Source: an uncultured Candidatus Saccharibacteria bacterium (lineage in GTDB: Bacteria; Patescibacteriota; Minisyncoccia; UBA6257). Taken from it: DNA of 64,000 nucleotides. Made by a program: the position numbers and the translations under genes. Every line of letters begins with the position of its first letter. The stretch's first letter is position 1. The notes beneath the pieces were generated by a model. That model was not told where the DNA came from and did no database searches. It worked only from the letters and a program-made list of their open reading frames with translations. The stretch lies in contig CAYZJA010000002.1 of NCBI GenBank assembly GCA_964479005.1, positions 128,001 to 192,000 on the forward strand. The letters run 5' to 3'. This document shows positions 1-64,000 of this stretch, in pieces.

Positions 1-717
1 CATTACTCAACTTTAGCTTTTGTTTTAAGGCAAGAACCAATTAAGGAGCATGATCGCCGCTATATCTTTTTTACCCAAGAATTTGGAAAATTAAGTTTAT
101 TAGCTCCAGGGGCAAGAAAAATTAATGCTAAACTTGCAGGACATTTGGAAACACCAACATTAGCGCAGATTCAATTTGCAATGTCGCATAATCCGCGCTT
201 GATTACCGCATTGGAAGAAATTCCTTATTTGGGGATAAAGAAAAAAAAGAAAGCCCTTACCATAGCTTTTTGGATTGCAGATTTAGTTAACGGGTTAGTT
301 ATAGAGAAACAATCTGATGCTGATATTTGGAAACTACTTCTTGATACCTTTTATTTTTTGGAAAAGAATTTAAATAAATTTCCTGAGATAGCTGATTTTA
401 CGTGGATATATTTTAATGCTCAATTTTTGAAAATTCTTGGTTTTTCACCATTCTTAGATGGATGTATTGAATGTGGCAGTAAAATTAATAATAAATTTTT
501 TAGTTTTGAGAGAAAAGGAATTATTTGCCAGTTGCACCATGACAAAAATGACTGGCCTATTAGCAGCCAACAAAGAAAATTTTTAAATTTTTTATTTAAT
601 TCCACTTTTCGGGATTTCTTACGAGTCATTCTTGTTAGAGAGATTCTCAAAGAAAAGGAATATCTTCAGAAGTTTCTTGATAAATTTACTTTAATAATAA
701 AATCAGATATAATGTAG
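1..717 (+). CDS. recO: DNA repair protein RecO (5'-partial; starts upstream of the window)
   Basis: Frame 1 from position 1 translates HYSTLAFVLRQEPIKEHDRRYIFFTQEFGKLSLLAPG..., the RecO N-terminal OB-fold region. A C-terminal CxxC zinc-finger-like motif (CIECGSK) follows. The listed ORF at 145..717 is the in-frame continuation. Confidence 0.75.
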   Translation, partial: HYSTLAFVLRQEPIKEHDRRYIFFTQEFGKLSLLAPGARKINAKLAGHLETPTLAQIQFAMSHNPRLITALEEIPYLGIKKKKKALTIAFWIADLVNGLVIEKQSDADIWKLLLDTFYFLEKNLNKFPEIADFTWIYFNAQFLKILGFSPFLDGCIECGSKINNKFFSFERKGIICQLHHDKNDWPISSQQRKFLNFLFNSTFRDFLRVILVREILKEKEYLQKFLDKFTLIIKSDIM

Positions 718-795
718 TAACATTGCTAAGGTAATATAGTAATATTGTTGCTGTAATGTAGTAACATTGCTAACGTAATACAGTAGTATTGTCGA
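712..795. repeat. 2 x ~45-bp tandem direct repeat (ATGTAGTAACATTGCTAA[G/C]GTAATA[T/C]AGTA[A/G]TATTGT) overlapping the recO stop
   Basis: Read directly from the sequence. Two near-identical units lie just upstream of the AT-rich promoter region of the next gene. Confidence 0.7.
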
Positions 796-835
796 TATAA
801 TATAAAGTAATTATTATAAATTAGAAACAAATATT

Positions 836-2575
836 ATGAAAATCAAAGATTTTTTAAAAACTTTTTGGGGTGGAGCATTGGTCACAATCCTTATCTTAGC
901 TGCAGGTTATTTTGTTTGGAGTTTTGTAAAAAGCGGAGGAATAACTTTTGCTTTTTTAGGGCCAGACGAAGCAAAGTCAGGCGAGATAAAAGAATTTCAT
1001 TTTGTTTTAAATAATAATTCCAGAGTAAGCCTTCAGGAAGTAGAAGCGGAAATTAATCTTCCAGAAGGAGTGATAGCTGTTGATAATCCAGACCAGAAAA
1101 CTATCTTATATAGTTTAGGCGAAATGCCTCCTCGCGGCTCAGAAGATAAAATAATAAAATTATTAATTACTGGTGAGCCTAAGACAGTTAAAAATATTGA
1201 GGCTATACTTCGCTATCGCCCTAAAACGCTCAGTTCTGTTTTCGAAAAAAAAGAAATAAAAACTGTTTTAATCTCTGGCTCTTCTTTCCAACTGGAATTA
1301 GTAACCCTTAATCAAGTTTTTTCTGAACAGATTTTTCCATTAGAAATAAATTGGGAAAATCTTTCCAGTTATACATTTGATAATGTTGAAATTAGGGCAG
1401 AATGGCCATCAGGATTTGTCTTCCAAGAATCTAATCCTGAGATTTCTTCTGAAAGCTCAGAATATAATAGGTGGACATTAGGAGAATTGAGTCCAGCCAG
1501 TCATGGAAAAATAATAGTGAAAGGATTTACTACTGGTCAGCCAGGCGAGACAAAAAGAACGATTTTGCACTTAGGCATGATTAAGGATAATGTTTTTCTT
1601 CCTTTGGCTAAAACCGAAGGCTATACGACTTTAATAAGAAATCCTTTATTAATTTCATCTTTAGTTAACAGTGAAATAATTCATAATGCCGATTTGGGTG
1701 AAACATTAAATTTTGTTATTGATTATCAGAATAATTATTCTGCCACTTTAAGAAACTTGGTGGTAAAAGTAGTTTTTAGCGGAGATGTTTTTGATTTTTC
1801 TACTCTAAGAGCGCCTAATGGTGCGTTTTCCTCACGCTTGAAAACCTTAACTTGGGAAGGAACAAAAGTACCCCAGCTTTACGCGCTTAATCCTGGCGAG
1901 CGTGGAAATCTTCCATTTTCCATAAAGCTTAAAAAGGATTGGCCGATGAGAAGCCAAGCTCAAAAAAATATAGTTTTGGAAACGCATATTACTATTGAGA
2001 GCTCTAATATTCCAGAGCAGTTAGAAGTTTCTGAGTTACCGCGCGCAGCTGCTTTAAATACGATTAAACTTAATTCAGATAGTAAAGTGGTAATTGGCAG
2101 TTATTTTCGAGATGCTTCTTCAGGAATTGCTAACACAGGAACCCTTCCCTTAAAAGCAGATGAATCAACTGATTTTACTATTCATTGGAAAATTATTAAT
2201 AATTTCAACGCTCTAAAAAATATAACCATAAGAACTACATTGCCTCTTTGGGTGGAATTTACTGGCCAAATTGCAGGGGATTATGGGCAAAATCCGCCAT
2301 ATTATGATTCTGCAATAAGGGAAGTTTCGTGGGCTATTCCTTCTGTTCCTGCCGGCTCAGGAGTTTTAACCAAAGCATCAGAAGCTATCTTTCAGATTAA
2401 AGTTACTCCTTCATCGTCCCAAGTAAATCAGGAGATTGACTTACTTGCTAATACAATTTTTACAGCCACAGATGCGTTCACAGGAAAAAATATTTCATTT
2501 AGTTATCCTGTTGTTAAATCTACGCAATTAACTGATAAGACTGTTTTTGCTGGAGATGGAATAGTAAGACCCTAG
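836..2575 (+). CDS. Hypothetical large membrane-anchored or secreted beta-rich protein (N-terminal TM helix)
   Basis: Long ORF with a hydrophobic N-terminus (GGALVTILILAAGYFVW). No recognisable catalytic motif. Confidence 0.5.
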   Translation: MKIKDFLKTFWGGALVTILILAAGYFVWSFVKSGGITFAFLGPDEAKSGEIKEFHFVLNNNSRVSLQEVEAEINLPEGVIAVDNPDQKTILYSLGEMPPRGSEDKIIKLLITGEPKTVKNIEAILRYRPKTLSSVFEKKEIKTVLISGSSFQLELVTLNQVFSEQIFPLEINWENLSSYTFDNVEIRAEWPSGFVFQESNPEISSESSEYNRWTLGELSPASHGKIIVKGFTTGQPGETKRTILHLGMIKDNVFLPLAKTEGYTTLIRNPLLISSLVNSEIIHNADLGETLNFVIDYQNNYSATLRNLVVKVVFSGDVFDFSTLRAPNGAFSSRLKTLTWEGTKVPQLYALNPGERGNLPFSIKLKKDWPMRSQAQKNIVLETHITIESSNIPEQLEVSELPRAAALNTIKLNSDSKVVIGSYFRDASSGIANTGTLPLKADESTDFTIHWKIINNFNALKNITIRTTLPLWVEFTGQIAGDYGQNPPYYDSAIREVSWAIPSVPAGSGVLTKASEAIFQIKVTPSSSQVNQEIDLLANTIFTATDAFTGKNISFSYPVVKSTQLTDKTVFAGDGIVRP

Positions 2576-2595
2576 TAAATAATTTTTAATTTGTT

Positions 2596-3963
2596 ATGGC
2601 AAATGATTTAATGGAAAAAATTATATCTTTGTGTAAAAGGCGTGGTTTTGTTTATCCCTCTTCTGAGATTTATGGAGGGTTTGCTAATATCTATGATTTT
2701 GGACCATTAGGTTCGCTTTTAGCTAAAAATATTCGGGATGTCTGGATTAAAAAGATGGTTCAAGAGCGAAACGATATGTATTTAATTGATGGCTCGATTT
2801 TAATGCATCCAAAGGCATGGGAAGCCAGTGGGCATACTGCTGCCTTTACCGATCCTTTAATACAATGCCCATCGTGTAAAAAAAGATTTCGAGCAGATAC
2901 ATTAGAAGGCTGGAAACTAGAAAAAGATAATCAAACAGGAAAATGGAATGTTTTGAATCAAGGGAGTTTAATTTGCCCAGATTGTAATGGGGATTTAATT
3001 CCAGATGTTAAAGAATTCAATCTTTTAATGACAACAAGCGTAGGTTCAATTGAAGGGGAAAAGACGGAAGTATATCTTAAGGGTGAATCGTGCCAGAATA
3101 TTTATCTTGATTTTTTGCCAATAAGGGATACGATGGGAGCAAAAATTCCATTTGGTGTTGCGCAAGTTGGTAAAGCTTTTCGTAATGAAATTACATTAGG
3201 TAAATTTCTCTTTAAGGTGAGAGAATTTGAGCAAATGGATATTGAATATTTTTGTTCGCCAGAAGAAGCTAAAAGATTATATGAGGAATGGAAAGATATT
3301 AGATTTAACTGGTATGTTGATACAATTGGCTTAAGTAAAAATAGGCTTCGTTGGAGGCAGCATTTTTCTGAAGAAAGAATTTTTTATGCCAGAGATGCAT
3401 GGGATATTGAGTACAAATTCTTTGATGAGTTTGAGGAATTAGAAGGAATTCATGATCGTTCTGATTATGATTTAAAACAACAAGGAAAGTTTTCTGGAAA
3501 AGCGCTTGATTATTTTGATCCAATAAGCAAAACAAGATTTACTCCAAACATTATTGAATGTTCTGGTGGCCTTCAAAGGACTTTTTTGGCTATTTTAGCA
3601 GAGAGCTATCAAGAAGAGAAAGTAAAAGATGAAAAAAGAGTGTTTTTGAAAATTAAACCGAGCCTTTCTCCATATAAGGTGGCTGTTTTTCCTTTAGTTG
3701 CAAATAAAGATAATTTAACTGAGAAAGCTAAAGATGTCTTTAATCTTTTAAAACCTGAATTTATGACAATGTGGGATAGCATTGGTAATATAGGAAAGAG
3801 ATATCGACGTCAGGATGAGATCGGAACACCTTGGTGTATAACAGTGGATTACCCAACATTAGAAGATAATACTGTTACAATTCGTGATAGGGACACAATG
3901 AAACAACAAAGAATTAAAATCGAAGAAATTATTGGATGGATAAAAGAACAATTAAATGTATAA
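2596..3963 (+). CDS. glyQS: Glycine--tRNA ligase (class II, GlyQS type)
   Basis: The N-terminus RRGFVYPSSEIYGGFANIYDFGPLG... and overall length are characteristic of dimeric GlyRS. Confidence 0.9.
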   Translation: MANDLMEKIISLCKRRGFVYPSSEIYGGFANIYDFGPLGSLLAKNIRDVWIKKMVQERNDMYLIDGSILMHPKAWEASGHTAAFTDPLIQCPSCKKRFRADTLEGWKLEKDNQTGKWNVLNQGSLICPDCNGDLIPDVKEFNLLMTTSVGSIEGEKTEVYLKGESCQNIYLDFLPIRDTMGAKIPFGVAQVGKAFRNEITLGKFLFKVREFEQMDIEYFCSPEEAKRLYEEWKDIRFNWYVDTIGLSKNRLRWRQHFSEERIFYARDAWDIEYKFFDEFEELEGIHDRSDYDLKQQGKFSGKALDYFDPISKTRFTPNIIECSGGLQRTFLAILAESYQEEKVKDEKRVFLKIKPSLSPYKVAVFPLVANKDNLTEKAKDVFNLLKPEFMTMWDSIGNIGKRYRRQDEIGTPWCITVDYPTLEDNTVTIRDRDTMKQQRIKIEEIIGWIKEQLNV

Positions 3964-5227
3964 ATTTAAACTTACAAAGCTAAATAACGGCTTAAGGATT
4001 CTTACTGTTCCTTCAAAAGAATCCTTTTCTTTTAAAGTGGCAGTTTTAGTTAATACTGGCGCTGATTTTGAAACTAAAAAAAACAATGGAATTTCTCATT
4101 TTTTAGAACACTTATGCTTTAAAGGGACTAAGAAACGTCCTTCTAATTTTGCAATTACCCAGGAATTAGATAACATTGGTGGATCTTATAGCGCTTTTAC
4201 AAGTGAAGAGTGTATGGGTTATTATGCTTTGGTATCTCAACAAAAAAAGGATTTGGCTTTAGATATTGTTTCTGATATTTATTTAAATTCCCAATTTCCA
4301 CAAAGAGAAATAAAAAAAGAAAAAGGGGTGATTATTGAAGAAGTTAATACGTACAAAGATAATCCTCAAAGTTATATTTGGGATCTTTGGGAAAGATTGT
4401 TATATGGCCATCAGGCAGTTGGGCGTTCTATCTTAGGAACAAAAACAAATATTAAAAACTTTAAAAGGGATGATTTGTTGAAATATTATGAATCTCAGTA
4501 TAAAGCAAAGTCTACTTTAGTAGTAGTAAGTGGAAACTTTAATGAGAAGGAGATTATTAGTAAAGTAAAAGATTGTTTTCGTGATATTAGATTGGGTAAA
4601 GGCAAGACTAAAGAATTAGTAAAAGAAAAACAAAATAAACCGCAAGTATTTATAAAAAACAAAAAAACAGATCAGACTCATTTAATTTTAGGATTTAGAG
4701 GCATAAATCTATTTGACAAAAGACGATATGCTTTGAACGTATTAAATGCTATTTTTGATGGAGGTATGTCCAGCATTCTTTTTCAGACTATTAGAGAAAA
4801 ATTAGGCGTAGCTTATGATATCAATAGCAACCTTTCTTATTCTACTGATCATGGTTTTTGGGCAGTGGCAACAGGCATAGACAATAACCGCCTAGAAGAA
4901 GTGATTATTTCTGTTTTAGAAGAATGGAAGAAGTTTAAAAGAAAACCGGTTGAGATTAAAGATATTAAAAAAGCTAAAAGCTATATTACTGGTAAACTTG
5001 CATTAGGCCTAGAAAATGTTCATAATGTAGCTAGTAGTTTTGCTCTTCTAGAATTATTAAAGCAAAAAATAGAAACGCCAGATCAATATTTAAAAAAGAT
5101 TAGACAAGTTACTGCGCGCGATATTCAGAAAGTGGCAGAAGATTTATTACAACCTCAGTCTCTAAATTTAACTTTAATTGGTCCTCACAAAAATAAACAG
5201 AAATTACAAAAATTGCTTCATGTTTAA
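3956..5227 (+). CDS. M16 family zinc peptidase (pitrilysin/insulinase-like)
   Basis: Inverted zinc-binding motif HFLEHLCFKGT (HxxEH) near the N-terminus. The start overlaps the glyQS stop. Confidence 0.8.
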   Translation: MYKFKLTKLNNGLRILTVPSKESFSFKVAVLVNTGADFETKKNNGISHFLEHLCFKGTKKRPSNFAITQELDNIGGSYSAFTSEECMGYYALVSQQKKDLALDIVSDIYLNSQFPQREIKKEKGVIIEEVNTYKDNPQSYIWDLWERLLYGHQAVGRSILGTKTNIKNFKRDDLLKYYESQYKAKSTLVVVSGNFNEKEIISKVKDCFRDIRLGKGKTKELVKEKQNKPQVFIKNKKTDQTHLILGFRGINLFDKRRYALNVLNAIFDGGMSSILFQTIREKLGVAYDINSNLSYSTDHGFWAVATGIDNNRLEEVIISVLEEWKKFKRKPVEIKDIKKAKSYITGKLALGLENVHNVASSFALLELLKQKIETPDQYLKKIRQVTARDIQKVAEDLLQPQSLNLTLIGPHKNKQKLQKLLHV

Positions 5228-6269
5228 AACAGCTCAAAATATAGATATTTCCTGGCAGAGCATTTTACGGCTTTATGTTATTTTATTGGTTTTTATCGCA
5301 GCTTGGTACTTTAGGCAGGCTATTTTTATTATTTTACTTGGTTTTATTGTAGCTTCGCTTTTGGATAGGCCAATAGATTATTTTGAAGAGAAGTGGAAAA
5401 ATCGTTGGCTGGCAACTTTTATCATTTATTTTATCTTTTTAAGTGTATTAGGATTGATTGCTTATTTATTTATTCCAGTTTTTAATAATTATATAGTTGG
5501 GTTTTTAGATTTTTTCCCATCATGGATGAATAAAGGAGCCTTTCTTCAACTATGGCAAGGATGGCAATCTGTAGAATTTCCAATGCAAAATTGGCTAAGT
5601 TTGTTAGGTATTTCCCAGGGACAATTATCAGAATTTTTGCTTCAGTCTGGTAATTTGCTCACCAAGATTTTGGGAGGAGCTTTTTCTGCTTTTTTTGTTC
5701 TTCTTTTGTCTTTTTTTATTAATACAGAAAAAAAAGGAATAGAAAAAGCAATTCGTTTGATTTTTCCAAGCGCTTATGAAGATTACGCGGTTTATCTTTG
5801 GGGAAAAACACGCCGTAAAGTTGGAAGTTGGTTTTTTAGCCAATTAATTCTTAGTTGTATAGTTGGGAGCTTGGTTTTTATTAGCCTAAAAATGTTAGGA
5901 GTTCCTCAAGCTGAATTTTTAGCAATATTAGCTGCTCTATTTGATTTTATTCCATATGTAGGCCCTTTAATTATTGGTTTTGTAGCATTCTTAGTTGGAA
6001 TAAGTCAAAGTTTATTCCTGGGAATTTCAATACTAATTATTTTTATTATCATTCAGGCCATTGAAGGTTTTATCGGCCCATTATTGCGGGCTAAAACAAT
6101 GAAATTAAATCCATTGGTAATTATTTTAGCTGTTTTAATTGGTGGAAAATTAGCTGGAGTTGCCGGGATTATTATTGCTTTACCATTAGCAGCAGCCGCA
6201 ATTGGGTTGATTAGGGATATCCAAACAGGTCGCATCACTGCTTATTTACCACAGAAACAGCTTTTATAA
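5220..6269 (+). CDS. AI-2E family transporter (PerM/UPF0118 membrane protein)
   Basis: Multi-TM protein with typical AI-2E topology. Start moved to the ATG at 5220 (ATGTTTAA overlap with the upstream stop). The 5178 ATG lies inside the upstream gene. Confidence 0.7.
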   Translation: MFKTAQNIDISWQSILRLYVILLVFIAAWYFRQAIFIILLGFIVASLLDRPIDYFEEKWKNRWLATFIIYFIFLSVLGLIAYLFIPVFNNYIVGFLDFFPSWMNKGAFLQLWQGWQSVEFPMQNWLSLLGISQGQLSEFLLQSGNLLTKILGGAFSAFFVLLLSFFINTEKKGIEKAIRLIFPSAYEDYAVYLWGKTRRKVGSWFFSQLILSCIVGSLVFISLKMLGVPQAEFLAILAALFDFIPYVGPLIIGFVAFLVGISQSLFLGISILIIFIIIQAIEGFIGPLLRAKTMKLNPLVIILAVLIGGKLAGVAGIIIALPLAAAAIGLIRDIQTGRITAYLPQKQLL

Positions 6270-6286
6270 AATAGCCCCATCTGAAT

Positions 6287-7279
6287 ATGGTGAACATTTT
6301 AATTTCCAAAATTGATTTAAAAAATCTATATTTAGATAAAAAATTAACTACTTATGATATAGCTAAATTTTATAATTGTTCTCAGGGAACAATATGGAAA
6401 AGATTAAAAAGATTTAATATAAAAACGAGATTTTCTTGGAATGAGGTCAACCTTTCTAAGAAAAAACTGAGGGATTTATATACTAAAGATAAATTATCTA
6501 CTTGGCAGATAGAAAAGATTTTGAAAATACCTAGGAGTACAATTTATAGAAAACTTATAGATTATAATATTCCTGTAAGAAATCTGGCGCAGTCTCATAT
6601 TATTTATCCACGAAAGAATTTTAATGGAAACAAAACAGAAAAGGCTTATCTTATGGGTTTTGCAATTGGGGATTTAAGAGTAAGAAAAATATATAAAAAT
6701 AGTGAAACAATTCACATTGATTGTGGCTCTACTAAGAAAGAACAGATAAAACTTATATCAGATTTATTTAAACCTTATGGAAGGGTTTGGATTAGTAAAC
6801 CCAATAGGATAAAAGCTGTTCAAATAGAGTGTTCTGTCAATAATTCTTTCGGTTTTTTGCTAGAAAAGAAGAAATTTTTAGATAACTGGATTTTAGCTAA
6901 CAAAAGATATTTCTTTTCTTTCTTAGCAGGTTTTACTGATGCTGAAGGATGTATTTCAGTAACGTCAAAAGGACAAGCTTTCTATTCTTTAGGAAATTAT
7001 AATGATACACTCTTAAAACAAATAAGGGATAGACTCATTCGATGGGGAATAGAGGTGCCGAAACTTACTAGAAGCCGGACACATTTAGGGTATATTACTA
7101 AAGAGGGCTATACGATTAATCATATTTATTGGATACTGCACATTAATAGAAAACAATTCCTTCTGTTATTATTTGATTTAATGGGCCCGCATCTTAAGCA
7201 TTTTGCAAAAATTCAGGGGTTATTAAAGGCTCAAAAAAATATAGAAGAAAGAAATAAAAAAATTTTTAATTTAAAATGA
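6287..7279 (+). CDS. Free-standing LAGLIDADG-family (double-motif) endonuclease-like protein with two N-terminal HTH repeats
   Basis: Two LAGLIDADG-like motifs (LMGFAIGDLRV and FLAGFTDAEGCIS). They are preceded by two ~35-aa HTH-like repeats (TTYDIAKFYNCSQGTIWKRLKRFNI and STWQIEKILKIPRSTIYRKLIDYNI). Confidence 0.65.
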   Translation: MVNILISKIDLKNLYLDKKLTTYDIAKFYNCSQGTIWKRLKRFNIKTRFSWNEVNLSKKKLRDLYTKDKLSTWQIEKILKIPRSTIYRKLIDYNIPVRNLAQSHIIYPRKNFNGNKTEKAYLMGFAIGDLRVRKIYKNSETIHIDCGSTKKEQIKLISDLFKPYGRVWISKPNRIKAVQIECSVNNSFGFLLEKKKFLDNWILANKRYFFSFLAGFTDAEGCISVTSKGQAFYSLGNYNDTLLKQIRDRLIRWGIEVPKLTRSRTHLGYITKEGYTINHIYWILHINRKQFLLLLFDLMGPHLKHFAKIQGLLKAQKNIEERNKKIFNLK

Positions 7280-7316
7280 AACATAAATAAATATAATTTT
7301 CAAAAATAAACTTTTT

Positions 7317-8801
7317 ATGTCTAAACATTGCATTTATATTTCTACTGCTATTGATTATCCTTCTAACAAGCCTCATCTTGGGCATGCTTTAGAAAAAATT
7401 CAAGCCGATGCTTTAGCGCGTTATTTTAGGTTCCAGGAGAAAGAAGTGTATTTTAGTACTGGGACTGATGAACACGGGCTTAAAATTCAAAAATGTGCAG
7501 AGAAAGCAGAAAAAACGCCTCAACAATTTGTTGATGAAATGGTTAGTTATTTTAAGAATCTTGATAAGGTTTTAGATATTTCTTACGATGATTTTATTAG
7601 AACGTCTGAGTCACGGCATATAAAAGTAGTAGAAGAGATAATTAAGAAAATCTATCAAAAAGGCGATATCTACAAAGGCAGATACAAAGGTTTGTATTGT
7701 ATGGAATGCGAAACTTATTATTTGCCAAAAGACATTCCAGAAGGGAAATGCCCTGTTCATCATTTGATGTTAGAGCAGGTTGAAGAAGAAACATATTTTT
7801 TCAAAATGGGCAAATATAAGGAGGAAATATTTAAACATATTCAAGAGAAATCTAATTTTATTATGCCTGAAAACAGAAAGAAGGAAATTCTGAATCGCCT
7901 TTCTGAACCTATTCAGGATTTAAGTATTTCTCGTAAAAATGTTAAATGGGGTATTCCTTTACCTTGGGACAAAGAGTTCACTTTGTTCGTTTGGGTAGAC
8001 GCTTTGATTAATTATTTATCTACTCTAGATTATTCGAAAGAAAGGTTTAAAAAATTTTGGTCGGATCAAAACGAAGTCTACCATATAATCGGGAAAGATA
8101 TTATTTGGCATCATAGTGTTATTTGGAGCAGTTTATTGCTTTCAGCTGGCTTACCTCTGCCTAAAACTATTTTTGTTCATGGTTTCATTACTGTTGAAGG
8201 AGAAAAAATGTCAAAATCATTGGGAAATATTATTAATCCTGTAGAGTTAGTTGAAAAATATGGCGCTGATGTAGTGCGTTATTTCCTTCTTCGAGAGTTT
8301 TCTCCTTTTGAAGATGGTGATTTTTCTGAACAAAGATTAAAGGAGCGTTATAATTCTGATTTGGCACAAGGCTTAGGTAATTTAGTTTCACGCGTCTTGG
8401 CTTTAGGAGAGCAATATGGGAAACAGATAATGGTTCAATGTTTGGATTCCGATTTGATTACTAAGTCTTGGAGCGATTATAAAAAGCAGATGGAAGCGTT
8501 TCGTTTTAATGATGCTTTAGCAACTACTTGGAATTTAATTTCTTATTGCGATAAATATATCAGTGATACGAAACCGTGGGAAAAAATTAGTGATGAAAAA
8601 GAATTTCAGAAAATCTTAGGCGCATTAGTATATATATTAGGTAATATTTCTTTAATGCTTTCTCCGGCAATGCCTAAAACATCTGAAAAGATACTCGAAT
8701 TTCTTAAATTACAAGGTAGATCAAAACAAGATTGGTTGTCACAAAAGGTTTTACTTGAAAAACAACCACCTTTGTTCCCAAAAAAGGAATCACGAAGTTA
8801 A
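7317..8801 (+). CDS. metG: Methionine--tRNA ligase (short form)
   Basis: Class I HIGH-type motif (PHLGHALE) and KMSKS motif (KMSKSLGN). At 494 aa it lacks the C-terminal tRNA-binding extension. Confidence 0.9.
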   Translation: MSKHCIYISTAIDYPSNKPHLGHALEKIQADALARYFRFQEKEVYFSTGTDEHGLKIQKCAEKAEKTPQQFVDEMVSYFKNLDKVLDISYDDFIRTSESRHIKVVEEIIKKIYQKGDIYKGRYKGLYCMECETYYLPKDIPEGKCPVHHLMLEQVEEETYFFKMGKYKEEIFKHIQEKSNFIMPENRKKEILNRLSEPIQDLSISRKNVKWGIPLPWDKEFTLFVWVDALINYLSTLDYSKERFKKFWSDQNEVYHIIGKDIIWHHSVIWSSLLLSAGLPLPKTIFVHGFITVEGEKMSKSLGNIINPVELVEKYGADVVRYFLLREFSPFEDGDFSEQRLKERYNSDLAQGLGNLVSRVLALGEQYGKQIMVQCLDSDLITKSWSDYKKQMEAFRFNDALATTWNLISYCDKYISDTKPWEKISDEKEFQKILGALVYILGNISLMLSPAMPKTSEKILEFLKLQGRSKQDWLSQKVLLEKQPPLFPKKESRS

Positions 8802-8803
8802 TT

Positions 8804-9655
8804 ATGTTTTTTGACTCTCATACACATTTAAATTTAGTTGCTTTTGACAAAGATAGAGAAGAAATAATAAGAAAAACCCTGGAACAGGGTATTTTTGTAA
8901 TTAATATAGGAACTTGCTATGAAACTTCTAAAAAAGCAATAGAAATTGCTCAACAATATGAAAATTGTTGGGCTACAGTAGGGTTACATCCTAGCCATAC
9001 AATACCAATGAAAATTGATAAAAGTGAATTAAAGATAAGTAGCAAGGAGGATGTATCAGAAGCAGAAGTTTTTAATGAAAAATTTGAATCACTTTTAAAA
9101 GAAGCCTTCAACTTTGCTCAGGGCAGGCCCAAAGTAGTAGCTATTGGTGAGTGCGGATTGGATTATAGTTATTTGAAAGATTTTTCTGGAAAGGATCAAA
9201 TAAAGTATGCAAAGATGGAAGAGGAAGAGTTTAGAAAACAAATTCAAGCTGCCAAAAAATATAATTTACCTTTGTCTCTACATATACGTGATTTATATGA
9301 AAAAGCCTTAATAATTTTGGAAGAAGAAAGATATAAGGGCGAGGCAGTATTCCATTTCTTTACTGGTAAAGTGAATCAGGCGCAAAAGATTTTAAAAAAA
9401 GGATTTTATTTAGGTTTTTCAGGTATCATTACATATTCAGAAATAATGAATGATGTTATTAAAAACGCACCGCTTGAGAAGATATTAATTGAAACAGACG
9501 CTCCTTACGTAGCACCAGTTCCTTATAGAAGCAATAGAAACGAGCCAATCTATGTAAAGGAAGTAGCTAAAAAAATTGCCCAGATAAAAAAACTTCCTCT
9601 AAAAAAGATAGAGGAAGCTACATTTAAAAACACTTTGCGACTTTTTGGAATATAA
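8804..9655 (+). CDS. tatD: TatD family metal-dependent hydrolase/DNase
   Basis: N-terminal FDSHTHL motif with ...GECGLDY and ...ETDAPY signature regions. Confidence 0.85.
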   Translation: MFFDSHTHLNLVAFDKDREEIIRKTLEQGIFVINIGTCYETSKKAIEIAQQYENCWATVGLHPSHTIPMKIDKSELKISSKEDVSEAEVFNEKFESLLKEAFNFAQGRPKVVAIGECGLDYSYLKDFSGKDQIKYAKMEEEEFRKQIQAAKKYNLPLSLHIRDLYEKALIILEEERYKGEAVFHFFTGKVNQAQKILKKGFYLGFSGIITYSEIMNDVIKNAPLEKILIETDAPYVAPVPYRSNRNEPIYVKEVAKKIAQIKKLPLKKIEEATFKNTLRLFGI

Positions 9656-9702
9656 TTTCAAAGGCCCGGAAATATTATTTCATTGTTTAACAATTAGCAA
9701 AT

Positions 9703-9781
9703 AGTAAGGCGAGAAGAGGTTGTTGAAAAAAACTATAGCGATTAGCGTGTTTTTGAAATAACCTCTTCTCGCCTTCTTACT
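9703..9781. terminator. Long inverted repeat between convergent tatD and rnj (candidate bidirectional terminator)
   Basis: Arm AGTAAGGCGAGAAGAGGTT at 9703-9721 is near-perfectly complementary to AACCTCTTCTCGCCTTCTTACT at 9760-9781. No clean T-run follows. Confidence 0.45.
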
Positions 9782-9786
9782 ATCAT

Positions 9787-11490
9787 CTAGACTTCAATGA
9801 CAACTGGCAATACCATTGGGCGGCGCTGTGTTTTTTTAAACAGGAATAAACCTATCTCATTTCTTAAATTATTGCGGATATAACCTTCATTGAATGTATC
9901 TCCTTTTGTTGAACGGCTTACAATTTCCCTCACTAATTTTTTCGTTTGATTTATCAATTCTTTTGATTCTTTCATATAAACAAATCCTTGAGAAATAATT
10001 TCGGGATTATTATAAAGTAGTCCTGTTTTTCTATCCACCAAAGCAATGATGATAAAAATTCCATCCTTGGAAAGGGTTTGTCTTGCTCGAAGAACCACTT
10101 CTTTAATATCCCCCACACCTAATCCGTCAACCATTATATAGTTTGTAGGAACAAATTTTTCTGTTGCTGTTATTTTATTTTTAGTTAATTCAATTATTTG
10201 GCCGTTTGCTCCTGTTACAATATTTTGTTTGCCGATACCCAAGGATTCTGCTATTTCACTATGGAGTTTTAACATAGAAAAATGGCCGTGAATAGGCATA
10301 AAGAAATGTGGCTTGGTGAGATTAATCATCATCTTTGAATCATCTTGATAGCCATGCCCAGAAGAATGAATATCAACCATTTTATAGTGGTAGATATTAG
10401 CGCCTTGTTTTGCCAGATTGTCTTTTAGGTTTTGAACAGCCAATTCGTTTCCCGGAACAACAGAGGAAGAGAAAATAACGGTATCTCCTTTTTGTATCCT
10501 TAAATATTTATGTTCTCTATTCACTATTCTCATTAAAGTGGCTTCACTTTCACCTTGCGCGCCAGTACATAGTATTGTTAGCTTTTGCGGGTCAAGCCGA
10601 CTTGCTTCTTTCCAGTTGATTATAGTTCCTTTTTTAACACTTATGTATTTTAGTTTTTCCGCAATAGCTAAATTAGTTTTCATAGCATAACCTTGAATAA
10701 CAATTTTGCGATTATATTTTTCTGATAGCCAAATAGCTTGCTGAAGCCTGTTGATTAATGAAGCAAATGTGGCTAGTATGATTCTTCCTTTTGTTTGCGC
10801 AAAAAGAGTGTCTAAATTATCCATTATTGTTTTTTCAGAAACAGAATGTCCTGGATTTTCTATTCCAGTTGAGTCGGACATTAGAAGTTGTACGCCTTGG
10901 GAAGCAAGTGTGGCAATCCGTGATAAATCTGCTGGTTTATCACCAATTGGTTGGAAATCAAATTTAAAATCGGTTGCATACATAATTAATCCATGCGGTG
11001 TATTAATGGCTAATCCCAAAGTATCAGGTATGTTGTGGTTTAAATGGAATGGGGAAATTTTAAAAGGGCCTAATGTTGTGGATTTATTTGGGTTTATATC
11101 TTCAATATTCAATTTTTTTAGGCTAGGAAAATCTTCCTGCCTTTTTAAAATTATTCCACGGGTTAAAGGCGGGGCATAAATAGTGGGATAATTTAATTTA
11201 TTAATTAGATAAGGTATGGCTCCAATGTGGTCATAGTGGGCATGAGTGATAAAAACCCCTAATATTTTTTTCTCTGGATGGCTTGTTAAGTATTCAATGT
11301 TAGGAATAATAAAATCAATGCCCGGCATATCTTCATCAGGAAACTGTAGCCCCATATCTACAATCAGGACCTGATTCTCGTATTCAAAAAGAGTCATATT
11401 GCGGCCAATTTCTTCCAATCCTCCCAAAGGAATAATTTTTAATGGGGTTGTGGACGTTTTTGTTTTTTTATAAAATTTTTTACGTTCCAT
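9787..11490 (-). CDS. rnj: Ribonuclease J (metallo-beta-lactamase/beta-CASP RNase)
   Basis: HAHYDHIG metallo-beta-lactamase motif and beta-CASP region. Start placed at MERKKFYKK. The upstream 19 codons of the listed ORF lie over a hairpin/leader. Confidence 0.85.
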   Translation of the reverse strand: MERKKFYKKTKTSTTPLKIIPLGGLEEIGRNMTLFEYENQVLIVDMGLQFPDEDMPGIDFIIPNIEYLTSHPEKKILGVFITHAHYDHIGAIPYLINKLNYPTIYAPPLTRGIILKRQEDFPSLKKLNIEDINPNKSTTLGPFKISPFHLNHNIPDTLGLAINTPHGLIMYATDFKFDFQPIGDKPADLSRIATLASQGVQLLMSDSTGIENPGHSVSEKTIMDNLDTLFAQTKGRIILATFASLINRLQQAIWLSEKYNRKIVIQGYAMKTNLAIAEKLKYISVKKGTIINWKEASRLDPQKLTILCTGAQGESEATLMRIVNREHKYLRIQKGDTVIFSSSVVPGNELAVQNLKDNLAKQGANIYHYKMVDIHSSGHGYQDDSKMMINLTKPHFFMPIHGHFSMLKLHSEIAESLGIGKQNIVTGANGQIIELTKNKITATEKFVPTNYIMVDGLGVGDIKEVVLRARQTLSKDGIFIIIALVDRKTGLLYNNPEIISQGFVYMKESKELINQTKKLVREIVSRSTKGDTFNEGYIRNNLRNEIGLFLFKKTQRRPMVLPVVIEV

Positions 11491-11503
11491 ATTTTTTATT
11501 TTA

Positions 11504-11572
11504 CCCCCACACCATAACGAGCACTGAGTGCTTCGCACCAAATACAAAGTATGTGCTCATTTGGTGTGGGGG
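11504..11572 (-). promoter_or_regulatory. Structured hairpin region between tRNA-Leu and the rnj start (leader or processing structure)
   Basis: CCCCCACACCA ... TGGTGTGGGGG inverted repeat enclosing smaller palindromes (AGCAC-TGA-GTGCT). Confidence 0.4.
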
Positions 11573-11577
11573 TTTAG

Positions 11578-11663
11578 TGCCGCGGGTGGGATTTGAACCC
11601 ACATCCCGAGATTTCGGGACACGGTTCTGAACCGTGCGCGTCTGCCAATTTCGCCACCGCGGC
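11578..11663 (-). tRNA. tRNA-Leu (anticodon CAG), type II with long variable arm
   Basis: Reverse complement gives GCCGCGG...CACGG-TTCAGAA-CCGTG...GTGGGTTCAAATCCCAC...CCGCGGC-A. Cloverleaf read by hand. No encoded CCA. Confidence 0.8.
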
Positions 11664-11667
11664 AAAT

Positions 11668-13350
11668 TTATTTATTTATTATTGTACGTTTAGTGTATAT
11701 ATACCAATTCTCAATATCAGCGAATTTTTCTGATGGCAGATTGGCATATTGAATATGATAACCTTTTATTTTTTGCGGAAGGATATAGAGATAAAAGGGA
11801 TTATAAAGAAAAAGGGCAGGTTTATCTTCAAAAAGTATACTTTGAATTGTTTTTAAGTCATTTGTTCGTTGTTCTTCATTAAAAGTTTGTCTCGTTTTTT
11901 CTAAAAGTTCGTCTAAGTCCTTATTTTGATAGGCAGAAAGGTTAAGACCTGGATCAGTTATTTGTGAAGAGTGCCAAAAAGAAAATAAATCAGGGTCTTG
12001 TCCTATAATTTCTCCAAAAAGCAGTGCGTCATAGGATCTAGTTTGAATAATTTCTTTTTCTAAAGTAGCCAATGGAAGAATTTGTAGTTCTACAGAAATT
12101 CCTATTTTTTCCCAGCAAGTTGCCAAATAATTAGCCACTCTGATTAATTCTAAATTATCAGGAAGTGAAAGAATAAAAGTTTTTTGGTCGGGCTCTAATT
12201 GTTCAATGATTTTTTTTGCGTTTTGTAGCGAATATTCTGGTGAGAAATTGAATTCTTCTTCTAAGAATCCGGGGGTAAAAGGACCTCCCAAAGGAAAAGC
12301 TTGTTCTTTTAATATTTCTGTCATTAATTCTTGTCGTGGTATTGCTAAATCTAGTGCCTGTCGAATTTCTTTTTGATCAAATAAAGAGTTTCTTAGATTT
12401 AAAAACACTGCATAATAACGGGGAAGGTACAAAGAAGCCATTTGGACGTTCTTTTTGCCTCCAAAGAAATCTACATCTTCGATTAAAACAGGAGAGAATC
12501 CGTCGATTTCTTTTTTTAATAATCCGCTCTTAGCTAAATCATAATTATCGTAAGAACGGAAGATTAATTTGGAAATATAAGGTTCTTTTTTAAAATAATT
12601 TTCATTAGCTACCAGAGAATAACTAATAATTTTTCCCAGTTTGTTTTTTTCTAAGCTGTCAAAAAGATATGGCCCTGTTCCAATTGGTTTAAGATTATAG
12701 TCCGCTGATAAAAAATTTCTTGATTCAATATTTTCCCAGATATGTTTTGGAATTATTTTTAAAGTAAGGTTTTGTAAGAATGGCTTATAAGGGTTTTTAA
12801 GATTAAAACGTATAACATGTGTCCCTAATTTTTCTACAATAACCCCTCCCCAATTTAATCTCAATGGGCTTCTTATGCTTGGATCTTGGATTGTCTCAAT
12901 TGTAAAAATTACATCATCTGCCGTGAAAGTCATTCCATCATGCCAAAAAACATTGTCCTTAAGGAATATGATATAGGTCTTGCCATCTTTACTAACTTCT
13001 GTTTTTTCTGCTAAATTAGTGATTAATTTTCCTTGTCCATCAATAGAATATAAGCCGTCATAAATTAATTCTATCAAGTCCTTATCATAGTCGTTGGATT
13101 GAGCTAAAACAGGGTTAATATAAGATGGGCGGCCAATGATGCCTAAATGTAAGACCCCTCCTTTTTCTGGTTCAAGTGTTGTAAATCTGCAAATAAAATT
13201 AAAAATTAGAAGAAAAATGCCGGCAAGCAGAAAGCATAAAAATAAAAAACCGAGAGTTTTCTTTTTTAATGGTAATTTTAACCACTTTTTAAATAAGGAG
13301 TACCTCGTTTCTCCCTTCGCTCGAAATAAAGAACTAAAAATGGTTTTCAT
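11668..13350 (-). CDS. ABC transporter substrate-binding protein, family 5 (peptide/nickel type), membrane-anchored
   Basis: Length and overall similarity to SBP_bac_5 oligopeptide-binding proteins. N-terminal TM/lipo-like segment. Confidence 0.7.
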   Translation of the reverse strand: MKTIFSSLFRAKGETRYSLFKKWLKLPLKKKTLGFLFLCFLLAGIFLLIFNFICRFTTLEPEKGGVLHLGIIGRPSYINPVLAQSNDYDKDLIELIYDGLYSIDGQGKLITNLAEKTEVSKDGKTYIIFLKDNVFWHDGMTFTADDVIFTIETIQDPSIRSPLRLNWGGVIVEKLGTHVIRFNLKNPYKPFLQNLTLKIIPKHIWENIESRNFLSADYNLKPIGTGPYLFDSLEKNKLGKIISYSLVANENYFKKEPYISKLIFRSYDNYDLAKSGLLKKEIDGFSPVLIEDVDFFGGKKNVQMASLYLPRYYAVFLNLRNSLFDQKEIRQALDLAIPRQELMTEILKEQAFPLGGPFTPGFLEEEFNFSPEYSLQNAKKIIEQLEPDQKTFILSLPDNLELIRVANYLATCWEKIGISVELQILPLATLEKEIIQTRSYDALLFGEIIGQDPDLFSFWHSSQITDPGLNLSAYQNKDLDELLEKTRQTFNEEQRTNDLKTIQSILFEDKPALFLYNPFYLYILPQKIKGYHIQYANLPSEKFADIENWYIYTKRTIINK

Positions 13351-13371
13351 TAGGATAAATAAGCAAAAAGA

Positions 13372-13590
13372 TTAAATCAGGAAACAGATAATTGATAGAG
13401 CGATAAATAAACCCCCTAATATAATAGTGAATACAAAAATTGTTTTTTCCAAACCCCTTCTCGTACCATAGAATTGAGAAGATATTCCTCCTAATACTCC
13501 CATTCCTCCTCCTCGCTGTTGCAAAAGCACAAGAATTATAAGAAGGATACCGATAACGATTTGAGCAATAGCTAAATCAAATTGATTCAT
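13372..13590 (-). CDS. secG: Preprotein translocase subunit SecG
   Basis: 72 aa, two TM segments, with the Gly-rich loop LLQQRGGGMGVLGG typical of SecG. Confidence 0.6.
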   Translation of the reverse strand: MNQFDLAIAQIVIGILLIILVLLQQRGGGMGVLGGISSQFYGTRRGLEKTIFVFTIILGGLFIALSIICFLI

Positions 13591-13689
13591 AATTAAAATA
13601 TTCTATTTTAATTTCAACGTCCTTGAGCGAAGACACGTTAAACGTGGCGAAGCGAAAGGTTGTTATAATTGTTTAATTTTTAATCATCA

Positions 13690-14052
13690 CTATTTAATCC
13701 GATGTAAAAAAGAATTAAAAATACTAATAATAATGGATGCAGCTAACCAAGTTATAGGATACTGAATTACCAACACGGGCATGAAAATAGTCGCAGCTTT
13801 TAGCAGGATAATATTGATAATAAAGATAAAAATACCAAGAGTTATCCAAATGAGCGGGAGAAAAAGAATTCGTAAAATTGGTTTTATTAGTAAATTAAGA
13901 AGTGAAAGAATCAAAGCGAGAAGAATCAGTTGTTCTAATGTGCCCTGAAAATAGAAATCATTAAATAAATAATTTAATAATCTCTGGCAGAGCAAAATCG
14001 CCGCAATATTAAGGATAACACCAAAAAGAAGTCTCTTTAAAAAACGCATCAT
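13690..14052 (-). CDS. Small 4-TM membrane protein (phage-holin-4_2/YvlD-like family, tentative)
   Basis: 120 aa, four hydrophobic helices. Resembles the PF04020-type small membrane proteins. The call is weak. Confidence 0.35.
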   Translation of the reverse strand: MMRFLKRLLFGVILNIAAILLCQRLLNYLFNDFYFQGTLEQLILLALILSLLNLLIKPILRILFLPLIWITLGIFIFIINIILLKAATIFMPVLVIQYPITWLAASIIISIFNSFLHRIK

Positions 14053-14174
14053 TTAATAGGGGTATTATACGTTAATAAGAACAAAAAGTCAAAAGTAAGA
14101 GATTATTTTGGGCAAAGCCACGTTTAACGTGGCAAAGCGAGAAAAAAGGTTCTGCGAGCAAAGTGAGCAGGCTC

Positions 14175-15791
14175 TTATTTTTTAATTCTAAGCAGTGGAA
14201 CTAAGCTTTGCCCCGTCATTTCTGAAGGGATTGGTAAACCAAATAATTCTAAAATTGTGGGTGTAACGTCGGCAAGCATTCCTCCAGCCCATTTTTCTAT
14301 TTCCAAAATTTCTTTTATTGAACGAGGAGAAGAAAATTTCCACCTTTTATCTATTAAATAAAAAGGAACAAGGCTGGTATCATGTTTGGTTTCTATTTCT
14401 CCAGTTAGAGGATTCATCATTCTCTCTAAATTGCCATGGTCAGCAGTAATAATAGTAGTATAATTCAATGCTTGGCTTTTTTGAATTATTTTTGCCACTT
14501 CCTGATCCATAATTTTCGCGCATTGAATACCCGCTTTCATATTGCCTGTATGGCCTATTAAATCAGGATTAGCGTAATTTACTAATATAAAATCATAAAT
14601 ATTTTCATCAAAAGATTGAAAAAGGCGCGTAGTAATTTCCGGAGCCCTTAATTCCGGATAATCTTCAAGATGCAAAGTTTTTATAGAAGGAATAATTACC
14701 CAATATTCACCCGGGAATGGTTTTTCTTTAAATCCGTCGAAAAAATATGTAACATGGGCGTATTTTTCCGTTTCTGCTAAATGAAGTTGTCGTTTTCCAG
14801 CCTTAGAAAGTATTTGAGATAAACAGGTAGAGATTTTTTGAGGGGGGAATGCTACTGGTAAAGCAAAATCTTTTTTATATTGAGTAAATGTAGTAATTTT
14901 CAATTCTTGGAATTTTTTAATAGGAAATTTGTCAAATTGAGGATTAATAAAAGGCTCTACCAATTGTCGCATTCTTTCTTCGCGAAAATTGAAGAATATA
15001 ATGCCATCTTGTTCTTTGATAATACTTGAAGGATCTTGTTCGTTTGGATCACCAATCAGTGCCGGAACAATAAATTCATCAGTAATGCCTTCTTTATAAG
15101 ATTTTTCTAAATAAGCGAGAGCATCATCTTCTGTTTTGCATTTACCAAAAACTAAAGCGTTATAACATTTAGCTATTCTGTTAAAATTATTATCTCTATC
15201 CATGGCATAAAAACGTCCTGACAAGCTGGCGATTTTGCTTTTCCCCCGTATTTTTATATCTTCTTGCAATTGAATTATTAATTCTTTTGCTTTTGTTGGA
15301 GAAGAATCTCGTCCATCAGTAAAAAGATGCAAATTTATTTTTTCTATCTTGAGAGAATTGGCTAAATCCAAAAGCGCCATAAGGTGCTCGTAAGAACTAT
15401 GGACAATATTATTACTAAATAAACCGGCTAAGTGTAATGTGCTATTATTCTTTTTAACATGGTTATAGGTTTTCAACAAAGCTGGGTTTTGGAAAAAAGA
15501 TCCATTTTGTATGCTTTGTGAAATACGGACAGAATATTGGTATAAAATTTGACCAGTGCCTAATGTTAAATGGCCTACCTCGCTGTTTCCGGCTTTGTTA
15601 AATGGCAATCCTACAGAAATACCTGATGCTTGTAAAGAAACCATAGGATAATATTTTTTAATTTCATCAATATTTGGAGTACCAGCTCTATGGATAGCAT
15701 TAGAAAAATCTTTTTTTCCTATTCCCCAACCATCTAAAATTATTAAACAAATTTTTGAACAAAGGCCAAACATATAACAATTAATTAACAA
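14175..15791 (-). CDS. gpmI: 2,3-bisphosphoglycerate-independent phosphoglycerate mutase
   Basis: ILDGWGIG N-terminal motif and the length of cofactor-independent PGM. The true start is probably the internal Met at 15773. Confidence 0.85.
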   Translation of the reverse strand: MLINCYMFGLCSKICLIILDGWGIGKKDFSNAIHRAGTPNIDEIKKYYPMVSLQASGISVGLPFNKAGNSEVGHLTLGTGQILYQYSVRISQSIQNGSFFQNPALLKTYNHVKKNNSTLHLAGLFSNNIVHSSYEHLMALLDLANSLKIEKINLHLFTDGRDSSPTKAKELIIQLQEDIKIRGKSKIASLSGRFYAMDRDNNFNRIAKCYNALVFGKCKTEDDALAYLEKSYKEGITDEFIVPALIGDPNEQDPSSIIKEQDGIIFFNFREERMRQLVEPFINPQFDKFPIKKFQELKITTFTQYKKDFALPVAFPPQKISTCLSQILSKAGKRQLHLAETEKYAHVTYFFDGFKEKPFPGEYWVIIPSIKTLHLEDYPELRAPEITTRLFQSFDENIYDFILVNYANPDLIGHTGNMKAGIQCAKIMDQEVAKIIQKSQALNYTTIITADHGNLERMMNPLTGEIETKHDTSLVPFYLIDKRWKFSSPRSIKEILEIEKWAGGMLADVTPTILELFGLPIPSEMTGQSLVPLLRIKK

Positions 15792-16154
15792 TTAACAAAT
15801 AACGATTTAACAATAGAACAATTCAGCAATTAAAAGTTGTTCATAGTATACCTTCTTTTTTTCTCTTTGACAAAGAATGTGTGTTTTTGCTATAATAAAA
15901 TTAAGTTTTAATATATCAAGTCTTTGGCTCGTTATATAAAAACATATTTATCTAGTTGAAGATAAATATATCTACTTTACTTAAACTTTAACTTAGGCAC
16001 TATTTATTCTCTCACGATTAACTTTTTAGGATGTTTTACCTGAAAGATTTCTATAGAATCATATTTTATTTATTAAAGTTAAATCAAAAACTCTTAAGGG
16101 TTTCTTGGGTTTAGTTTATAAATATAGAGGATAATAGGCCTTAAATTTAAAATT

Positions 16155-17681
16155 ATGGCTATATTAGATATATCAAGCATAATTCTGTCTATTGGGATAG
16201 GATTGTTTTTGGGGTATGTTATTCGTCAGAAAATTGCCCAAAAATATTCTGATTCTATCGAGACTAAATTAAAGTCCCGTATCGAGAAAGTTCGTGAAGA
16301 AGCAAAAAAAGTTGTTTTAGAAGCCAGAGAAAAGGCTACGAAAATCTTAGAAGAATCTGAAGAAGAAAACAAGAAGAGAAAGATTCAGGTTGATAAAATG
16401 GAAGAAAGATTATTTCAACGGGAAGAGTTGGTTGATAAGAAACAAAAAGAATTAACCGAGGAAGAGAAAGAGAATAAAAGAATCTTTGAGAAAATACAAA
16501 ACTTAAAAACAGAACTGGAAAAACTTCAAAAAAGCGAATTAGAATCCTTGGAAAAAGTAGCGGGGTTATCAGTAAAAGAGGCCAAAGACGAACTTCTTAA
16601 AAGAGCAGAAAAAGAATATAGTGAGGATATATTGAAATCATTAAAAAAATTAGAAACAACAAGGAAAGAAGAAATGGAGAATAAAGCGAAAGATATAATT
16701 GTAGGCGCAATTCAAAAATATAGCCGTTCCAATGTTAGTGAAATTACTACCACTATAATGAATTTGCCTTCAGAGGATATAAAGGGAAGGATAATAGGTC
16801 GTGAAGGAAGAAATATTCGCCATTTTGAGAGACTTTCAGGAGTGGAATTGATAATGGATGATTCACCAAACACAATTATCCTTTCAAGTTTTGATCCTGC
16901 AAGGCGCGAAGTTGCGAGGATAGCTTTAGATAAATTAATTCAAGATGGCCGTATTCAACCAGCTAGAATTGAAGAAAAAATTATAGAGGCTCAGGCAGAA
17001 ATTAGGGATACAATTAAAAAAGCAGGTGAAGATGCTGTATATGAAGTTGGCATATTAGATTTACCGCCAGAAATAATCTATTTATTGGGAAGATTAAATT
17101 TTAGGACAAGTTATGGGCAGAACGCTTTAATGCACTCAATGGAAGTTTCTTTATTGAGCGCGGCTTTAGCTTCAGAGCTTGGAGCTGATGTTGGAATCGC
17201 CAAAAAAGCAGGTTTGCTTCATGATATTGGAAAAGCGGTTGATCAAGAGATTGAAGGTACACATTTAGAATTAGGGAGAAAAATATTAAAGAAATATAAT
17301 CAACCAGAGGAAATAATCAAAGCCATGCAATCCCATCATGACACATATCCTGTGGAGACTTTGGAAGCGGCTATTGTAAATGCTGCTGACGCTATTTCCG
17401 CTGCCCGTCCCGGCGCAAGAAAAGATAATGTAGAAGCATATCTTAAGCGACTAGCTAATTTAGAAGAAATAGCTTATTCTTTTAAAGGAGTTGAGAAGGT
17501 TTATGCTGTTTCTGCCGGAAGGGAAATTAGAGTTTTTGTTCATCCTAATCAAATTGATGATCTTGGAGCAATGAAGATAGCGAAAGATCTAGCTAAGCGC
17601 ATAGAAGAAACATTGAAATATCCAGGTGAAGTTAAGGTCACGGTAATTCGCGAGACGAGAGTTATTGAAGTTGCCAGATAG
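16155..17681 (+). CDS. rny: Ribonuclease Y
   Basis: N-terminal TM helix, a coiled-coil region, a KH domain (GRIIGREGRNIRHFERLSGVELIMDD) and an HD domain (LLHDIGK). Confidence 0.9.
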   Translation: MAILDISSIILSIGIGLFLGYVIRQKIAQKYSDSIETKLKSRIEKVREEAKKVVLEAREKATKILEESEEENKKRKIQVDKMEERLFQREELVDKKQKELTEEEKENKRIFEKIQNLKTELEKLQKSELESLEKVAGLSVKEAKDELLKRAEKEYSEDILKSLKKLETTRKEEMENKAKDIIVGAIQKYSRSNVSEITTTIMNLPSEDIKGRIIGREGRNIRHFERLSGVELIMDDSPNTIILSSFDPARREVARIALDKLIQDGRIQPARIEEKIIEAQAEIRDTIKKAGEDAVYEVGILDLPPEIIYLLGRLNFRTSYGQNALMHSMEVSLLSAALASELGADVGIAKKAGLLHDIGKAVDQEIEGTHLELGRKILKKYNQPEEIIKAMQSHHDTYPVETLEAAIVNAADAISAARPGARKDNVEAYLKRLANLEEIAYSFKGVEKVYAVSAGREIRVFVHPNQIDDLGAMKIAKDLAKRIEETLKYPGEVKVTVIRETRVIEVAR

Positions 17682-17711
17682 CTTTTAAGATATTTGCTTT
17701 ATCTAAGCCAT

Positions 17712-17722
17712 TTTGGTATAAT
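17712..17722 (+). promoter_or_regulatory. Extended -10 promoter element (TGGTATAAT) upstream of hup
   Basis: TTTTGGTATAATT lies ~90 nt upstream of the hup ATG. Confidence 0.4.
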
Positions 17723-17809
17723 TAGACATCAATAAGCTAAAAGGTCGAACCCTCTTTAGGTAGTATCTATCAGCCTAAAAAGGTAAAAAATATTATAAAA
17801 ATTATTACA

Positions 17810-18082
17810 ATGACAAAACAAGGTTTAATTGAATCCATTGTTGCTAAGGTTAGTTGTTCTCAGGCAGACGCAGGAAGAGCATTAGATGCGATTCTTGAAA
17901 CAATTACCAAGAGTTTAACAGATGGAGATTCAGTAACAATAACAGGTTTTGGCACTTTTAGCGCTAGAGCAAGAGCTGCCAGGGCTGGAGTAAATCCTAA
18001 GACTGGTGAAAAGATTCAGATTCCCGCTATGACAGTTCCAAAATTTAAAGCAGGAAAAGGTCTTAAAGAAGCTGTAAGATAA
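17810..18082 (+). CDS. hup: HU family DNA-binding protein
   Basis: 90 aa. GFGTF...R.GRNP.TGE... signature of HU/IHF (ITGFGTFSARARAARAGVNPKTGEKIQIP). Confidence 0.85.
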   Translation: MTKQGLIESIVAKVSCSQADAGRALDAILETITKSLTDGDSVTITGFGTFSARARAARAGVNPKTGEKIQIPAMTVPKFKAGKGLKEAVR

Positions 18083-18101
18083 AAGAGATAGATTTCTTTT
18101 T

Positions 18102-18134
18102 AAAACCCCGACTAAATTAGTCGGGGTTTTAAAA
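18102..18134 (+). terminator. Rho-independent terminator after hup
   Basis: AAAACCCCGACT-aaatt-AGTCGGGGTTTT hairpin followed by a T-run. Confidence 0.8.
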
Positions 18135-18185
18135 ATTTGAGTTTTTTATCTTATTATCCTATTAAACTTCTTTTGGCTCCTTTTT

Positions 18186-18283
18186 TTATTATGAGCCGAA
18201 GGCGAATAACAAGGTTCTCGCGAGGCGGGGTTCTTATTATGAGCCGAAGGCGAATAACAAGGTTCTCGCGAGGCGGGGTTCTT
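18186..18283. repeat. 2 x 48-bp tandem direct repeat (TATTATGAGCCGAAGGCGAATAACAAGGTTCTCGCGAGGCGGGGTTCT)
   Basis: Perfect tandem duplication read from the sequence. It belongs to the AAGCGA..AAGGTTCT..GGTTCTTATTAT intergenic repeat family (see findings). Confidence 0.8.
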
Positions 18284-19082
18284 ATAAATCTTTAAAAGAT
18301 AATGAAATTTTGTCATCTTCTATGCTAATAATTTTTGCTTCTTTTATTTCTCCTTCTTTTAAAATATCATTAATCTTGGCAGCTGATTCATTAGGGATTT
18401 GCGATATATGAATAAGTCCATCAATTCCGCTATCCTCTAACTTTACAAAAGCGCCGAAATCTACAATTTTCGTAATTTTTACCTGTATCTTATCTCCAAT
18501 ATTATATTTATTTATAATATTTTTTATTTTATCTTTTTCTACTAATTTTTCAGAAAAGATTAATTTATTTGCAGCAGGGTCAAAGTCTAATATTTTAACT
18601 GGTATTTTTTCCCCGATTAAAAAATTTAGTTTTTCTAATATTTTATTCTTATTACCTTCACCTACTTTTGGATAATGCTCTGTTGATAATTGGGAAGCAG
18701 GGAGGAATCCTTTGATGTTTTCTACTTTTCCCATTAAGCCTCCGGCATTAGCTTCTGATATCAAGAGAGGAAACGTTGTTTCCTGTTTTTTCATTTCTTT
18801 TATTTTTTCCCATGCTTTTTCTTTTTCCAAATTTTGCAAAGCCATTTCTATTAATCCATCTTCATTATTCCAATCAAGAATTTTTACTAAAACCTTAGTA
18901 CCTATTTCCAATTTTTTGATATAATTTTTTGTTTCTATATAATTTATCCCTTGAATAATACCTGTGCCATAAGGGGATAGGTCTATAAATAAAGATCTTT
19001 CTTTTTTTTCTAAAATAAATCCCTCAACAAAAGATCCAATTGAGGGCATAGAGATTGAATTATCTTTTTTTAGGGAATACAT
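18282..19082 (-). CDS. S1 RNA-binding domain protein (truncated ribosomal protein S1-like, about three S1 repeats)
   Basis: Repeated S1/OB-fold-like segments (G..V.G.V..I..FGAFV type: GDKIQVKITKIVDFGAFVKL). Confidence 0.65.
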   Translation of the reverse strand: MYSLKKDNSISMPSIGSFVEGFILEKKERSLFIDLSPYGTGIIQGINYIETKNYIKKLEIGTKVLVKILDWNNEDGLIEMALQNLEKEKAWEKIKEMKKQETTFPLLISEANAGGLMGKVENIKGFLPASQLSTEHYPKVGEGNKNKILEKLNFLIGEKIPVKILDFDPAANKLIFSEKLVEKDKIKNIINKYNIGDKIQVKITKIVDFGAFVKLEDSGIDGLIHISQIPNESAAKINDILKEGEIKEAKIISIEDDKISLSFKDL

Positions 19083-19127
19083 TAATTGTTTTAATTTTTT
19101 AAAATTTATGTGCCGCCACGTTTAACG

Positions 19128-19202
19128 TGGTGCCTGGGCGGTGAATCGAACACCGGACGCTTTGCTCTTCAAGCAAACGCTCTACCACTGAGCTACCCAG
19201 GC
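19128..19202 (-). tRNA. tRNA-Phe (GAA), CCA encoded
   Basis: Reverse complement gives GCCTGGGTAGCTCAGTGGTAGAGC-G-TTTGC-TTGAAGA-GCAAA...GGTGTTCGATTCACC...CCCAGGC-A-CCA. Confidence 0.85.
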
Positions 19203-19274
19203 TTAAACTCAGATTACCAGTTTAGCATAATAGATTTTTAAAGTAAAGAAAAGCAATAAATCCAAATAAATTAG

Positions 19275-19348
19275 TGGGCAGTAGAGGACTCGAACCTCTG
19301 GCCTCATGGATGTAAACCAAGCGCTCTAACCAACTGAGCTAACTGCCC
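19275..19348 (-). tRNA. tRNA-Val (TAC), tentative; U-U mismatch in the anticodon stem
   Basis: Reverse complement gives GGGCAGTTAGCTCAGTTGGTTAGAGC-G-CTTGG-TTTACAT-CCATG...AGAGGTTCGAGTCCTCT-ACTGCCC-A. Confidence 0.6.
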
Positions 19349-19374
19349 TAATTTTTAGTGGACCACGTCTAATG

Positions 19375-19452
19375 TGGTGGACCCAGTGGGAGTCGAACCC
19401 ACGACCTTGCGCATGCCATGCGCACACTCTAAACCAACTGAGCTATGGGCCC
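19375..19452 (-). tRNA. tRNA-Ala (GGC), G3:U70, CCA encoded
   Basis: Reverse complement gives GGGCCCATAGCTCAGTTGG...TGCGC-ATGGCAT-GCGCA...GTGGGTTCGACTCCCAC-TGGGTCC-A-CCA. Confidence 0.85.
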
Positions 19453-19611
19453 ATACCACATGATGAATTCTATCAGTTTTTTTATTTTGAGTAAAGCGAG
19501 AAACAAGGTTCTCCTAAGTGAAGCGTAGGAGGTTCTTATTATTTTTCAAGAAAAATTTGAATTTCTTTATTTATTTTAATAAATAAACATGGTATTATTA
19601 AAGATATAATT

Positions 19612-20463
19612 ATGAAGCTTGCACTAAAGGAAATGGAAGATTTGGCGACCACTATCCGCCAAGAAATAATAGGAATGCTTTTAAAAGCAAAATCAGGCCA
19701 TTGCGCGGGTCCTTTAGGCGCGGTGGAATTATATATCGCTCTTTATTTTAGCGGAATTTTAAATTATGATTCTAAAAATCCAAATTGGGAGGAAAGAGAT
19801 AGGGTTGTCATTTCCAATGGGCATTATGCTCCTTTAATTTATACTATTTTAGCCCATGCTGGGTTTTTTCCTTTGGAGGAATTAAAAACCTCAAGAAAAT
19901 TAGGAAGTAGACTTCAAGGCCATCCTCATCGTTTATCTTTGCCGGGAATTGAAACTTCTTCTGGTCCAGTTGGAGAAGGTCTTTCTCAGGCAATTGGTAT
20001 GGCTTTAGGGGCAAAAATAGATAAAAAGAAGATTCAGGTTTATTGTTTAATGGGAGACGGAGAGCAAGATTGCGGTAATACTTGGGAAGCAGTAATGATG
20101 GCGGGAAAGCATCAATTAGATAATCTAACGGCTATTATTGACAGAAATAACATTCAGATTGACGGGTTTACTGAAAATGTGATGCCTTTAGAGCCATTAA
20201 AAGAAAAGTATGAATCTTTTGGTTGGAAAGTTTTGGAAGTAGATGGTCATAATATTCCAGAAGTTATTAAAGCTCTAAATACTTCTAAATCTGTTTTTGT
20301 TAAACCCGTGGTAATTATTGCTCACACTATTCCTGGAAAAGGAGTAGATTTTATGCAATGGGAATATCAATGGCATGGGAAGACGCCAAATTCAAAACAA
20401 GCTGAAGAAGCTTTGCGGCAGCTGAGGAGCATGAAAGGGCAAATTGAATCAGAATTAGATTAA
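19612..20463 (+). CDS. Transketolase, N-terminal (TPP-binding) subunit of a split transketolase
   Basis: GHCAGPLG ... GDGE ... NN motif pattern of the TPP-binding half. 283 aa. Confidence 0.85.
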   Translation: MKLALKEMEDLATTIRQEIIGMLLKAKSGHCAGPLGAVELYIALYFSGILNYDSKNPNWEERDRVVISNGHYAPLIYTILAHAGFFPLEELKTSRKLGSRLQGHPHRLSLPGIETSSGPVGEGLSQAIGMALGAKIDKKKIQVYCLMGDGEQDCGNTWEAVMMAGKHQLDNLTAIIDRNNIQIDGFTENVMPLEPLKEKYESFGWKVLEVDGHNIPEVIKALNTSKSVFVKPVVIIAHTIPGKGVDFMQWEYQWHGKTPNSKQAEEALRQLRSMKGQIESELD

Positions 20464-20520
20464 AAATTAAAGGTTGATTAAATTAATTAATAAAATAATA
20501 ATAAATAAAAAAATAAAAAT

Positions 20521-21972
20521 ATGTATAAATCTTTTATATTTTTAGCAGCTGCAATTTTATTTTTAGCAGCAGCTTTAATTTCTACACCCAAAAGTATAGT
20601 ATGGTGGGGTAGAAGCAAATTAGTAGAAAAAATTCCAGTAGGTCAAACCCAAGAAGTTGAACTGGTATTTACTAGTAGAAAGGATTTTAAAGAAGTGAAT
20701 TTGAGCGTTTCAGATGATCTAAGCAGATTTATGAGCAGTTTTGAGCCAACAACTCTAGAAGTAGTAAAAGATCAACCTAATAAGATAAATGCTTTTATAA
20801 ATGTACCCTCAGATGTTAGTCCTGATACTTATGGTGGAACTATCCATCTTCGAGCAGGGAAAAGAACTATTGGTAAGCCTTTGGCTGTTAATATTATTGT
20901 GATTCCTGCGCAAGAGCCTATTCCCCCTACAGTACCTTCATGGTCATTACCAGCAAATATTTCTAATTCAGTAATTACTTCATATAAACCAAAGGTTTTG
21001 CAGGATACATCAGGAAATGTTTATGCTTTATGGCTGGATTCTGATTTTACTTCGCAATACAAACTTTATTTTTCTAAATTAGAAGGTGAAGTTTGGAGTT
21101 CTCCTCAGCATATTATTTCTTCTGATAGATACAGTCCATTATACGATTTTGATTTTACTATTGATAGCCAAAATCAGATTCATTTGGTTTATACCCAAAC
21201 TGTTTCAGGCTCTGGCTATATGATACATTATACATTCTATAATGGAATTGAATGGTCGACTCCACAAAAAGTTTGTCAGGGATTTAGTCCTTCAATTGAA
21301 GTTGATTCTGCTGATAGGGTTCATATAGCTTATTCTTCTTTTTCAGATATTTTCTATTCAAATTTTAATGGAACTACCTGGTCTTCTTCTGTTAATGTTT
21401 CTGATGATGGACAGCTTTACGGAGATTATACTTCAGGAGCCAAAGCTATTAGAATTGATAAATCAGGAGATATTCATATTGCTTGGGCTAAGTATAATTT
21501 TGGAATAATGTACACAAAATTTGATAGTAAAACTTGGAATGTTCCTCAATTGGTTTCCAAATTAGCATTGTGGCCAGATAATACATATTGGCTCAGTCTT
21601 GGCGCTAATGGAGTTGTGGCAGTGGCTTATACTCAAGGCCCGAATGATTGTATAAATCAAGAAATTTATTTTTCCCTTAGTGAAGACGGAGGATTAAGTT
21701 GGTATAGTCCAACCCAGATTTCTGAGTCAGCTGGCATTGGTTCTCGTTGGCCATCTTTATCTATTGTTTCTGCAAATAATATTCAAGCTGTATGGGGAGA
21801 ATGCCAAACAGGAGTTCCTTTCCGTTTGTTTAACGGGACTAGTTGGTCTGATATTATTGATATTGGTAATGGAGCTCAAAAAGCGGATTTGCCAAATATC
21901 TCAGCTTATGGAAATAAGTCTTATGCAGTATGGGGCTTTAATAACGAGGTTTACTTTAGCCAGGGTCAATAA
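20521..21972 (+). CDS. Secreted BNR/Asp-box repeat (sialidase-like beta-propeller) protein with N-terminal Ig-like domain
   Basis: Signal/TM N-terminus, then repeated motifs such as SGNVYALWLDS, SQNQIHLVYTQ, SADRVHIAYSS, SGDIHIAWAK and SEDGGLSWYS (SxDxGxTW-like). Confidence 0.55.
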   Translation: MYKSFIFLAAAILFLAAALISTPKSIVWWGRSKLVEKIPVGQTQEVELVFTSRKDFKEVNLSVSDDLSRFMSSFEPTTLEVVKDQPNKINAFINVPSDVSPDTYGGTIHLRAGKRTIGKPLAVNIIVIPAQEPIPPTVPSWSLPANISNSVITSYKPKVLQDTSGNVYALWLDSDFTSQYKLYFSKLEGEVWSSPQHIISSDRYSPLYDFDFTIDSQNQIHLVYTQTVSGSGYMIHYTFYNGIEWSTPQKVCQGFSPSIEVDSADRVHIAYSSFSDIFYSNFNGTTWSSSVNVSDDGQLYGDYTSGAKAIRIDKSGDIHIAWAKYNFGIMYTKFDSKTWNVPQLVSKLALWPDNTYWLSLGANGVVAVAYTQGPNDCINQEIYFSLSEDGGLSWYSPTQISESAGIGSRWPSLSIVSANNIQAVWGECQTGVPFRLFNGTSWSDIIDIGNGAQKADLPNISAYGNKSYAVWGFNNEVYFSQGQ

Positions 21973-21986
21973 ATCCCTACACCATT

Positions 21987-22988
21987 ATGCTTAATCCCGA
22001 TATTAAATTAAATCCTAAAATTTTTACAGAAAAGATTAAACGAATTTCTCCACGCGATGGCTTTGGAGAAGGTTTGGTTTTAGCCGGAGAAATGAATGAA
22101 AGAATAGTGGCTTTGTGCGCTGATGTAACTGAGTCTTTGAGGATGCATTTATTTAGAGACCGTTTTCCAGAAAGATTTATTGAAGTAGGAATTGCTGAAC
22201 AAAATATGGCTGGTATTGCTTCGGGATTAGCAGCTTCGGGAAAAATTCCTGTAATGGGAACTTATGCTGTTTTTTCTCCTGGAAGAAATTGGGAACAAAT
22301 TAGAACAACAATTTGCTATAATCAGCAAAAAGTTATTCTTGTTGGTTCTCACGCAGGATTAAACGTAGGGCCTGATGGCGCTAGTCATCAGGCCTTGGAA
22401 GATATTGCCTTAATGAGAGTTTTACCTAATATGGCAGTGGTATGTCCTGCCGATGCTTTAGAAGCCCGTAAAGCCATTCTTTCAGCAATTGAATATCCGA
22501 ACTCTATATATATTCGTTTGCCTCGGGAGAAATCACCTGTTTTTACAACAGAAGAAACATCTTGGCAGATTGAAAAATCTCAGGTTCTTTGGCTTCCAAA
22601 ATCTGAGAAGAAACAATTCTCTGGAATTACTATTTTTGTTTGTGGGCATTTAGTATACAAAGCATTAGAAGCAGCTAAAGAATTAGAACAAGAAGGCATA
22701 TTAATAGCAGTTATAAATAATTCAGCTATTAAGCCGTTAGATAAAGAAACAATATTGAAATGGGCTAAAAAATCTAAAGCCATAATTACTTTGGAAGAAC
22801 ATCAAATAGCTGGTGGTATGGGATCAGCTATAGCAGAGTTTTTAAGCGAGAATCATCCTCTGCCCATTAAATTTATGGGAATAAAAGATGAATTTGGACA
22901 GAGTGGTCAGGCAGAGGAATTATTAGCAAAATATAATCTTGATAAGGAAGCGATAAAAGAAACCGTAAAAGAAATGATACAAGATTAA
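21987..22988 (+). CDS. Transketolase, C-terminal (pyrimidine-binding plus C-terminal domain) subunit
   Basis: Similar to the transketolase central and C-terminal domains (EVGIAEQNMAGIASGLA..., GSHAGLNVGPDGASHQALEDIALMR). Confidence 0.85.
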   Translation: MLNPDIKLNPKIFTEKIKRISPRDGFGEGLVLAGEMNERIVALCADVTESLRMHLFRDRFPERFIEVGIAEQNMAGIASGLAASGKIPVMGTYAVFSPGRNWEQIRTTICYNQQKVILVGSHAGLNVGPDGASHQALEDIALMRVLPNMAVVCPADALEARKAILSAIEYPNSIYIRLPREKSPVFTTEETSWQIEKSQVLWLPKSEKKQFSGITIFVCGHLVYKALEAAKELEQEGILIAVINNSAIKPLDKETILKWAKKSKAIITLEEHQIAGGMGSAIAEFLSENHPLPIKFMGIKDEFGQSGQAEELLAKYNLDKEAIKETVKEMIQD

Positions 22989-22995
22989 ATATCTT

Positions 22996-23997
22996 ATGGA
23001 ATTTGACGTAATTACAATTGGTTCTGCCACACGTGATGGATTTTTTGAAGGGGTTGATTTTTTATCTGTTGAAGGAAAGTGTTTTGTAGCCAATAAGGGT
23101 ATTTGTCTTCCTTTAGGAGCTAAAATAAGGGTTCCAAAAGTTCATTTTCTTACAGGAGGGAGTGCTACGAATACTGCAGTTAGTTTTGCGAGACAAAAAT
23201 TAAAAACCGCTGTTATTTGCCGCGTTGGTAATGATATTTCAGGAAAAACCATTATTAAAGAACAGGAAGAAGAAGGTATTGACACTCAATTTATTCAAAA
23301 AGATTATATTGTCCCTACTGCTTATTCAGTTATTTTTTTAACCTCTTCTGGAGAAAGAACGATTCTTTCCTATAAAGGTTGCGCTGAAAATTTGACTATT
23401 CAGGAAATCCCATGGAAAAAAATAAAAACACAGTGGTTATGCATTGGGTCTTTGGGAAAGGAAAAGAATATTTTAAAAGAAATAATTGAATTTGCTGTTT
23501 CTAAGAAGATTAAATTAGCTATTAATCCTGGGTGGCACGAATTAAATTGGTTTAAAAAACATCCTAAATGGCTAGATAAATTTGAAATATTTATATGCAA
23601 TCAAGAAGAAGCAGTTTATTTAACAGATATTCCTTATATTAAAGAAAAGAAAATTTTTAAGAAGCTGGATGATTTTGTAAAAGGAATTGTTGTAATGACA
23701 AAAGGTAAAAATGGTGTTAGTGTTTCTAATGGAAAAACTTTATGGAAAGCAGGTGTTTTTAAGAAAAAAAAGATAATAGATACTACTGGTGCTGGTGATG
23801 CTTTTGCTTCTAGTTTTATATCAGTATTTGTTAGACAAGATAAAATAAATGAGAAAGTAATTGAAGAGGCTATTCGTATAGGAAGTGCTAATGCTTGTTC
23901 AGTAGTAGAATATATTGGTACAAAACCTGGTATTCTTTATAAAAAAGATATTAAACAGCCCAGATTTAAAAAATTAAAAATTCAAAAATATGAATAA
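22996..23997 (+). CDS. PfkB family carbohydrate/nucleoside kinase (ribokinase-like)
   Basis: C-terminal DTTGAGDAF anion-hole motif and N-terminal GG-containing region. Confidence 0.8.
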   Translation: MEFDVITIGSATRDGFFEGVDFLSVEGKCFVANKGICLPLGAKIRVPKVHFLTGGSATNTAVSFARQKLKTAVICRVGNDISGKTIIKEQEEEGIDTQFIQKDYIVPTAYSVIFLTSSGERTILSYKGCAENLTIQEIPWKKIKTQWLCIGSLGKEKNILKEIIEFAVSKKIKLAINPGWHELNWFKKHPKWLDKFEIFICNQEEAVYLTDIPYIKEKKIFKKLDDFVKGIVVMTKGKNGVSVSNGKTLWKAGVFKKKKIIDTTGAGDAFASSFISVFVRQDKINEKVIEEAIRIGSANACSVVEYIGTKPGILYKKDIKQPRFKKLKIQKYE

Positions 23998-24751
23998 TAA
24001 CTTCCTTCAGCCATTTTTATATAAAGAGAAAGCCTTATTTTTGGCTTATGATCATGGTTTTGAACATGGTCCTAAAGATTTAATAGGAAAAAGCATAGAC
24101 CCGGAATATATTTTAGATTTAGCAGTAAAAGGAGAATATACAGGAATTATTTTACAAAAAGGAATTGCGGAAAAGTATTATACAGGCACTAAATACCAGA
24201 AAAAAATTCCTCTCATTTTGAAAGTTAATGGCAAAACTAATATTCCCAAAATTGCTGATCCTTATTCTTCAATTAATTGTTCAGTAGATTGTGCGAAAAG
24301 ATTGGGAGCTAAAGCTGTGGGTTATACTATTTATTTAGGCAGTAAACAAGAAGAAAAAATGCTTGCTGATTTTGGAAAAATCCAGGAACAAGCTCATCAA
24401 TTAAAGATGGCGGCAATTGCTTGGATATATCCAAGAGGATCTGCAGTAGAAGATGAAACTTCTCCTGAAATAACAGCTTACGCTGCCAGAATTGGATTAG
24501 AATTAGGCGCTGATATGATAAAAATAAAATATTTTGGTTCTGAACAAACATTTAGAAAAATAATACAAGCGGCTGGAAAAACAAAAGTTATTTTATCTGG
24601 AGGGCCAAAAATAGAAGGCAAGGAGATTTTAAAAATAATTGAATCAGTTATAAAAGCCGGAGCAGCAGGAGTAGCTGTAGGACGTAATGTCTTTCAGCAT
24701 CAAGATCCTTTGGCAATGACTGAGAAAATTAAAAAAATTGTATTTAATTAG
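23990..24751 (+). CDS. Class I fructose-bisphosphate aldolase, DhnA/archaeal type
   Basis: ~253-aa TIM-barrel protein similar to DhnA-type class I FBA and ADH-synthase family members (LAYDHGFEHGP...). Confidence 0.7.
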   Translation: MNNNFLQPFLYKEKALFLAYDHGFEHGPKDLIGKSIDPEYILDLAVKGEYTGIILQKGIAEKYYTGTKYQKKIPLILKVNGKTNIPKIADPYSSINCSVDCAKRLGAKAVGYTIYLGSKQEEKMLADFGKIQEQAHQLKMAAIAWIYPRGSAVEDETSPEITAYAARIGLELGADMIKIKYFGSEQTFRKIIQAAGKTKVILSGGPKIEGKEILKIIESVIKAGAAGVAVGRNVFQHQDPLAMTEKIKKIVFN

Positions 24752-24763
24752 AAAATTTTACCC

Positions 24764-24854
24764 GGAGGAGTGGCTGAGTGGTTTAAAGCGCGGCTCTCGA
24801 AAAGCTGTTTCCTGCTTAGCGGGATCGTGGGTTCGAATCCCACCTCCTCCGCCA
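24764..24854 (+). tRNA. tRNA-Ser (CGA), type II, CCA encoded
   Basis: GGAGGAG-TG-GCT-GAGTGGTTTAA-AGC-G-CGGCT-CTCGAAA-AGCTG-long variable arm-GTGGGTTCGAATCCCAC-CTCCTCC-G-CCA. Confidence 0.85.
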
Positions 24855-24859
24855 AGTAT

Positions 24860-25624
24860 TTATCCTCTTGCTAGAACTAAACCAATTACCTTTTTCGCAC
24901 CATTCTTTTTTAAGATTTTTGCCGCTTCCTGCATTGTTGCTCCAGAAGTATAAACATCGTCAATTAAAATTATCCATTTATTTTTAATTAGATTTAGATT
25001 AGAAATAGAAATTTGAAAAACATCTTTGGTATTTTTTTCTCTTTCAATAAAATTATTGATTTTTGCCTGTGGTGGATTATTTTTAATTCTGAGAAGAATT
25101 TTAGGATGAAAATTCAGAGAAAAATGAGAAGCAACAACTTTTGCCAATAATTCTGATTGATTAAATCCTCTTTGCCTTCTTTTCCTTGTATGTAATGGGA
25201 TAGGAATTAGTAATATATTCTTTTTATTCATTTCAGAAAAAAAGTTGGTTTCTTTTAAAAATCTTATCATTAAATCAGCCAGAGGTTTTTGCAATGAAAT
25301 AATTGGCTGATATTTAAAAAGATGAATAGTTTTTCTGATGATTGAATTTTTATAAAAAGAAACTACGCCCAAAGCGAATAAATGGGTTTTACAAAAACAA
25401 GAGCGTTTAGAAAAATTAGTTATTCTTTTCTTACAGATGGGGCAAATGAAAGAATAGTTAATTGGGATATTCTTTTGGCATTTTTTACAAAGCGGGTAAG
25501 AAAAATGGACTTCTTTTTTACAAGAAACACATTGCCAAGGGAAAAAAGTATCTAAAAGTAATTTTAAAAAACGGTGTCCCCGTTTAACGGGGCTATCACC
25601 GCGTTTGACGTGGTGGGGCATCAA
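24860..25624 (-). CDS. comFC: ComF family protein (ComFC-like phosphoribosyltransferase-domain competence protein)
   Basis: N-terminal double CxxC zinc finger (CVSCKK...CPICKK) and C-terminal PRTase motif IILIDDVYTSGATM. The exact start is uncertain; the first codons overlie a palindromic element. Confidence 0.75.
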   Translation of the reverse strand: MMPHHVKRGDSPVKRGHRFLKLLLDTFFPWQCVSCKKEVHFSYPLCKKCQKNIPINYSFICPICKKRITNFSKRSCFCKTHLFALGVVSFYKNSIIRKTIHLFKYQPIISLQKPLADLMIRFLKETNFFSEMNKKNILLIPIPLHTRKRRQRGFNQSELLAKVVASHFSLNFHPKILLRIKNNPPQAKINNFIEREKNTKDVFQISISNLNLIKNKWIILIDDVYTSGATMQEAAKILKKNGAKKVIGLVLARG

Positions 25625-25758
25625 AGATATAAATTGTTAAATTGTTCTATTGTTTATTGCTATTTGTTGGCATATCAAATATTATAGTATATAATATTAG
25701 TGTATCATATTTTGTATTTTTAAGCTTTAATCTTTGACTTTTGATTTTTATTTAATAT

Positions 25759-26817
25759 ATGGTTTTCAATTTTTTTAAACAGAATATTTTTTTAGGCATA
25801 GACATTGGAACCACTTCAATTAAATTAGTGGAATTGCGAAAAACCAGACAAAAGATAGAATTGACCAATTATGGAATTTTGGAAAAGTATGGACATTTGG
25901 AAAGGATCAATGACGCTATTCAAACTAATAGTTTTAAATTATTAGAAGAAAGCACTGCTTTGCTTTTGAAGCAATTGATAGAGAAATCAAAAACGAAGAA
26001 TCGGAAAACCTATATGGCTTTACCAAGTTTTTCTGGGTTTGTTTCAATTATGGAACTTCCAGAAATGCCAGATAAAGAACTTACCAAAGCAGTAAACTTT
26101 CAAGCAGGACAGTATATCCCCATGCCATTACAGGAAACAACTTTAGATTGGCAAATTATAGAAAGAACAAGTGGTAAAATTTTTGTTCTTTTAATGGCTG
26201 TACCAACCGATATTGTTAAAAGATATATCCAAAGTGCAGAACTGGCTAAAATTAATTTAAAAGGTTTGGAATTAGAAACCGTGGCCATTGCTCGCTTATT
26301 AGGCAAAAAAGAAAAGGGCGTAGTGGCTTTAGTGGATATTGGAGGAAGAAGTACGTCTATTAATATAATGGACAAGGGGGCATTGAGAACAAGCCATAAT
26401 GTAGATACTGCTGGCGGAGATTTTACCCAAGTTATTAGTAGTGGGTTGGGGATTAATCCTTTCAGAGCCGAGGAATTAAAAAGGGCATATGGTTTGAATA
26501 TTCAGGCGCGCGGGGAAGTTAAAATTACAAATCTTTTAATGCCATTATTAGATGTTATAAAAAGAGAAACAGAAAAAGCTATTAATAATTACTTTTTAAG
26601 AACTAAGAAGAAAGCGGAGAAAGTAATTTTAACTGGTGGAGGCGCGAATCTTCAGGGATTGGAAGATTATTATTCTAAACAATTGGCTTTGCCTGTTATT
26701 AAAGGTGATCCTTTTTCTTGGGGATTGATTTCTTATAATCCAAATCTTTCTCCAGTTATGAAGGATATTGGCCCAAGTTTAACCAGTGCTTGCGCTGTAG
26801 TATTTAAAGATATTTAA
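25759..26817 (+). CDS. pilM: Type IV pilus assembly protein PilM
   Basis: Actin-like ATPase fold. N-terminus LGIDIGTTSIKLVEL is typical of PilM. Confidence 0.85.
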   Translation: MVFNFFKQNIFLGIDIGTTSIKLVELRKTRQKIELTNYGILEKYGHLERINDAIQTNSFKLLEESTALLLKQLIEKSKTKNRKTYMALPSFSGFVSIMELPEMPDKELTKAVNFQAGQYIPMPLQETTLDWQIIERTSGKIFVLLMAVPTDIVKRYIQSAELAKINLKGLELETVAIARLLGKKEKGVVALVDIGGRSTSINIMDKGALRTSHNVDTAGGDFTQVISSGLGINPFRAEELKRAYGLNIQARGEVKITNLLMPLLDVIKRETEKAINNYFLRTKKKAEKVILTGGGANLQGLEDYYSKQLALPVIKGDPFSWGLISYNPNLSPVMKDIGPSLTSACAVVFKDI

Positions 26818-26860
26818 ATCACTTGCTTGATTTTTTAAAAAAAGGTAAAATATATAAAAC

Positions 26861-27421
26861 ATGCGGAATCTTGATTTAGGATCTCTAAAACCAAAAGAAC
26901 TTCCTCCCACTTGGCCAAAGGGGCTTTTGATATTTGTTTTAGTAGTTTTTCTTATTGCTGCGGGGGTTTATTTTGGATTAGATTATTGGAATAAAAATAA
27001 AGATGCGCAATTGGCCGTTCTGGAGGAAGAATTTCAAAATTTAAGATCTAATTTTCCTTTGGAAAAAGAGCAAGAAGCTATTCTTTTTGAAAAAAAATTA
27101 AATAGCTTAAGCAAACTGCTAACTAACCATACATATTTTTCTAAAGTACTGCTAGTCTTAGAAGAATTAACTCACCCTCAAATTTATTATACTAATCTGG
27201 ATTTTTCAACAGATACAAATATGTTGACTTTAGAAGGTGTGGCTAAAAATCAAGAGGTATTTAGTGAAGCTGTAAGCGGATTAGTAAATACTCCAGACAA
27301 AATTAAAGCAGTGGCAGTAAAGGATATGAAAATTGATAAGAATAAAAATATTGCTTTTTCTTTGTATGTTTTTATTCAACCAAGTTTATTAAAATATCAA
27401 CAAGATGACGGAGACTACTAA
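26861..27421 (+). CDS. PilN-like type IV pilus assembly protein (single N-terminal TM)
   Basis: Position immediately after pilM, with bitopic topology and a coiled-coil region. Confidence 0.45.
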   Translation: MRNLDLGSLKPKELPPTWPKGLLIFVLVVFLIAAGVYFGLDYWNKNKDAQLAVLEEEFQNLRSNFPLEKEQEAILFEKKLNSLSKLLTNHTYFSKVLLVLEELTHPQIYYTNLDFSTDTNMLTLEGVAKNQEVFSEAVSGLVNTPDKIKAVAVKDMKIDKNKNIAFSLYVFIQPSLLKYQQDDGDY

Positions 27422-27959
27422 ACAAAATCTTTCCATTTTATCAATTACTTTATTAATAGCGGCAACTATTTTTTTACTTGCTCGCTTTATTAAACCATCC
27501 TTTGACAAGACAAAAGAATTAACGTTGGAGATAAAAGAAACAGAAGAAAACATAAAACTTTTACAGGAACATAAAACCAAGTCAGAGTCTTTAATCCAAA
27601 GTTATTTGAATTTAGGAGATCAGGTAGAAAGTATTAACTTGGCCTTACCTGACAATCCGCAAACAGCTCAGGTGTTAGCTGTTCTGGATATGATTTCTAA
27701 AAAAACTGGTATTTCTTTGAATAGTTTAAGTTTTCGTGAGGTCACTAAAGATAGCCAAAATCATTTAGAAATTAAAACAAGATTTTCTGCAACCTATGAG
27801 AGTGCTAAAGAATGGATTGAAGAAGTTGAAAAAGAACTGCGTATTATTGACATTACTGAGTCTGATATTAAATCAAGTATTTCCTCAAAAGGTAAAGTAT
27901 CAGATATTTTAGAATATAATATTACTTTAGTAACATACTTTTTATCTTATGGCGATTGA
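27405..27959 (+). CDS. PilO-like type IV pilus assembly protein
   Basis: Bitopic membrane protein with a coiled coil, in the pilMNO position. Confidence 0.4.
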   Translation: MTETTKQNLSILSITLLIAATIFLLARFIKPSFDKTKELTLEIKETEENIKLLQEHKTKSESLIQSYLNLGDQVESINLALPDNPQTAQVLAVLDMISKKTGISLNSLSFREVTKDSQNHLEIKTRFSATYESAKEWIEEVEKELRIIDITESDIKSSISSKGKVSDILEYNITLVTYFLSYGD

Positions 27960-28242
27960 AATTAAAAAACAAAAAAAGAATAATATTTTATTATATCTCT
28001 TAATAATTTTAGTTTTATTTTTAATTGGCTGGATAGGTTGGGGTTTTTTTAAGCCTGGAGAAATCTTTCAAAAACCAGATATTGAAGATTTACTTCCTCC
28101 TTCTTCGCAAGAATTAATTGAAGCCAAATTGGATATTGGAATAATTTCAAATCATCCTGTTTTTCAAACATTAAGCCCGCATATTACTTGGCCATTGGAT
28201 ATTCCCGATTTAGGCCGTGCCAATCCTTTTAAATCCTTCTAA
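27949..28242 (+). CDS. Small bitopic membrane protein of the pilus operon (PilP-like?)
   Basis: 97 aa with one TM helix, translationally coupled to the preceding gene. Confidence 0.3.
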   Translation: MAIEIKKQKKNNILLYLLIILVLFLIGWIGWGFFKPGEIFQKPDIEDLLPPSSQELIEAKLDIGIISNHPVFQTLSPHITWPLDIPDLGRANPFKSF

Positions 28243-28245
28243 CAT

Positions 28246-28320
28246 ATCGATGCTAATATACGAATTAATGCTAATGATACGAATAGAAATTAATTAGTAT
28301 AATTCGTATGCATTAGTATA
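28246..28320. promoter_or_regulatory. Candidate operator upstream of pilB: three copies (two direct, one inverted) of ATGCTAAT-(G)ATACGAAT
   Basis: Read directly: ATGCTAATATACGAAT, ATGCTAATGATACGAAT, and the inverted ATTCGTATGCATTAGTAT. Confidence 0.4.
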
Positions 28321-28340
28321 TTGGTATCGCATTTATTACT

Positions 28341-30095
28341 ATGATTCAAGAAGAACTTTTTCTTTCTGCTCTTATTCAAAAAGGGCTGATAAAACAAACA
28401 GATGCTTACACGCTTTTACAGGAAGCAAAAAGCCTGGAGAAAAGAGTTGAGGACATAATTTATGAGAAAAATTTAGTTGATGAGAAAAAACTCTCGCAGA
28501 TTAAAAGCGAGCTTTTTAAATTACCAGTAAAAATATTTTCTAAAACTGAAATTATTCCTCAAAATGTTTTAAATTTGATTTCCGAAGATACTGCCCGGCA
28601 TTATGGATTTATTGCTTTTAATAAGGAGAAAGATGTTTTAGATGTTGGAATGGTTTATCCTGATGATACAAAGGCGCAAAAGGCTGTAAAGTTTATAGTT
28701 GAGCGCTTAGGTTTAAAAATAAGGGTTTCAATCATTATTCCTTCTGATTTTAAAAATATTCTAAAGCAATACCAAACATTTGTTAAAGAATTTGATAAGC
28801 TTTTGCAGGATTTTCAAAAAAGATTTAGTGGTGTGAAAAAAAAGAAATCCCCTTTTATGTTAGTGGATTTAGAATCTACTGTTGGGGCTATTGCTGAAGA
28901 AGCGCCAATTATTAAACTTTTTGCCTCAATATTAAAATATGCTGTTCGTTCACGGGCTTCTGATATACATATTGAACCTGAACGTAGTAAATTAAGGGTG
29001 CGTTTTCGTGTTGATGGCAATCTTTCCAACACATTAAGTTTGCCCTTGGCAGTTCACCAGGCCATTATCACTCGTGTGAAAATAATGACTAATTTAAAGA
29101 TAGATGAAACACGCTTGCCGCAAGATGGGCGTTTTTTCACTGTCATAGATGATAAAGAAATAGATTTTAGAGTATCTACTTTTCCAACTGCCTTAGGAGA
29201 AAAAATAGCAATTAGAATTTTGGATCCGACTTCTGGATTAAAAAGCATTCATGAATTAGGTTTAGAAGGAAGAAATTTGGAGATTCTTCAAAATGAAATG
29301 TTTAAACCATATGGAATGATTTTAATTACAGGACCTACAGGTTCAGGAAAAACAACTACTTTATACGCGATTATGCAAATATTGAATCAAGATAAAGTAA
29401 ACATTGTTAGTTTGGAAGATCCTGTTGAATATACAATGGAAGGAATTAATCAGTCCCAGGTTCTTCCTGAAATTGGATATACTTTTGCGCGCGGGTTGCG
29501 CCATATGGTCAGGCAAGACCCAGATATTATAATGGTTGGAGAAATTCGAGATAATGAAACAGCAGAATTAGCTACTCATTCTGCTTTAACAGGCCATTTG
29601 GTTTTATCAACTTTGCATACAAATAATGCTATTGGCGTTATTCCGCGCTTGATGGATTTAGGCATAGATTCATTTTTAATTCCTCCTTCTTTAAATTTAA
29701 TGATTGCCCAGCGATTAGCAAGAAGGTTATGTCCCGATTGCAAAGAAAGAGTAGTGGCTTCGGAAAAAGAGCAGCAGATTATTGAAGAAGTTCTTGTCTC
29801 TTTGTCAAAAGAAGAAAGAGAAAAATTGTCTTTTCACAGGCCTTATTCTATTTATAAATCCAAGGGATGCGATACTTGCAATAAAAAAGGTTATTTGGGA
29901 AGAATTGGGATTTTTGAAATAATGAAGATGACTTTTGAGCTGGAGCAAATCATTTTATCCCAACCATCGCAAGAAAAATTATTAGCCGAAGCGAAAAGGC
30001 AGGGGATGATTACTTTACAGCAGGACGGCATAATGAAGGTTTTAGAAGGAGCAGTTAGCTTAGAAGAAATTCTTTCCATAACAACAAAATATTAA
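28341..30095 (+). CDS. pilB: Type IV pilus assembly ATPase PilB / GspE family
   Basis: Walker A GPTGSGKTTT, Asp/His boxes, and a C-terminal tetracysteine (CPDC...CDTC). N-terminal GSPII_E_N-like domain. Confidence 0.9.
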   Translation: MIQEELFLSALIQKGLIKQTDAYTLLQEAKSLEKRVEDIIYEKNLVDEKKLSQIKSELFKLPVKIFSKTEIIPQNVLNLISEDTARHYGFIAFNKEKDVLDVGMVYPDDTKAQKAVKFIVERLGLKIRVSIIIPSDFKNILKQYQTFVKEFDKLLQDFQKRFSGVKKKKSPFMLVDLESTVGAIAEEAPIIKLFASILKYAVRSRASDIHIEPERSKLRVRFRVDGNLSNTLSLPLAVHQAIITRVKIMTNLKIDETRLPQDGRFFTVIDDKEIDFRVSTFPTALGEKIAIRILDPTSGLKSIHELGLEGRNLEILQNEMFKPYGMILITGPTGSGKTTTLYAIMQILNQDKVNIVSLEDPVEYTMEGINQSQVLPEIGYTFARGLRHMVRQDPDIIMVGEIRDNETAELATHSALTGHLVLSTLHTNNAIGVIPRLMDLGIDSFLIPPSLNLMIAQRLARRLCPDCKERVVASEKEQQIIEEVLVSLSKEEREKLSFHRPYSIYKSKGCDTCNKKGYLGRIGIFEIMKMTFELEQIILSQPSQEKLLAEAKRQGMITLQQDGIMKVLEGAVSLEEILSITTKY

Positions 30096-30123
30096 TTTTC
30101 TGCATATCACGAATATCTATACT

Positions 30124-30152
30124 TGACAAGAATAGGAAGGGGGTGTATAATA
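30124..30152 (+). promoter_or_regulatory. Consensus sigma70-type promoter (TTGACA-17 nt-TATAAT) for the 30218 gene
   Basis: TTGACAagaataggaagggggtgTATAAT, then an AAAGGAG RBS before the ATG at 30218. Confidence 0.6.
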
Positions 30153-30217
30153 TGGGTAGTTTTGGAGAAGATTGAGTTGCACCTTTAAAAATAAAAAAAA
30201 GAAAGGAGTGAATTAGG

Positions 30218-30949
30218 ATGAAAAGATTAATATTGATTTTGTTGATATTAGTTGTATGTGTGAGTATTGTTGCTACTGATGTTGTTTTAGCAAAGGCAGC
30301 ATTTGGATCTTGGAAGAAATGGGACGAATCGTTACCGCCGTGGGATAATGAAGATTGGGTTTATAGTGAAGAAAGTTTTAAAATTATAAGTACCCCGCCA
30401 GTTAGTGGAACGCGATTTTGGTTTTGGGCAGAAGAACAAGAACGATGGCGTACTATTACTATTAAAGTAAAAAACCAACCGGCAGCCACGAATGTATTGT
30501 TTCTGTTAACTCGTTTAGCTTTTAAGAAGAATGATAAAGAAAGGGCATCGATTATCCTTTTTTCTCCAGCGCCAATAAGTAATAAGGTTAAGGGGATTGA
30601 AGACGCCCTTGCTACAGCTGAAATTGCCATAGCGGTTTTTCCTCTAGAGAAAGGAAAAAAAGTAGTCATTAGATCTTACGGAAAAAAAGATGGATTACTT
30701 CAATTTTTCAAAAAATGGACAGTTGCTTTGAAAAACAAAAAAGCCATATTTACGAAGTATAAAGATTGGTTTGTAGATCAATCTAATCGACTAACGAAAG
30801 AAAATATAGAGATTTTGCCGCAATTAGTAGTAACTGAAAGTGACAAAAAGAAAAATTTTTTTATTGGTGTAGCTTTACCGCTGTTTAAGGAATTTCTAAT
30901 AAAGGAAAAACTTCCATGGATTGAAGAAGAAACGACAGTTGTTTTTTAA
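30218..30949 (+). CDS. Hypothetical secreted protein (signal peptide)
   Basis: N-terminal MKRLILILLILVVCVSIVA signal-like segment. No recognisable domain. Confidence 0.45.
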   Translation: MKRLILILLILVVCVSIVATDVVLAKAAFGSWKKWDESLPPWDNEDWVYSEESFKIISTPPVSGTRFWFWAEEQERWRTITIKVKNQPAATNVLFLLTRLAFKKNDKERASIILFSPAPISNKVKGIEDALATAEIAIAVFPLEKGKKVVIRSYGKKDGLLQFFKKWTVALKNKKAIFTKYKDWFVDQSNRLTKENIEILPQLVVTESDKKKNFFIGVALPLFKEFLIKEKLPWIEEETTVVF

Positions 30950-31002
30950 CGAAGAAAAGACTAAAATACTTATTTTATAGAAATTAACCCGTTAATGGGC
31001 AA

Positions 31003-31032
31003 GGGGAGGATATTATTTCCTCCCTTTTTGTT
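31003..31032 (+). terminator. Rho-independent terminator
   Basis: GGGGAGGA-tattattt-CCTCCC followed by TTTTTGTTTT. Confidence 0.7.
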
Positions 31033-31101
31033 TTACTTGACATTCCTTATATAAGAGTTATTATTAATATATAAAGCATATAAAGTAATTAATTCAAACA
31101 T

Positions 31102-31899
31102 ATGAATAATAGAAAATATATTATTATTTTTGGAACATTAATTCTTTCATTCGTAGTTATTATAGGAGCAATCACTTATTATAAGGAAAAGGCAGAACAA
31201 GATGCTTTTAGTCTCTCTCAAAATTATCCTGCGATCCTTAATCAATCCTTAGATTCTCTTATTCCTGATGCGAAACAAGATGCTTTTAGTCTCTCTCAAG
31301 ATTTTCCTGCGAGCTTTAATGAACTCTCAGATTTTATTAGTTTCTGTAAAAATGGAGTATTTTCAGATATAGAAGAATTAAAAAATAAGAAGATAAAAGA
31401 GGTTGTTTGTACAATAGGACGAGAATTGAGGAAGTTAGTATTAAAGGATAATACACTGTTAGTTAGTAACTATATTCCTTCAATTTTACCTCTAGACTCA
31501 ATTACCTCTTTCAAACCCGATTGCTACATAGGTATCTCAGTTGATTTCAAAGATGTGGTTAGAGAGTATAATCCTACCCTTTTAGAAGAAGAGGAATTAT
31601 ATTTTTGCAGTATTTCTGAACCTTCTTTGGTAGATCCTCTTATTTTGCAATTAGAATCAAAGTATGATTTGTTTTTTGACGAAGGAAATGTTTCCTGTTC
31701 AGGAATTGAGATGGATAAAACTCCTGCTATGATTTTTCTTGGTTTTGTTCCTTATAAAAAATCTTTAAGTATTAAAGAATATCTTGTTGATGAGCAGACA
31801 GTATCTGAAGTTTTAAATAAACAATCATTTTCTGAAATGAAAGATATATTAAATGATTACCCTATTATCTGGCAAATGGAAAAACTAATTATTCCTTAA
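31102..31899 (+). CDS. Hypothetical membrane-anchored protein with an internal tandem peptide repeat
   Basis: N-terminal TM helix. Repeat QDAFSLSQNYPA / QDAFSLSQDFPA. Confidence 0.45.
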   Translation: MNNRKYIIIFGTLILSFVVIIGAITYYKEKAEQDAFSLSQNYPAILNQSLDSLIPDAKQDAFSLSQDFPASFNELSDFISFCKNGVFSDIEELKNKKIKEVVCTIGRELRKLVLKDNTLLVSNYIPSILPLDSITSFKPDCYIGISVDFKDVVREYNPTLLEEEELYFCSISEPSLVDPLILQLESKYDLFFDEGNVSCSGIEMDKTPAMIFLGFVPYKKSLSIKEYLVDEQTVSEVLNKQSFSEMKDILNDYPIIWQMEKLIIP

Positions 31900-31933
31900 A
31901 AATATATATTAATAATATTAATTATTAAAATCT

Positions 31934-33151
31934 ATGAATAAAACAAATAATATTGTATTAACCATTCTATTATGTTTTTCTATAGTTTTTGTTGTTTATC
32001 CAATAAAAACTAATGCTCAGTTATCTGAATGGGCTCAAAGCGTAATAGATGATTATAAAGAGGAATATGAAGAACCACCAGCTGAAGAGACTCCTCCTGA
32101 TGAAGAGGAGGCTCCTCCTGTTGCTTCGGGCGAAGGATTACCTGTAGAGGACCCCGTAGAAGGACCACTTGAGGAGGGCAACTACGAATATTATATAGGA
32201 TATGTCCCACCTGCACCCCCTGATCCTGACATTACAAATCCACCACCAGGAGGATGGATAGTGACACATATAGAACCAATAAATGAGGAAGAACCCACCC
32301 CTACCCCAATTAAACCAGATCCAATTAAACCAGATGATGAGGACGAAGATGAAATTCCACCTCCTCCACCTCCTTCTAATGATATTGACTGGACACCTTC
32401 ACTACCTCCTATTCAACCTCCTGTTCAACCCCAACAGGTCTGTCGTTGTGTACTAAGATATTCGCATACTCCTTGCGCTAATACATGCGGAGGTAGTAGC
32501 GATACTGGCGGAGGAACACCATCTAGCGGGGGAACACCTTCACCTCCTCCTCCACCACCTAAATATTCTTGTAATCGGTCTTCATGGACATGTTATCAAA
32601 ATTCTAGTGGACCATATTCTTCTTTAAGTAGTTGTCAAAGTGCTTGTGTAGAACCACCTTGTATGATTAATTACTTTGAATTTCCAAAAAGAGCATGGGT
32701 TGGTTATTCAATAACAGGAAAATGGTCAGCAAGTGATTGGTGTGTGGATTGTGATGTGACATGTAGCCCTTATCCAGAATGTGTTTGGAAAGAAAATAAC
32801 ATTGGTATTGGATCTGATGAACATAAATTCACACTTGAACAATCAGGGGCCTATACCTATACTCTTACATGTTATAAACAAGGAGGTAGAGATCAAAAAC
32901 AAGTAACTGTTAATCTTGAAGCTCTCAATCTCCCATGGTGGAGAGAAATCATTCCTGTGTTACGCGGATCATTATTTTCATTTGTAGATGCTGCTTGTGA
33001 ACCTACTCCACCTCCTCCACCTCCTCCACCTCCACCATCATTTAAACCTAAACCTCCTTCTGTGCCAGGCACACCTAAACCTCCTTCTTCACCATCATAT
33101 GAACCTCCTCCTACACCACAATATAGATGTTGGCAATGGGCGTGTCGGTAG
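31934..33151 (+). CDS. Secreted proline-rich, cysteine-rich protein (signal peptide; acidic Pro-rich N-terminus, ~20-Cys core, poly-Pro C-terminus)
   Basis: Signal peptide ...PIKTNAQ. Runs of PPPPPPPPPPP. Cys-rich blocks (CRCVLRYSHTPCANTCGG, CQSACVEPPC, DWCVDCDVTCSPYPECVW, RCWQWACR). Confidence 0.5.
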   Translation: MNKTNNIVLTILLCFSIVFVVYPIKTNAQLSEWAQSVIDDYKEEYEEPPAEETPPDEEEAPPVASGEGLPVEDPVEGPLEEGNYEYYIGYVPPAPPDPDITNPPPGGWIVTHIEPINEEEPTPTPIKPDPIKPDDEDEDEIPPPPPPSNDIDWTPSLPPIQPPVQPQQVCRCVLRYSHTPCANTCGGSSDTGGGTPSSGGTPSPPPPPPKYSCNRSSWTCYQNSSGPYSSLSSCQSACVEPPCMINYFEFPKRAWVGYSITGKWSASDWCVDCDVTCSPYPECVWKENNIGIGSDEHKFTLEQSGAYTYTLTCYKQGGRDQKQVTVNLEALNLPWWREIIPVLRGSLFSFVDAACEPTPPPPPPPPPPSFKPKPPSVPGTPKPPSSPSYEPPPTPQYRCWQWACR

Positions 33152-33284
33152 TATACGGACACTTCTTTGAAGTTCTCAATCTTCCATGGTGGAGAGAAAT
33201 CATTCCTATCTTGCCAGGATTCTTAAGGGGAATCTGGAGATAGAAATACATTGAAACTCATAGAATTCGTTGATATATTAAAAA

Positions 33285-33312
33285 ATACGGAGGTTAGACC
33301 TCCGTATTTTTT
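33285..33312 (+). terminator. Rho-independent terminator
   Basis: ATACGGAGGT-taga-CCTCCGTAT followed by TTTTTT. Confidence 0.8.
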
Positions 33313-33332
33313 AATTATGTTATACTATTTTT

Positions 33333-33935
33333 ATGAAAAGTATTGATGTTTTTGCTTTTATATTTATTTTTGTTATTTCTTGGTTTATTTTTGGTAGGCT
33401 TAGTTTATTTTCTAATATTTTTATTCAATGGGGCATCGGAGCAATCCCTTTATTGTGCTTGATCTTTTATCCAATTTTTATTACCTTAAAAAAGAAAAAA
33501 AATCTTTCAGAAATAGGATTTACTCTAAAGAATTGGCCATTAGCAATTGGTTGGGGAATAGGTATTGGTTTAATAATAGTAATTTTAGATCTATGGTTTT
33601 TTCGAGATAAACCATTGGCTGTTTTTAATAGCTTGGTTTTTGGGATGGCATATTGGGCCTTTTTAGCGTTTTCTCAAGAGATTTTTTTTAGAGGATATCT
33701 TCAGAAGAATTTAGAAAAAGTATATGGTAATTTTTTAGGGTTAATCCTTGCTTCTTTTCTTTTTTCTTTATGGCATATTACTGTTCGTTTTTATCCGGGA
33801 TGGGTGACACCCATTTCATTGTTAAAGGTATTTTCGGTTGGTTTACTTTGGGGTTTATCTTTTCAGAAAACAAGAAGCCTGATTGCTCCTTGTTTATCTC
33901 ATTTTTTGGTTGGAATCTTTCTTAGTAGTTATTAA
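33333..33935 (+). CDS. CPBP family intramembrane glutamic endopeptidase (CAAX protease/Abi-like)
   Basis: EExxxR motif (SQEIFFRGYL) and FxxxH motif (FSLWH) in a multi-TM protein. Confidence 0.7.
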   Translation: MKSIDVFAFIFIFVISWFIFGRLSLFSNIFIQWGIGAIPLLCLIFYPIFITLKKKKNLSEIGFTLKNWPLAIGWGIGIGLIIVILDLWFFRDKPLAVFNSLVFGMAYWAFLAFSQEIFFRGYLQKNLEKVYGNFLGLILASFLFSLWHITVRFYPGWVTPISLLKVFSVGLLWGLSFQKTRSLIAPCLSHFLVGIFLSSY

Positions 33936-34704
33936 CAAACTTTCTTCTGGAATTAATTTTGGAGAGAATTAAAAGGCTTATAGTAATAATGATTAAAGCG
34001 GTTAATTGAGCATGAGTAAATGTGAAATACCATATTTTTTCTTGATAAATAAAATCTCTATGATAACGAAAATACTCTGTTATAAATCTGGCGAGAGAAT
34101 GAAAAATGGTTCCTATAAAAAACAAGGAACCATTTTTTAATTTTATTTTTTTGGAGTAGAAATATAATAATAAAAAAATTAAAAAATACGAGAAAGCTTC
34201 ATAAAGCTGAGTTGGATGTCGCAATAAATTATCTCCTAAACTTGGAAATTTTATTGCCCAAGGAACATTTGTGGTAATGCCATAGCAACATCCATTCAAA
34301 AAACAGCCGATTCGTCCAATAGAATGCCCTATAAGAATTCCCAAAATATAAGAATCACACCACTTTCCCAAATTTTTTTTATTATTTTTTAATACTAAGA
34401 AGAAAGTTATTAAAAAAGCTACGATGAATCCTCCTTGCCAGCTGAATCCATCTTTCCAGAATTGAAATATTTTCAATAAATCTTTTTGGTAAGAATTGAA
34501 ATTTAAGAGAACATAACCAAGCCGAGAACCAATAAACGCGCTAATAATTGTAATAAGGATTAGATTTCTGGCTTTATGCGGATTTAAATTTTTACTCCTT
34601 GTTTCTAAATAAACAATAATTCCGCCTATAATAAATCCTAAAATCATAAAAACCCAGTACGATTCTATTGAAAAATTACCGACTCTAAATAAAATAGGAT
34701 ACAT
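33922..34704 (-). CDS. lgt: Prolipoprotein diacylglyceryl transferase
   Basis: Lgt signature GRIGCFLNGCCYG and a conserved N-terminal region. Confidence 0.9.
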   Translation of the reverse strand: MYPILFRVGNFSIESYWVFMILGFIIGGIIVYLETRSKNLNPHKARNLILITIISAFIGSRLGYVLLNFNSYQKDLLKIFQFWKDGFSWQGGFIVAFLITFFLVLKNNKKNLGKWCDSYILGILIGHSIGRIGCFLNGCCYGITTNVPWAIKFPSLGDNLLRHPTQLYEAFSYFLIFLLLYFYSKKIKLKNGSLFFIGTIFHSLARFITEYFRYHRDFIYQEKIWYFTFTHAQLTALIIITISLLILSKINSRRKFVNNY

Positions 34705-34726
34705 AATTATTTAATTATTTGATATG

Positions 34727-34810
34727 TGCCTGGGGTGGGACTCGAACCCACATGACCCAAAGGCCACAGCATTTTGAGTACTGCGCGTAAACCAATTCCG
34801 CCACCCAGGC
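34727..34810 (-). tRNA. tRNA-Leu (CAA), type II
   Basis: Reverse complement gives GCCTGGG-TG-GCG-GAATTGGTTTA-CGC-G-CAGTA-CTCAAAA-TGCTG-long variable arm-GTGGGTTCGAGTCCCAC-CCCAGGC-A. Confidence 0.8.
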
Positions 34811-34893
34811 ATAAAATCAGTATACATTATTTGATGCATAAAATTCAAGGGCAGAAGTTTATTAAATACCTCAACTTTGATATAATAATACTA

Positions 34894-35664
34894 ATGGCAG
34901 AAATTATTGCGATTTGTAATCAAAAAGGGGGAGTAGGAAAAACTACCACAGCCATGAATTTGGGCGCTTATCTGTCCGCTCTTGGAAAAAAGACATTGGT
35001 GGTTGATTTTGATGCTCAAGCCAATGCTACTTCTGGTTTAGGTTTTGATTATAAAAAATTACAAAAAACAGTTTATAACAATTTGATTTCTGATTATTCT
35101 CCAAAAGAAACAATTTATAAGACATCAATTTTTGGTTTGAATATTCTTCCTGCTTCGCCAGATCTGATTGGCGCTCAAGTGGAATTAAATCGTTTTACAA
35201 ACAAGGAATTCAGATTATATCAAATTCTTTCTTCAATAAAGGAATATTACGATTATATTTTAATAGACTTACCTCCCTCATTAGGCGTGCTGACAATTAA
35301 TGGTTTAGTAGCTGCTGATCAAGTTTTAATTCCATTACAAACAGAATATTATGCTTTGGAAGGATTATCTCAGCTTATCACAACAATTGATTTGATAAGG
35401 AGAAACTTAGAAAAAGATTTAAAAATATTAGGCGCAGTTTTGACTTTATATGATAGAAGGAATAAATTAGATAGAATGGTTCTTAAACATATTAGAAGAA
35501 ATTTTCCAGGATATGTTTTTGATACAATAATTCCAAGGAATGTTAGTTTGGCTGAAGCTCCAAGCTTTGGACAATCTATTCTTCAATATAATCCTAATTC
35601 TGAAGGAGCCAGAGCTTATAAGCAATTAGCCCAAGAACTAATTAAAAAACTTGAACATTTTTAA
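34894..35664 (+). CDS. parA: Chromosome partitioning ATPase ParA/Soj
   Basis: Deviant Walker A KGGVGKTT at the N-terminus. Start placed at MAEIIAICNQKGG; the upstream part of the listed ORF overlaps the tRNA. Confidence 0.9.
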   Translation: MAEIIAICNQKGGVGKTTTAMNLGAYLSALGKKTLVVDFDAQANATSGLGFDYKKLQKTVYNNLISDYSPKETIYKTSIFGLNILPASPDLIGAQVELNRFTNKEFRLYQILSSIKEYYDYILIDLPPSLGVLTINGLVAADQVLIPLQTEYYALEGLSQLITTIDLIRRNLEKDLKILGAVLTLYDRRNKLDRMVLKHIRRNFPGYVFDTIIPRNVSLAEAPSFGQSILQYNPNSEGARAYKQLAQELIKKLEHF

Positions 35665-35670
35665 TAAACT

Positions 35671-36795
35671 ATGGATGAACAAAACTCTTTAGGGCAAGGC
35701 ATTAACGCTTTAATTCCTCCTAAAAATAACCAGCCGCAATATCCATTGACTGATAATATTGATATTGTGGAGCCAAGCGAGGGCGCTTTGGAAGAAAAGA
35801 TTAGCGAGAAGATAAAAAAAGACTTTCAAGAGGATTTTCAACAAACGCATACAAAAGAAGATACAATACCAGACAATAGATTAGGTTTGCAGGAAACAAT
35901 ACCTGAGATAGTTCAAGACAAGCCTATTCTTGAAGATAAACCTGTTTTGTCTTCTTATCTTTTGGAAGATAAAGTTTTCTATATTGAAGTGGATAAAATT
36001 AAGCCTAATCCCCAACAACCACGAAAGGTTTTCCCTGATGAAACAATAAAAGAATTAGCTGATTCTATTCGGGAGCATGGTATTTTAGAGCCTTTAATAG
36101 TTATCAGAGAAGAAAAAGAGACAGAACATGGCGCAGATGTTGAGTATCAATTAATTTCAGGAGAGAGAAGATTATTAGCTTCAAAAATGTTGGGATTACC
36201 AACAGTTCCGGTAATTATTAGGAAACCGATGGAAGAACGAAAAAAACTGGAATTATCTTTAATAGAAAATATTCAGCGTGAAGATTTAACTCCAATATCT
36301 AAAGCTAAAGCATTTGCGCGGTTAATCAAAGAATTTGGTCTTACTCAACAGGATTTGGCAGGAAGGATTGGAAAGAGTAGAGAAGTAATTGCGAATACTT
36401 TGCGTTTACTACAATTATCCTATGAAGCTCAAAATGCGTTAGAGCAGGGGAAAATTAATGAAGGTCATGCCCGAGCGATTCTTCTTTTTAGTAATCCTGA
36501 AAAGAGAAGGTTATTTTTACAGGAGATTTTGTCAAAGAGTCTTTCTGGGAGGGAATCTTTAGAATTAGCACAGCACTATTTACAAAATAATCTTAGTAAT
36601 AATAAAAAAGAAACATTGTCTAGAAGGCGAAATGTTTCTTTGGATCCAGAGGACCTGGAAGTAAAAGAAAAATTGGAAGATTTTTTACAAACCCCAGTTT
36701 TAATCAAGAAAAAAGGCGGACAAGGCGCGATTGAAATCAAGTTTTTCTCACAAGAAGATTTAAGTAAAATTTTAAATAGAATCTTTCCCCTTTAG
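35671..36795 (+). CDS. parB: Chromosome partitioning protein ParB/Spo0J (with ~90-aa N-terminal insertion)
   Basis: ParB box (GERR...), HTH (LTQQDLAGRIGKSREVIANTLRLL), and N-terminal LGQGINALIP motif. Confidence 0.85.
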   Translation: MDEQNSLGQGINALIPPKNNQPQYPLTDNIDIVEPSEGALEEKISEKIKKDFQEDFQQTHTKEDTIPDNRLGLQETIPEIVQDKPILEDKPVLSSYLLEDKVFYIEVDKIKPNPQQPRKVFPDETIKELADSIREHGILEPLIVIREEKETEHGADVEYQLISGERRLLASKMLGLPTVPVIIRKPMEERKKLELSLIENIQREDLTPISKAKAFARLIKEFGLTQQDLAGRIGKSREVIANTLRLLQLSYEAQNALEQGKINEGHARAILLFSNPEKRRLFLQEILSKSLSGRESLELAQHYLQNNLSNNKKETLSRRRNVSLDPEDLEVKEKLEDFLQTPVLIKKKGGQGAIEIKFFSQEDLSKILNRIFPL

Positions 36796-38238
36796 CGCGT
36801 CTTGAATTTTCTTTCGGGTTTCACTCATTTTAACAAATTCTAACCATGAGGAAGATGGTAACTTTCTTTTTTTAGTTATTATTTCTATTACTTCTCCTGA
36901 TTGTAATTTATAATCTAATGACACCAATTTGTCGTTAACCTTAGCTCCAGCAGCTTGATTGCCCACATCTGTATGGATTTGATAGGCAAAATCAATAGTG
37001 GTAGCTCCATCAGGAAGATCAATAATATCTCCTTTAGGCGTTAAGACAAAGATTCTGTCTTTGAAAAAATCAACTTTTAAAGAATTTAGAAATTCTTCGG
37101 AACTATAAAATTTCTTTTGCCACTCTCTCAACTGATTTATCCAATAGAAGTTTTTAGGAGGATTGAATTTTTTCCTTTTTTTATATTTTTTATCATCTTT
37201 CTGAGATCCATAAATCCAATGTGCAGCAATACCCCACTCTGCTTCTTCATCCATTTGCGGCGTTCTAATTTGGATTTCTACTATTTTTCCGTTTTTTGCA
37301 AAAACAGTAGTGTGAAGGCTTTGGTATCCATTAGGCTTTGGAAGAGCAATATAATCTTTAAAACGGCCTGGAACAGGTTTCCACATTTGATGAATAATCC
37401 CTAAAGCGCCATAGCATCCTTCTAAATTAGGCATAATAATTCTCATTGCCACCAAATCATAGATTCTTTTAATGTCCATATCTTCTTTTTGCAGTTTGCG
37501 CCAGATACTATATAGGTGCTTAGTTCGGAATTGTATTTTTTCAGGATTTAAATTATTTTCTTTTAGTTCTTTTTGCACCAAGGGAACTAATTCTTGAAGA
37601 TAATTTTTTAATTCCTCACTTCTTTTTCCTATTATTTTTTTGGTTAACTTATATTCTTCTTCATATACATATGGAAAAGCCAAATCTTCTAATTGAGCCC
37701 CAATATCTGACATTCCCAAACGGTAAGCTAATGGGGCAAGAATTTCCAAAGTTTCTAATGATTTTTTTCTTCTCTTTTTTGGTTCCAGTGGCCACAAAGT
37801 TTTCATATTATCCAATCTGTCAGCTAATTTAATAAGAATAATCCTTAAATCTTTTGCCATGGCCAAAATCATATTCCTAAAATTTTCTTTTTCTGTGTCG
37901 TCGTCTTCTTTGTATTTAATTTTATTAACCTTTGTTAATCCGTTAACTAAAAAGAATACTTCGTCATTAAACTGGGATTTAATTTCAGAGAGAGGGATTT
38001 CACAATCCTCAACAACATCATGAAGCACACTGGCAATCACAGCGTTGATACCTAATTTCATCTGGCTAATGGTTAGAGCTACTCGCAAAGGATGATTTAC
38101 AAATGGTTCTCCTGATTTTCTTTTCTGTTCAGAATGTGATTTTTCAGCAAATTCAAAGGCTTTTTCTAATAAATCTATTTCTCTTTCATTTGTAGAATTC
38201 TCAAGATTTTGAATTATTTTCTGCTTTAGGGACTTCAT
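36772..38238 (-). CDS. Short RelA/SpoT homologue ((p)ppGpp hydrolase HD domain plus synthetase domain; C-terminal regulatory domains reduced)
   Basis: HD motif region (HDVVEDC) and a RelA_SpoT synthetase region. At 488 aa it is much shorter than ~730-aa long RSH proteins. Confidence 0.75.
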   Translation of the reverse strand: MKSLKQKIIQNLENSTNEREIDLLEKAFEFAEKSHSEQKRKSGEPFVNHPLRVALTISQMKLGINAVIASVLHDVVEDCEIPLSEIKSQFNDEVFFLVNGLTKVNKIKYKEDDDTEKENFRNMILAMAKDLRIILIKLADRLDNMKTLWPLEPKKRRKKSLETLEILAPLAYRLGMSDIGAQLEDLAFPYVYEEEYKLTKKIIGKRSEELKNYLQELVPLVQKELKENNLNPEKIQFRTKHLYSIWRKLQKEDMDIKRIYDLVAMRIIMPNLEGCYGALGIIHQMWKPVPGRFKDYIALPKPNGYQSLHTTVFAKNGKIVEIQIRTPQMDEEAEWGIAAHWIYGSQKDDKKYKKRKKFNPPKNFYWINQLREWQKKFYSSEEFLNSLKVDFFKDRIFVLTPKGDIIDLPDGATTIDFAYQIHTDVGNQAAGAKVNDKLVSLDYKLQSGEVIEIITKKRKLPSSSWLEFVKMSETRKKIQDALKGKDSI

Positions 38239-40300
38239 AATTGCAATTACGATTAGAGCATTTTATTTTAGTTTTTGTTTCCACAAGAGGTTTACTGCAT
38301 TTAGGACAATTTTTCCCTGTAGGTTTATAAGAAGAAGCAAAATCACATTCAGGCCAATGCGAGCATGCATAAAACATTTGTCTTCTTTTATTTCTTTTCA
38401 TTATTATATTTCCAGTTTTACACTGTGGACATTTCATAGAGAATTCATTATTGATAGATTTAGTAAAGGAGCACTTAGGCCAATCAGAGCAGGCAAGAAA
38501 TTTGCCAAATCTTCCCAATTTTAAAACTAGATTATTTCCACACTTTGGGCATTTTTCTTTTGTTTCAACAACTGGCGATAGGTCTTCTTTAGAGACTTCT
38601 ACATATTTTCTTTCTAAGTTATCCTTAAATGGTTTATAAAACTCGCCAACCATATTTACCCAGTCTAATTTTCCTTCGGCAATATCATCTAATTTTTCCT
38701 CAATTTGAGAAGTGAACTTATAATCCACAATATCTGGAAAGTGTTTTACTAAAACATTATTTACCAGAACTCCAATTTCTGTAGGTATAAAAGATTTGCT
38801 TTTGTCTCTCATAACATAACCCCTATATTCTAATACAGATATGATGGGCGTGTAAGTTGAAGGCCGTCCAATGCCAAAACTTTCCAATATTTTTACTAAA
38901 GAAGCGTCATTGTAGCGTGGAGGTGGTTGTGTTAGATGTTCTTTTGGAGTGATTTTTTTAACTTTTAGTTTTTCCTGAGGATTTAAATGCGGTTTTTTTT
39001 GCAGATCTGATGGTTTAGAATAAGGATAAATACGGAAAAATCCATCAAAATCTAAATTGTAAAGATTATTTTTAAACAAATATTTATCTTGTTTGCCTTG
39101 GCATTCAACAGAAATTGAAGTTTTTTCTAAAATCGCAGAAGGCATTTGGCCTGCTAAGAATCTTGCCCAAATAAGAGTGTATAAAGACAATTCGTCTTTT
39201 GTTAAATATTCTTTTATTTTTTCTGGCGTATAAAACGGATCTGTGCAACGAATGGCTTCATGAGCTTCTTGGGCTAAACGGGAACGTTTTTTAAAGATTT
39301 GCGCTTGGGGTAAGGTATATTCTTTTCCTAAGTTTATTTCTAAAAAGTCATGGGCGGCTTTGAGCGCTATTGGAGAAAGATTTGTAGAATCGGTTCTCAT
39401 ATAGGTAATTAACCCCACAGGCCCTTTTCCTAAATTTTTTCCTTCATAAAGCGATTGCGCTAAATACATTGTTTTTTTAGCGGAAAAGTGAAGTAATTGC
39501 CACGAGGATTGTTGTAAAGTGCTTGTAGTAAATGGAGCGGCAGAATGGCGTTTTACTTTTTTTGTTTCTATGTCCAAAACATAAGCATCTCTTTTTTCTA
39601 AATCTTTTTTAATTTTGCGTACTTCTTTTTCTGATTTAATGCCTGGCTTAGGAAGAGGTTTATTGTTAATTTTATGTAAATCAAATTCAAATTCATTATT
39701 GTTTTCTTGTTTTTCTAATATTGCGGAAATACTATAATATTTTTCTTCTTTAAAAGATTCTCTTTCTTTTTCCCTTTCAACAATTAATCTCAAAGCAGGT
39801 GATTGCACTCTGCCGGCAGATAATCCCCTAAATATTTTTTTCCATAAAAACGGTGATAATTCATATCCTACCAAACGGTCTAATATTCTCCTTGTTTGTT
39901 GAGCGTTTACTAAGTCTAAATTAATATTGCGCGGATTTTTAATAGCGTTTTCTATAGCTGGTTTGGTAATTTCATGAAAAGCAATCCTTTCAAATTTTTT
40001 TCCTTCAATCTCAAGGGCTTTGGTTAAGTGAAACGCAATAGCTTCTCCTTCTCTATCTTCATCCGGCGCTAATATTATTTGATCGCTTTTTTTAGCGAGT
40101 TTCTTGAGCTCATTTACTTTTTTTCTTGCTCTTACCGGAATAATATAATGCGGAGCAAAATTATTTTCTATATCAATTCCTAATTTAGATTTAGGAAGAT
40201 CACGAATATGCCCATAACAAGCAACAACTTTATAACCCTTTCCCAAGAAATGGGAAATATTTTTTGCTTTTGTGGGTGATTCAACAATAACCAGTTTCAT
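38201..40300 (-). CDS. topA: DNA topoisomerase I
   Basis: Toprim N-terminus (MKLVIVESPTKAK), the catalytic core, and three C-terminal Cys4 zinc ribbons. Start placed at the MKLVIV Met. Confidence 0.9.
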   Translation of the reverse strand: MKLVIVESPTKAKNISHFLGKGYKVVACYGHIRDLPKSKLGIDIENNFAPHYIIPVRARKKVNELKKLAKKSDQIILAPDEDREGEAIAFHLTKALEIEGKKFERIAFHEITKPAIENAIKNPRNINLDLVNAQQTRRILDRLVGYELSPFLWKKIFRGLSAGRVQSPALRLIVEREKERESFKEEKYYSISAILEKQENNNEFEFDLHKINNKPLPKPGIKSEKEVRKIKKDLEKRDAYVLDIETKKVKRHSAAPFTTSTLQQSSWQLLHFSAKKTMYLAQSLYEGKNLGKGPVGLITYMRTDSTNLSPIALKAAHDFLEINLGKEYTLPQAQIFKKRSRLAQEAHEAIRCTDPFYTPEKIKEYLTKDELSLYTLIWARFLAGQMPSAILEKTSISVECQGKQDKYLFKNNLYNLDFDGFFRIYPYSKPSDLQKKPHLNPQEKLKVKKITPKEHLTQPPPRYNDASLVKILESFGIGRPSTYTPIISVLEYRGYVMRDKSKSFIPTEIGVLVNNVLVKHFPDIVDYKFTSQIEEKLDDIAEGKLDWVNMVGEFYKPFKDNLERKYVEVSKEDLSPVVETKEKCPKCGNNLVLKLGRFGKFLACSDWPKCSFTKSINNEFSMKCPQCKTGNIIMKRNKRRQMFYACSHWPECDFASSYKPTGKNCPKCSKPLVETKTKIKCSNRNCNYEVPKAENNSKS

Positions 40301-40301
40301 A

Positions 40302-41351
40302 TTATTTGTTTTTAATGTAGTTTCCTCCATCTGTATTTTTAATAAACTCTTTTAATTCTAAAGTAGTGAGAATAACAAGAGTCTCTTTAGGGGAAAGATT
40401 AGAGATTTCTATAATTTTGTCAATAGCAAGAGAATTTTCCTTAGGCAGAAGTTGGTAAATTTTTTCTTCTTGTTTATTGTCAAATTTTAAGCTTGGAGAG
40501 TCTTTTATTATTGGTAAAGTATATTGAATATTTAATTCTTCAAAAATATCTTCAATTTGGGAAACTAACTTTGCCCCTTGCTTAATCAAATTATTGGTTC
40601 CAATAGAGTTCTTATTGAATATTGAGCCGGGAATAGCAAAAACCTCTCTGTTTTGTTCTAATGCAAATTGCGCAGTGATTAAAGCACCGCTTTTCTCCGG
40701 AGCCTCTATTACCACAGTAGCCAAAGAAAGACCGCTGATTATTCTATTGCGCCAAGGAAAGTAACGCCTTAAAGCAGGAGCTTCTAAAGGATATTCAGTA
40801 ATTATCGCGCCATGTTTGGCTATTTCTTTGGATAATCTTTTATTGCTATAAGGATAGATATTGTTTAATCCTGATCCTAAAACAGCGATTGTTTTTCCTT
40901 GGTTTTCTAAAGCAGATTTATGGGCTATAGTATCAACGCCATAAGCTAGACCGCTTACGATAATAAAATTATGACGCGTTAATTCTTGTACTAATTTTTC
41001 TGTAACCAATTTTCCGTACGCGCTTATTTTTCTTGTTCCAACAATGGCTATACGCGGCGCTTCTTCAGGAATTTCTCCTTTAATATAAAAAGATGAAGGA
41101 GAATAAGATATTTCTTTTAATAAGTCCGGATATTTATTATCCGAAGAAATAATAAAACCAATCTTTTGTTCTTCTATTTCTTGCCATTCTTTATAAGGAT
41201 CAATATCTTCTTTTTGGCTAACGCTTAATTTTTCCCAAGCGCTTTTAAAAGTTTGGCTGGAAGATAAAAGAGGAAATAACTTAAGGAAGTTATTTTTAAA
41301 AGCTACGTTAAGGGCATTCAAATAAATCTTTTCTTCATGGTGGGGCATCAT
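40302..41351 (-). CDS. dprA: DNA processing protein DprA/Smf
   Basis: Rossmann-like DprA core (GLAYGVDTIAHKSALENQGKTIAVLGSGL) and a C-terminal winged-helix-like tail. Confidence 0.85.
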   Translation of the reverse strand: MMPHHEEKIYLNALNVAFKNNFLKLFPLLSSSQTFKSAWEKLSVSQKEDIDPYKEWQEIEEQKIGFIISSDNKYPDLLKEISYSPSSFYIKGEIPEEAPRIAIVGTRKISAYGKLVTEKLVQELTRHNFIIVSGLAYGVDTIAHKSALENQGKTIAVLGSGLNNIYPYSNKRLSKEIAKHGAIITEYPLEAPALRRYFPWRNRIISGLSLATVVIEAPEKSGALITAQFALEQNREVFAIPGSIFNKNSIGTNNLIKQGAKLVSQIEDIFEELNIQYTLPIIKDSPSLKFDNKQEEKIYQLLPKENSLAIDKIIEISNLSPKETLVILTTLELKEFIKNTDGGNYIKNK

Positions 41352-41427
41352 ATATAAATTATATCACAGCATTATTATTCTGTCATTTTTATTGTTTTTT
41401 CCTTAATGTTGAGATATACTAAATCTA

Positions 41428-41961
41428 ATGGGAGATTTCAAAAAGAGATTAATTTTAATTCTAAGCATTTCCCTATCTATCATTTTAGTCCTTGGTGGAT
41501 TATTTTATTATTTTTACGATGATGTTTCGAAAAGAGTAGTAAAGATTAATTCCTACAGGCAGGAACTTGCTTCCCGAGCGTCAATTCTAAACAGGATTTA
41601 TGTATTAGAACAAGAACATACAAAATCCTTGCCGTATTTTGGAAAATTGACAGAAGCTTTGCCAACTGAAACAGAAATGGTTAACCTAGAAGAAGTTTTG
41701 AAAAATTTAGCCAGTCAAAATGATCTAAATTTAAGCTTTCGATTCGGACTGTTAAACGAAGCAACTGAACAAGAGCCAAAGAGTTATAGTTTCAATTTAA
41801 TTCTTACAGGAGAGAAAAACAATGTTTTAAAATGGATGGATGGTTTGCAGAAATTAAATTATACAATTCGCGTGGACCAAATAGAATTAAGCCAAACCAG
41901 TTCTGGCGGAGGCAAATTTTATTATAGTGTAAAAATTTTAGGAAGAGTTTATCTTCGTTGA
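41428..41961 (+). CDS. Hypothetical bitopic membrane protein (PilO/GspM-like fold possible)
   Basis: N-terminal TM helix; no motif. Confidence 0.4.
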   Translation: MGDFKKRLILILSISLSIILVLGGLFYYFYDDVSKRVVKINSYRQELASRASILNRIYVLEQEHTKSLPYFGKLTEALPTETEMVNLEEVLKNLASQNDLNLSFRFGLLNEATEQEPKSYSFNLILTGEKNNVLKWMDGLQKLNYTIRVDQIELSQTSSGGGKFYYSVKILGRVYLR

Positions 41962-41971
41962 GAATCTAAAT

Positions 41972-42187
41972 ATGTTTAAAAAGATTTACCAAAACTTAAA
42001 AAAGAAAAATTTATTTTTTTTGGCTGGAGGGTTAGTAATTATTATTGCTTGCGGTTTTCTGATAGTTTTTAGTTTGACTTTTTTAATAAAAAATATTAAT
42101 TTTGTATTAAAGCCAATTGCTCCGGAAAACTCTTCAATACATTTTGATATTTCTGAAGCAGAAAGGTTGTTTTTGCAAGATAAATAG
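41972..42187 (+). CDS. Small hypothetical membrane protein
   Basis: 71 aa with one TM helix. Confidence 0.3.
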   Translation: MFKKIYQNLKKKNLFFLAGGLVIIIACGFLIVFSLTFLIKNINFVLKPIAPENSSIHFDISEAERLFLQDK

Positions 42188-42194
42188 TTTTTAC

Positions 42195-42266
42195 GGGCGA
42201 CTAGCTCAGTGGTAGAGCGCGTCTCTGATAAAGACGAGGTCACAAGTTCGATCCTTGTGTCGCCCA
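42195..42266 (+). tRNA. tRNA-Ile (GAT)
   Basis: GGGCGAC-TA-GCTC-AGTGGTA-GAGC-G-CGTCT-CTGATAA-AGACG-AGGTC-ACAAGTTCGATCCTTGT-GTCGCCC-A. Confidence 0.85.
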
Positions 42267-42281
42267 CAATTTTCCTCCATC

Positions 42282-42357
42282 GGGCCCGTAGCTTAATTGG
42301 TAGAGCGCCTGTGTTGCATACAGGAGGTTGTCGGTTCGAGTCCGATCGGGTCCACCA
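42282..42357 (+). tRNA. tRNA-Ala (TGC), G3:U70, CCA encoded
   Basis: GGGCCCG-TA-GCTT-AATTGGTA-GAGC-G-CCTGT-GTTGCAT-ACAGG-AGGTT-GTCGGTTCGAGTCCGAT-CGGGTCC-A-CCA. Confidence 0.85.
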
Positions 42358-42488
42358 CGTTAGACGTGGTCCACCACGTTAAACGTGGTGGACTTCAAAA
42401 TTTCTCCTTGCTTGACTAAGCTATATCTTATATAATAGAAGTATAAAAATTAAAGGTCGATAAAACTAAAATTTAAAATATAAAAAAT

Positions 42489-43172
42489 ATGTTTAATACT
42501 ATAGCTCAAGCTAGTTCCACTGCTTTGTTTGATTTATGGAATGGATTCATTTTGTTTTTACCTACTTTAATAGGAGGGTTTATAGTTTTTATTGTAGGTG
42601 TAATAATTGGTAATGGTATTGCCCAATTAGTAGAGAAATTGATTGATCTCTTAAAAATTGATCCAATTTTGGAAAAGGTTGGATTTAAACAAGTTACTGA
42701 TAAAGCTGGCATTCGTTTAGACGTAGGATTTTTTGTAGGTCAGATTGTCAAGTGGTTAATTATCCTGTCGTTCTTAGTGGCTGCTTGCAATATCTGGAAT
42801 TTGTCAGCTGTTGGTGATTTTATCAGAAGCATAGTTAATTATCTTCCAAATGTTTTAGTCGCGATCTTGATTCTTTTAGCGGCTATTGTTTTGGGAGAAT
42901 ATTTTGCTAAGTTTGTCCGCGCTTCTGTCGCAGGAGCTGGATTAAAATATCAGCACTTTCTAAGCGGTGTATCCCGTTGGGTATTTGTTATATTTGGACT
43001 CATAGCAGCTTTATCTCAATTACAAGTTGCTCCTTATATTATCAATACCTTCTTTACGGGAATTGTGGCTATGATGGCAATAGCCGGAGGTTTGTCATTC
43101 GGTTTAGGAGGAAAAGATTTAGCACGTGAATTATTGGCAAAGTTGAAAGGAGATTTAGAAGGAGGAGAGTAA
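42489..43172 (+). CDS. Membrane protein with two conserved-TM-helix repeats (MscS-like TM_helix type, tentative)
   Basis: Two similar halves, each with paired TM helices. No cytoplasmic MscS domain. Confidence 0.45.
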   Translation: MFNTIAQASSTALFDLWNGFILFLPTLIGGFIVFIVGVIIGNGIAQLVEKLIDLLKIDPILEKVGFKQVTDKAGIRLDVGFFVGQIVKWLIILSFLVAACNIWNLSAVGDFIRSIVNYLPNVLVAILILLAAIVLGEYFAKFVRASVAGAGLKYQHFLSGVSRWVFVIFGLIAALSQLQVAPYIINTFFTGIVAMMAIAGGLSFGLGGKDLARELLAKLKGDLEGGE

Positions 43173-43175
43173 GAC

Positions 43176-43203
43176 TTGACAAATTATTTTTCTTTGCTAT
43201 AAT
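43176..43203 (+). promoter_or_regulatory. Sigma70-type promoter P1 (TTGACA-16 nt-TATAAT) upstream of 23S
   Basis: Consensus hexamers read directly from the sequence. Confidence 0.6.
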
Positions 43204-43287
43204 GGAAGTGCTGTTGTCTTGAGGTATATAGCTTGCTATATATTAAAGGGCAGCAGCATTTTTTTATACACAAAACTCAATAAGGGG

Positions 43288-43315
43288 TTGACTTTTAAAA
43301 AATATTTACTATAAT
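43288..43315 (+). promoter_or_regulatory. Sigma70-type promoter P2 (TTGACT-16 nt-TATAAT) upstream of 23S
   Basis: Near-consensus hexamers read directly. Confidence 0.55.
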
Positions 43316-44129
43316 TAAAATACTTCTATTTTAATTGCAACGTTCTTGATTTATAATCAGAAAGTTGCAATAATAAGAAGGCTGAATAAAATATGAAAAT
43401 CTTTAAAGAAAACTCTCAGAAACAAAGAAGTTGGTAGGTGTATTACACACGTATTTTAACGCCACCACTTCATGGTGGCTTTTTTAATCCAAGATTTTCT
43501 GACAGAGAGTTCACAAGAGATGACTGAACTTTGAAAACGACTGTCTTTAGTTTGTCTTTTCACTAAAGATGGGAAAGTTGTATTAAGGGCAGATGGTGGA
43601 TGCCTTGACACAGTAAGGCGATGAAGGACGCGGCGTAGCTGCGATAAGCCTCGGGAAGGTGCGTAGTAACCTTTGATCCGGGGATTTCCGAATGGGGCAA
43701 CCCATTCCGATTAATATCGGAATATCCTGATTTTAATAATTAGGAGGCGTACCTGGGGAAGTGAAACATCTCAGTACCCAGAGGAAAAGAAAACAATAAA
43801 ATACATTTTACTACTGTTGTTTAGTACTGAATAGTAGCTAAATGTATTTGTGATTCCTTGAGTAGCGGCGAGTGAAAGAGGAGAAGCCTAAACCAAGCAT
43901 TCAATTTATTGAGTATTTGGGGTTATAAGGTGGATGCGCGGAAGCTTCGGCTTTCAAAATTTAAATCATAATTAATTAAATTATCTGGAAAGATAAACCA
44001 CAGAGGGTGAAAGTCCCGTAGATGAAAATTATTATTGAATTTAGTATCTTTTCTTAATTACCTCGGGGACAGATAACCTTGAGGGAAGGATCCGGAACTA
44101 TACCGGAAAGGCTAAATACTTACTGTGAT

Positions 44130-44175
<46 letters not shown>

Positions 44176-45733
44176 GAGGGGAGTGAAATAGAACCTGAAA
44201 CCATTTTGCCTACAAGCAATCGAAGTCGAGCACTCAGTTTTCTGAGTGCTGGATAACGGTGTGCCTATTGAAGAATGAGCCGACGAGTTTATATCTACTG
44301 CTTAGATTAATTTCGTAAATCGAAAGTAGTCATAGGGAAACCGAGTGTTAATAGCGCGTCATTAATTCTTCTTTTTATCTCGGTTTTCGGGATAAAAAGA
44401 TTAATTAAAATGTAGTGGATATGAGACCCGAAGCCAGGCGAGCTTGCCATGACCAGGATGAACCCCATAGAAATATGGGTGGAGGTCCGAACCCGTGAGC
44501 CGTTCAATACTCTGGGATGAGTTGTGGTAAGGAGTGAAAAGCTAATCGAGCCTGGGAATAGCTGGTTCTCCCCGAAATAGCTTTAGGGCTAGCGGGCTAT
44601 TTATCCTTATGGGGGTAGAGCACTGGATGGTGTGTATAGGGCGAAAGCTCAGCTCACCAATCAAACTCCGAATACCATTAAGGTTATGATAGCCTAGTTA
44701 GACTATGGGGGCGAAGCTCCATGGTCAAAAGGCAACGAATCCAGATCGCAGTTTAAGGTCCCTAAATTTTGGTTAAGTGCTGTCAAAGGTAGTAATTTAC
44801 CATAGACAATTAGTAGGTTGGCTTAGAGGTAGCCATCCTTTAAAGAGTGTGTAACAACTCACTATTCGATCTTGATCTTCGGATCAAGGTGGTAAATTGC
44901 GCCGAAAATGTATCGGGGCTAAAACCAAATACCGAAAACGCGAATTTATCCCAACTAAGGTTGGGGTGAGTGGTAGGGGAGCGTTTCTTAAGCATTGAAG
45001 TTCATAACGTGAGTTTGGATGGAGCTTAAGGAAGTGAGAATGTCGGCATGAGTAACCACAATCCTGATGAGAATTCAGGACTCCGTAAACCTAAGGTTTC
45101 TTTGGCAATGACAATCAGCCAAAGGTTAGGCGGTCCTAAGGCAATGGCGAAAGCTGCAGCCGATGGACAGCCGGTTAATATTCCGGCCCTTCCATTTTTT
45201 TCGATGGGATGACGGAGTGTAGTAGATCGAGCATCTTAGTGGTCTGATGTCTTCGACCGAGAGTGTGTGTCAGGCAAATCCGGCGCATGGTCCCGATTTA
45301 TCGGGACAACTTTCAGGGTAGAAGCGAATTAAGGTTTTTCCTTAATAAGTTGATCGAGCGCACTTCCAAGAAAAATCTCTAAGAATAGGAAAATGGAATC
45401 CGTACCGTAAACCAACACAGGTAGGTGAGGCGAGTAGCCTCAGGAGAACGAGTGATTCCTCGTTAAGGAACTCGGCAAAAAAGCGGGCGTAACTTCGGGA
45501 TAAGCCCTTCCTACCTAAATTTTGCTTGCAAAGTTTAGGCAGGGCGCAGCGAAAGTTTCCCTGGCGACTGTTTACCAAAAACACAGGTCCCTGCGAAACC
45601 GTAAGGTGATGTATAGGGGCTGATGCCTGTCCGATGCCAGAAGGTTAAGAGCGTCGGTCATTTCGATTTATCGGAATGGCTAAGTGCTTGAAGCCCTGGT
45701 CAATGACAGCGATAACTATAATCGTTCTAAGGT

Positions 45734-46449
45734 GGGATACTGCCTTAGTAAAATTCGGCTATATGCTGGAACATCTGGTGTATCCAAGACTACTATGGTA
45801 TAATATGACCATAAAAATATGAGTTATAATATACCAAGTAACAATGTTTTTGGCGCAGACAATCAGCAGGAAAGACTCAGAATTGCTTATTGGATTTTAG
45901 GCTTTACTGATGGTGAAGGATGTTTTTCAATTGCTGTGATAGAGAACAAAACTACTAAATTTGGGAAACAGATTTTTCCTGAATTTGTAATTACACAAGG
46001 AGAAAAAAGTTTAACTGCATTAAAGAAAATTAAAAAATTCTTTGGTTGCGGAAACATTTTTATCAACAAACGATATGATAATCATAATGAGAACTTATAT
46101 CGTTATTGTGTACGTTCTTTACATGACTTAGATAAGAAAATAATTCCGTTTTTTGAAAAATATCAACTCCAAACGTATAAGCAAAATGATTTTTTAATTT
46201 TTAAAAAAGTCATAAAATTCATGATAAAGAAAGAACATTTAACTGAAAAAGGCAGAAAGAAAATTCTTGTCCTCCTCAGTAAAATGAACCATAGAAAAAA
46301 GCGATTTTGAGAATCCTCAGAGACTATATGCCGAACTCCAATATTATATTGGAGAAGATATAGTCCGAACTGCATAGCGATATGCAGAAATAAGCAGAAA
46401 TGTTTATTCGACCTTTAGATTGATTTTCTAGAGGTTAGTAACAAAATTG
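45734..46449 (+). mobile_element. Group I intron in 23S at the I-CeuI-type site (E. coli ~L1923; ...CTAAGGT^AGCGAAATTCC...)
   Basis: Exon sequence resumes exactly with AGCGTAATTCCTTGTCGGGTAA. The intron follows an exon U and ends with G. Confidence 0.75.
45819..46310 (+). CDS. Intron-encoded single-motif LAGLIDADG homing endonuclease
   Basis: LGFTDGEGCF motif. 163 aa, entirely inside 23S intron 1. Confidence 0.8.
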   Translation: MSYNIPSNNVFGADNQQERLRIAYWILGFTDGEGCFSIAVIENKTTKFGKQIFPEFVITQGEKSLTALKKIKKFFGCGNIFINKRYDNHNENLYRYCVRSLHDLDKKIIPFFEKYQLQTYKQNDFLIFKKVIKFMIKKEHLTEKGRKKILVLLSKMNHRKKRF

Positions 46450-47110
46450 AGCGTAATTCCTTGTCGGGTAATTTCCGACGTGCATGAAAGGTATAACGAC
46501 TGGGGAACTGTCTCAACGAGGAGCTCGGTGAAAATGCGTGTCCAGCGAAGACGCTGGGTACCCGCAGCAAGACGAAAAGACCCTAGAAGCTTTACTACAG
46601 CTTGGTATTGAATTTAGTTTTAATCTGCGTAGCGTAGCGGGGAGACTTTGAAGTTTCGCTTTCGGGCGAGATGGAGTCGCCAATGAAACACCCGTCTTTT
46701 TGAAGCTATGTTCTAATCCCGACGGCAAAAACGTCGTGAGACAGTGCCTGGTGGGTAGTTTTCGTGGGGCGCGATCCTCCTAAAGAGTAACGGAGGAGCC
46801 TACTAAGGTTGGCTATCTGCCAATGGAAACGGCAGAGGTAGTGTAAAGGCAAAAGCCAGCTTTATAGTGAGGGAGACATCCCAAACTATTGCGAAAGCAG
46901 AGCTTAGTGACCCGATACGTCATTGTAGAATGCGTAGAGACGTCGGATAAAAGCTACTCTAGGGATAACAGGCTGGTGGAGCCCGAAAGTTCATATCGAC
47001 GGCTCCGCTCGGCACCTCGATGTCGGCTCATCTTATCCTGGGGCTGAAGAAGGTCCCAAGGGTTTGGCTGTTCGCCAATTAAAAAGATACGCGAGCTGGG
47101 TTCAGACCGT

Positions 47111-47838
47111 CGATTTGGCGGCCTAGAAGAGTAATCTTCTATGGAAAAAGTTGACTCATATAGATGAAACCCTATTACATAAATTGTATTTTAACCTGTC
47201 GTGTGGTAGGATAATATCTAGGGAAGTTTAACTTTTTTAAACGTGAAACATCTTTCAAAGACTCAATGTGCTTATATCGCTGGGTTTTTAGATGGTGACG
47301 GAAGTCTTTATATTAGGATTAAACCTAATAAGGATTATCGGTTTAACTATCAAATAGCCCCCAATATAGTATTTTATCAATCCCAAAAAGGATGGTTATT
47401 TCTTCAGAAAATTAAAAAAATGATTAGCGCTGGTTATATGAGAAAAAGAAATGACGGGATTGCAGAATATATTATTGGTGATGTAGCAACAATGTCTTCT
47501 TTGTTGAAGCAAATATCTTCATTTCTGATATTTAAAAAGAAACAAGCACAATTGTTTCTAAGAATTCTTCAAAAGAAAACAAAGGTAAAAACAAAAGAAG
47601 ATTTTATAGCTTTAGCTATAATGATTGATAAATTGGAAAAATTAAATTATTCCAAAAAAAGGCGCATTACTTCGCAAGTTGTTATCAACACGTTAAAAAA
47701 GTTGTAACCCCTTAGAGACTTGTTCTGGTTTTTACCAGAACGGAATAGAGATTTTTAATCTCTATTAATACGTCAACCTCCTAATAAAATATTAGGATGA
47801 TGGTATAGTCCATACATAAAGTAATTTATGATTATATG
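47111..47838 (+). mobile_element. Group I intron in 23S at the I-CreI-type site (E. coli ~L2593; ...ACCGU^CGUGAGACAG...)
   Basis: Exon sequence resumes with CGTGAGACAGGTCGG. The boundary has a 2-nt ambiguity (CG duplicated). Confidence 0.75.
47243..47707 (+). CDS. Intron-encoded single-motif LAGLIDADG homing endonuclease
   Basis: IAGFLDGDGSL motif. 154 aa, inside 23S intron 2. Confidence 0.8.
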   Translation: MKHLSKTQCAYIAGFLDGDGSLYIRIKPNKDYRFNYQIAPNIVFYQSQKGWLFLQKIKKMISAGYMRKRNDGIAEYIIGDVATMSSLLKQISSFLIFKKKQAQLFLRILQKKTKVKTKEDFIALAIMIDKLEKLNYSKKRRITSQVVINTLKKL

Positions 47839-47980
47839 CGTGAGACAGGTCGGCCTCTATCTGCTGTGGGCGTTCGATACTTGAGGAGAGCTGATCGCAG
47901 TACGAGAGGACCCGATTGGACGAACCTCTGGTCTACCGGTTGTCCTGCCAAGGGCATCGCCGGGTAGCTATGTTCGGAAG

Positions 47981-48013
<33 letters not shown>

Positions 48014-48175
48014 CACTCCAAGATTAGGTATCGTTTCCCATTTATGGGAGTGAGATTCCTGGAAGATGACCAGGTTGATAGGCTCTAGGTGGAAGTCCAG
48101 TAATGGATTAAGCCGAGGAGTACTAATTATCAAAGCAACTTTCCTATCTTTAGTGAAAAGAAATATTTTAAAATT

Positions 48176-48284
48176 CCGCTGGTGTTTTACTTAATTATGG
48201 TCCACCTCTTCCCATTCCGAACAGAGAAGTGAAAGTAATTAAGCCCGATGATACTCTTTTGGGGAAAGTAGGGTATGCCAGCGG
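48176..48284 (+). rRNA. rrf: 5S rRNA
   Basis: CCGCTGGTG...CCCATTCCGAACAGAGAAGTGAAAG...GCCAGCGG with helix I closing, followed by a T-run. Confidence 0.8.
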
Positions 48285-48522
48285 TTTTTTATTTTTAAAT
48301 AAGTATTTCCCCCTTCTCTCCTGCATTCCAGCAGAGACAAACAATATTCACTCGCTCTGGAAGCCTTCCGGAATTTGTTTGTATCTCTGCTTCCATTAAT
48401 GTCGTTCAGGAGCAAATACTTATTTATCTTAATATGTTATTGGTTTAAAAATTAAAAATTGGAAATTTAAAATTATACCAGCGGTTTTTTTATTTGTATT
48501 TCTTATGATATAATAGCTAACA

Positions 48523-49875
48523 ATGGACAAACGATTAAGAAAACAAATTGTTATTGCTTTGGTATTTTTAGGCATTTTTTCGCTTATTGGCGGGGGAATT
48601 TATTTAACTCATCGTTCAGCTCCAACTTGTTTTGATAATAAGCGCAATCAAGGAGAAGAAGACGTAGATTGCGGAGGTCCTTGTATCTTGTGTGAATTAA
48701 AATACAATCCTCCACTTTCTTTAGCTGACTCTCCTGTTTTATTAGTTAATCAAGAAAATAAAGTTGACATCCTTTTTAAAATTACTAATTTAAGCCAGGA
48801 ATGGGGAGCTCAAGAATTTTTTTACAAAGTGATTCTTATAGGATCTAACCAAGAGAAACAAGAATTTATTAAATCTGGATTTATTTTTCCTCACGAGATT
48901 AGATATTTTATAGTTCCTAACATTGCGGTAGCATTTGAACCTTCAGAAGCTGATATAGAAATTTTGACAGAAACAATTGTATGGAATAAGCCATTATCAG
49001 GCATAGATCTTAATTTAGGAGATCCTTTTATTGTTACAAATACTAAAATAATAAAACCCCAGCCTATTCCCGGGGTTGATTATAATGTTTATACTTTTAC
49101 AAAAACTCTTGTATTGGGAATGAAAGATGCAGAAGTTTTTAACCTTCAGAAGGTTCTTCGCCTGGACCCCGCTATTTATCCTGAAGGTGAAGTAACTGGA
49201 TATTTTGGAAAATTAACAGAAGCTGCGGTAAAAAGATTTCAGAAAAAATATGGTATCAGGACTACTGGTCAAGTTGGTCCTCAGACAAGAGCAAAACTTC
49301 ATGAACTCTATGGACCTAGTGATATGGGGCCATTTAGCTATATTTTTACTTTAACTTTAAAAAAAGGGAATCGAGGTAATGAAGTGCTTAACTTACAAAG
49401 GGCGTTAATGTTGGATTCAACAGTTAGTCCTTTAGGCTCTATTACAGGTTATTTTGGGGAAATTACTGAAAAAGCAGTAAAAGATTTTCAGAGAAAATAT
49501 GGTATTAGAATTACTGGTCAAGTTGGTCCATTAACAAGGGATAAATTAAATGAACTTTTTAGTGAACCTCCTGAGACGATAACTGGTTTACCAGGAGAAC
49601 AATTAGAACCTTTTGAAGCCACTTTGGAAGTTAAAGGTGATGTTTATAATAGCACTTCATATAATTGGCGAAATGGAAATATAGCTATAATTCTTTGTGA
49701 TGATAAAAGAAAACCTGTTTCTGTAGGGACGACAGTTTTAGAAGATATTTATTCTGGCAAATCTTCTCAATTTGTTATTCAATGGCACCAGAAATTACCT
49801 GATGATATTACTATTTGTGAGAAAATTACAAATATTAATATTTTAGATGCGGAAAATGTTTTCTTAACTCCTTAG
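48523..49875 (+). CDS. Membrane-anchored protein with two peptidoglycan-binding (PG_binding_1-like) domains
   Basis: Two repeats of ...VxxLQxxL...GxxTGYFGxxTxxAVKxFQxKYGIRxTGQVGPxTRxKL. Confidence 0.6.
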   Translation: MDKRLRKQIVIALVFLGIFSLIGGGIYLTHRSAPTCFDNKRNQGEEDVDCGGPCILCELKYNPPLSLADSPVLLVNQENKVDILFKITNLSQEWGAQEFFYKVILIGSNQEKQEFIKSGFIFPHEIRYFIVPNIAVAFEPSEADIEILTETIVWNKPLSGIDLNLGDPFIVTNTKIIKPQPIPGVDYNVYTFTKTLVLGMKDAEVFNLQKVLRLDPAIYPEGEVTGYFGKLTEAAVKRFQKKYGIRTTGQVGPQTRAKLHELYGPSDMGPFSYIFTLTLKKGNRGNEVLNLQRALMLDSTVSPLGSITGYFGEITEKAVKDFQRKYGIRITGQVGPLTRDKLNELFSEPPETITGLPGEQLEPFEATLEVKGDVYNSTSYNWRNGNIAIILCDDKRKPVSVGTTVLEDIYSGKSSQFVIQWHQKLPDDITICEKITNINILDAENVFLTP

Positions 49876-49891
49876 CTTGCGCAAATAAATT

Positions 49892-50968
49892 ATGTTTAAG
49901 ACTGACTCTCTTTTGTTTTTCTCTCTCTTTATTTTGATTGCCCTAGGTTTATTAGTGTTATGGAGCATATCTTCTCAAGATGCTGCTCCTTTTTTTTCTT
50001 TTAAAAAACAACTGGTTCTTTTAGCAATAAGCATTTGCGCGTTTTTTGTTTTTTCCTTTTTGGATTGGCGAATTTTTAATTCTTCCCAATTAATTCTGAT
50101 TTTATATCTTTCATCCTTAGTTTTATTAGTTGTTGTATTGTTTTTTGGAGACAAGAGCAGTGGGGTGGCTGGTTGGTTTAATTTTGGATCATTTAGTTTT
50201 CAGCCAATAGAAATAGCAAAACTTTCTTTAATTATAATATTAGCTAAATATTTATCATCTCGGCATTTGGAAATTTGGCGGTTCCGTCATCTATTAACCT
50301 CTGGGTTTTTTACTTTTACTCCAATGGCTTTAATTGCCGCCCAGCCTGATTTAGGCGGCGCAATGATATTTGGAGCAATTTGGCTTGGTTTGGTATTTAT
50401 AAGTGGAATCAGATTTAAACAAATCATTCTTTTAATTATTATTTTTGGCTTAGTAGCGGGTTTGTCCTGGAGTTTTCTTTTAAAACCTTATCAGCAATCC
50501 CGAATTCTTAGCTTTATATATCCGCAAGAGGATCCTTTAGGGGTTGGATATCATAGAGAACAGGCATTGATTGCCATTGGCTCTGGCAGAATCTTTGGCA
50601 GAGATTTGGGTTGGGGCTCTCAAACAAATTTGCGTTTTTTACCATTAGCCAAGACTGATTTTATTTTTGCCTCTTTAGCTGAATCATTGGGTCTGTTTGG
50701 CGTTTCTGTGTTATTAGTCTGTTTTTTATTTATTTTTTATCGGTTGGTTATTTGGGCTAATACATTTTCTTATAATTTTTGCAAACTTTTTACTATTGGA
50801 TTTACCATTAAATTGTTAATTGGGGTTTTTGTTAATATTGGAATGAATTTGGGACTGCTTCCTATTGTGGGAATAGCCCTACCTTTTATTTCCGCAGGAG
50901 GTTCTCATCTTTTAATAGATTTTATTGGCCTGGGGATAATAAACAGTATGATAATCCACCGTGCCTAA
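49892..50968 (+). CDS. SEDS family peptidoglycan glycosyltransferase (FtsW/RodA)
   Basis: 10-TM protein with a PDLGGAMIF-type conserved loop and a C-terminal GGSHLL region. Confidence 0.8.
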   Translation: MFKTDSLLFFSLFILIALGLLVLWSISSQDAAPFFSFKKQLVLLAISICAFFVFSFLDWRIFNSSQLILILYLSSLVLLVVVLFFGDKSSGVAGWFNFGSFSFQPIEIAKLSLIIILAKYLSSRHLEIWRFRHLLTSGFFTFTPMALIAAQPDLGGAMIFGAIWLGLVFISGIRFKQIILLIIIFGLVAGLSWSFLLKPYQQSRILSFIYPQEDPLGVGYHREQALIAIGSGRIFGRDLGWGSQTNLRFLPLAKTDFIFASLAESLGLFGVSVLLVCFLFIFYRLVIWANTFSYNFCKLFTIGFTIKLLIGVFVNIGMNLGLLPIVGIALPFISAGGSHLLIDFIGLGIINSMIIHRA

Positions 50969-51007
50969 CTTTAAACTCTTAAACTTTTACACATTAAACG
51001 TTATATA

Positions 51008-52018
51008 ATGAAACAAGTGCAATTTATCAAAATCTCATTATTCATCATTGTTTGCGTATTAGTGCTATTTTTTTATATATTAGTTAATTTTTCATTAACT
51101 TGTCAGGGAGAGTGTAATTTTTCAATAGAGAAAGGAGAAAACTTAAAAAGTATTGCCGATCGTTTAAGAAATCAAAAATTTGTTTCTTCATCTATGTTGT
51201 TTCAATTTTACGTAAAAATAAAAGGTCAGGAAAAAAACATCAAAGCAGGAGATTATTCATTTATTTCACCTTTAACGATTACTAACATAACCGAGATTAT
51301 TACTAATGGAAAATTAACTAATAATAGTTTCCTCATAGCAGAAGGGGAGACAATGTTAGAGATAGAGGAAAATCTAAGAGAAAAAGGTCTAATTGATGCA
51401 TTTTCATCATTAAAAGAATGGAAAACAGGGGATTTTCTTGAAAAAAAATATTTTGATATTTTTTCTGAAATTCCTACCGATGTTTCATTAGAAGGGTATT
51501 TATTTCCTGATTCTTATCATTTACCCCAGGGATTAGAAGAAGAAGAAATTCTTTCAATGTTTATAGATAATTTTGTCGCAAAAACTGAAAATGATTTATT
51601 TTTTGAGATAAAAGAGCAAAAAAGAAGTTTTTATGAAATTTTAACAATGGCTTCTTTGTTGGAAAAAGAAGTTCGCGAAGAAACAGACAAAAGAATGGTA
51701 GCAGATATTCTTTGGAGGAGATTGGATACGAATTTTCTTCTTCAAGTTGACGCAACAATTTGTTATGCTGAATTTCAATCATTTAAAAAATGTTCTCTTA
51801 CCCGTGAATTATTTAAATTAGATTCTCCTTATAACACTTATCTTTATAAAGGATTACCGCCTACACCTATTAATAATCCTGGAATAGAATCAATACAAGC
51901 AGCTTTAAATCCATTAGTAAATGATTATTGGTATTATATGACTGACAGAGAAACAGGAAAAACTATTTTTTCTGAAACATTTGATGAACACTTAGAATCC
52001 CGCGGGAAATATCTATAG
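51008..52018 (+). CDS. mltG: Endolytic murein transglycosylase MltG (YceG family)
   Basis: N-terminal TM; YceG-like domain with LQVDATICYA...SPYNTYLYKGLPPTPINNPG. Confidence 0.8.
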   Translation: MKQVQFIKISLFIIVCVLVLFFYILVNFSLTCQGECNFSIEKGENLKSIADRLRNQKFVSSSMLFQFYVKIKGQEKNIKAGDYSFISPLTITNITEIITNGKLTNNSFLIAEGETMLEIEENLREKGLIDAFSSLKEWKTGDFLEKKYFDIFSEIPTDVSLEGYLFPDSYHLPQGLEEEEILSMFIDNFVAKTENDLFFEIKEQKRSFYEILTMASLLEKEVREETDKRMVADILWRRLDTNFLLQVDATICYAEFQSFKKCSLTRELFKLDSPYNTYLYKGLPPTPINNPGIESIQAALNPLVNDYWYYMTDRETGKTIFSETFDEHLESRGKYL

Positions 52019-52108
52019 GAATTTTTATTTGATTTAAATAGTTTGCTATGATATATTTCAGTTGAGGGACAATATCGTCCCCTAACTGAAATAACTATTT
52101 AATTAAAA

Positions 52109-52306
52109 ATGGCTAAAAAAACAGAAAAGTTAAATATTACTAAGATCCAAGAAAAGATTACTCGGGCTAATTTGAAATTATTTACTTCTTTGGATTATCA
52201 AAGAATACTTAATTTAGATTATCAGGCGGCAAAGAGAAGCATTACTCGCTACATTCACGCAGGGTTTTTAGTAAAAGCCAGAAAAGCTTATCCCATTGAT
52301 TATTAA
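52109..52306 (+). pseudogene. Short ORF; possible N-terminal fragment of an AbiEi-like winged-HTH protein (very tentative)
   Basis: LFTSLDYQRILNL...ITRYIHAGFLVKARKAY resembles AbiEi_4 N-terminal domains. It is truncated at the rfbB' fragment. Confidence 0.25.
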
Positions 52307-52760
52307 AAATATCTTGGAAGGGAAAAGTTTGCCAGTGTATGGAGATGGAAAGAATGTTAGAGATTGGATTTATGTTGAAGATCATTGCAAGGCAATAGAT
52401 TTGGTTTTGGATAAAGGTAAATTAAGTGAAGTATATAATATAGGTGGATGTGATGAAAAACAAAATATAGAAATAGTTAAAATTCTTATAGACACAATCA
52501 AAGATTTGATAAAGAAAAATTCGGAATATCAGTTTATTTTAAAAACTGATTTATCTAATATTAATTATAATTTAATAGAATATGTAAAAGACAGAAAGGG
52601 TCATGATAAAAGATATGCTATAGATTCTACAAAAATAAAAAATGAACTCGGGTGGTTTCCCGAAACAAAATTTGGAGATGGTATAGTTAAAACAATTAAA
52701 TGGTATTTTGAAAATCAAGATTGGGTAGAAAACAAGCACGAGCTCTTCAAAAATATATAA
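52296..52760 (+). pseudogene. C-terminal fragment of dTDP-glucose 4,6-dehydratase (rfbB/rmlB paralogue remnant; N-terminal Rossmann half missing)
   Basis: LPVYGDGKNVRDWIYVEDHC...YNIGG...DKRYAIDSTKIKNELGW are RmlB C-terminal motifs. There is no NAD-binding GxxGxxG half. Confidence 0.7.
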
Positions 52761-52872
52761 ATAATAAAGATACAGTGGCTGACCTTAGTTGTGGTATTGG
52801 AAGAGCACTAACTTTTCTTAAAGTTAAAAAAATTGTCGATTATTATAAAAATTTTAAGGAGGCAAAGAATTT

Positions 52873-54021
52873 ATGAAAATAGGAATATTAACATTTAATT
52901 GGGCACTTAATTATGGAGCTGTATTACAAATGTATACATTATATAAGTATTTGAGTAAAAACAATGAGGTTTTTGTTATAAATTATGTTCCAGATTACTT
53001 AGCTAATCTATATAGTACAAAGATTTTTGATAAACCCTTGAGAATTAAATCAGTAATGGAAAAAATGCTGCAAAAACTAATAAAACATAAACAATATAAA
53101 AAATTCAAGGAATTTATTGATAAAGATATTACTTTAACAGAAAAGGCTAAAAATAGTGCTGAGTTATTAAAAATAATAAACAAACTTGATTTAGTTGCAG
53201 TAGGAAGTGACCAAGTTTGGAATTATGATATAACAAAAGACCATTTAAAGGATTATCTTTTAAGTAATATAAATTGTAACAAGATAAGTTATGCTGCTAG
53301 TCTTGGTAAAAATGAAATTAAAAGTGAAGTTGTAGGTTTATTTAAAAAATCTCTAAAAAATTTTGATTTTGTTTCTTTAAGGGAAGAAGCATCAATAAGT
53401 TATCTTAATAAAATTTGTAAAAGAAAAAATTACAAATTGTGTATTGATCCTGTTTTCTTGTTTAAAAAGGAGGAATGGGAAATCATTGCCGAAAAAAGTT
53501 ATTGTAAATTGCCGAATAAAGAATATATACTTGTATATATGTTAGAATATAATGCTAATTTAATCAAAGTGGCTAAATATTTATCTAAAATATATAATAT
53601 ATCTGTGGTTAGTATAGAAATTCCTTTTTTAACACTTGAAAGAATAACAAAAATGAAAAAAATTAAAAAACTACATGATGTAGGGCCAATAGACTTTGTT
53701 AAATTATTTTCAAATGCAAAATATATTTTAACAAATTCTTTTCATGGGACAGCTTTTTCATTAATTTTTAATAAGCAGTTTATTTCGTTTGCTCATTCAA
53801 CTGTAAATTTAAGGATGGAAAATCTTTTGAAGCTGTATGGTTTAGAAAATAATCAAATAGCTAATTCGTTTAAGGATATTGAAGTTGTTAAAAAAATTTT
53901 AGAAAAGAGTAAACAAGCATATAATAACCAAAATAAAGAAATAGATAATGTTATTGAAGTTTCAAAAAAATATTTAGATGATGTTGTAAAAGAAATTACA
54001 AATAAGAAGGGAAAATTATGA
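52873..54021 (+). CDS. Polysaccharide pyruvyl transferase family protein (CsaB/WcaK-like)
   Basis: N-terminal MKIGILTFNWALNYGAVLQ and overall PS_pyruv_trans-like organisation. Confidence 0.6.
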   Translation: MKIGILTFNWALNYGAVLQMYTLYKYLSKNNEVFVINYVPDYLANLYSTKIFDKPLRIKSVMEKMLQKLIKHKQYKKFKEFIDKDITLTEKAKNSAELLKIINKLDLVAVGSDQVWNYDITKDHLKDYLLSNINCNKISYAASLGKNEIKSEVVGLFKKSLKNFDFVSLREEASISYLNKICKRKNYKLCIDPVFLFKKEEWEIIAEKSYCKLPNKEYILVYMLEYNANLIKVAKYLSKIYNISVVSIEIPFLTLERITKMKKIKKLHDVGPIDFVKLFSNAKYILTNSFHGTAFSLIFNKQFISFAHSTVNLRMENLLKLYGLENNQIANSFKDIEVVKKILEKSKQAYNNQNKEIDNVIEVSKKYLDDVVKEITNKKGKL

Positions 54022-54105
54022 AAAATAATGTTTTTAAAAAAATTAAGCTAAGTTATTTTATATATTACAATTATTTTTGTCGTAATACTACATGGGGGAA
54101 GAATT

Positions 54106-54369
54106 ATGTTATACTGTTATAATAATACAATTTGCGATATAAGTTCTACTGCTAAAATTATATTAAATGGAAATTTAATTCTCAATTCCTATAAGCTAAA
54201 AAAATCAAAGGCTGAAATGTTACTTAGAATGAAAGAAAATACAAAATTAGTTGTAAATGGAAATTTTTCTTTTTACTACAATTGTGATATTAATATTTTT
54301 GACGGTGGAAGATTAACAATAGGTTCAGGATATGCTAATTGTGGTACACATTGCCTCTTACCCCATTGA
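54106..54369 (+). pseudogene. Truncated left-handed beta-helix (hexapeptide) acetyltransferase fragment
   Basis: ...VVNGNFSFYYNCDINIFDGGRLTIGSGYANCGTHC is hexapeptide-repeat like. The ORF stops after 87 aa where the beta-helix should continue. Confidence 0.45.
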
Positions 54370-54538
54370 GGAAAAAGGTCTTGCAGAAAACAAGCATTGG
54401 AATTTGATGAAGTAGAATACACTCTCAGCTAGCTGGTTAAACCAGACGGAGTAATTGAATATGTGAAAAATACGTTATAGTACTCTTTGTTAATTTGGTA
54501 AATGAAATAAAATATAATTATGTAATGGTGGTGATATT

Positions 54539-55603
54539 ATGAAAATAATACTTTTAGGTGGTACAGGTGCTATAGGAAGTCATTTGACAAACCTTTTATC
54601 TGATAGAAAAGATAAGGTTGTAGTAACTTCTCGAAGCCGTAATGAATCGAAAGAATTAGTTGAATATCGACAAGGAAATGCTAAAAACATAGATTTTTTG
54701 AGTGATGTTTTACGGGAACAATGGGATGCAATCGTTGATTTTATGGTCTATTCTGAAGATGAATTTCGTGAACGGGTAGATTTATTGCTGAGTTCTACAT
54801 CTCAATATGTTTTCTTAAGTTCAGCTAGAGTTTATAATGAAAGTCAAGAGGCTATAACAGAGGAATCTGCAAGACTATTAGATTCTTCTTCTGATTATGA
54901 TTTTTTAGCTACAAGCGAATATTCTCTTTCAAAAGCTCGACAAGAAAATATGTTACGTTCATCAAATAAGAAAAACTGGACTATTGTACGTCCGTATATT
55001 ACGTACAGCGAAAAGCGTTTGCAACTTGGAACTCTAGAAAAAGAAAATTGGCTTTATAGAGCATTACAAGGAAGATCCATAGTATTTTCTGAAGATATTA
55101 GGAACCACTTAACTACTCTAACCTATGGTTTAGATGTGGCAACTGGAATTGCAAGTCTTATCAATAATCCAAAATCTTTTGGGGAAACATATCATATTAC
55201 AAACGAATGTGCATGCAAATGGAGCGATATTTTAAACATATATTTAGATGTATTAGAGAATAAATTAGGAAATCGACCTAAAGTAATCTACCAAAATTTA
55301 CCTGATTTTCTAGTGTGGAATCCAGGAAAATACCCAATTATTTATGATCGGCTTTTTGATAGAAAATTTGATAATACAAAAATCAATAAATTAATAAACG
55401 CAAAAGAATTTGTACAAGTTCAGAATGGATTGAGAAAGAGTTTAAATACGTTTTTAATAAGCCCAGAATTTAGTAGTATAAGCTGGAAAAATGAAGCGAT
55501 AAAAGACAGATACGCTAAAGAAAGAACTCCATTAAAAGAAATCAGTGGCTTTAAGCAAAAAGTTAAATATTTGGCTTTTAGATATTTCATTAAAATTAAA
55601 TAG
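54539..55603 (+). CDS. NAD-dependent epimerase/dehydratase family (SDR) protein
   Basis: N-terminal GGTGAIGSHL Rossmann motif. Confidence 0.7.
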   Translation: MKIILLGGTGAIGSHLTNLLSDRKDKVVVTSRSRNESKELVEYRQGNAKNIDFLSDVLREQWDAIVDFMVYSEDEFRERVDLLLSSTSQYVFLSSARVYNESQEAITEESARLLDSSSDYDFLATSEYSLSKARQENMLRSSNKKNWTIVRPYITYSEKRLQLGTLEKENWLYRALQGRSIVFSEDIRNHLTTLTYGLDVATGIASLINNPKSFGETYHITNECACKWSDILNIYLDVLENKLGNRPKVIYQNLPDFLVWNPGKYPIIYDRLFDRKFDNTKINKLINAKEFVQVQNGLRKSLNTFLISPEFSSISWKNEAIKDRYAKERTPLKEISGFKQKVKYLAFRYFIKIK

Positions 55604-55633
55604 TACAAAATATAAATTTAGAGAGGTAATAAA

Positions 55634-57376
55634 ATGAAAACATATTATACAGACGAAAAAAATATACAGATTTTGATTGCATTACTTAAAGGACATGGAA
55701 TTAGAAAAGTAGTCGCATCTCCTGGAACAGCAAATATGACTTTTGTTAGAAGCCTGCAAAATGATTCTTTTTTTGAAATATACTCATCTATTGACGAGCA
55801 TTCAGCAGCTTATATGGCTTGCGGATTGGCAGCTGAATCAGGAGAACCTGTAGTTTTAAGTTGTACTGGTGCAACTGCATCAAGAAACTATATGCCGGGA
55901 TTGACAGAAGCTTACTATCGTAAATTACCAATACTTTCTGTTACAGCTACTCAAGAAATTGCAAAAGTTGGTCATCACATTCCTCAGGTTTTAGATCGTA
56001 GCTCTATGCCTAATGATGTTGTAAAACACAGTGTTCAACTGCCATTAGTTAAAGATGATACTGATTGGTGGAGTTGTGAGGTTAAGGTAAATAATGCCCT
56101 ATTAGAATTAAGTCGGCATGGAGGCGGACCTGTGCACATTAATTTAAGTATGGATTGTAGATTTTCGTTCAAAACTGTAGAATTACCAAAAGTTCGTGTA
56201 ATTAAGCGCATTAAAACACAATCAAGTGAGTATCCTTCTATGCCTGAAGGTAAAGTTGCGGTATTTGTTGGATCGCATGCAGAAATGACTAAAGATCAAA
56301 TAAGTGCACTTGAACATTTTTGTGAATCCAATAATGCAGTAGTGTTCTGTGACCACACAAGTGGATACAAAGGGAAATATTGTGTTGTTCATTCGCTTAG
56401 TTCTTCTCAAAGACTATCGGACTTTGATGGATTACGCCCTGATTTGTTAATTCATATTGGAGAAATTACCGGAGACTATTCTGTTAGTAGTATAGTTGGA
56501 AAACAGATTTGGAGAGTTAGCGAAGATGGCGAGTTACGAGATACTTATCGTAAACTTCAGTATGTTTTTGAAATGCCCGAACAAGTTTTTTTTAAACATT
56601 ATACTAAAAACGATATAAATAGTGGACTTTATTTACAAGTATGTCGTGATTATCTTGAACAATTGCTCAATAAAATACCAGAACTTCCATTCTCTAATCT
56701 TTGGATAGCAAAAAAAATACATAAGCTAATTCCAGAAAATTCTACTATTCATTTCGCAATTTTAAATAGTCTTCGTTCATGGAATTTTTTTGAATTACCA
56801 AAAACAGTTGAATCTAATTCCAATGTTGGAGGATTCGGAATCGATGGTTGTCTTTCTTCTTTAGTAGGAGCTTCGTTGGCAAAAAAAGATAGATTATATT
56901 TCGGTATCATCGGTGACTTAGCATTCTTTTATGATATAAATTCTATAGGTAATCGTCATGTAGGAAATAATTTACGAATTCTTCTAGTCAATAACGGAAA
57001 AGGCACAGAATTTAGAAATTTCAATCAGCCAGCGGCACAATTTGGAGAATCAGCAGATGAATTTATAGCAGCCGGAGGCCATTTTGGAAACAAGTCACAA
57101 ACCCTAGTAAAAAATTATAGCGAGAGTCTTGGTTTTGAATATTTATCTGCATCAAATAAAGCAGAGTTTGAGCAAGTCTATGAAAGATTTCTAACTGACC
57201 AGATGCTCGATAAACCTATATTATTAGAGGTATTTACAAATAGTGTAGATGAAAGTAAGGCTTTGGAAATGATAACATCAATTAGTACAACAGTTAAAAT
57301 GAAAACGAAAGATGTTATAAGAAATGTTGTAGGTAAGAATAATATTAGAAAAATCAAAAAATTTATTAAAGGTTAA
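55634..57376 (+). CDS. Thiamine-diphosphate-dependent enzyme (acetolactate synthase-like; possible sugar-branching YerE-type)
   Basis: Pyr-domain N-terminus, and a C-terminal TPP motif GDLAFFYD...NN(GKG). Confidence 0.6.
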   Translation: MKTYYTDEKNIQILIALLKGHGIRKVVASPGTANMTFVRSLQNDSFFEIYSSIDEHSAAYMACGLAAESGEPVVLSCTGATASRNYMPGLTEAYYRKLPILSVTATQEIAKVGHHIPQVLDRSSMPNDVVKHSVQLPLVKDDTDWWSCEVKVNNALLELSRHGGGPVHINLSMDCRFSFKTVELPKVRVIKRIKTQSSEYPSMPEGKVAVFVGSHAEMTKDQISALEHFCESNNAVVFCDHTSGYKGKYCVVHSLSSSQRLSDFDGLRPDLLIHIGEITGDYSVSSIVGKQIWRVSEDGELRDTYRKLQYVFEMPEQVFFKHYTKNDINSGLYLQVCRDYLEQLLNKIPELPFSNLWIAKKIHKLIPENSTIHFAILNSLRSWNFFELPKTVESNSNVGGFGIDGCLSSLVGASLAKKDRLYFGIIGDLAFFYDINSIGNRHVGNNLRILLVNNGKGTEFRNFNQPAAQFGESADEFIAAGGHFGNKSQTLVKNYSESLGFEYLSASNKAEFEQVYERFLTDQMLDKPILLEVFTNSVDESKALEMITSISTTVKMKTKDVIRNVVGKNNIRKIKKFIKG

Positions 57377-57390
57377 TATAAAATTAAAAT

Positions 57391-57708
57391 ATGAAAATAC
57401 TTACCAAAATTAAATCTATAGGAAAGCACTTGCCTAAACCAATTAAGCATATTATTAGACCTTTCTACATTAAAGTAAAAGGGAAAGAAAGAATAATAGT
57501 ATACAAAGAATTACTACAAGATACAGCTGAATTTCACAATAGAATTGATGATTCTAGAATTAATTATCAAGAGCTCGATAAAATTGATAGAATACTTAAA
57601 CAATTAAATCCTTTAGATGTGAGAAATTATATGTATTTAATAGTTTCTCTTTTTGGTTCGAAATGTTATTATAGATTAAGTAAGTTGAAACATAGTCTAA
57701 ATAATTAA
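57391..57708 (+). CDS. Hypothetical small basic protein
   Basis: ORF only. Confidence 0.3.
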   Translation: MKILTKIKSIGKHLPKPIKHIIRPFYIKVKGKERIIVYKELLQDTAEFHNRIDDSRINYQELDKIDRILKQLNPLDVRNYMYLIVSLFGSKCYYRLSKLKHSLNN

Positions 57709-57803
57709 TTCACTTTATCCCTATGTTTTAAATAAGGTGAGAGAAGCTTTTTGTAATTATTGTATTCTTATTGTTTCTCTTAAACTAATGTTGATAAAAA
57801 ACT

Positions 57804-58007
57804 ATGAATCCACAGCAATTGTACCATAAACAGTATGCCGAGCATGCCTTAATAATTAATCATGAATCTTTTTTCAAGAAAACCTTTCATAAGTTTAATG
57901 TCCATAGAAGAAATGTAGCAATTTCTTTACTAGAGAGAGGAAATAATTTACTTGATATTGGTTGTGGAGAAGGGTCACTTTTATTAAAGGCAAGAAATAA
58001 ATATTAA
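57804..58007 (+). pseudogene. N-terminal fragment of a class I SAM-dependent methyltransferase
   Basis: Motif I LLDIGCGEGSL is present. The ORF ends 15 aa later, at the junction with the duplicated mltG segment. Confidence 0.55.
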
Positions 58008-58809
58008 AGCGGGGGATTATCGATTTATTTCGCCGCTAACAATTGCCAAAATAACCGAGGCTATTACTAATGGAAAATTAAGCAATAATCATAGTTTTCT
58101 CATAACAGAAGGGGAAACAATGCTGGAGATAGAGGAAAATTTAAAAGAGAAAGGTTTAATTGACAAATCTGCCTCATTAAAAGAATGGAAAATAGGAGAT
58201 TTTCTTGAGAAAAAACATTTTGATATTTTTTCTCAAATTCCTTCAGATGCTTCATTAGAGGGCTTTTTATTTCCTGATTCTTATCATTTACCCCAAGGAT
58301 TGGAAGAAAAAGAAATTCTTTCAATACTTATTGATAATTTTGTCGCAAAAGCCCGTGGTGAGTTTAGTCAAACCACTAAAAATGATTTATTTTTTGATAT
58401 TAAGGAGCAAAAAAGAAGTTTTTATGAAATTTTAATAATAGCTTCTTTGTTGGAAAAAGAAGTTCGTGTAGAGACAGATAAAAGAATGGTGGCAGATATT
58501 CTTTGGAGGAGATTGGATACAAATTTTCCTCTTCAGGTAGATGCAACAATATGCTATGCAAAATATGAATCATTTAAAAATTGTTCTCTTACCCGTGAAT
58601 TATTTAAATTAGATTCTCCGTACAATACTTATATTTATAAAGGATTGCCTCCTACGCCTATTAATAATCCCGGAATAGAATCAATACAAGCGGCTTTAAA
58701 TCCATTGGCAAATGATCATTGGTATTATATGACTGACAGAAAAACAGGAAGAACAGTCTTTTCTGAAACATTTGACGAGCATTTAGAATTTCGCGGAAAA
58801 TATCTATAA
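58003..58809 (+). pseudogene. Truncated duplicate of mltG (C-terminal ~260 codons; lacks TM/N-terminus)
   Basis: Strong nucleotide and protein similarity to 51241..52018 (e.g. LEIEENL[K/R]EKGLID, LQVDATICYA, SPYNTY[I/L]YKGLPPTPINNPGIESIQAALNP). Confidence 0.7.
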
Positions 58810-58830
58810 AAACCAAAAACAGAGAATATT

Positions 58831-59916
58831 ATGAAAATTTTTATAATTTTAGGTACTCGTCCAGAGATTATTAAAATGTCTCCTGTTATAAGGGAATGTA
58901 TTAAAAAAAGGCTGAATTTTTCGATTTTGCATACAAATCAGCATTACTCGGAAAATTTGGATAAGGTATTTTTTAAAGAATTAAATTTACCTCGACCAAA
59001 ATATAATCTGAATGTTGGTTCTGGAACTCATGCTGAGCAAACAGCGAAAATTCTTGTTGGAGTGGAAAAGATTTTACTAAAAGAAAGGCCAGATATTGTT
59101 TTAGTTGAGGGCGATACTAATACAGTATTAGCAGGCGCTTTAGCAGCTGCTAAACTTCATATTAAAGTAGGGCATATTGAAGCGGGATTGAGGTCTTATT
59201 ATAGGGAAATGCCAGAAGAAATTAATAGAATTTTAGTTGATCATTGTTCTGATTTGCTTTTTACTCCAACAAAAGAAACGAAAGACATACTCTTAAATGA
59301 AGGGATTCCTCGTAATAAAATATTTGTTACAGGCAATACTATAATTGACGCTGTTTTTCAGAATCTTAAATTAGCTGAGAAAAAATCAAAAATATTGGAA
59401 AAACTTAATTTATCAAAAAGAGGATATTTTTTAATGACTGCCCATCGCGCAGAGAATGTTGATAATGAAAGTAGGCTAAGAGGTATTTTAAAAGGTGTTG
59501 AGATGACTTCTGAAAAATTTTCTTTGCCTGTAATTTATCCCATTCATCCGAGAACAAGAAAGATGATGAAAAAATTTAAACTTAAGGTTTCAAATAAGGT
59601 TAGATTACTCGAACCAATAGGCTATTTGGATTTTTTAAAACTTGAAAATAGTGCTAAACTAATACTTACTGATTCAGGGGGAATACAAGAAGAAGCTTGC
59701 GCAATGCGAGTTCCTTGCGTAACTTTGAGAGATAATACTGAAAGGCCAGAAACAATAGATGTAGGTAGTAATCTGTTGTCAGGTGCTAATCCTTTAAGAA
59801 TCTTAAAATCTGTTTCAAAAATGATGAATAAAAACAGAAAATGGAAAAATCCATTTGGTTCTGGCAAAACAGCGGAAAAAATAATCAAAATTATCCAGAA
59901 AAATGAAAAAGCATAA
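58831..59916 (+). CDS. wecB: UDP-N-acetylglucosamine 2-epimerase (non-hydrolysing)
   Basis: MKIFIILGTRPEIIKMSPV N-terminus and ...HIEAGLRS...DSGGIQEEA motifs. Confidence 0.85.
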   Translation: MKIFIILGTRPEIIKMSPVIRECIKKRLNFSILHTNQHYSENLDKVFFKELNLPRPKYNLNVGSGTHAEQTAKILVGVEKILLKERPDIVLVEGDTNTVLAGALAAAKLHIKVGHIEAGLRSYYREMPEEINRILVDHCSDLLFTPTKETKDILLNEGIPRNKIFVTGNTIIDAVFQNLKLAEKKSKILEKLNLSKRGYFLMTAHRAENVDNESRLRGILKGVEMTSEKFSLPVIYPIHPRTRKMMKKFKLKVSNKVRLLEPIGYLDFLKLENSAKLILTDSGGIQEEACAMRVPCVTLRDNTERPETIDVGSNLLSGANPLRILKSVSKMMNKNRKWKNPFGSGKTAEKIIKIIQKNEKA

Positions 59917-60067
59917 GGCAATATGTGTAATAGGCCTTGGTTATATTGGTTTGCCAACTGGCTGTTGTTTAGCTAAAGCTGGTTATGAAGTAATCGGCTT
60001 TTATTTAAATGAAGAGAAAATTAAGACTCTAAAATCGAAATTAAAAATTAACCAAGATGGATCTTAA
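59903..60067 (+). pseudogene. 54-codon N-terminal stub of UDP-N-acetyl-D-mannosamine/UDP-glucose dehydrogenase (wecC-like)
   Basis: MKKHKAICVIGLGYIGLPTGCCLAKAGYEVIGF is the NAD-binding N-terminus. It terminates inside the start of wzx and was not in the supplied ORF track. Confidence 0.6.
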
Positions 60068-61538
60068 AGATACAATCAAAAATATTGTTTTAAACCCAAG
60101 CGCTTTTTTTCTTAAAAACTCAGGAACTAAGCAGACTATTGCTAAAAACACTTTTTGGTTGGCAATAGCGGAAGGTATATCCAAGTTTTTAAAATTAATT
60201 TTAATTATTTATATTGCCCGAATTTTAGGGGCTACTGAATACGGAAAATTCACTTTTGCTTTAGCTTTTGTTTCTTTATTTGCCATTTTTTCTGATTTTG
60301 GTGTTTCTTCAATCACTACTCGCGAACTTGCCCGGGAAAAAGAGAAAGAAAAAGAATTTCCCAATATTCTTTCTTTAAAACTCGTTTTGGGTATAGGAGC
60401 TTTATTTTTAATTTGTCTTGGTTCTTTTTTTATTACCACTGACCCCTTGATTCGCGCGATAATCTGGATTTTAGGAATTTATATTATAGTAAGCAGTTTC
60501 TCGGGGATTATTTATGCTTTTCTAAGGGCTTGTCAGCAAATGGAATACGAGGCCTGGACTAAAATTCTACAAGCGATGGTTGTAACCGGGGCTGGTTTTT
60601 TTGTTCTTTTTAATTTTCCCTCGGTTCAAAGTTTAAGTTTAGCTTATTTGTTTGCCGTCTCAATTGCTTTGATTGCTATATTGACTTTTTTTCACTTCAA
60701 GATTTATCAACTGAAATTAAGTTTTAATAAAAATATATGGCGAAATGTTTTATTAATGTCTTGGCCTCTGGCTTTAGCAGGGATATTCGGAACGATTTAT
60801 AGCCAAACTGATTCGATAATGATGGGTTATTTTGGCCAAATTACCCAAGTTGGTTGGTATAATGCCGCTTATAAAATTATCGGAGCAACTTTGATTCCAG
60901 TAGGTCTTATCTCCATAAGTTTTTTTCCACTATTTAGTAAATTATTCAAAGAATCAAAAGAAAAACTTCAGAAATCTTGGGATTATTATATGCAGTTGAT
61001 GATTTTTTTATCCGTGCCTTTAATAGTAGGAGGTATAGTTTTAGCCCCAAAAATTATTGATTTTGTTTACAATTCAAGTTATTTTCCATCAATTTTAGCC
61101 TTTCAAATTTTACTAATAATGGCAGCACTTTCTTATATTTGCAATCCTTTTGGCCAGGCATTAATTGTTTCAAATCAGCAAAAAAGACTTTTTTGGATAA
61201 CTTTATCAGGAGCAATCGTCAATGTTGGGCTAAACTTAATTCTAATTCCAAAATACAGCCTTTATGGAGCAGCTTTCACCACAGTTGTTACTTTGTTTTT
61301 AATTCTCTTTTTGCTTTACAAATTCACGTCAAAATTTACTCCAATCAAACCATTTAATTTAAAATTTCTTTTTAGTTTTCTTGGCGCTACTTTTTCTAGT
61401 ATTCTAATGTATCTTGTAATTTCTCAACCGAATGTTTATAATTTAAATATCTTTCTTTCCATCCTTATAGGAAGTTTAATCTACTTTTTGTGTTTTTTTC
61501 TTCTTAGAAAAATCACAAATTTGCTTAAATTTTTATAA
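60057..61538 (+). CDS. wzx: Wzx-type oligosaccharide flippase (MOP superfamily polysaccharide biosynthesis protein)
   Basis: ~12-14 TM helices and an N-terminal ...AKNTFWLAIAEGISK region typical of Wzx/RfbX. Confidence 0.7.
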   Translation: MDLKDTIKNIVLNPSAFFLKNSGTKQTIAKNTFWLAIAEGISKFLKLILIIYIARILGATEYGKFTFALAFVSLFAIFSDFGVSSITTRELAREKEKEKEFPNILSLKLVLGIGALFLICLGSFFITTDPLIRAIIWILGIYIIVSSFSGIIYAFLRACQQMEYEAWTKILQAMVVTGAGFFVLFNFPSVQSLSLAYLFAVSIALIAILTFFHFKIYQLKLSFNKNIWRNVLLMSWPLALAGIFGTIYSQTDSIMMGYFGQITQVGWYNAAYKIIGATLIPVGLISISFFPLFSKLFKESKEKLQKSWDYYMQLMIFLSVPLIVGGIVLAPKIIDFVYNSSYFPSILAFQILLIMAALSYICNPFGQALIVSNQQKRLFWITLSGAIVNVGLNLILIPKYSLYGAAFTTVVTLFLILFLLYKFTSKFTPIKPFNLKFLFSFLGATFSSILMYLVISQPNVYNLNIFLSILIGSLIYFLCFFLLRKITNLLKFL

Positions 61539-61603
61539 CATATGAAAAATTTTATATTCAATCAATTTATGGGATACCATATAATTATTAATAAAAAAGT
61601 AAA

Positions 61604-62341
61604 ATGAAAGGCATAGTTTTAGCAGGTGGCACGGGTTCAAGGTTAAAACCTTTAACAAATGTTACAAACAAGCATCTTTTACCTGTTGGTAAGTACCCAA
61701 TGATTTTTTATCCGATTTATCAATTGAAACAATCAGGTATTACGGAAATTCTTATTGTAACTAGTAGAGGACATATGGGAGACGTTATTGAACTTCTTGG
61801 AAGTGGGTATGAATTTGGTGTTCAGTTTACTTTTAAAGTTCAAGATCAAGCAGGAGGAATTGCTCAGGCGCTAGGTTTAGCAGAGCATTTTGTTGACGGG
61901 GATCGTTGCGTTGTTATTCTTGGAGATAATATTTTTGAAAATGATATTACTCCTTTTGTTGAATCATTTGAAAAACAAGAAAAAGGAGCAAAAATACTTC
62001 TAAAAGAAGTTTCAGATCCCCAGAGATTTGGTGTAGCTGAGCTTAGAGATAGAAAAATTATTTTGATTGAAGAAAAACCAAAACGACCAAAAAGCAATTT
62101 TGCCGTTACTGGTATTTATATGTATGACTCTAAAGTATTTGATATTATTAAAACAATAAAACCTTCGGAAAGAGAGGAACTTGAAATAACGGATGTAAAT
62201 AATAATTATATTCAACAAGGCACGTTAACTTATGATATTTTAAAAGGTTGGTGGACTGATGCAGGGACTTCCGAATCTTTATTTCGAGCAAATGAATTTT
62301 GTAAAGATATAATCTTGAATTTTAAAAATGGAAAAGTTTAA
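61604..62341 (+). CDS. rmlA: Glucose-1-phosphate thymidylyltransferase (short form)
   Basis: GIVLAGGTGSRLKPLT nucleotidyltransferase motif. Sits upstream of rmlC-rmlD-rmlB. Confidence 0.8.
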   Translation: MKGIVLAGGTGSRLKPLTNVTNKHLLPVGKYPMIFYPIYQLKQSGITEILIVTSRGHMGDVIELLGSGYEFGVQFTFKVQDQAGGIAQALGLAEHFVDGDRCVVILGDNIFENDITPFVESFEKQEKGAKILLKEVSDPQRFGVAELRDRKIILIEEKPKRPKSNFAVTGIYMYDSKVFDIIKTIKPSEREELEITDVNNNYIQQGTLTYDILKGWWTDAGTSESLFRANEFCKDIILNFKNGKV

Positions 62342-62900
62342 AGTAATTAAAACTCCAATTAAAGATCTTGTAATAATAGAAACGAAAATATTCAAAGATG
62401 ATAGGGGATTTTTTATAGAAAGTTATAATTCAAAAGATTTTACTGATATTGGAGTTAATGGTCACTTTGTGCAAGATAATCATTCGATGTCAAAAAAAGG
62501 AGTTTTGAGAGGGTTACATTTTCAGTTTAAACATTCTCAAGGGAAGCTTGTTCGGGTAATTTCAGGAAAGGTATTTGATGTTGCAGTTGATTTAAGGTTA
62601 AACTCGTCAACTTTTGGGAAATGGTATGGAGTGGAACTTTCTGGTAATAATGGACTTCAATTTTATATACCTTCTGACTTTGCTCACGGTTTTCTTACCC
62701 TTCAAGAAAATACACATTTCTTTTATAAATGTACTGATTTTTACTGTCCTGATGATGAATTGGGAATTATATGGGATGATAAAGATATAGGTATCCAGTG
62801 GCCTTTATCTCAAGTTGAGAAGATTATAATTTCCAAGAAAGACAGTCAGTTACCCCCTTTTAGTGAAGTGAGGAGGATATTAGAAAAAGAAAATTCTTGA
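62328..62900 (+). CDS. rmlC: dTDP-4-dehydrorhamnose 3,5-epimerase
   Basis: RGLHFQ motif and cupin fold. Confidence 0.85.
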   Translation: MEKFKVIKTPIKDLVIIETKIFKDDRGFFIESYNSKDFTDIGVNGHFVQDNHSMSKKGVLRGLHFQFKHSQGKLVRVISGKVFDVAVDLRLNSSTFGKWYGVELSGNNGLQFYIPSDFAHGFLTLQENTHFFYKCTDFYCPDDELGIIWDDKDIGIQWPLSQVEKIIISKKDSQLPPFSEVRRILEKENS

Positions 62901-63766
62901 AGAAAATTATGAAAGTTTTAATACTTGGTGCAAATGGTCAATTGGGGAGTGAATTTAAGACTTTTTTGAAAGATAAAGCAGAAGTTTTTGCTTTTAATCA
63001 TAATGAGCTTGATATCCTTGATTTTAAAGGACTTATCAATAAATTCTTTGAATTATCTCCCGATGTTATCATAAATTGTGCAGCTTATACTAAAGTTGAC
63101 CAAGCAGAGGAAGAAGAAAATCTTGCTTATCAAGTAAATGCTGTAGGGGCAAAAAATATTTCCTTTGCTTCTTTTAAAATCAAGGCAAAAGTTGTTTATT
63201 TTAGCACTGATTATGTTTTTGATGGCACTCAAAATTCACCCTATAATGAATTTGACAAGCCCAACCCATTATCTATTTATGGTAGGTCAAAACTTTTTGG
63301 AGAAGAGTTTACAAAACAGTTTAATCCGAACCACTTAATTTTAAGAATTTCCTGGCTTTATGGAATAAATGGTTCAAACTTTGTAAAGAGTATTATAAGA
63401 CTTGCAAAAGAAAAAGGTGAATTAAAAGTTGTGAATGATCAATTTGGGACACCTACCTATACGCTTGATGTAGCAAAGCAAACTTGGAAACTTATTCAAG
63501 ATGATAATGTTGGTTTGTATCATTCTTCAAATACTGAGCAAACGACTTGGTTTGAATTTGCAAAAAAGATTGTTGAGCAACTTAACCTTGATGCAAAAGT
63601 CTTTCCGATAAAGACTGATAAGTTTCCAGTATTAGCAAAAAGACCAAGCTTTTCTGTACTGGAGGACTATTTACTTAAAATTGAAAATAAAAATATAATG
63701 CGTTCTTGGGAAGAAGCGTTTAACGATTTCGTAAACAAATATAAAAAGAAACTTATAAATGAATAA
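62897..63766 (+). CDS. rmlD: dTDP-4-dehydrorhamnose reductase
   Basis: MKVLILGANGQLG with STDYVFDG and YG..K motifs. Confidence 0.85.
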   Translation: MKKIMKVLILGANGQLGSEFKTFLKDKAEVFAFNHNELDILDFKGLINKFFELSPDVIINCAAYTKVDQAEEEENLAYQVNAVGAKNISFASFKIKAKVVYFSTDYVFDGTQNSPYNEFDKPNPLSIYGRSKLFGEEFTKQFNPNHLILRISWLYGINGSNFVKSIIRLAKEKGELKVVNDQFGTPTYTLDVAKQTWKLIQDDNVGLYHSSNTEQTTWFEFAKKIVEQLNLDAKVFPIKTDKFPVLAKRPSFSVLEDYLLKIENKNIMRSWEEAFNDFVNKYKKKLINE

Positions 63767-64000
63767 AACAATTTTAATAACAGGTGGAGCAGGTTTTATT
63801 GGCTCAAACTTCATCCATTATTTTGTAAAAGAATATCCTGATTACAGAATCGTAAACCTTGATAAGTTGACTTATGCAGGAAACCTTGAAAATCTAAAAG
63901 AAGTTGATGATAATCCGAATTACCATTTTGTAAAAGGGGATATTGTAAACAGGGAACTTGTTGAGTATATATTTGAAAAGTTTAATCCTTGTTATGTAGT
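63759..64000 (+). CDS. rmlB: dTDP-glucose 4,6-dehydratase (3'-partial; continues past the window end)
   Basis: MNKTILITGGAGFIGSNF N-terminus. The start overlaps the rmlD stop. Confidence 0.85.
   Translation, partial: MNKTILITGGAGFIGSNFIHYFVKEYPDYRIVNLDKLTYAGNLENLKEVDDNPNYHFVKGDIVNRELVEYIFEKFNPCYV

Follow-up and report, generated by a model that had tools for sequence, protein, structure and literature searches.

Patescibacteria (the CPR bacteria) are believed to spend their lives attached to host cells, yet little is known of how their surface proteins are displayed and varied. The 64,000-nucleotide stretch of DNA analysed here (the window) has an ORF for a 405-aa protein (31934..33151, + strand, ATG start, C-terminal end ...RCWQWACR) and, just beyond its stop codon, a second copy of part of its 3' coding sequence, with a gene for a CPBP membrane protease next in line. 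What kind of protein is this, where does the repeated sequence come from, and is the protease connected with either? The explanation that we favor, with a probability of roughly 0.7, is a joint one: the protein would belong to a modular secreted family that is encoded in a variable genomic setting and retained at the cell surface, its 3' end would be chimeric through the collapse of two tandem paralogs, and the protease gene would be a syntenic neighbor.

A secreted family with a shared C-terminal tail

The initial annotation of a secreted extracellular protein rich in Pro and Cys holds: there is a signal-like N-terminal segment, 77 residues (19%) are Pro, and the protein is indeed rich in Cys, the actual count being 18 in place of the approximately 20 that had been assigned to its core. 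Residues 30-170 are acidic and Pro-rich (36 D+E versus 3 K+R). In the predicted structure, the second of two small 4-Cys modules and a domain with a PKD-type beta-sandwich fold are both modelled with a pLDDT of ~90; the score goes from 72 to 50 along the tail motif that follows and lies at ~50-60 in the remaining C-terminal extension, falling below 50 at its end. Similarity to PKD/Ig-like adhesins and to disulfide-rich extracellular proteins stays below the Pfam thresholds (for I-set, E 0.069), and both the Cys pattern and the tail are family-specific.

Outside the motif, the 405-aa protein is homologous (E 1e-108) to a group of proteins, here called the LPWW-tail family, which end in ...LNLPWWREIIPVLPGFLRGIW[KR]-COOH and form ~70 clusters (50% identity), all from Patescibacteria or metagenomes; the genome bins that carry them are labelled Paceibacterota, Parcubacteria or Minisyncoccia. 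The tail, of ~22 residues, has the consensus [N/H/P]LP[W/F]W[R/Q/K/H/E]EIIP-x(2-7)-GFL[R/K]G-x(1-5)-COOH, and in 29 of 30 homologs it is C-terminal, 0-3 residues from the canonical end. An exhaustive search of cluster representatives with a 30-column profile HMM of the tail recovered 70 representative clusters, with protein lengths from 71 to 968 aa and every match at most 5 residues from the C-terminus. Among 89 tail proteins, the first P of the motif lies 13-27 residues from the protein end (mode 19), a single K or R is the last residue in 53, and the longest stretch free of D/E/K/R/H/Q/N has a median of 7 and a maximum of 15 residues. At the other end, a hydrophobic N-terminal segment is present in 66 of the 81 family proteins with an M start.

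A single genome encodes several tail proteins, and the passengers are signal-peptide proteins of many different kinds. Across the family, each N-terminus, passenger domain and tail subtype occurs in mosaic combinations with the others; the sequences indicate that the family evolves by cassette swapping. These are secreted, modular, disulfide-rich Patescibacteria proteins in which the tail stands behind a PKD/Ig-like domain, 4-Cys modules and low-complexity spacers, and the 405-aa protein likewise has a signal peptide, Cys-rich modules and a PKD/Ig-like domain before its tail. The 22-residue C-terminal motif is previously undescribed; no Pfam or NCBIfam model matches the family, and a literature search found no paper describing either one. 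A phage or defence origin was rejected, since no relatives of the family were found on viral contigs and PADLOC gave no matches.

The hypervariable island and its conserved neighbors

With respect to its genomic setting, the tail gene is paired with the gene upstream of it, h265, in a hypervariable island within a conserved frame: pilMNOB - island - (CPBP - lgt) - parAB (Table 1). When the window is compared with locus L009, the flanks are 86-96% identical and the cassette genes only 27-30%, a contrast that, like the mosaic make-up of the family, points to the swapping of cassettes; the repeat is, as first suggested, the footprint of a rearrangement. The upstream genes are, as had been noted, secreted or membrane hypotheticals behind a consensus promoter. 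The first of them, h243, matches no family in Pfam or NCBIfam and has a homolog at the same position in L009, L010, L024, L028, L036, L041 and L086.

Table 1. Features of the locus, in coordinates of the window.
Feature	Position	Strand	Remarks
Consensus sigma-70-type promoter, TTGACA-17-TATAAT, 12/12	30123..30151	+	upstream of h243 (243-aa gene)
h243, secreted/membrane hypothetical, first gene of the variable island	30218..30949	+	
Terminator-like hairpin after h243	31001..31027	+	
Promoter-like site, 11/12, in front of the h265 and LPWW gene pair	31037..31064	+	
h265, partner protein: N-terminal TM helix, disordered linker, extracellular beta-sandwich	31102..31899	+	
Putatively chimeric 405-aa ORF (LPWW-tail family protein plus 3' part of a second paralog)	31934..33151	+	
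Signal-peptide-like N-terminus, aa 1-29, MNKTNNIVLTILLCFSIVFVVYPIKTNAQ	31934..32020	+	hydrophobic segment
Low-complexity spacer, acidic and Pro-rich, aa 30-169	32021..32440	+	
Two small 4-Cys modules (CRCVLRYSHTPCANTC; KYSCNRSSWTCYQNSSGPYSSLSSCQSAC) with Gly/Ser/Pro linker between	32441..32647	+	
PKD/Ig-like beta-sandwich domain, aa 242-331, 6 conserved Cys	32657..32926	+	
Tail motif copy 1, aa 329-350, EALNLPWWREIIPVLRGSLFSF, type-2 subtype	32918..32983	+	internal, not C-terminal
In-frame extension, aa 351-405, VDAACEPTPPPP...PQYRCWQWACR, stop	32984..33151	+	homology to second gene of other loci
Putative relic, tail copy 2, EVLNLPWWREIIPILPGFLRGIWR and stop at canonical family position, type-1 subtype	33169..33243	+	+2 frame relative to ORF
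Strong intrinsic terminator, 18-bp stem and T run, ending the h265-LPWW unit	33277..33315	+	
CPBP/Rce1-like intramembrane protease, conserved backbone, not cassette	33333..33935	+	PF02517
Lgt, prolipoprotein diacylglyceryl transferase	33922..34704	-	convergent with CPBP, 14-nt overlap

A partner gene lies directly upstream of the tail-bearing gene in 30 of 38 loci, encoding either a member of the h265 family or, in L016 and L092, unrelated TM-anchored proteins; a recognisable partner is absent for the other 8 of the 38 family genes with enough upstream flank. At the window locus the TM-anchored upstream partner of ~200-265 aa that characterises the family is h265. Homology between h265 and the TM-anchored proteins upstream in the distant locus L016 is not detectable with hhalign and was rejected on the probabilities obtained, 1.8% and 0.1%. 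In the main lineage, synteny by descent could account for the link with type IV pilus genes; an independent arrangement is found only in L016 and L092.

The gene that follows does encode a CPBP protease, as first annotated: it matches the PF02517 core with an E of 6.7e-17 (62 bits, cut-off 22.4). It might be supposed that the tail is a sorting signal cleaved by this adjacent protein in the manner of a myxosortase, the window gene being an enzyme-adjacent substrate like those of other sorting systems. Haft's sorting systems were discovered through co-occurrence of this kind (10.1101/2023.06.07.544157), and the best NCBIfam matches of the CPBP protein are indeed Mrt families (MrtS, MrtP and Mrt_core, at E 1e-9). 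Moreover, a CPBP gene lies immediately downstream in 11 of the 46 family genes with enough flank, these 11 loci coming from several species, and the tail itself is strictly terminal and is found on many signal-peptide proteins, several per genome. However, the Mrt matches fall far below the cut-offs (38 bits versus 130 for MrtS, 36 versus 100 for Mrt_core), and in the remaining 35 of the 46 no CPBP gene comes next, parA following directly in 5. The Mrt substrate signals are defined by a Cys, a TM-length hydrophobic segment and an Arg cluster (10.1101/2023.06.07.544157); the tails, in which we found no Cys (0/89), no hydrophobic segment of TM length and no Arg-rich cluster, differ in all three respects from such signals (MYXO-, JDVT-, Synerg- and CGP-CTERM). 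A strong terminator also separates the tail gene from the CPBP gene, which moves as a unit with lgt (in L074) and is 86% identical between the window and L009, like the housekeeping flanks, whereas the cassette is hypervariable. Cleavage of the tail by its neighbor thus seems unlikely, and the CPBP gene is probably a syntenic neighbor rather than a dedicated partner of the tail gene.

The composite 3' end and the repeat after the stop codon

The repeat pair (32916-32974 and 33167-33225) comprises 59 nt with 85% identity at a spacing of 251 nt, and its 39-nt core, 32918-32956, recurs at 33169-33207 with 2 mismatches; the expectation for such a core repeat by chance was 0.00 in 100 dinucleotide-preserving shuffles. 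The 45-nt repeat that was originally noticed is therefore real and significant, although its second coordinate is 33169 and not 33168, and there are 5 mismatches in 45 nt instead of 4. The identical 405-aa protein occurs on the 8 contigs examined, from at least four independent samples or assemblies, and four loci with this protein (L001-L004) also carry the downstream copy; since the same protein and copy recur across independent samples, the repeat is not an assembly artefact.

The motif in the 405-aa protein, at aa 333-350, lies 72 residues from the C-terminus, the family norm being within ~25. This type-2 tail (...PVLRGSLFSF) continues in frame into 55 further codons. They form an extension with homology to the 3' half of a second gene, small or truncated, which is located just downstream of type-2-tail genes in L022, L040, L044, L032, L067, L052 and L073. 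The second gene combines a signal anchor with a Pro-rich linker and ends in Y[S/N/R]CWQW(xC)R before its stop, and the N-terminus of its long form is 59% identical to a full-length family protein, P0081. The copy after the stop of the window ORF (33169-33243) encodes, in another frame, a complete type-1 family tail together with its stop codon. On the tail side of the junction, the codons are those of the type-2 tail and not the second gene's own GLFSF codons. In L067 and L052 the stop of the second gene leads directly into sequence 91% identical to 33240-33315 of the window, and in L073 a decayed tail is kept after the second gene. A different species (L014/L102) has the same junction, ...GFLFSFVHAAGC..PPPP..PQYSCIKYLCR and stop, and then a second tail that has decayed (PWC for PWW, and a 7-nt insertion). 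In the closest relative, L009, the gene is canonical and the 251 nt are absent. Across ~100 loci with 113 tail occurrences, the arrangement of an internal tail plus relic is confined to 2 lineages.

The reading that best fits these comparisons is that ORF 31934..33151 is a chimera, formed from two tandem paralogs by deletions, and that the repeat is the relic end of the second. The poly-proline C-terminus would likewise come from this second paralog, and the repeat does not read as a duplicated remnant of the gene's own 3' end. As reconstructed from present-day loci, the two tandem paralogs would have collapsed through one deletion that took out the interior of gene 2, from its first Cys module up to the tail, and a second deletion, of ~180-190 nt relative to L022, that fused the tail of gene 1 to what remained of gene 2. 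The second gene remains an uninterrupted ORF in at least 7 diverged loci, and both carrier lineages preserve the reading frame across the fusion, so that the extension may be functional and not a wreck.

The two copies are of different tail subtypes, with SLFSF in copy 1 and GFLRGIWR in copy 2, and most of the mismatches between them are transitions (C/T and G/A), while two are G-to-C changes. Such mismatches are not restricted to template adenines and there is no RT gene among the neighboring genes examined, so that A-specific mutagenesis by a diversity-generating retroelement (DGR) was rejected. No upstream ORF usable for the second copy was found. Equally rejected was a stand-alone small ORF (MLAMGVSVVYGHFFEVLNLPWW...), as it has no SD-like sequence and no NCBIfam family match and is not conserved in L014. 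Rfam has no match at the locus, its only matches in the window being rRNA and tRNA genes elsewhere.

Could the second copy nevertheless serve a programmed variation, in which a 251-nt deletion between the direct repeats switches the protein from an extended to a canonical end, or in which recoding appends the second tail? A crossover inside the repeat would restore a perfect canonical protein of 352 aa that ends at the stop of the relic; the relic is intact in the window, with no internal frameshift, and the family is clearly recombinogenic. The locus shares with silent-cassette systems (Neisseria pilE/pilS, Mycoplasma vsp/vlp) a surface gene that is hypervariable within conserved surroundings, mosaic alleles and, just downstream of the expressed gene, a partial 3' copy that lacks a promoter. 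However, L001-L004, which represent four independent samples among the 8 contigs, all carry the extended form, the 90% cluster of the 405-aa protein has no shorter variant, and neither of the predicted restored proteins is present among 15 billion proteins. The second copy of L014 has decayed and stands in another frame relative to the stop, which argues against long-term selection for it and against a conserved recoding geometry; programmed frameshifting or readthrough onto the second tail was rejected because the frame is +2 in the window but in frame after the stop in L014, where the copy has decayed. The occurrence in 2 lineages only also speaks against such a program. Unlike the silent-cassette systems, and unlike DGRs, shufflons and pilS-like cassette switching in general, the locus has a single relic that has decayed in a sister lineage (L014), no variant or restored alleles were seen, there is no conversion signal, and no RT or recombinase gene was found among the neighboring genes examined, from pilM to dprA (~25.8-41.4 kb). 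We consider programmed variation improbable.

Even less probable is the reading built on the original proposal, in which a bacteriocin-like protein or effector would have the CPBP/Abi-like protein for immunity or processing, and the repeat would be left from a swap of toxin cassettes. In Firmicutes, CPBP/Abi proteins act as immunity factors for bacteriocins; in L005 and L006, two cassettes have a C39-type peptidase gene between them; and the locus is hypervariable. However, there is no double-glycine leader and no match to a toxin, bacteriocin, defence or phage family, the family being absent from viral contigs. A signal peptide, spacers, a PKD-like domain and a conserved tail make up the architecture of a surface protein or adhesin, and family members range from 71 to 968 aa. 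The tail protein is hypervariable, not a fixed housekeeping protein, but the supposed link to CPBP is not consistent (11 of 46 genes), with the terminator in between and the CPBP gene travelling with lgt. An annotation as bacteriocin and immunity protein is thus unwarranted; a repeat after the stop codon and beside a CPBP gene would be an ordinary product of paralog collapse. Least probable of all is that replication slippage simply duplicated the 3' end of the gene in tandem and that the copies then diverged. This would account for two direct copies 251 nt apart, but only 59 nt are repeated, the copies differ in tail subtype, and the intervening 192 nt have no match upstream in the same gene, their homolog in other genomes being a separate gene.

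Possible roles of the tail

The tail resembles the known C-terminal sorting signals (LPXTG/sortase, PEP-CTERM/exosortase, MYXO-CTERM, Synerg-CTERM, and JDVT-CTERM with CPBP-family myxosortases) in being a short conserved motif at the extreme C-terminus of otherwise unrelated signal-peptide proteins. As in those systems, there are several per genome, the motif is better conserved than its passengers, and some members lie beside a CPBP-family protease. However, the LPWW tail is not tripartite (it lacks the TM-length segment, the Arg cluster and an invariant Cys), and no processing enzyme is consistently linked to its genes. It also differs from sortase substrates, its motif being LPWW[RQ]E without a TM helix; the one LPXTG-related NCBIfam match of the 405-aa protein, at E 0.35, covers the N-terminus. 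Non-covalent anchoring pairs (cohesin-dockerin, and the WxL, SLH and GW modules of Gram-positive surface proteins) are also to be counted among the closest known systems.

We infer that the protein would be exported by Sec and that the tail, predicted to be flexible and outside the fold, would retain it at the cell surface. Retention would most likely involve docking, either to the membrane-anchored partner encoded upstream, such as h265, or to one of two other sites, the membrane interface and the type IV pilus apparatus, and the variable passenger would serve contact with host or prey. More specifically, and only tentatively, the tail might be a new C-terminal surface-retention or sorting signal, specific to CPR of the Paceibacteria type and working without a TM segment, that docks to a dedicated membrane-anchored receptor of the h265 family and/or the type IV pilus apparatus, so that a hypervariable, recombining set of disulfide-rich proteins would be displayed for host contact; the window allele would then be a natural "tail-masked" variant. 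The locus offers testable candidates for a host-contact protein and its anchoring, namely the motif on ~70 clusters, the upstream partner gene and the island next to type IV pilus genes. Since its tail is no longer terminal, the window allele itself may be anchored differently or released.

The repeat and the family it exposes

In this GC-poor window (33%), the ORF encodes a 405-aa protein (18 Cys and 77 Pro over its whole length) that has a hydrophobic signal-like segment at its N-terminus, an acidic, Pro-rich region (36 D+E and 36 P between residues 30 and 170) and a poly-Pro C-terminus whose last residues are RCWQWACR. The identical protein is present on the eight contigs read, which come from at least four independent samples. 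The initial annotation had noted that part of its coding 3' end recurs after the stop, and this was borne out, with the second coordinate shifted by one base: a repeat search gave a direct repeat of 59 nt with 85% identity and a spacing of 251 nt (Table), and its 39-nt core is found again with 2 mismatches (0.00 expected from 100 shuffles). The downstream copy is present in all four of the loci shown that carry the identical protein.

Thirty homologs were recovered (E down to 1e-108), and the C-terminus of 29 is a tail of type 1 (...EALNLPWWREIIPVLPGFLRGIW[K/R]) or type 2 (...PVLPGSLFS[S/F]WPW[K/E]). An exhaustive search of 1.84 billion representative proteins with a 30-column tail profile (E at most 1e-3) matched 70 clusters, 71-968 aa in length, and all these matches stop no more than 5 residues short of the C-terminus. 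In a set of 89 tail proteins, 13-27 residues (mode 19) separate the first P of the motif from the C-terminus, Cys is absent from all tails, the median length of the longest stretch free of D/E/K/R/H/Q/N is 7 residues, and K or R is final in 53. Of the 81 proteins with an initial M, 66 have a hydrophobic N-terminal segment. The passengers are diverse: beta-sandwich domains of two kinds ('YTYTLTCY' and 'FSINGKTNE...'), repeated YSCNxSxWxC...C...C modules, Thr/Pro/Gly linkers and, in some proteins, Hint/intein-like domains. One of the latter, bacterial intein-like, directly follows the signal peptide in P0056 (aa 34-169; Pfam and NCBIfam matches); that of P0068 is assigned by sequence resemblance only. 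No Pfam or NCBIfam model matched the family or its tail, genome matches were all to Patescibacteria bins, under the names Paceibacterota, Parcubacteria or Minisyncoccia, and to some bins with wrong labels, and no member was found on a viral contig. The LPWW tail is genuinely C-terminal and marks a sizeable family that is undescribed; it is predicted to be an appendage outside the fold.

Gene decay is frequent in the family: two tails are cut by premature stops and another gene is reduced to a fragment (Table). A conserved element also stands directly 3' of tail-gene stops at non-syntenic sites. It comprises a near-consensus promoter (TTGACAAATTATTTTTCTTTGCTATACT) and then a ~55-nt hairpin/terminator (GCCGTTGTTTTGAGG.GCTTGC...AACAGCGGCATTTTTT), and could represent a small RNA or a leader.

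Table. Coordinates of features in the window and in other loci
Feature	Position	Remark
Promoter, perfect (predicted)	30123-30151	upstream of h243
Terminator (predicted)	31001-31027
Promoter, 11/12 (predicted)	31037-31064	upstream of h265
LPWW ORF	31934-33151 (+)	405 aa
Repeat, copy 1	32916-32974	inside ORF
Repeat, copy 2	33167-33225	after stop
Terminator, 18-bp stem (predicted)	33277-33315	between ORF and CPBP
CPBP (+) and lgt (-)	33333-34704	convergent, 14-nt overlap
tRNA gene	34727-34810 (-)
ParA ORF as listed	34774-35664 (+)	TTG start
23S rRNA gene	43573-47141
LAGLIDADG homing-endonuclease ORF	45819-46310	inside 23S gene, E 1.9e-24
Second LAGLIDADG ORF	47243-47707	E 2e-10
5S gene	48177-48284
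Second gene, short form, 65-67 aa	L022 2561-2758; L040 2976-3170; L044 1749-1946; L032	MKGKFKNQSGFFWLL...VVVVATITTPSPPPPPPP...Y[N/S]CWQWR-stop or ...YSCQQIRCR-stop
Second gene, long form, ~140 aa	L067 ~3010-3433; L073 ~270-700; L052; L053	MNKKITKYGLL...NSGVDDNVNLTAGLFSFLAN...PPPPSYSCWQWR-stop
CPBP-lgt pair	L074 5945-7430	upstream of cassette
Two partner-tail pairs	L016 4651-14124	distant lineage
Peptidase gene, C39/C70 family	L005 11335-11946; L006 2359-2970	papain-like
P0081	L105 278-1141	tail cut by premature stop, PVLPED-stop
P0016	L024 7720-7740	premature stop in tail, SLFSF-stop, TGG to TGA
Fragment ORF of family gene	L018 198-368	56 aa
Post-stop element	L018 367-450; L013 3515-3600; L105 1145-1240; L011; L017

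Origin of the second tail

The post-stop copy lies in the +2 frame and translates as EVLNLPWWREIIPILPGFLRGIWR, followed by a stop; it is a complete type-1 C-terminus of the family. The motif inside the window ORF is an internal type-2 variant (VLRGSLFSF), after which 55 further codons follow. The closest relative, on a 484-kb Patescibacteria MAG contig (L009), has 93% identity over the C-terminal domain, and its gene is canonical and without insertion. Among 113 tail occurrences (~100 loci), an internal tail together with a second one is found only in the window genome and in L014/L102, a different species in which a passenger domain of the other type has the same architecture (...INLPWWREIIPVLQGFLFSFVHAAGCGEEEPTPPPPP...PQYSCIKYLCR-stop). 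The second tail there is decayed (FEVLDFPWCREIISVLQ plus a 7-nt insertion) and its frame relation to the stop is unlike that of the window.

Other loci have a separate second gene downstream of their type-2-tail genes, in two length forms (Table). The N-termini of the long form and of the full-length tail protein P0081 are 59% identical. The 3' half of the second gene and window 33003-33170 are homologous, with identities of 79% over 92 nt for L022 and 85% over 59 nt for L067. In L073 a decayed tail, 70% identical to window 33115-33227, is kept 3' of this gene, and in L067 and L052 its stop leads directly into sequence 91% identical to window 33240-33315, with the terminator inside. At the window junction, the type-2-tail codons GGA TCA TTA TTT TCA TTT meet sequence like the end of the TM segment of the L022 gene (GTT GTA GCA...ACT CCA).

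The simplest history would be a collapse of tandem family genes through two deletions. Two such genes would have stood side by side; gene 2 would have been stripped from the start of its first Cys module up to the tail; another deletion, of ~180-190 nt, would have joined the gene 1 tail in frame to the gene 2 remnant; and the repeat would be the orphaned 3' end of gene 2. As a specific feature, the repeat is best read as an ordinary relic of paralog collapse, and the earlier intuition of a cassette footprint was broadly right. Alternatively, recombination could switch between the repeat copies, a crossover that would restore a perfect canonical protein of 352 aa. However, the long form is on all recovered contigs, the 90% cluster of the window protein holds no shorter variant, neither predicted restored protein was found among 15 billion proteins, and the L014 copy is decayed. 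Recoding onto the second tail was ruled out by a frame geometry that is not conserved between the window and L014, and simple tandem duplication by the 192 nt between the copies, which are foreign to the window gene.

The second gene encodes a signal anchor, a Pro-rich stretch and the end Y[S/N]CWQW(xC)R-stop. It is an intact ORF in at least seven diverged loci despite many in-frame indels, and may be functional instead of a wreck; this, together with a reading frame kept across the fusion in each of the two lineages, means that the Pro-rich/CxxxxCR piece is possibly functional too.

A variable island and its neighbours

Over 104 loci, the genomic frame is pilM-N-O-B ... (h243) h265 LPWW [CPBP lgt(-)] parA parB. 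Neighbours were counted for 65 distinct family genes, scoring only those with enough flank: a partner (h265, or the TM-anchored p217 or p200) lies at most 1 kb upstream in 30 of 38, and downstream there is CPBP within 400 nt in 11 of 46, parA directly, without CPBP, in 5 and something else in 30. In L016, two pairs, each of a TM-anchored 200-217-aa protein and a tail protein (968 and 447 aa), are directly upstream of pilT-pilC-pilin-pilD (a type IV pilin and a prepilin peptidase), and L092 has the order pilB-p217-LPWW; linkage to type IV pilus genes is therefore seen again in a different arrangement. The L016 partners have no detectable homology to h265. A papain-like peptidase gene stands between two partner-plus-LPWW cassettes in a related genome (L005, and also L006).

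Between the window and L009, identity is 96% for PilB, 93% for ParA, 89% for ParB and 86% for CPBP. Within the island (window 30218-33151 versus L009 7573-10339) it is 30% for h243 and 27% for h265, and the LPWW protein is alignable over its C-terminal 38% only. The window h265 is closer (57-67%) to that of more distant genomes than to that of L009, which suggests that this allele was exchanged between genomes. By such comparisons, this is a hypervariable, recombining island inside a conserved frame.

The initial annotation had likened the protein to an extracellular effector, adhesin or bacteriocin-like protein, and had pointed to CPBP proteases as frequent bacteriocin immunity or processing factors. 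CPBP is a bona fide PF02517 protein whose best NCBIfam matches are myxosortase families, far under the cut-offs (MrtS 38 bits versus 130). Mrt substrates carry a tripartite signal, namely a motif with an invariant Cys, a TM helix and an Arg cluster (10.1101/2023.06.07.544157; see also PMC11980579); all three are missing from the LPWW tail. CPBP and lgt relocate as a pair, as in L074. In L090, lgt is present without CPBP. Because the tripartite signal is absent, the adjacency weak, a terminator intervenes and CPBP is conserved like the backbone, a dedicated substrate or immunity relation is unlikely. The bacteriocin interpretation is not supported, and it seems quite improbable that CPBP is a dedicated processor that reads the tail as a sorting signal.

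Proposed function and other features of the window

Most likely, the window protein is exported by Sec, stabilised by disulfides and displayed on the surface of an episymbiotic CPR bacterium. Contact with a host or the environment is probably made through its variable passenger, and its conserved, flexible tail probably holds it at the envelope. For this retention, the best candidate is that the tail docks to the membrane-anchored beta-sandwich protein of the upstream partner gene; alternatively, it might bind at the membrane interface or to the pilus apparatus. The fused Pro-rich segment, with its terminal C-x4-C-R loop, would mask the tail in the window allele, and the protein might therefore be tethered differently or shed. 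The family exposed by the repeat looks new, and is marked by the strictly C-terminal LPWWxEIIP...GFLRG tail, the paired membrane-anchored partner and the hypervariable island by type IV pilus genes; we judge it moderately interesting.

Elsewhere in the window, the 23S rRNA gene exceeds the Rfam model by ~640 nt and has a LAGLIDADG ORF inside it; the extra segment is most likely an intron. A second such ORF follows the 23S gene and precedes the 5S gene, and a search of the whole window revealed no 16S gene. Finally, the tRNA gene overlaps the TTG start of the listed ParA ORF, whose real start is probably the internal MAEIIAICNQKGG.

Follow-up and report, generated by a model that had tools for sequence, protein, structure and literature searches.

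On the forward strand of the window, by which we mean the whole 64 kb stretch of DNA that was analysed, the genes follow the order tRNA-Ile(GAT), tRNA-Ala(TGC), a 227-aa membrane-protein gene, 23S and 5S, and all features of this locus described below lie on this (+) strand. The host is a Paceibacteria (Parcubacteria, CPR/Patescibacteria) bacterium, and homologues of the membrane protein carry the names Paceibacterota, Minisyncoccia or Parcubacteria. The two tRNAs are the canonical 16S-23S spacer tRNAs, as the original prediction had held for 42195..42357: tRNA-Ile is located at 42195..42267 (ARAGORN; Rfam tRNA, 70.3 bits) and tRNA-Ala, 14 nt after it, at 42282..42357 (ARAGORN; Rfam tRNA, 65.4 bits). 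Two tandem 19-nt copies of TCCACCACGTTARACGTGG start within the 3' end of tRNA-Ala and form a strong predicted hairpin (42351..42391, fold dG -28.9 kcal/mol, z -6.9) that has no good T-run after it and is possibly the end or a processing signal of the tRNA unit.

No SSU match was present across the 64 kb window at the Rfam gathering threshold or in 41000-49500 even at E<=1, and blastn with a Nealsonbacteria 16S query found no 16S in the window. Thus, the earlier claims that the window holds no 16S signature and that the 16S is unlinked are borne out over the 42,194 nt that precede tRNA-Ile and the 15,716 nt that follow the 5S. Unlinked rRNA genes have been defined by a 16S-23S distance >1500 bp (Brewer et al.) or >2000 bp when no same-strand genes connect the two (Lui et al.), and no 16S lies within 1.5-2 kb of the 23S here. 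The genes upstream of the locus include dprA (Pfam), topA and relA/spoT, all on the minus strand, which rules out a single promoter for the two rRNA genes. That dprA, topA and other genes occupy the upstream side in place of a 16S had been stated correctly, but dprA itself is not directly before tRNA-Ile, where a 71-aa ORF and, ahead of it, a pilO-like gene are found.

The pilO-like gene (41428..41961, 177 aa, Pfam PF04350 PilO, E 5.7e-6) borders the 16S-less junction on its upstream side and also precedes tRNA-Ile in the related loci L009, L016, L017, L018, and L007. The 71-aa ORF (41972..42187), found in the ORF list and as a gene call in independent assemblies, encodes a small hydrophobic protein with no Pfam or NCBIfam match, probably a single-pass membrane protein, and has homologues at the equivalent position in L009, L016, L017, and L018. 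The 7 nt between its stop codon and tRNA-Ile are too few to hold a 16S. Moreover, six independent assemblies of the organism (JGI and Logan samples) have an identical junction of pilO-like gene, small ORF and tRNA-Ile, and the junction is also present in relatives down to 65% protein identity. The loss of the 16S is old, the 16S-less junction being common to the whole subclade as well as to the six independent assemblies.

A 227-aa membrane-protein gene had been proposed between the tRNAs and the 23S promoters, and indeed the ORF at 42489..43172 is present there with an ATG start. The possibility that it is not coding is ruled out by a dN/dS of 0.10-0.13 (against seven relatives), which marks a real coding gene, together with a match to Pfam PF05552 ('MS channel conserved TM helix', E 7.9e-14) and 345 homologues in the database. 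The NCBIfam model NF033912 ('msc') gave 66.8 bits, under its cut-off of 100. In a PDB profile search, residues 118-199 matched the MscS TM region (E 6e-6 to a 171-aa MscS, ~0.05 to E. coli MscS). The AF2 model (pLDDT 79) is helical throughout, with the chain ending at residue 227, and has a local Foldseek match to 6vyk_A (prob 0.97, rmsd 1.9 A over 92 columns) with a non-significant E-value; the whole-protein Foldseek search against the PDB gave no significant match, the MscS TM matches being local. Thus, residues ~115-203 correspond to TM1-TM3 of MscS (PDB 2oau, 6vyk; PF00924, PF05552) by the PF05552, PDB profile and local Foldseek matches. Unlike MscS, the protein has no cytoplasmic beta/vestibule domain, which defines MscS channels (no PF00924 match in Pfam, all-helical model), and consists of two PF05552-type helical units and nothing more. 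Judged from sequence and model, its resemblance to MscS is confined to the transmembrane part, and we infer a channel-like function.

Two promoters before the 23S had also been proposed, and two near-consensus sigma-70 sequences are located there. P1 (43176..43203) is a perfect TTGACA-16-(TG)TATAAT (12/12) common only to the window and its closest relative, L014, and its function is doubtful because it is sited between the membrane-gene stop codon and the terminator. A perfect promoter upstream of a terminator counts against the division into three transcription units set out below. The predicted intrinsic terminator of the membrane gene (43204..43266; fold dG -30.5 kcal/mol, z -7.1) is a long hairpin with seven T behind it (U7), and relatives have unrelated hairpin and T-run sequences at this place. 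P2 (43288..43315, TTGACT-16-TATAAT, 11/12) is the predicted conserved promoter of the 23S-5S unit, with hexamers and spacing identical in L007, L009, L014, L015, and L016. Further, a sigma-70-like promoter of >=10/12 was found between the membrane gene and the 23S in all 23 of 23 loci, linked loci included; the reverse strand gave 3/23, and shuffled sequences averaged 3.75 (maximum 9). These promoters are predicted from consensus matches or thermodynamics, as are the terminators and the limits of the units.

Downstream of P2, the 23S leader has a hairpin, GCCACCACTTCATGGTGGC, followed by T6 (43461..43485), and both P2 and this hairpin are conserved in the alignment of close relatives. We considered 43461-43485 as a terminator and set that reading aside in favour of a leader element, since close relatives all conserve the hairpin and L007 has a compensatory change in it (GCTACC..GGTAGC). 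Analogous hairpins are located at 10857-10883 in L059 and 10847-10870 in L034. The hairpin may be boxB-like or an attenuator and, having a T-run, could itself terminate or attenuate. It is followed at 43526..43538 by GAACTTTGAAAAC, a weak pattern match to the boxA consensus; this boxA-like motif was not counted class-wide because its matches are mainly in close relatives.

The 23S rRNA gene (43573..48144, Rfam LSU 1852.9 bits) contains two insertions, and these and the 3' end were mapped against L007, whose 23S is intron-less. The Rfam 3' end at 47141 was rejected as an artefact of a global alignment forced across an intron, the comparison with L007 placing the end near 48144. Insertion 1 (45734..46449, 716 nt) interrupts CTAAGGT|AGCG and contains a LAGLIDADG endonuclease ORF at 45819-46310 (PF00961, E 1.9e-24), with no Rfam group I match at E<=1. 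Insertion 2 (47113..47838, 726 nt) has a LAGLIDADG ORF at 47243-47707 (PF00961, E 2e-10) and weak matches to Rfam RF00028 at 47100-47283 and 47717-47831 (32.1 and 22 bits, gathering score 50), and is probably a group I intron. Both resemble 23S group I introns with homing endonucleases in their absence from the orthologous L007 23S, their conserved site and the LAGLIDADG ORF inside. The 23S ends lie in a predicted processing stem of 27 bp (-41.8 kcal/mol) whose 5' strand (43555..43582) pairs with the 3' strand at 48134..48162. The 5S (48177..48284, Rfam 57.9 bits) begins 32 nt after the 23S, and the T-run GGTTTTTTATTTTT at its end (48283..48296), conserved in L007, is likely the end of the 23S-5S transcript, judging by its sequence.

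In Rickettsia, Wolbachia, Buchnera, Helicobacter, and Thermus, which have small genomes, the 16S stands alone elsewhere and an independent 23S-5S unit has its own promoter. The present locus is alike in its split 16S, its independent 23S-5S unit with its own (here predicted) promoter and its small genome; however, the former genomes are not generally known to have the tRNA-Ile/tRNA-Ala pair before the 23S or a conserved membrane gene there. Split rRNA operons of these reduced genomes have been listed previously (PMC8172020). The E. coli-type rrn operon has P1/P2 promoters, a boxB-boxA-boxC leader and RNase III processing stems (PMC5179076; textbook). The window agrees with it in having tRNA-Ile(GAU) and tRNA-Ala(UGC) before the 23S, the 5S directly after the 23S, tandem sigma-70 promoters (predicted here), a leader hairpin followed by a boxA-like motif, and a long leader/trailer stem around the 23S. 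It differs in that no 16S stands directly before the spacer tRNAs, the promoters lie inside the former spacer, and the unit is not joined by an uninterrupted non-coding spacer, since a 684-nt gene with its own predicted hairpin and U7 terminator, followed by a conserved promoter, separates tRNA-Ala from the 23S.

The arrangement of the rRNA genes, described as unusual in the original prediction, is so only against textbook bacteria. Previous studies showed that separation of the 16S from the 23S is the norm in Paceibacteria and clade-specific, with 16S-23S distances in the class of 6.5 to 256 kb (Brewer et al., bioRxiv 10.1101/705046, ISME J 2020; Lui et al. 2021, PMC8172020). For this lineage the arrangement is thus ordinary. 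As in those genomes, the 16S of the window is far beyond 1.5-2 kb from a 23S-5S pair that has been kept. Those studies dealt with distances and categories only, without the tRNA-Ile and tRNA-Ala kept beside the 23S half, the identity of the protein gene or the internal 23S promoter.

The history of the locus could be followed in its relatives, in which the 16S was located by blastn with the Rfam-defined 16S of L059, plus Rfam checks. Among 85 distinct loci with a homologue of the membrane gene, a same-strand 23S followed within <1 kb in 23 and at 1-4 kb in 7, 38 had no 23S within at least 4 kb, and 17 were too short to tell; that is, the gene is just upstream of the 23S in 30 of 68 informative Paceibacteria loci. 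Moreover, in at least four loci it lies within a linked 16S-tRNA-Ile(-tRNA-Ala)-gene-23S arrangement (L059, a complete Ca. Nealsonbacteria genome, L034, L058, and L088, all by Rfam), and a fifth, L046, is probable (by blastn only). A regular-expression search with universal 16S motifs was discarded, as it found few motifs, in three loci only (L025, L036, and L059), and missed the 16S in L034, L042, L046, L058, and L088. L059, L034, and L058 conform to the CPR class called operonic by tRNAs and ORFs (one strand, ~2 kb, 16S included), the distance from 16S end to 23S start in L058 being ~1.4 kb (blastn-defined), and L088 is looser (~5 kb) because of further genes in its spacer. That class (Lui et al. 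2021, Fig 3C, S1 Table) shares with the window same-strand tRNAs and a protein gene, which in its members lie between 16S and 23S; the 16S being absent, the window is a derivative of the class and not a member.

The linked loci, with the gene inside the spacer, fall in two separate branches of the membrane-protein tree (built quickly by NJ from a short protein), which points to this arrangement as an ancestral state. The idea of a remnant of a formerly complete operon is well founded, as L059, L034, L058, and L088 keep 16S, tRNA-Ile, (tRNA-Ala), membrane gene, 23S and 5S in this order. By the evidence of sequence comparison, the membrane gene is an old, conserved resident of the Paceibacteria rRNA spacer. 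The original prediction of a protein gene captured inside the former spacer holds insofar as the gene is real and under purifying selection, but the capture is ancient and shared among Paceibacteria, not peculiar to this genome. Since 38 loci hold a homologue away from rRNA, the gene is not proven to be ancestral for the whole class, and its presence in the spacer may come from independent insertions or paralogy.

We propose, with a probability of roughly 75%, that 42195-48296 is the remnant of an ancestral 16S - tRNA-Ile - tRNA-Ala - membrane gene - 23S - 5S locus that now forms three transcription units, and that uncoupling preceded unlinking. The membrane gene would have been inside the 16S-23S spacer before the 16S split off, leaving 42195-48296 behind. 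Both tRNAs would be read through from the pilO-like and 71-aa genes up to the strong hairpin (unit 1), the membrane gene would end at its own hairpin and U7 terminator (unit 2), and the 23S-5S would be transcribed from P2 at 43288-43315 through a leader with the conserved hairpin (unit 3), this last transcript being bracketed by the 27-bp leader/trailer processing stem and ending at the T-run after the 5S. The 16S and 23S would have been transcriptionally uncoupled first and physically unlinked later, because the internal promoter is also present in relatives with the 16S still adjacent; later relocation of the 16S would then have been harmless. For this reading we infer the transcription start and stop sites and the order of evolutionary events from observed gene content, order, conservation, purifying selection and sequence signals.

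Metagenome assemblies often break at rRNA genes, and the operon might in truth be complete, with its 16S lost or misjoined in assembly or binning. Contigs L001, L002, and L004-L006 do end inside the 23S, and some related contigs are in wrong bins (L046 is labelled Thermoplasmatales, L058 Planctomycetia). However, the junction at issue is the one upstream of the tRNAs, which is identical in the six independent assemblies, conserved in five more distant relatives, closed to a 16S by the 7-nt gap after the 71-aa ORF, and preceded by 42 kb of ordinary single-copy genes, so that an artefact is scarcely credible. A recent, lineage-specific capture of the membrane gene between tRNAs and 23S after the split would fit a spacer that is an insertion hotspot, as seen from a GATase gene between tRNA-Ile and tRNA-Ala in L007, an RNHCP gene in L009, and SDR and other genes in L016, L015, and L088. 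Yet homologues of 40-46% identity occupy the equivalent position even inside the linked operons L059, L034, L058, and L088, and the gene tree roughly follows these groups of loci; such a capture is already contradicted by the linked relatives that carry the gene, and we regard it as very improbable.

The membrane gene might instead belong functionally to the rRNA transcription unit, co-transcribed with the 23S (and in linked relatives with the 16S too), released by processing and kept to tie its expression to ribosome synthesis. Its place directly before the 23S is indeed kept across many named Parcubacteria lineages with both flanks otherwise reshuffled, it stayed with the 23S when the 16S left, and rRNA antitermination, for which a boxA-like motif is present, could pass the terminator. 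Nevertheless, that motif lies downstream of the 23S promoter and not upstream of the membrane gene, a strong predicted terminator with analogues in relatives separates the gene from the 23S, a predicted promoter follows the gene in 23/23 loci, and the homologue is away from any rRNA gene in 38 loci. In addition, the parts of the locus readily take up unrelated genes between them, which speaks against a tight unit. We therefore consider co-transcription unlikely and prefer the three separate units.

A bolder extension, to which we give a modest chance at best, is that the MscS-TM-like gene is an ancestral and selectively retained part of the Paceibacteria rRNA locus, whose insertion together with its terminator forced an internal 23S promoter and thereby led to uncoupling and to the pervasive unlinking of 16S and 23S; the gene may stay because its expression or its DNA aids the 23S promoter. 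If this were true, part of the 'unlinked' scores (ITS >1.5 kb) would represent a gene-bearing spacer.

Split rRNA operons were already known to be common in CPR, and the window leaves that picture unchanged. ORFs between CPR rRNA genes have also been documented (10.1101/705046; PMC8172020), typically homing endonucleases, the other ORFs being unnamed (Lui et al. 2021, PMC8172020), whereas the ORF in the window encodes a conserved PF05552 membrane protein. No earlier description of the spacer gene was found in the literature searched, the supplement of PMC8172020 giving only '1 ORF' entries, and it seems that the gene's conserved identity has not been described before. An unnamed CPR 'ORF in the spacer' becomes, in Paceibacteria, one conserved membrane-protein family. 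Further, a predicted promoter of the 23S's own even beside an adjacent 16S gives a concrete order of events for the break-up of rRNA operons. In these lineages, 16S-ITS-23S amplicon methods would meet with failure or products of 2-5 kb, and calling genes 'unlinked' by a distance cut-off will put gene-bearing spacers in the wrong class. One Paceibacteria genome has been entered as 'linked by 1 tRNA, 1 ORF, 1375 bp' (Lui et al. 2021, PMC8172020), which matches the ~1.4 kb of L058 and has the layout seen in L058 and L034.

The rRNA locus comprises tRNA-Ile(GAT) (42195-42267, + strand) and tRNA-Ala(TGC) (42282-42357, +, 14 nt from tRNA-Ile), on which ARAGORN and Rfam concur, followed by a 227-aa membrane-protein ORF with an ATG start (the membrane gene, 42489-43172, +, ORF list), a bacterial 23S whose 5' end lies at 43573 (+, Rfam) and a 5S (48177-48284, +, Rfam) with a T-run directly after it. 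As had been claimed from the sequence alone, no 16S was found: Rfam gave zero small-subunit rRNA matches across the 64-kb window at the gathering threshold and in 41000-49500 at E≤1, and blastn with related 16S as query was empty over the window. The window is therefore 16S-free for 42,194 nt before tRNA-Ile and for 15,716 nt beyond 5S. The original prediction named dprA and topA as the upstream genes, and these are present with relA/spoT on the minus strand, but two plus-strand genes, one pilO-like and one a 71-aa ORF, come between them and tRNA-Ile. A compact tRNA-Phe(GAA), tRNA-Val(TAC), tRNA-Ala(GGC) cluster at 19128-19452 on the minus strand has no relation to the rRNA locus.

An exact-sequence look-up returned the identical protein on nine contigs, and all six that were read had the order pilO-like gene, 71-aa ORF, tRNA-Ile, tRNA-Ala, membrane gene, 23S, which rules out misassembly as the source of the 16S-less junction. 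Distant-homologue look-ups and a protein-alignment scan of one genome per species gave 85 distinct loci holding a homologue (L003, L007 and similar handles), which were annotated with ARAGORN and blastn against rRNA references, a subset being verified with Rfam. A same-strand 23S was located at most 1 kb downstream of the homologue in 23 loci and 1-4 kb downstream in seven, 38 had no 23S within at least 4 kb, and 17 contigs were too short to judge. Such proximity in 30/68 informative loci is far beyond chance, assuming a single 23S in a CPR genome of an estimated several hundred genes.

Five of these 30 loci also had 16S on the same strand at most 4 kb upstream: L059, a complete Ca. Nealsonbacteria chromosome (16S at 7485-8998, tRNA-Ile, tRNA-Ala, gene at 10001-10627, 23S from 11010, 5S), L034 (16S, tRNA-Ile, gene, 23S, 5S), L058 and L088 (16S linked upstream of gene and 23S), and L046 (16S linked, blastn support only). 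The first four of these, with 16S upstream of tRNA(s), gene and 23S, agree with the earlier idea of a remnant of a complete operon, and homologues occupying the spacer in linked relatives bear out a protein gene in a former spacer. Seventeen loci, the window included, had no 16S for at least 4 kb upstream, and L042 had 16S, tRNA-Ile, tRNA-Ala, 2.8 kb and then the gene, with no 23S within 6.4 kb. In a neighbour-joining protein tree, the rRNA-adjacent homologues clustered in one large clade holding the window, and the linked operons occupied two separate branches of it. Moreover, the junction of pilO-like gene, small ORF and tRNA-Ile was common to the window's whole subclade (protein identity 65-100%), so the 16S loss at this locus is old. 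The original observation is right, its interpretation is supported, and the arrangement is ordinary for the host lineage.

L017 (77% identical, 5278-9752) has tRNA-Ile/tRNA-Ala and the membrane gene with no 23S in the next 3.8 kb; downstream lie tRNA-Leu(CAA) and minus-strand genes instead, which suggests that an additional rearrangement detached 23S as well. A second homologue group away from rRNA (L024, L031, L032, L035, L045, L057, L077 and others, including Jorgensenbacteria and Brennerbacteria loci) has a different conserved neighbourhood, in which a tRNA-Pro(CGG), tRNA-Ala(CGC) pair is often found a few kb upstream. Patescibacteria-type loci of 16S, tRNA, membrane gene and 23S were also found in a Thermoplasmatales archaeon bin (L046, CAZWYI010000066.1) and a Planctomycetia bin (L058, CAZMID010000052.1), labels that probably reflect contamination by short rRNA contigs.

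The membrane-gene product has 345 detectable homologues, and since the named ones are called Paceibacterota, Pacebacteria, Parcubacteria or Minisyncoccia, the host (window G+C 33%) belongs to the Parcubacteria part of CPR/Patescibacteria. Pairwise dN/dS against seven relatives was 0.10-0.13, which indicates purifying selection and a real gene, as predicted, and not a spurious ORF. Two stretches of the protein matched Pfam PF05552 ('mechanosensitive ion channel, conserved TM helix'), the NCBIfam 'msc' match fell under cut-off, and residues ~115-203 matched the transmembrane region of solved MscS channels in a profile of 16 homologues. The AlphaFold model (all helical, pLDDT 79) superimposed locally on MscS transmembrane helices with non-significant Foldseek E-values. 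However, Pfam/NCBIfam, profile and model comparisons gave no trace of the cytoplasmic domain that defines the MscS family, so the likeness is limited to the membrane part of MscS and the protein lacks the family's defining feature.

Two tandem copies of a 19-nt unit, TCCACCACGTTARACGTGG, at 42351-42388 (+), the first starting with the last bases of tRNA-Ala (TCCACCA), form a very stable hairpin (dG -28.9, z -6.9). The promoter scan found no good promoter directly before tRNA-Ile, and the stop of the 71-aa ORF is 7 nt from the tRNA-Ile start; therefore the tRNAs most likely depend on read-through from the protein genes upstream. A long hairpin followed by seven U (dG -30.5, z -7.1) starts 32 nt past the last base of the membrane-gene stop, a textbook predicted intrinsic terminator, and close relatives have a hairpin and T-run of unrelated sequence at the same spot.

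The expected 23S promoters were recovered as two near-consensus sigma-70 candidates. P1 (43176-43203, +), a predicted extended -10 promoter with a perfect TTGACA-16-TG-TATAAT, is common to the window and L014 only and lies between the membrane-gene stop codon and the terminator; its predicted transcripts would begin within the 5' arm of the terminator hairpin. P2 (43288-43315, +; TTGACT-16-TATAAT) has identical hexamers and spacing in L007, L009, L014, L015 and L016. Of the 23 loci whose membrane gene and 23S are less than 1 kb apart, L034, L046, L058 and L059 with their linked operons among them, all 23 had a promoter match of at least 10/12 on the sense strand, against 3/23 on the reverse strand and a mean of 3.75 (maximum 9) in shuffles. 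The 23S leader contains a conserved hairpin, GCCACCACTTCATGGTGGC, then T6, with a compensatory change in L007 and hairpins at the equivalent position in L059 and L034; downstream of it is a boxA-like GAACTTTGAAAAC, shared with close relatives only. A predicted 27-bp stem between leader and trailer (43555-43582 with 48134-48162, -41.8 kcal/mol) brackets 23S as an RNase III processing stem does.

The simplest reading is that the membrane gene resided in the 16S-23S spacer of an ancestor and that 16S separated later in several lineages, because the linked operons fall in two separate branches of the rRNA-adjacent clade. From these signals we infer three separate transcription units at the remnant: the tRNAs, the membrane gene, and 23S-5S. 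A predicted promoter precedes 23S in all relatives, the 16S-adjacent ones included, which suggests that 16S and 23S were first uncoupled in transcription and only afterwards moved apart; relocation of 16S would then have been cost-free. Co-expression with rRNA might instead have kept the membrane gene in place, but the terminator after it, the promoter between it and 23S, and the 38 loci with a homologue away from rRNA make this quite improbable. That the insertion of the membrane gene itself uncoupled 16S from 23S and so triggered the pervasive unlinking in Paceibacteria is unlikely.

Unlinked 16S and 23S are widespread, and Patescibacteria are among the clades where unlinked genes dominate (Brewer et al., 10.1101/705046). 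Unlinked rRNA genes were reported in 27/34 closed CPR genomes, including nearly every genome of Paceibacteria (distances 6.5-256 kb), and one Paceibacteria entry linked by 1 tRNA, 1 ORF and 1375 bp has the same layout as L058 and L034; the spacer ORF was not named (Lui et al., PMC8172020), and among the papers searched we found none naming it. Both the rRNA split and the presence of ORFs in the spacer are thus already on record; what appears to be new is which conserved ORF it is, that it stays with the 23S half, and that an internal promoter is universal.

Genes have repeatedly been inserted in the former spacer, making it a hotspot, and this pattern agrees better with independent units than with one precursor: the intervals between 16S, tRNA-Ile, tRNA-Ala, membrane gene and 23S are invaded differently in different relatives. 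L007 carries a gene for a 451-aa amidotransferase that separates tRNA-Ile from tRNA-Ala (8370-9725), in L009 an RNHCP-domain gene separates tRNA-Ala from the membrane gene (9404-9865), and L016, L015, L017, L088 and L042 carry one to several unrelated genes in various intervals (for example L016 8338-9717; L088 912-2744 and 3928-5059; L042 906-3510); SDR-like, methyltransferase-like, PLD-like and other kinds also occur. In L034 (6387-9614), an insertion divides 16S itself (Rfam SSU matches 6387-6902 and 7662-8723), and the stretch from 16S to tRNA-Ile holds a group II intron D1-D4 match (8919-8998) as well as a LAGLIDADG-like ORF (8940-9434).

The window's 23S has two insertions with LAGLIDADG endonuclease ORFs, at 45734-46449 (ORF 45819-46310, inserted between CTAAGGT and AGCG) and 47113-47838 (ORF 47243-47707, between GACCGTCG and (C)GTGAGACAG), presumably the classic I-CeuI-type (~1923) and I-CreI-type (~2593) homing sites; group I intron matches were weak and confined to the second. 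The Rfam full-length 23S end at 47141 was rejected, the true 3' exon being 47839-48144, and the same wrong end is probable for L003 and L009 and, more generally, wherever CPR 23S genes with introns are annotated automatically.

Follow-up and report, generated by a model that had tools for sequence, protein, structure and literature searches.

A mosaic surface-glycan locus with an orphan mltG fragment points to cassette exchange downstream of mltG in a Saccharibacteria genome

The cell-wall gene mltG is found twice in the 64,000 nucleotides of Saccharibacteria contig CAYZJA010000002.1 analysed here (the window), once intact and once as a 3' fragment, with intact and broken polysaccharide-biosynthesis genes in between. 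This raises the question of whether the arrangement is real and, if so, how a second, headless mltG came to lie behind such a set of genes. The features concerned are the following; L numbers denote the loci, related or otherwise matching, used for comparison.

48523..49875, + strand: PG_binding_1 protein (Pfam, E=5e-29)
49892..50968, + strand: RodA/FtsW (Pfam, E=5e-84)
51008..52018, + strand: mltG copy 1, intact, 336 aa (Pfam YceG, E=1e-71)
52019..52283, + strand: block B1, intergenic region, then the N-terminal ~58 codons of an AbiEi antitoxin (ORF 52109..52306), collinear with L012
52284..52760, + strand: block B2, rmlB', the C-terminal 154 codons of a dTDP-glucose 4,6-dehydratase (ORF 52296..52760; GDP_Man_Dehyd positions 201-331 of 332)
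52826..54046, + strand: block B3, intact polysaccharide pyruvyl transferase (52873..54021, 382 aa, 23% GC; PS_pyruv_trans positions 1-279 of 280, E=1e-36)
54012..57513, + strand: block B4, remnant ORF 54106..54369, SDR gene 54539..55603, TPP enzyme gene 55634..57376 and the first 41 codons of orf105 (57391..), collinear with L045/L046
57804..58004, + strand: block B6, MT', the N-terminal 67 codons of a class I SAM methyltransferase (by homology to L037)
58003..58809, + strand: mltG copy 2 (mltG'), orphan 3' fragment, codons ~78-336 (Pfam YceG profile positions 85-271, E=1e-53)
58831..60053, + strand: remainder of block C, intact UDP-GlcNAc 2-epimerase gene wecB (58831..59916; Epimerase_2, E=4e-117) and the ugd' stub
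59903..60067, + strand: ORF of ugd', the N-terminal ~46-codon stub of a UDP-glucose/GDP-mannose dehydrogenase (UDPG_MGDP_dh_N, PF03721, E=3e-12)
60054..63766, + strand: block D, flippase (60057..61538), rmlA, rmlC and rmlD (Pfam)

Contigs of relatives (L026-L040) often break within the 3' part of mltG, which is therefore an assembly-graph branch point in mixed populations, and a chimeric contig fusing two co-occurring strains through their shared mltG could be suspected. Against this, L002 (JGI 3300005782) is 100% identical to 51610..60439 (8,830 nt) and L050 (Logan SRR3085435) to 51799..58434 (6,636 nt); both span the two joints, which are thus identical in other samples and another pipeline. 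The pyruvyl transferase gene is present on seven contigs, including one of 551 kb and one from NCBI. Moreover, exact runs between the mltG copies do not exceed 38 nt, and the joint between MT' and mltG' lies at the edge of homology and is bordered by unrelated sequence; in a chimera formed through the repeat, the switch would fall within the repeat itself. Misassembly, against which the first-pass annotation had cautioned, is excluded by these independent assemblies across both joints, and a chimera is extremely improbable.

Upstream of the cassette the locus is constant. The genes for the PG_binding_1 protein (PGb) and RodA/FtsW are 79-96% identical at the amino acid level in every relative with sequence upstream of mltG, and the order PGb-rodA-mltG is kept in all relatives. 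Copy 1 of mltG, with 72-87% amino acid identity to the mltG of 20 or more relatives, closes this conserved flank and serves as the homology anchor when cassettes are exchanged. In contrast to the single architecture upstream, 14 unrelated architectures were counted in the 2-3 kb downstream of mltG among 31 loci. AbiE pairs occupy the same site in L003, L012 and L016, and in L034 a flippase stub of ~46-50 aa follows mltG immediately. In L018 a full mltG is followed by an AAA_14/DUF4143 ATPase, a metallophosphoesterase, an mltG fragment from codon ~192 and a flippase; this second orphan, with its different cut point, is 88.5% identical to its partner. L024 represents a near-empty site, with rodA (94%), mltG and wecB (97% nt) but without the cassette. 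The comparison yielded alternative cassettes, with each block collinear with a different related or unrelated locus. The region directly 3' of mltG is hypervariable and appears to be a recombination hotspot in this Saccharibacteria (TM7) lineage, in agreement with the earlier proposal of a strain-variable cell-surface polysaccharide locus.

The segment 52019..60053 itself is a patchwork of blocks from several sources, with ~6 kb of it between the mltG copies. From 51023 to 52284 the window is collinear with L012 (88%), in which AbiEi is full length (215 aa) and paired with a 242-aa AbiEii (PF08843 E=4e-25; NCBIfam AbiEi E=1e-9); the possible AbiEi-like fragment reported at 52109..52306 is the N-terminal ~60 aa of this antitoxin. 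The intergenic region of B1 contains a palindrome with 20-nt arms (52054..52093). The rmlB' fragment, correctly recognised before as the C-terminal half of a 4,6-dehydratase, is 88-91% nt identical to the complete rmlB that lies at the far end of L005, L007, L026 and L039. Its derivation from this genome's own rml operon was considered and rejected, as it shares just 51% amino acid identity with the rmlB that accompanies flip-rmlACD in L003 and L015. Block B3 is 88% nt identical to L049 (gene order rmlC-rmlB-rmlD-GT4-pyrT-FrhB-like-flippase), and the nearest named relatives of its pyruvyl transferase, full length as annotated, are from Thermosipho (64-68% aa).

Block B4 matches L045, a locus from another metagenome, at 97.1% nt identity (54501..57513), L046 at 92% (54347..57376) and the Firmicute Defluviitalea saccharophila CP121687 at 81.8% (54539..57376). 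Its SDR and TPP genes are intact and, with dN/dS values of 0.17-0.30, under purifying selection. Pfam places the former among SDR epimerases/dehydratases, in line with its annotation as an epimerase. The latter does encode a TPP enzyme, but one nearer to MenD than to the acetolactate synthase to which it had been likened. The 87-aa ORF 54106..54369 found no match in Pfam, NCBIfam or PDB even when reconstructed; it is a frameshifted gene remnant, and the label of hexapeptide acetyltransferase is therefore unsupported. MT' (57850..58004) is 80% nt identical to L037, where the methyltransferase is complete (217 aa, Methyltransf_11 E=3e-18). Its ORF (57804..58007) ends at the joint, which creates the stop codon, confirming a methyltransferase cut off at the repeat junction after 67 N-terminal codons.

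The mosaic does not stop at 58809, where its right boundary had been drawn, but runs on to ~60053 through mltG'-wecB-ugd'. From 57993 to 60040 the window follows L014 collinearly (84.5%), and L029 too, with copy 2 contiguous with wecB as in these two loci; wecB begins with a stretch 97% nt identical to L024. The ugd' stub sits just beyond the right edge of the region first described. Block D is 87-88% nt identical to L015, L017, L003 and L022, from 3 nt before the flippase ATG, and adjoins mltG directly in L015 and L017. The locus is therefore recombined, as had been suggested, while "decaying" applies to the stubs only and not to the full-length pyruvyl transferase, SDR and TPP genes.

The joints between blocks are abrupt, and two show short microhomology: CCAGAAA (52277..52283) between AbiEi' and rmlB', and AATAT (58000..58004) between MT' and mltG', the latter, at 5 nt, being weak evidence in DNA of ~30% GC. 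The joint between ugd' and the flippase was located at 60041..60053, and comparison with the parental sequences gave no microhomology there. Pfam and repeat searches detected no integrase, transposase or att-like repeats at the block borders, and no IS elements were seen in the window's locus. Differently collinear blocks, abrupt joints and two microhomologies support the proposed insertion or deletion by homologous or illegitimate recombination.

In a local alignment, 51218..52017 pairs with 57983..58808 (702 of 827 columns identical, 84.9%), the copies being in direct orientation and 6.8 kb apart; a separate repeat search divided the pair into three blocks of 80-90% identity each. Protein identity is 86% and the longest exact run common to both is 38 nt. 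Small indels occur near the 5' end of the alignment, and copy 2 contains 24 extra nucleotides in frame (58351..58374), a private insertion of 8 aa. Homology ends with the stop codon. At the other end, the A-rich match 57983-58000 is methyltransferase sequence according to the full-length gene in L037, and comparison of the joint with the parental sequences places the start of true mltG homology at ~57993-58003, about codon 78; the repeat coordinates first given (51241..52018 and 58003..58809, codons ~78-336) are therefore accurate. An identity of 85% upholds the description of 58003..58809 as a truncated mltG duplicate with alignable DNA, yet is below the level expected of a recent duplication. 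Copy 2 has neither a start codon nor an N-terminal hydrophobic segment, its first ~77 codons being absent, and is therefore probably non-functional; no internal stop or frameshift was found across its 267 codons.

A direct repeat of one gene at a spacing of 6.8 kb could have arisen by local duplication of the mltG 3' region within this genome, for example through unequal crossing-over or slipped replication; the extra copy would then have decayed neutrally for a long time, and other genes would later have come to lie between the two. Copy 2 also forms the longest terminal branch in the ingroup and carries the private 24-nt insertion, in keeping with such a history. A truncated, promoterless copy should, however, drift towards a dN/dS of 1, whereas the two copies give 0.137 (dS 0.485), a value as found for mltG orthologue pairs (0.105-0.171), and 267 codons have stayed free of stops and frameshifts despite this dS. 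Nor is there a surplus of private changes at invariant residues (four in copy 2, 0-4 in ingroup orthologues, 14 in the outgroup L025), and copy 2 is thus undecayed. The copies were sisters in 22 of 200 bootstrap trees (11%); copy 1 grouped with L003 and copy 2 with L006, both weakly. The tree is star-like and poorly resolved (support <50%), so that a foreign origin of copy 2 is unproven by phylogeny alone, and the alleles are mosaic, their best match differing segment by segment. A tandem duplication further predicts the downstream sequence of copy 1 after copy 2, where instead wecB-ugd' is found, collinear with mltG-wecB-ugd of other lineages. A local duplication is accordingly quite unlikely, and the copies are two diverged alleles under purifying selection, joined by recombination. 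The undecayed state of copy 2 could also mean that it is retained for a function, either as a silent gene-conversion donor diversifying the extracytoplasmic part of MltG or as an expressed 229-aa protein from the ATG at 58120 (ORF 58120..58809), and the mosaic alleles across the clade and the recurrence of orphan fragments would suit this. Recent truncation explains the intactness equally well, though, and conversion tracts between the copies are absent (60-nt windows 53-95% identical, no identical run above 38 nt). With a single orphan per genome, a promoter scan at chance level and a product that, lacking the N-terminal hydrophobic segment, could not reach the cell wall, retention for function is very unlikely.

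Islands at tRNA or tmRNA genes carry a replacement 3' end, and the layout seen here, a full gene followed by cargo and a displaced 3' fragment, is that of islands in gene 3' ends. It recurs in L018, and relatives hold typical island cargo at the site (AbiE toxin-antitoxin pairs, AAA ATPase), so that site-specific integration of a mobile element, with the mltG copies as attL and attR, deserves consideration. It is nevertheless improbable: neither the window's cassette nor the L018 insert encodes an integrase, recombinase or transposase; the orphan starts differ (codon ~78 against ~192); the repeats are ~800 and ~480 nt long at 85-88% identity instead of a short exact core; and the interior is itself mosaic, with several other illegitimate joints.

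The best explanation, which we hold to be probable, is cassette turnover anchored on mltG homology and completed by illegitimate end-joining, a displacement resembling homology-facilitated illegitimate recombination (HFIR). Surface-glycan cassettes, and in relatives AbiE pairs or other cargo, would be exchanged repeatedly between lineages, with the PGb-rodA-mltG flank as the homologous arm and the far end of the incoming DNA joined illegitimately, with short microhomology or none. The incoming DNA may have comprised a full mltG allele (copy 1) and an already mosaic cargo (AbiEi'|rmlB'-pyruvyl transferase-remnant-SDR-TPP-...-MT'). Its copy 1 would have paired with the resident flank, and its far end, within the methyltransferase gene, would have been fused through AATAT to the resident mltG at codon ~78, displacing the 3' 259 codons of the latter, together with the following wecB-ugd', downstream as an orphan. 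Single-crossover (Campbell-type) integration of a circularised fragment with the mltG 3' part could give the same product. Recipient DNA beyond the anchor is usually lost at the illegitimate joint of classical HFIR; a joint inside the anchor gene that leaves a duplicate is less typical, and Campbell-type integration fits at least as well. None of the relatives' loci compared has the exact pre-event arrangement of donor or recipient, and we therefore infer the direction of transfer (which copy was resident) and the number of steps; the succession of events and DNA uptake by natural transformation are likewise presumed.

The locus is what repeated gene swapping ordinarily leaves behind; events of this kind are known, and no new type of element is involved. 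HFIR with displacement was proposed for Vibrio cholerae T6SS effector-immunity arrays and the orphan 3' regions of Rhs/CDI (Kirchberger et al., 2017, PMC5361080, citing de Vries & Wackernagel, 2002, and Prudhomme et al., 2002, for HFIR). As in those arrays, a conserved upstream anchor is combined with an incoming module whose far end is attached illegitimately, the 3' part of the resident gene ends up further downstream as an orphan, no integrase is involved, and the same phylogenetic argument makes the orphans alleles of other strains and not local duplicates. [quoted passage not shown] There is one orphan per locus instead of an array, and it has no obvious benefit, whereas theirs include retained immunity genes.

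Similarly, one intergenic site bounded by core genes gathers varied cargo (AbiE in L003, L012 and L016, the AAA ATPase in L018, glycan cassettes), as at integration hotspots and defence islands. Most described hotspots hold integrase-bearing mobile elements, and none is visible at the mltG site. Variable capsule and O-antigen loci lie between conserved genes, such as dexB/aliA for cps of S. pneumoniae, galF/gnd for the O-antigen of E. coli, and the K loci of Klebsiella. The present locus resembles them as a hypervariable polysaccharide cluster at a fixed chromosomal site, exchanged via conserved flanks, with mosaic content, atypical GC and gene remnants at the junctions. It differs in its lack of visible IS elements, in belonging to an ultra-small, episymbiont-type Saccharibacteria genome with mltG as the left anchor, and in the toxin-antitoxin and other non-glycan cargo that relatives carry at the same site.

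Local alignment pairs 51218..52017 with 57983..58808, with 702 of 827 columns identical (84.9%), as expected from the alignable DNA reported between the two mltG segments in the first-pass annotation; there is a single in-frame 24-nt indel together with small indels towards the 5' end, and similarity stops at the stop codon. A separate repeat search recovered the identical pair. The copy at 51008..52018 (copy 1) has both hallmarks of an MltG/YceG endolytic transglycosylase, namely a full-length YceG domain (PF02618, E=1e-71, profile positions 1-272 of 275) and, preceding it, an N-terminal hydrophobic segment as membrane anchor (N-terminus KISLFIIVCVLVLFFYILV). The copy at 58003..58809 (copy 2, mltG') is 86% identical to copy 1 at the protein level and is an open frame from about codon 78 to the end, without stop or frameshift. 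A stop just upstream closes this frame, the anchor has been lost together with the rest of the first ~77 codons, and with only YceG profile positions 85-271 left it does not qualify as an MltG/YceG enzyme. This orphan is presumably non-functional.

The region was divided into blocks by comparison with 40 metagenome loci, two genome loci and the contexts of close homologues. The window matches contig Ga0111033_1189580 of JGI metagenome 3300008516. Its closest genome records, L003 (94% DNA identity over PGb-rodA; PGb, PG_binding_1 protein gene) and L004 (85.5%), are both uncultured Candidatus Saccharibacteria MAGs, and the organism is accordingly treated as a Saccharibacteria (TM7) lineage. Overall GC of the window is 33%.

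Blocks of the mosaic (window coordinates, forward strand; L numbers are related or homologous loci; a prime denotes a cut gene, MT' being the methyltransferase stub)
to 52018: block A, PGb-rodA-mltG1; conserved in all relatives with upstream sequence
52019-~52283: block B1, intergenic sequence and AbiEi'; collinear with L012 to 52284
to 52760: block B2, rmlB'; 88-91% DNA identity to the rmlB at the far end of L005, L007, L026 and L039
52826-54046: block B3, pyruvyl transferase; 88% DNA identity to L049, nearest named relatives Thermosipho
54012-57513: block B4, remnant-SDR-TPP-orf105'; 97.1% to L045, 92% to L046, 81.8% over 2.8 kb to the Firmicute Defluviitalea saccharophila
57849-58004: block B6, MT'; 80% identical to L037
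58003-60040: block C, mltG'-wecB-ugd'; collinear with L014 and L029 at 84.5%
60054 onward: block D, flippase-rmlA-rmlC-rmlD; 87-88% to L015 and L017, where it lies directly 3' of mltG

The rmlB' of block B2 shares only 51% protein identity with the rmlB of this genome's kind of rml operon. L024, a locus with the order rodA-mltG-wecB and no cassette, matches the start of wecB at 97% identity.

The joint MT'|mltG' was compared with its parents, i.e. the full-length methyltransferase of L037, the mltG of L014 and copy 1. Methyltransferase sequence extends up to 58004 and homology to mltG proper sets in at ~57993-58003 (about codon 78), in agreement with the first-pass placement of the mltG duplicate (58003..58809, codons ~78-336); the parents overlap in AATAT and are unrelated to either side of it. 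The methyltransferase had been described as an N-terminal stub cut at the repeat junction, and the profile match and the mapping of the joint to 58004 both uphold this. A joint at ~57985, with the last six methyltransferase codons being out-of-frame mltG, was ruled out by the full-length L037 gene. At AbiEi'|rmlB' the shared sequence is CCAGAAA; no microhomology was found at ugd'|flippase.

This arrangement is not an assembly artefact. Two other sequences match the window at 100%, each crossing both joints: L002, assembled from a different JGI sample, over 51610..60439, and L050, from the Logan assembly of SRR3085435, over 51799..58434. A third sequence, L051, is identical to 51976..56306. The pyruvyl transferase was found on seven contigs, the longest in the cluster measuring 551 kb, with NCBI among the sources. 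The longest exact run common to the two mltG copies is 38 nt, and the right joint adjoins unrelated sequence, which is not what a repeat-mediated chimera would give.

Sequence comparison suggests that the two copies are diverged alleles and not a local duplicate. Their dN/dS of 0.137 (dS 0.485) lies within the range for mltG orthologue pairs across genomes (0.105-0.171). Copy 2 shows four private changes at residues invariant among 17 other sequences, a count of 0-4 being found in ingroup orthologues and 14 in the outgroup. In a neighbour-joining tree of 19 mltG sequences the copies were sisters in 22 of 200 bootstraps and non-sisters in 89%, with copy 1 placed beside L003 and copy 2 beside L006, both weakly supported (node support <50%). 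Taken together, these data suggest that nearly all of the divergence arose while both copies worked in different lineages, and the truncation of copy 2 would be recent relative to it. The closest mltG match shifts from segment to segment along the gene, so that the alleles themselves appear mosaic; no gene-conversion tract was found between copy 1 and copy 2. Sliding identity of the flanks against L003, L005 and L024 was mosaic too and singled out neither donor nor recipient.

All ORFs named in the first-pass annotation are present in the window, and Pfam and NCBIfam profiles bear out most of their labels: YceG in both mltG copies, the C-terminal half of a dehydratase at 52296..52760, a full-length pyruvyl transferase and the SDR epimerase. 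The profiles show the TPP enzyme to be MenD-like and not acetolactate-synthase-like. The possible AbiEi-like fragment orf65 (52109..52306) corresponds to the first ~60 residues of a 215-aa AbiEi antitoxin; with ~58-60 N-terminal codons kept and AbiEii absent, it does not represent an AbiE type IV toxin-antitoxin system, which is found as full AbiEi with its AbiEii partner in L012 and L016 and as a similar pair in L003. The hexapeptide acetyltransferase label of orf87 (54106..54369) found no support, as no Hexapep or LbH match was obtained in Pfam, NCBIfam or PDB. These three sources also gave no match of any kind to orf87, including its frameshift-corrected reconstruction; set against the corresponding ORF of L045, it is a frameshifted remnant. 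For orf105 (starting at 57391) no family or structure match was found.

The SDR and TPP genes (dN/dS 0.17-0.30) and wecB (0.11) are under purifying selection. The suspected decay is therefore confined to the stubs, which are dead, and does not extend to the core of the cassette. Beyond the range covered by the first-pass annotation, a further junction scar is formed by a 54-aa N-terminal stub of a UDP-glucose/GDP-mannose dehydrogenase (ugd', 59903..60067), which overlaps the end of wecB and reaches the start of the flippase; the homologous sequence of L014 runs past the joint. Between rmlB' and the pyruvyl transferase lies a 51-aa ORF (52721..52876) with the sequence DLSCGIGR, which resembles methyltransferase motif I; it had no Pfam match and may be another gene fragment. 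The AbiEi stub is preceded, at a distance of 15 nt, by an imperfect palindrome with 20-nt arms (TATTTCAGTTGAGGGACAAT / ATCGTCCCCTAACTGAAATA; 52054..52093), which might serve as operator for AbiEi or as terminator for mltG. A gathering scan of the whole window with Rfam returned rRNA and tRNA only, and nothing within 51-60 kb. Over 50.9-60.2 kb, promoter-like sites (48 versus 50 expected) were uninformative on expression of the orphan or wecB, and two terminator-like sites were seen versus 3.2 expected.

The SDR and the MenD-like TPP gene (54539..57376) recur together in L045, L046 and L047 as a mobile two-gene module. At the DNA level the pair matches L045 at 97% and, over 2.8 kb, Defluviitalea saccharophila at 82%, and its dS to the Firmicute (0.66-0.74) only slightly exceeds that among the mltG alleles of the clade. 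Across Firmicutes, Bacteroidota, Campylobacterota and Cloacimonadota, identity of the TPP protein does not fall below 64%. On these sequence relationships, acquisition of the module across phyla appears clear. A pyruvyl transferase is near the pair in L045 and Defluviitalea and is not within the L046 contig. As to the function of the TPP enzyme, PDB and NCBIfam gave only the resemblance to MenD and a literature search gave nothing relevant.

The upstream side of the locus is conserved, with rodA preceding mltG in every relative with upstream sequence (83-96% amino acid identity); conservation of the PGb-rodA-mltG flank in all relatives (80-96%) likewise refers to those with upstream sequence, some loci having less than 1 kb of it. 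The 2-3 kb downstream of mltG fall into 14 unrelated clusters among 31 loci, which supports a strain-variable surface-polysaccharide locus as initially proposed. Various glycan cassettes occupy the site in relatives. AbiEi/AbiEii pairs lie directly 3' of mltG in L012 (1122..2460), L016 (2129..4912, two pairs in tandem) and L003 (4945..6204), so that the hotspot holds defence or stabilisation modules besides glycan genes. L034 has a flippase stub of ~46-50 aa immediately 3' of mltG. In L018 an AAA_14/DUF4143 ATPase and a metallophosphoesterase are followed by a second orphan mltG fragment, which begins at codon ~192 and matches the full copy of that locus at 88.5% identity. A private 24-nt insertion in copy 2 (58351..58374; 8 aa, ARGEFSQT) is also at mltG codon ~192, the very position at which the L018 orphan starts (L018 ~3232). 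This may be coincidence, or may mark a fragile or linker site within mltG.

Fourteen contigs of relatives start within the 3' part of mltG (L026, L027, L029, L030, L032-L040, L043 and L044 in part), that of L027 at codon 73, near the orphan boundary of the window. Such starts are expected where co-occurring strains diverge and probably reflect branching of the assembly graph; similar orphan copies in those populations are possible. The conserved flank also accounts for the breaks that assemblies of these organisms show here.

The mosaic blocks and the abrupt joints, two of them with microhomology, support the proposed origin by homologous or illegitimate recombination. In homology-facilitated illegitimate recombination (HFIR) one end of the insert lies in an anchor homologous to the recipient, as PGb-rodA-mltG does here, and the other at non-homologous DNA with 0-10 nt of microhomology, as seen with AATAT at MT'|mltG'. 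The model further calls for an orphan and a partner of different lineages, to which the dN/dS and the weakly supported tree may point, and for linear DNA brought in by natural transformation or some other route. Cassettes would be exchanged via the conserved flank, with the far end joined illegitimately. An HFIR 'displacement' model has been described for V. cholerae T6SS arrays and orphan Rhs/CDI 3' regions (PMC5361080), and the pattern in the window fits the same model. Other bacteria are already known to exchange DNA through a conserved flank, with illegitimate joining and orphan fragments left behind; the present locus adds an example of a polysaccharide and accessory-gene region that is hypervariable, lies between conserved genes and carries recombination scars.

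The same product would also result from a Campbell-type single crossover with a circularised fragment carrying the mltG 3' part. An integrase-mediated genomic island at the 3' end of the gene is unlikely. The ORFs of 52019..60053 and of the L018 insert contain no tyrosine or serine recombinase domain, no transposase was found, and a search for att-like or cassette-boundary repeats gave only the mltG repeat and the one palindrome upstream of AbiEi'. The orphan boundaries also differ (codon ~78 in the window, codon ~192 in L018), which does not fit a fixed attachment core. Which copy is the resident one, by what route the DNA was taken up and in what order the six or more joints arose are inferences. 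A bolder reading, to which we attach very little credence, regards the mltG 3' part as a dedicated, recurrent landing pad of Saccharibacteria, where integrase-free 'stacking' adds cassettes and leaves lasting intact orphan mltG fragments. The orphans might then be kept intact by serving a following exchange as homology arms, or by acting as silent donors that diversify the exposed part of MltG; if true, this would be a recombination-based surface-variation system of an episymbiont.

Saccharibacteria live attached to host bacteria, so that host range, phage susceptibility and immune recognition are likely to be affected by their surface glycans. Even in the very small genomes of this group, a glycan and defence hotspot with fast turnover is maintained at one fixed position, directly 3' of mltG. 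It is fed by the DNA of close relatives and of other phyla, as indicated by SDR-TPP (82% to a Firmicute) and by the pyruvyl transferase, nearest to Thermotogota among named organisms. The points of note are the ultra-small Saccharibacteria genome, the mltG anchor with its recurrent orphans and the inter-phylum SDR-TPP acquisition. In metagenomes, variants of the glycan locus can be typed with the PGb-rodA-mltG flank as a marker.

Elsewhere in the window, the 23S rRNA match within 43573..48284 covers 3,569 nt, the model being 2,925 nt long. Homing-endonuclease introns or insertions in 23S genes are common in CPR bacteria. One LAGLIDADG ORF (45819..46310, E=2e-24) lies inside the match and a second (47243..47707, E=2e-10) in a stretch of ~726 nt (47113..47838) missing from L004; both probably belong to such introns or insertions, located within the 23S gene or close to it.
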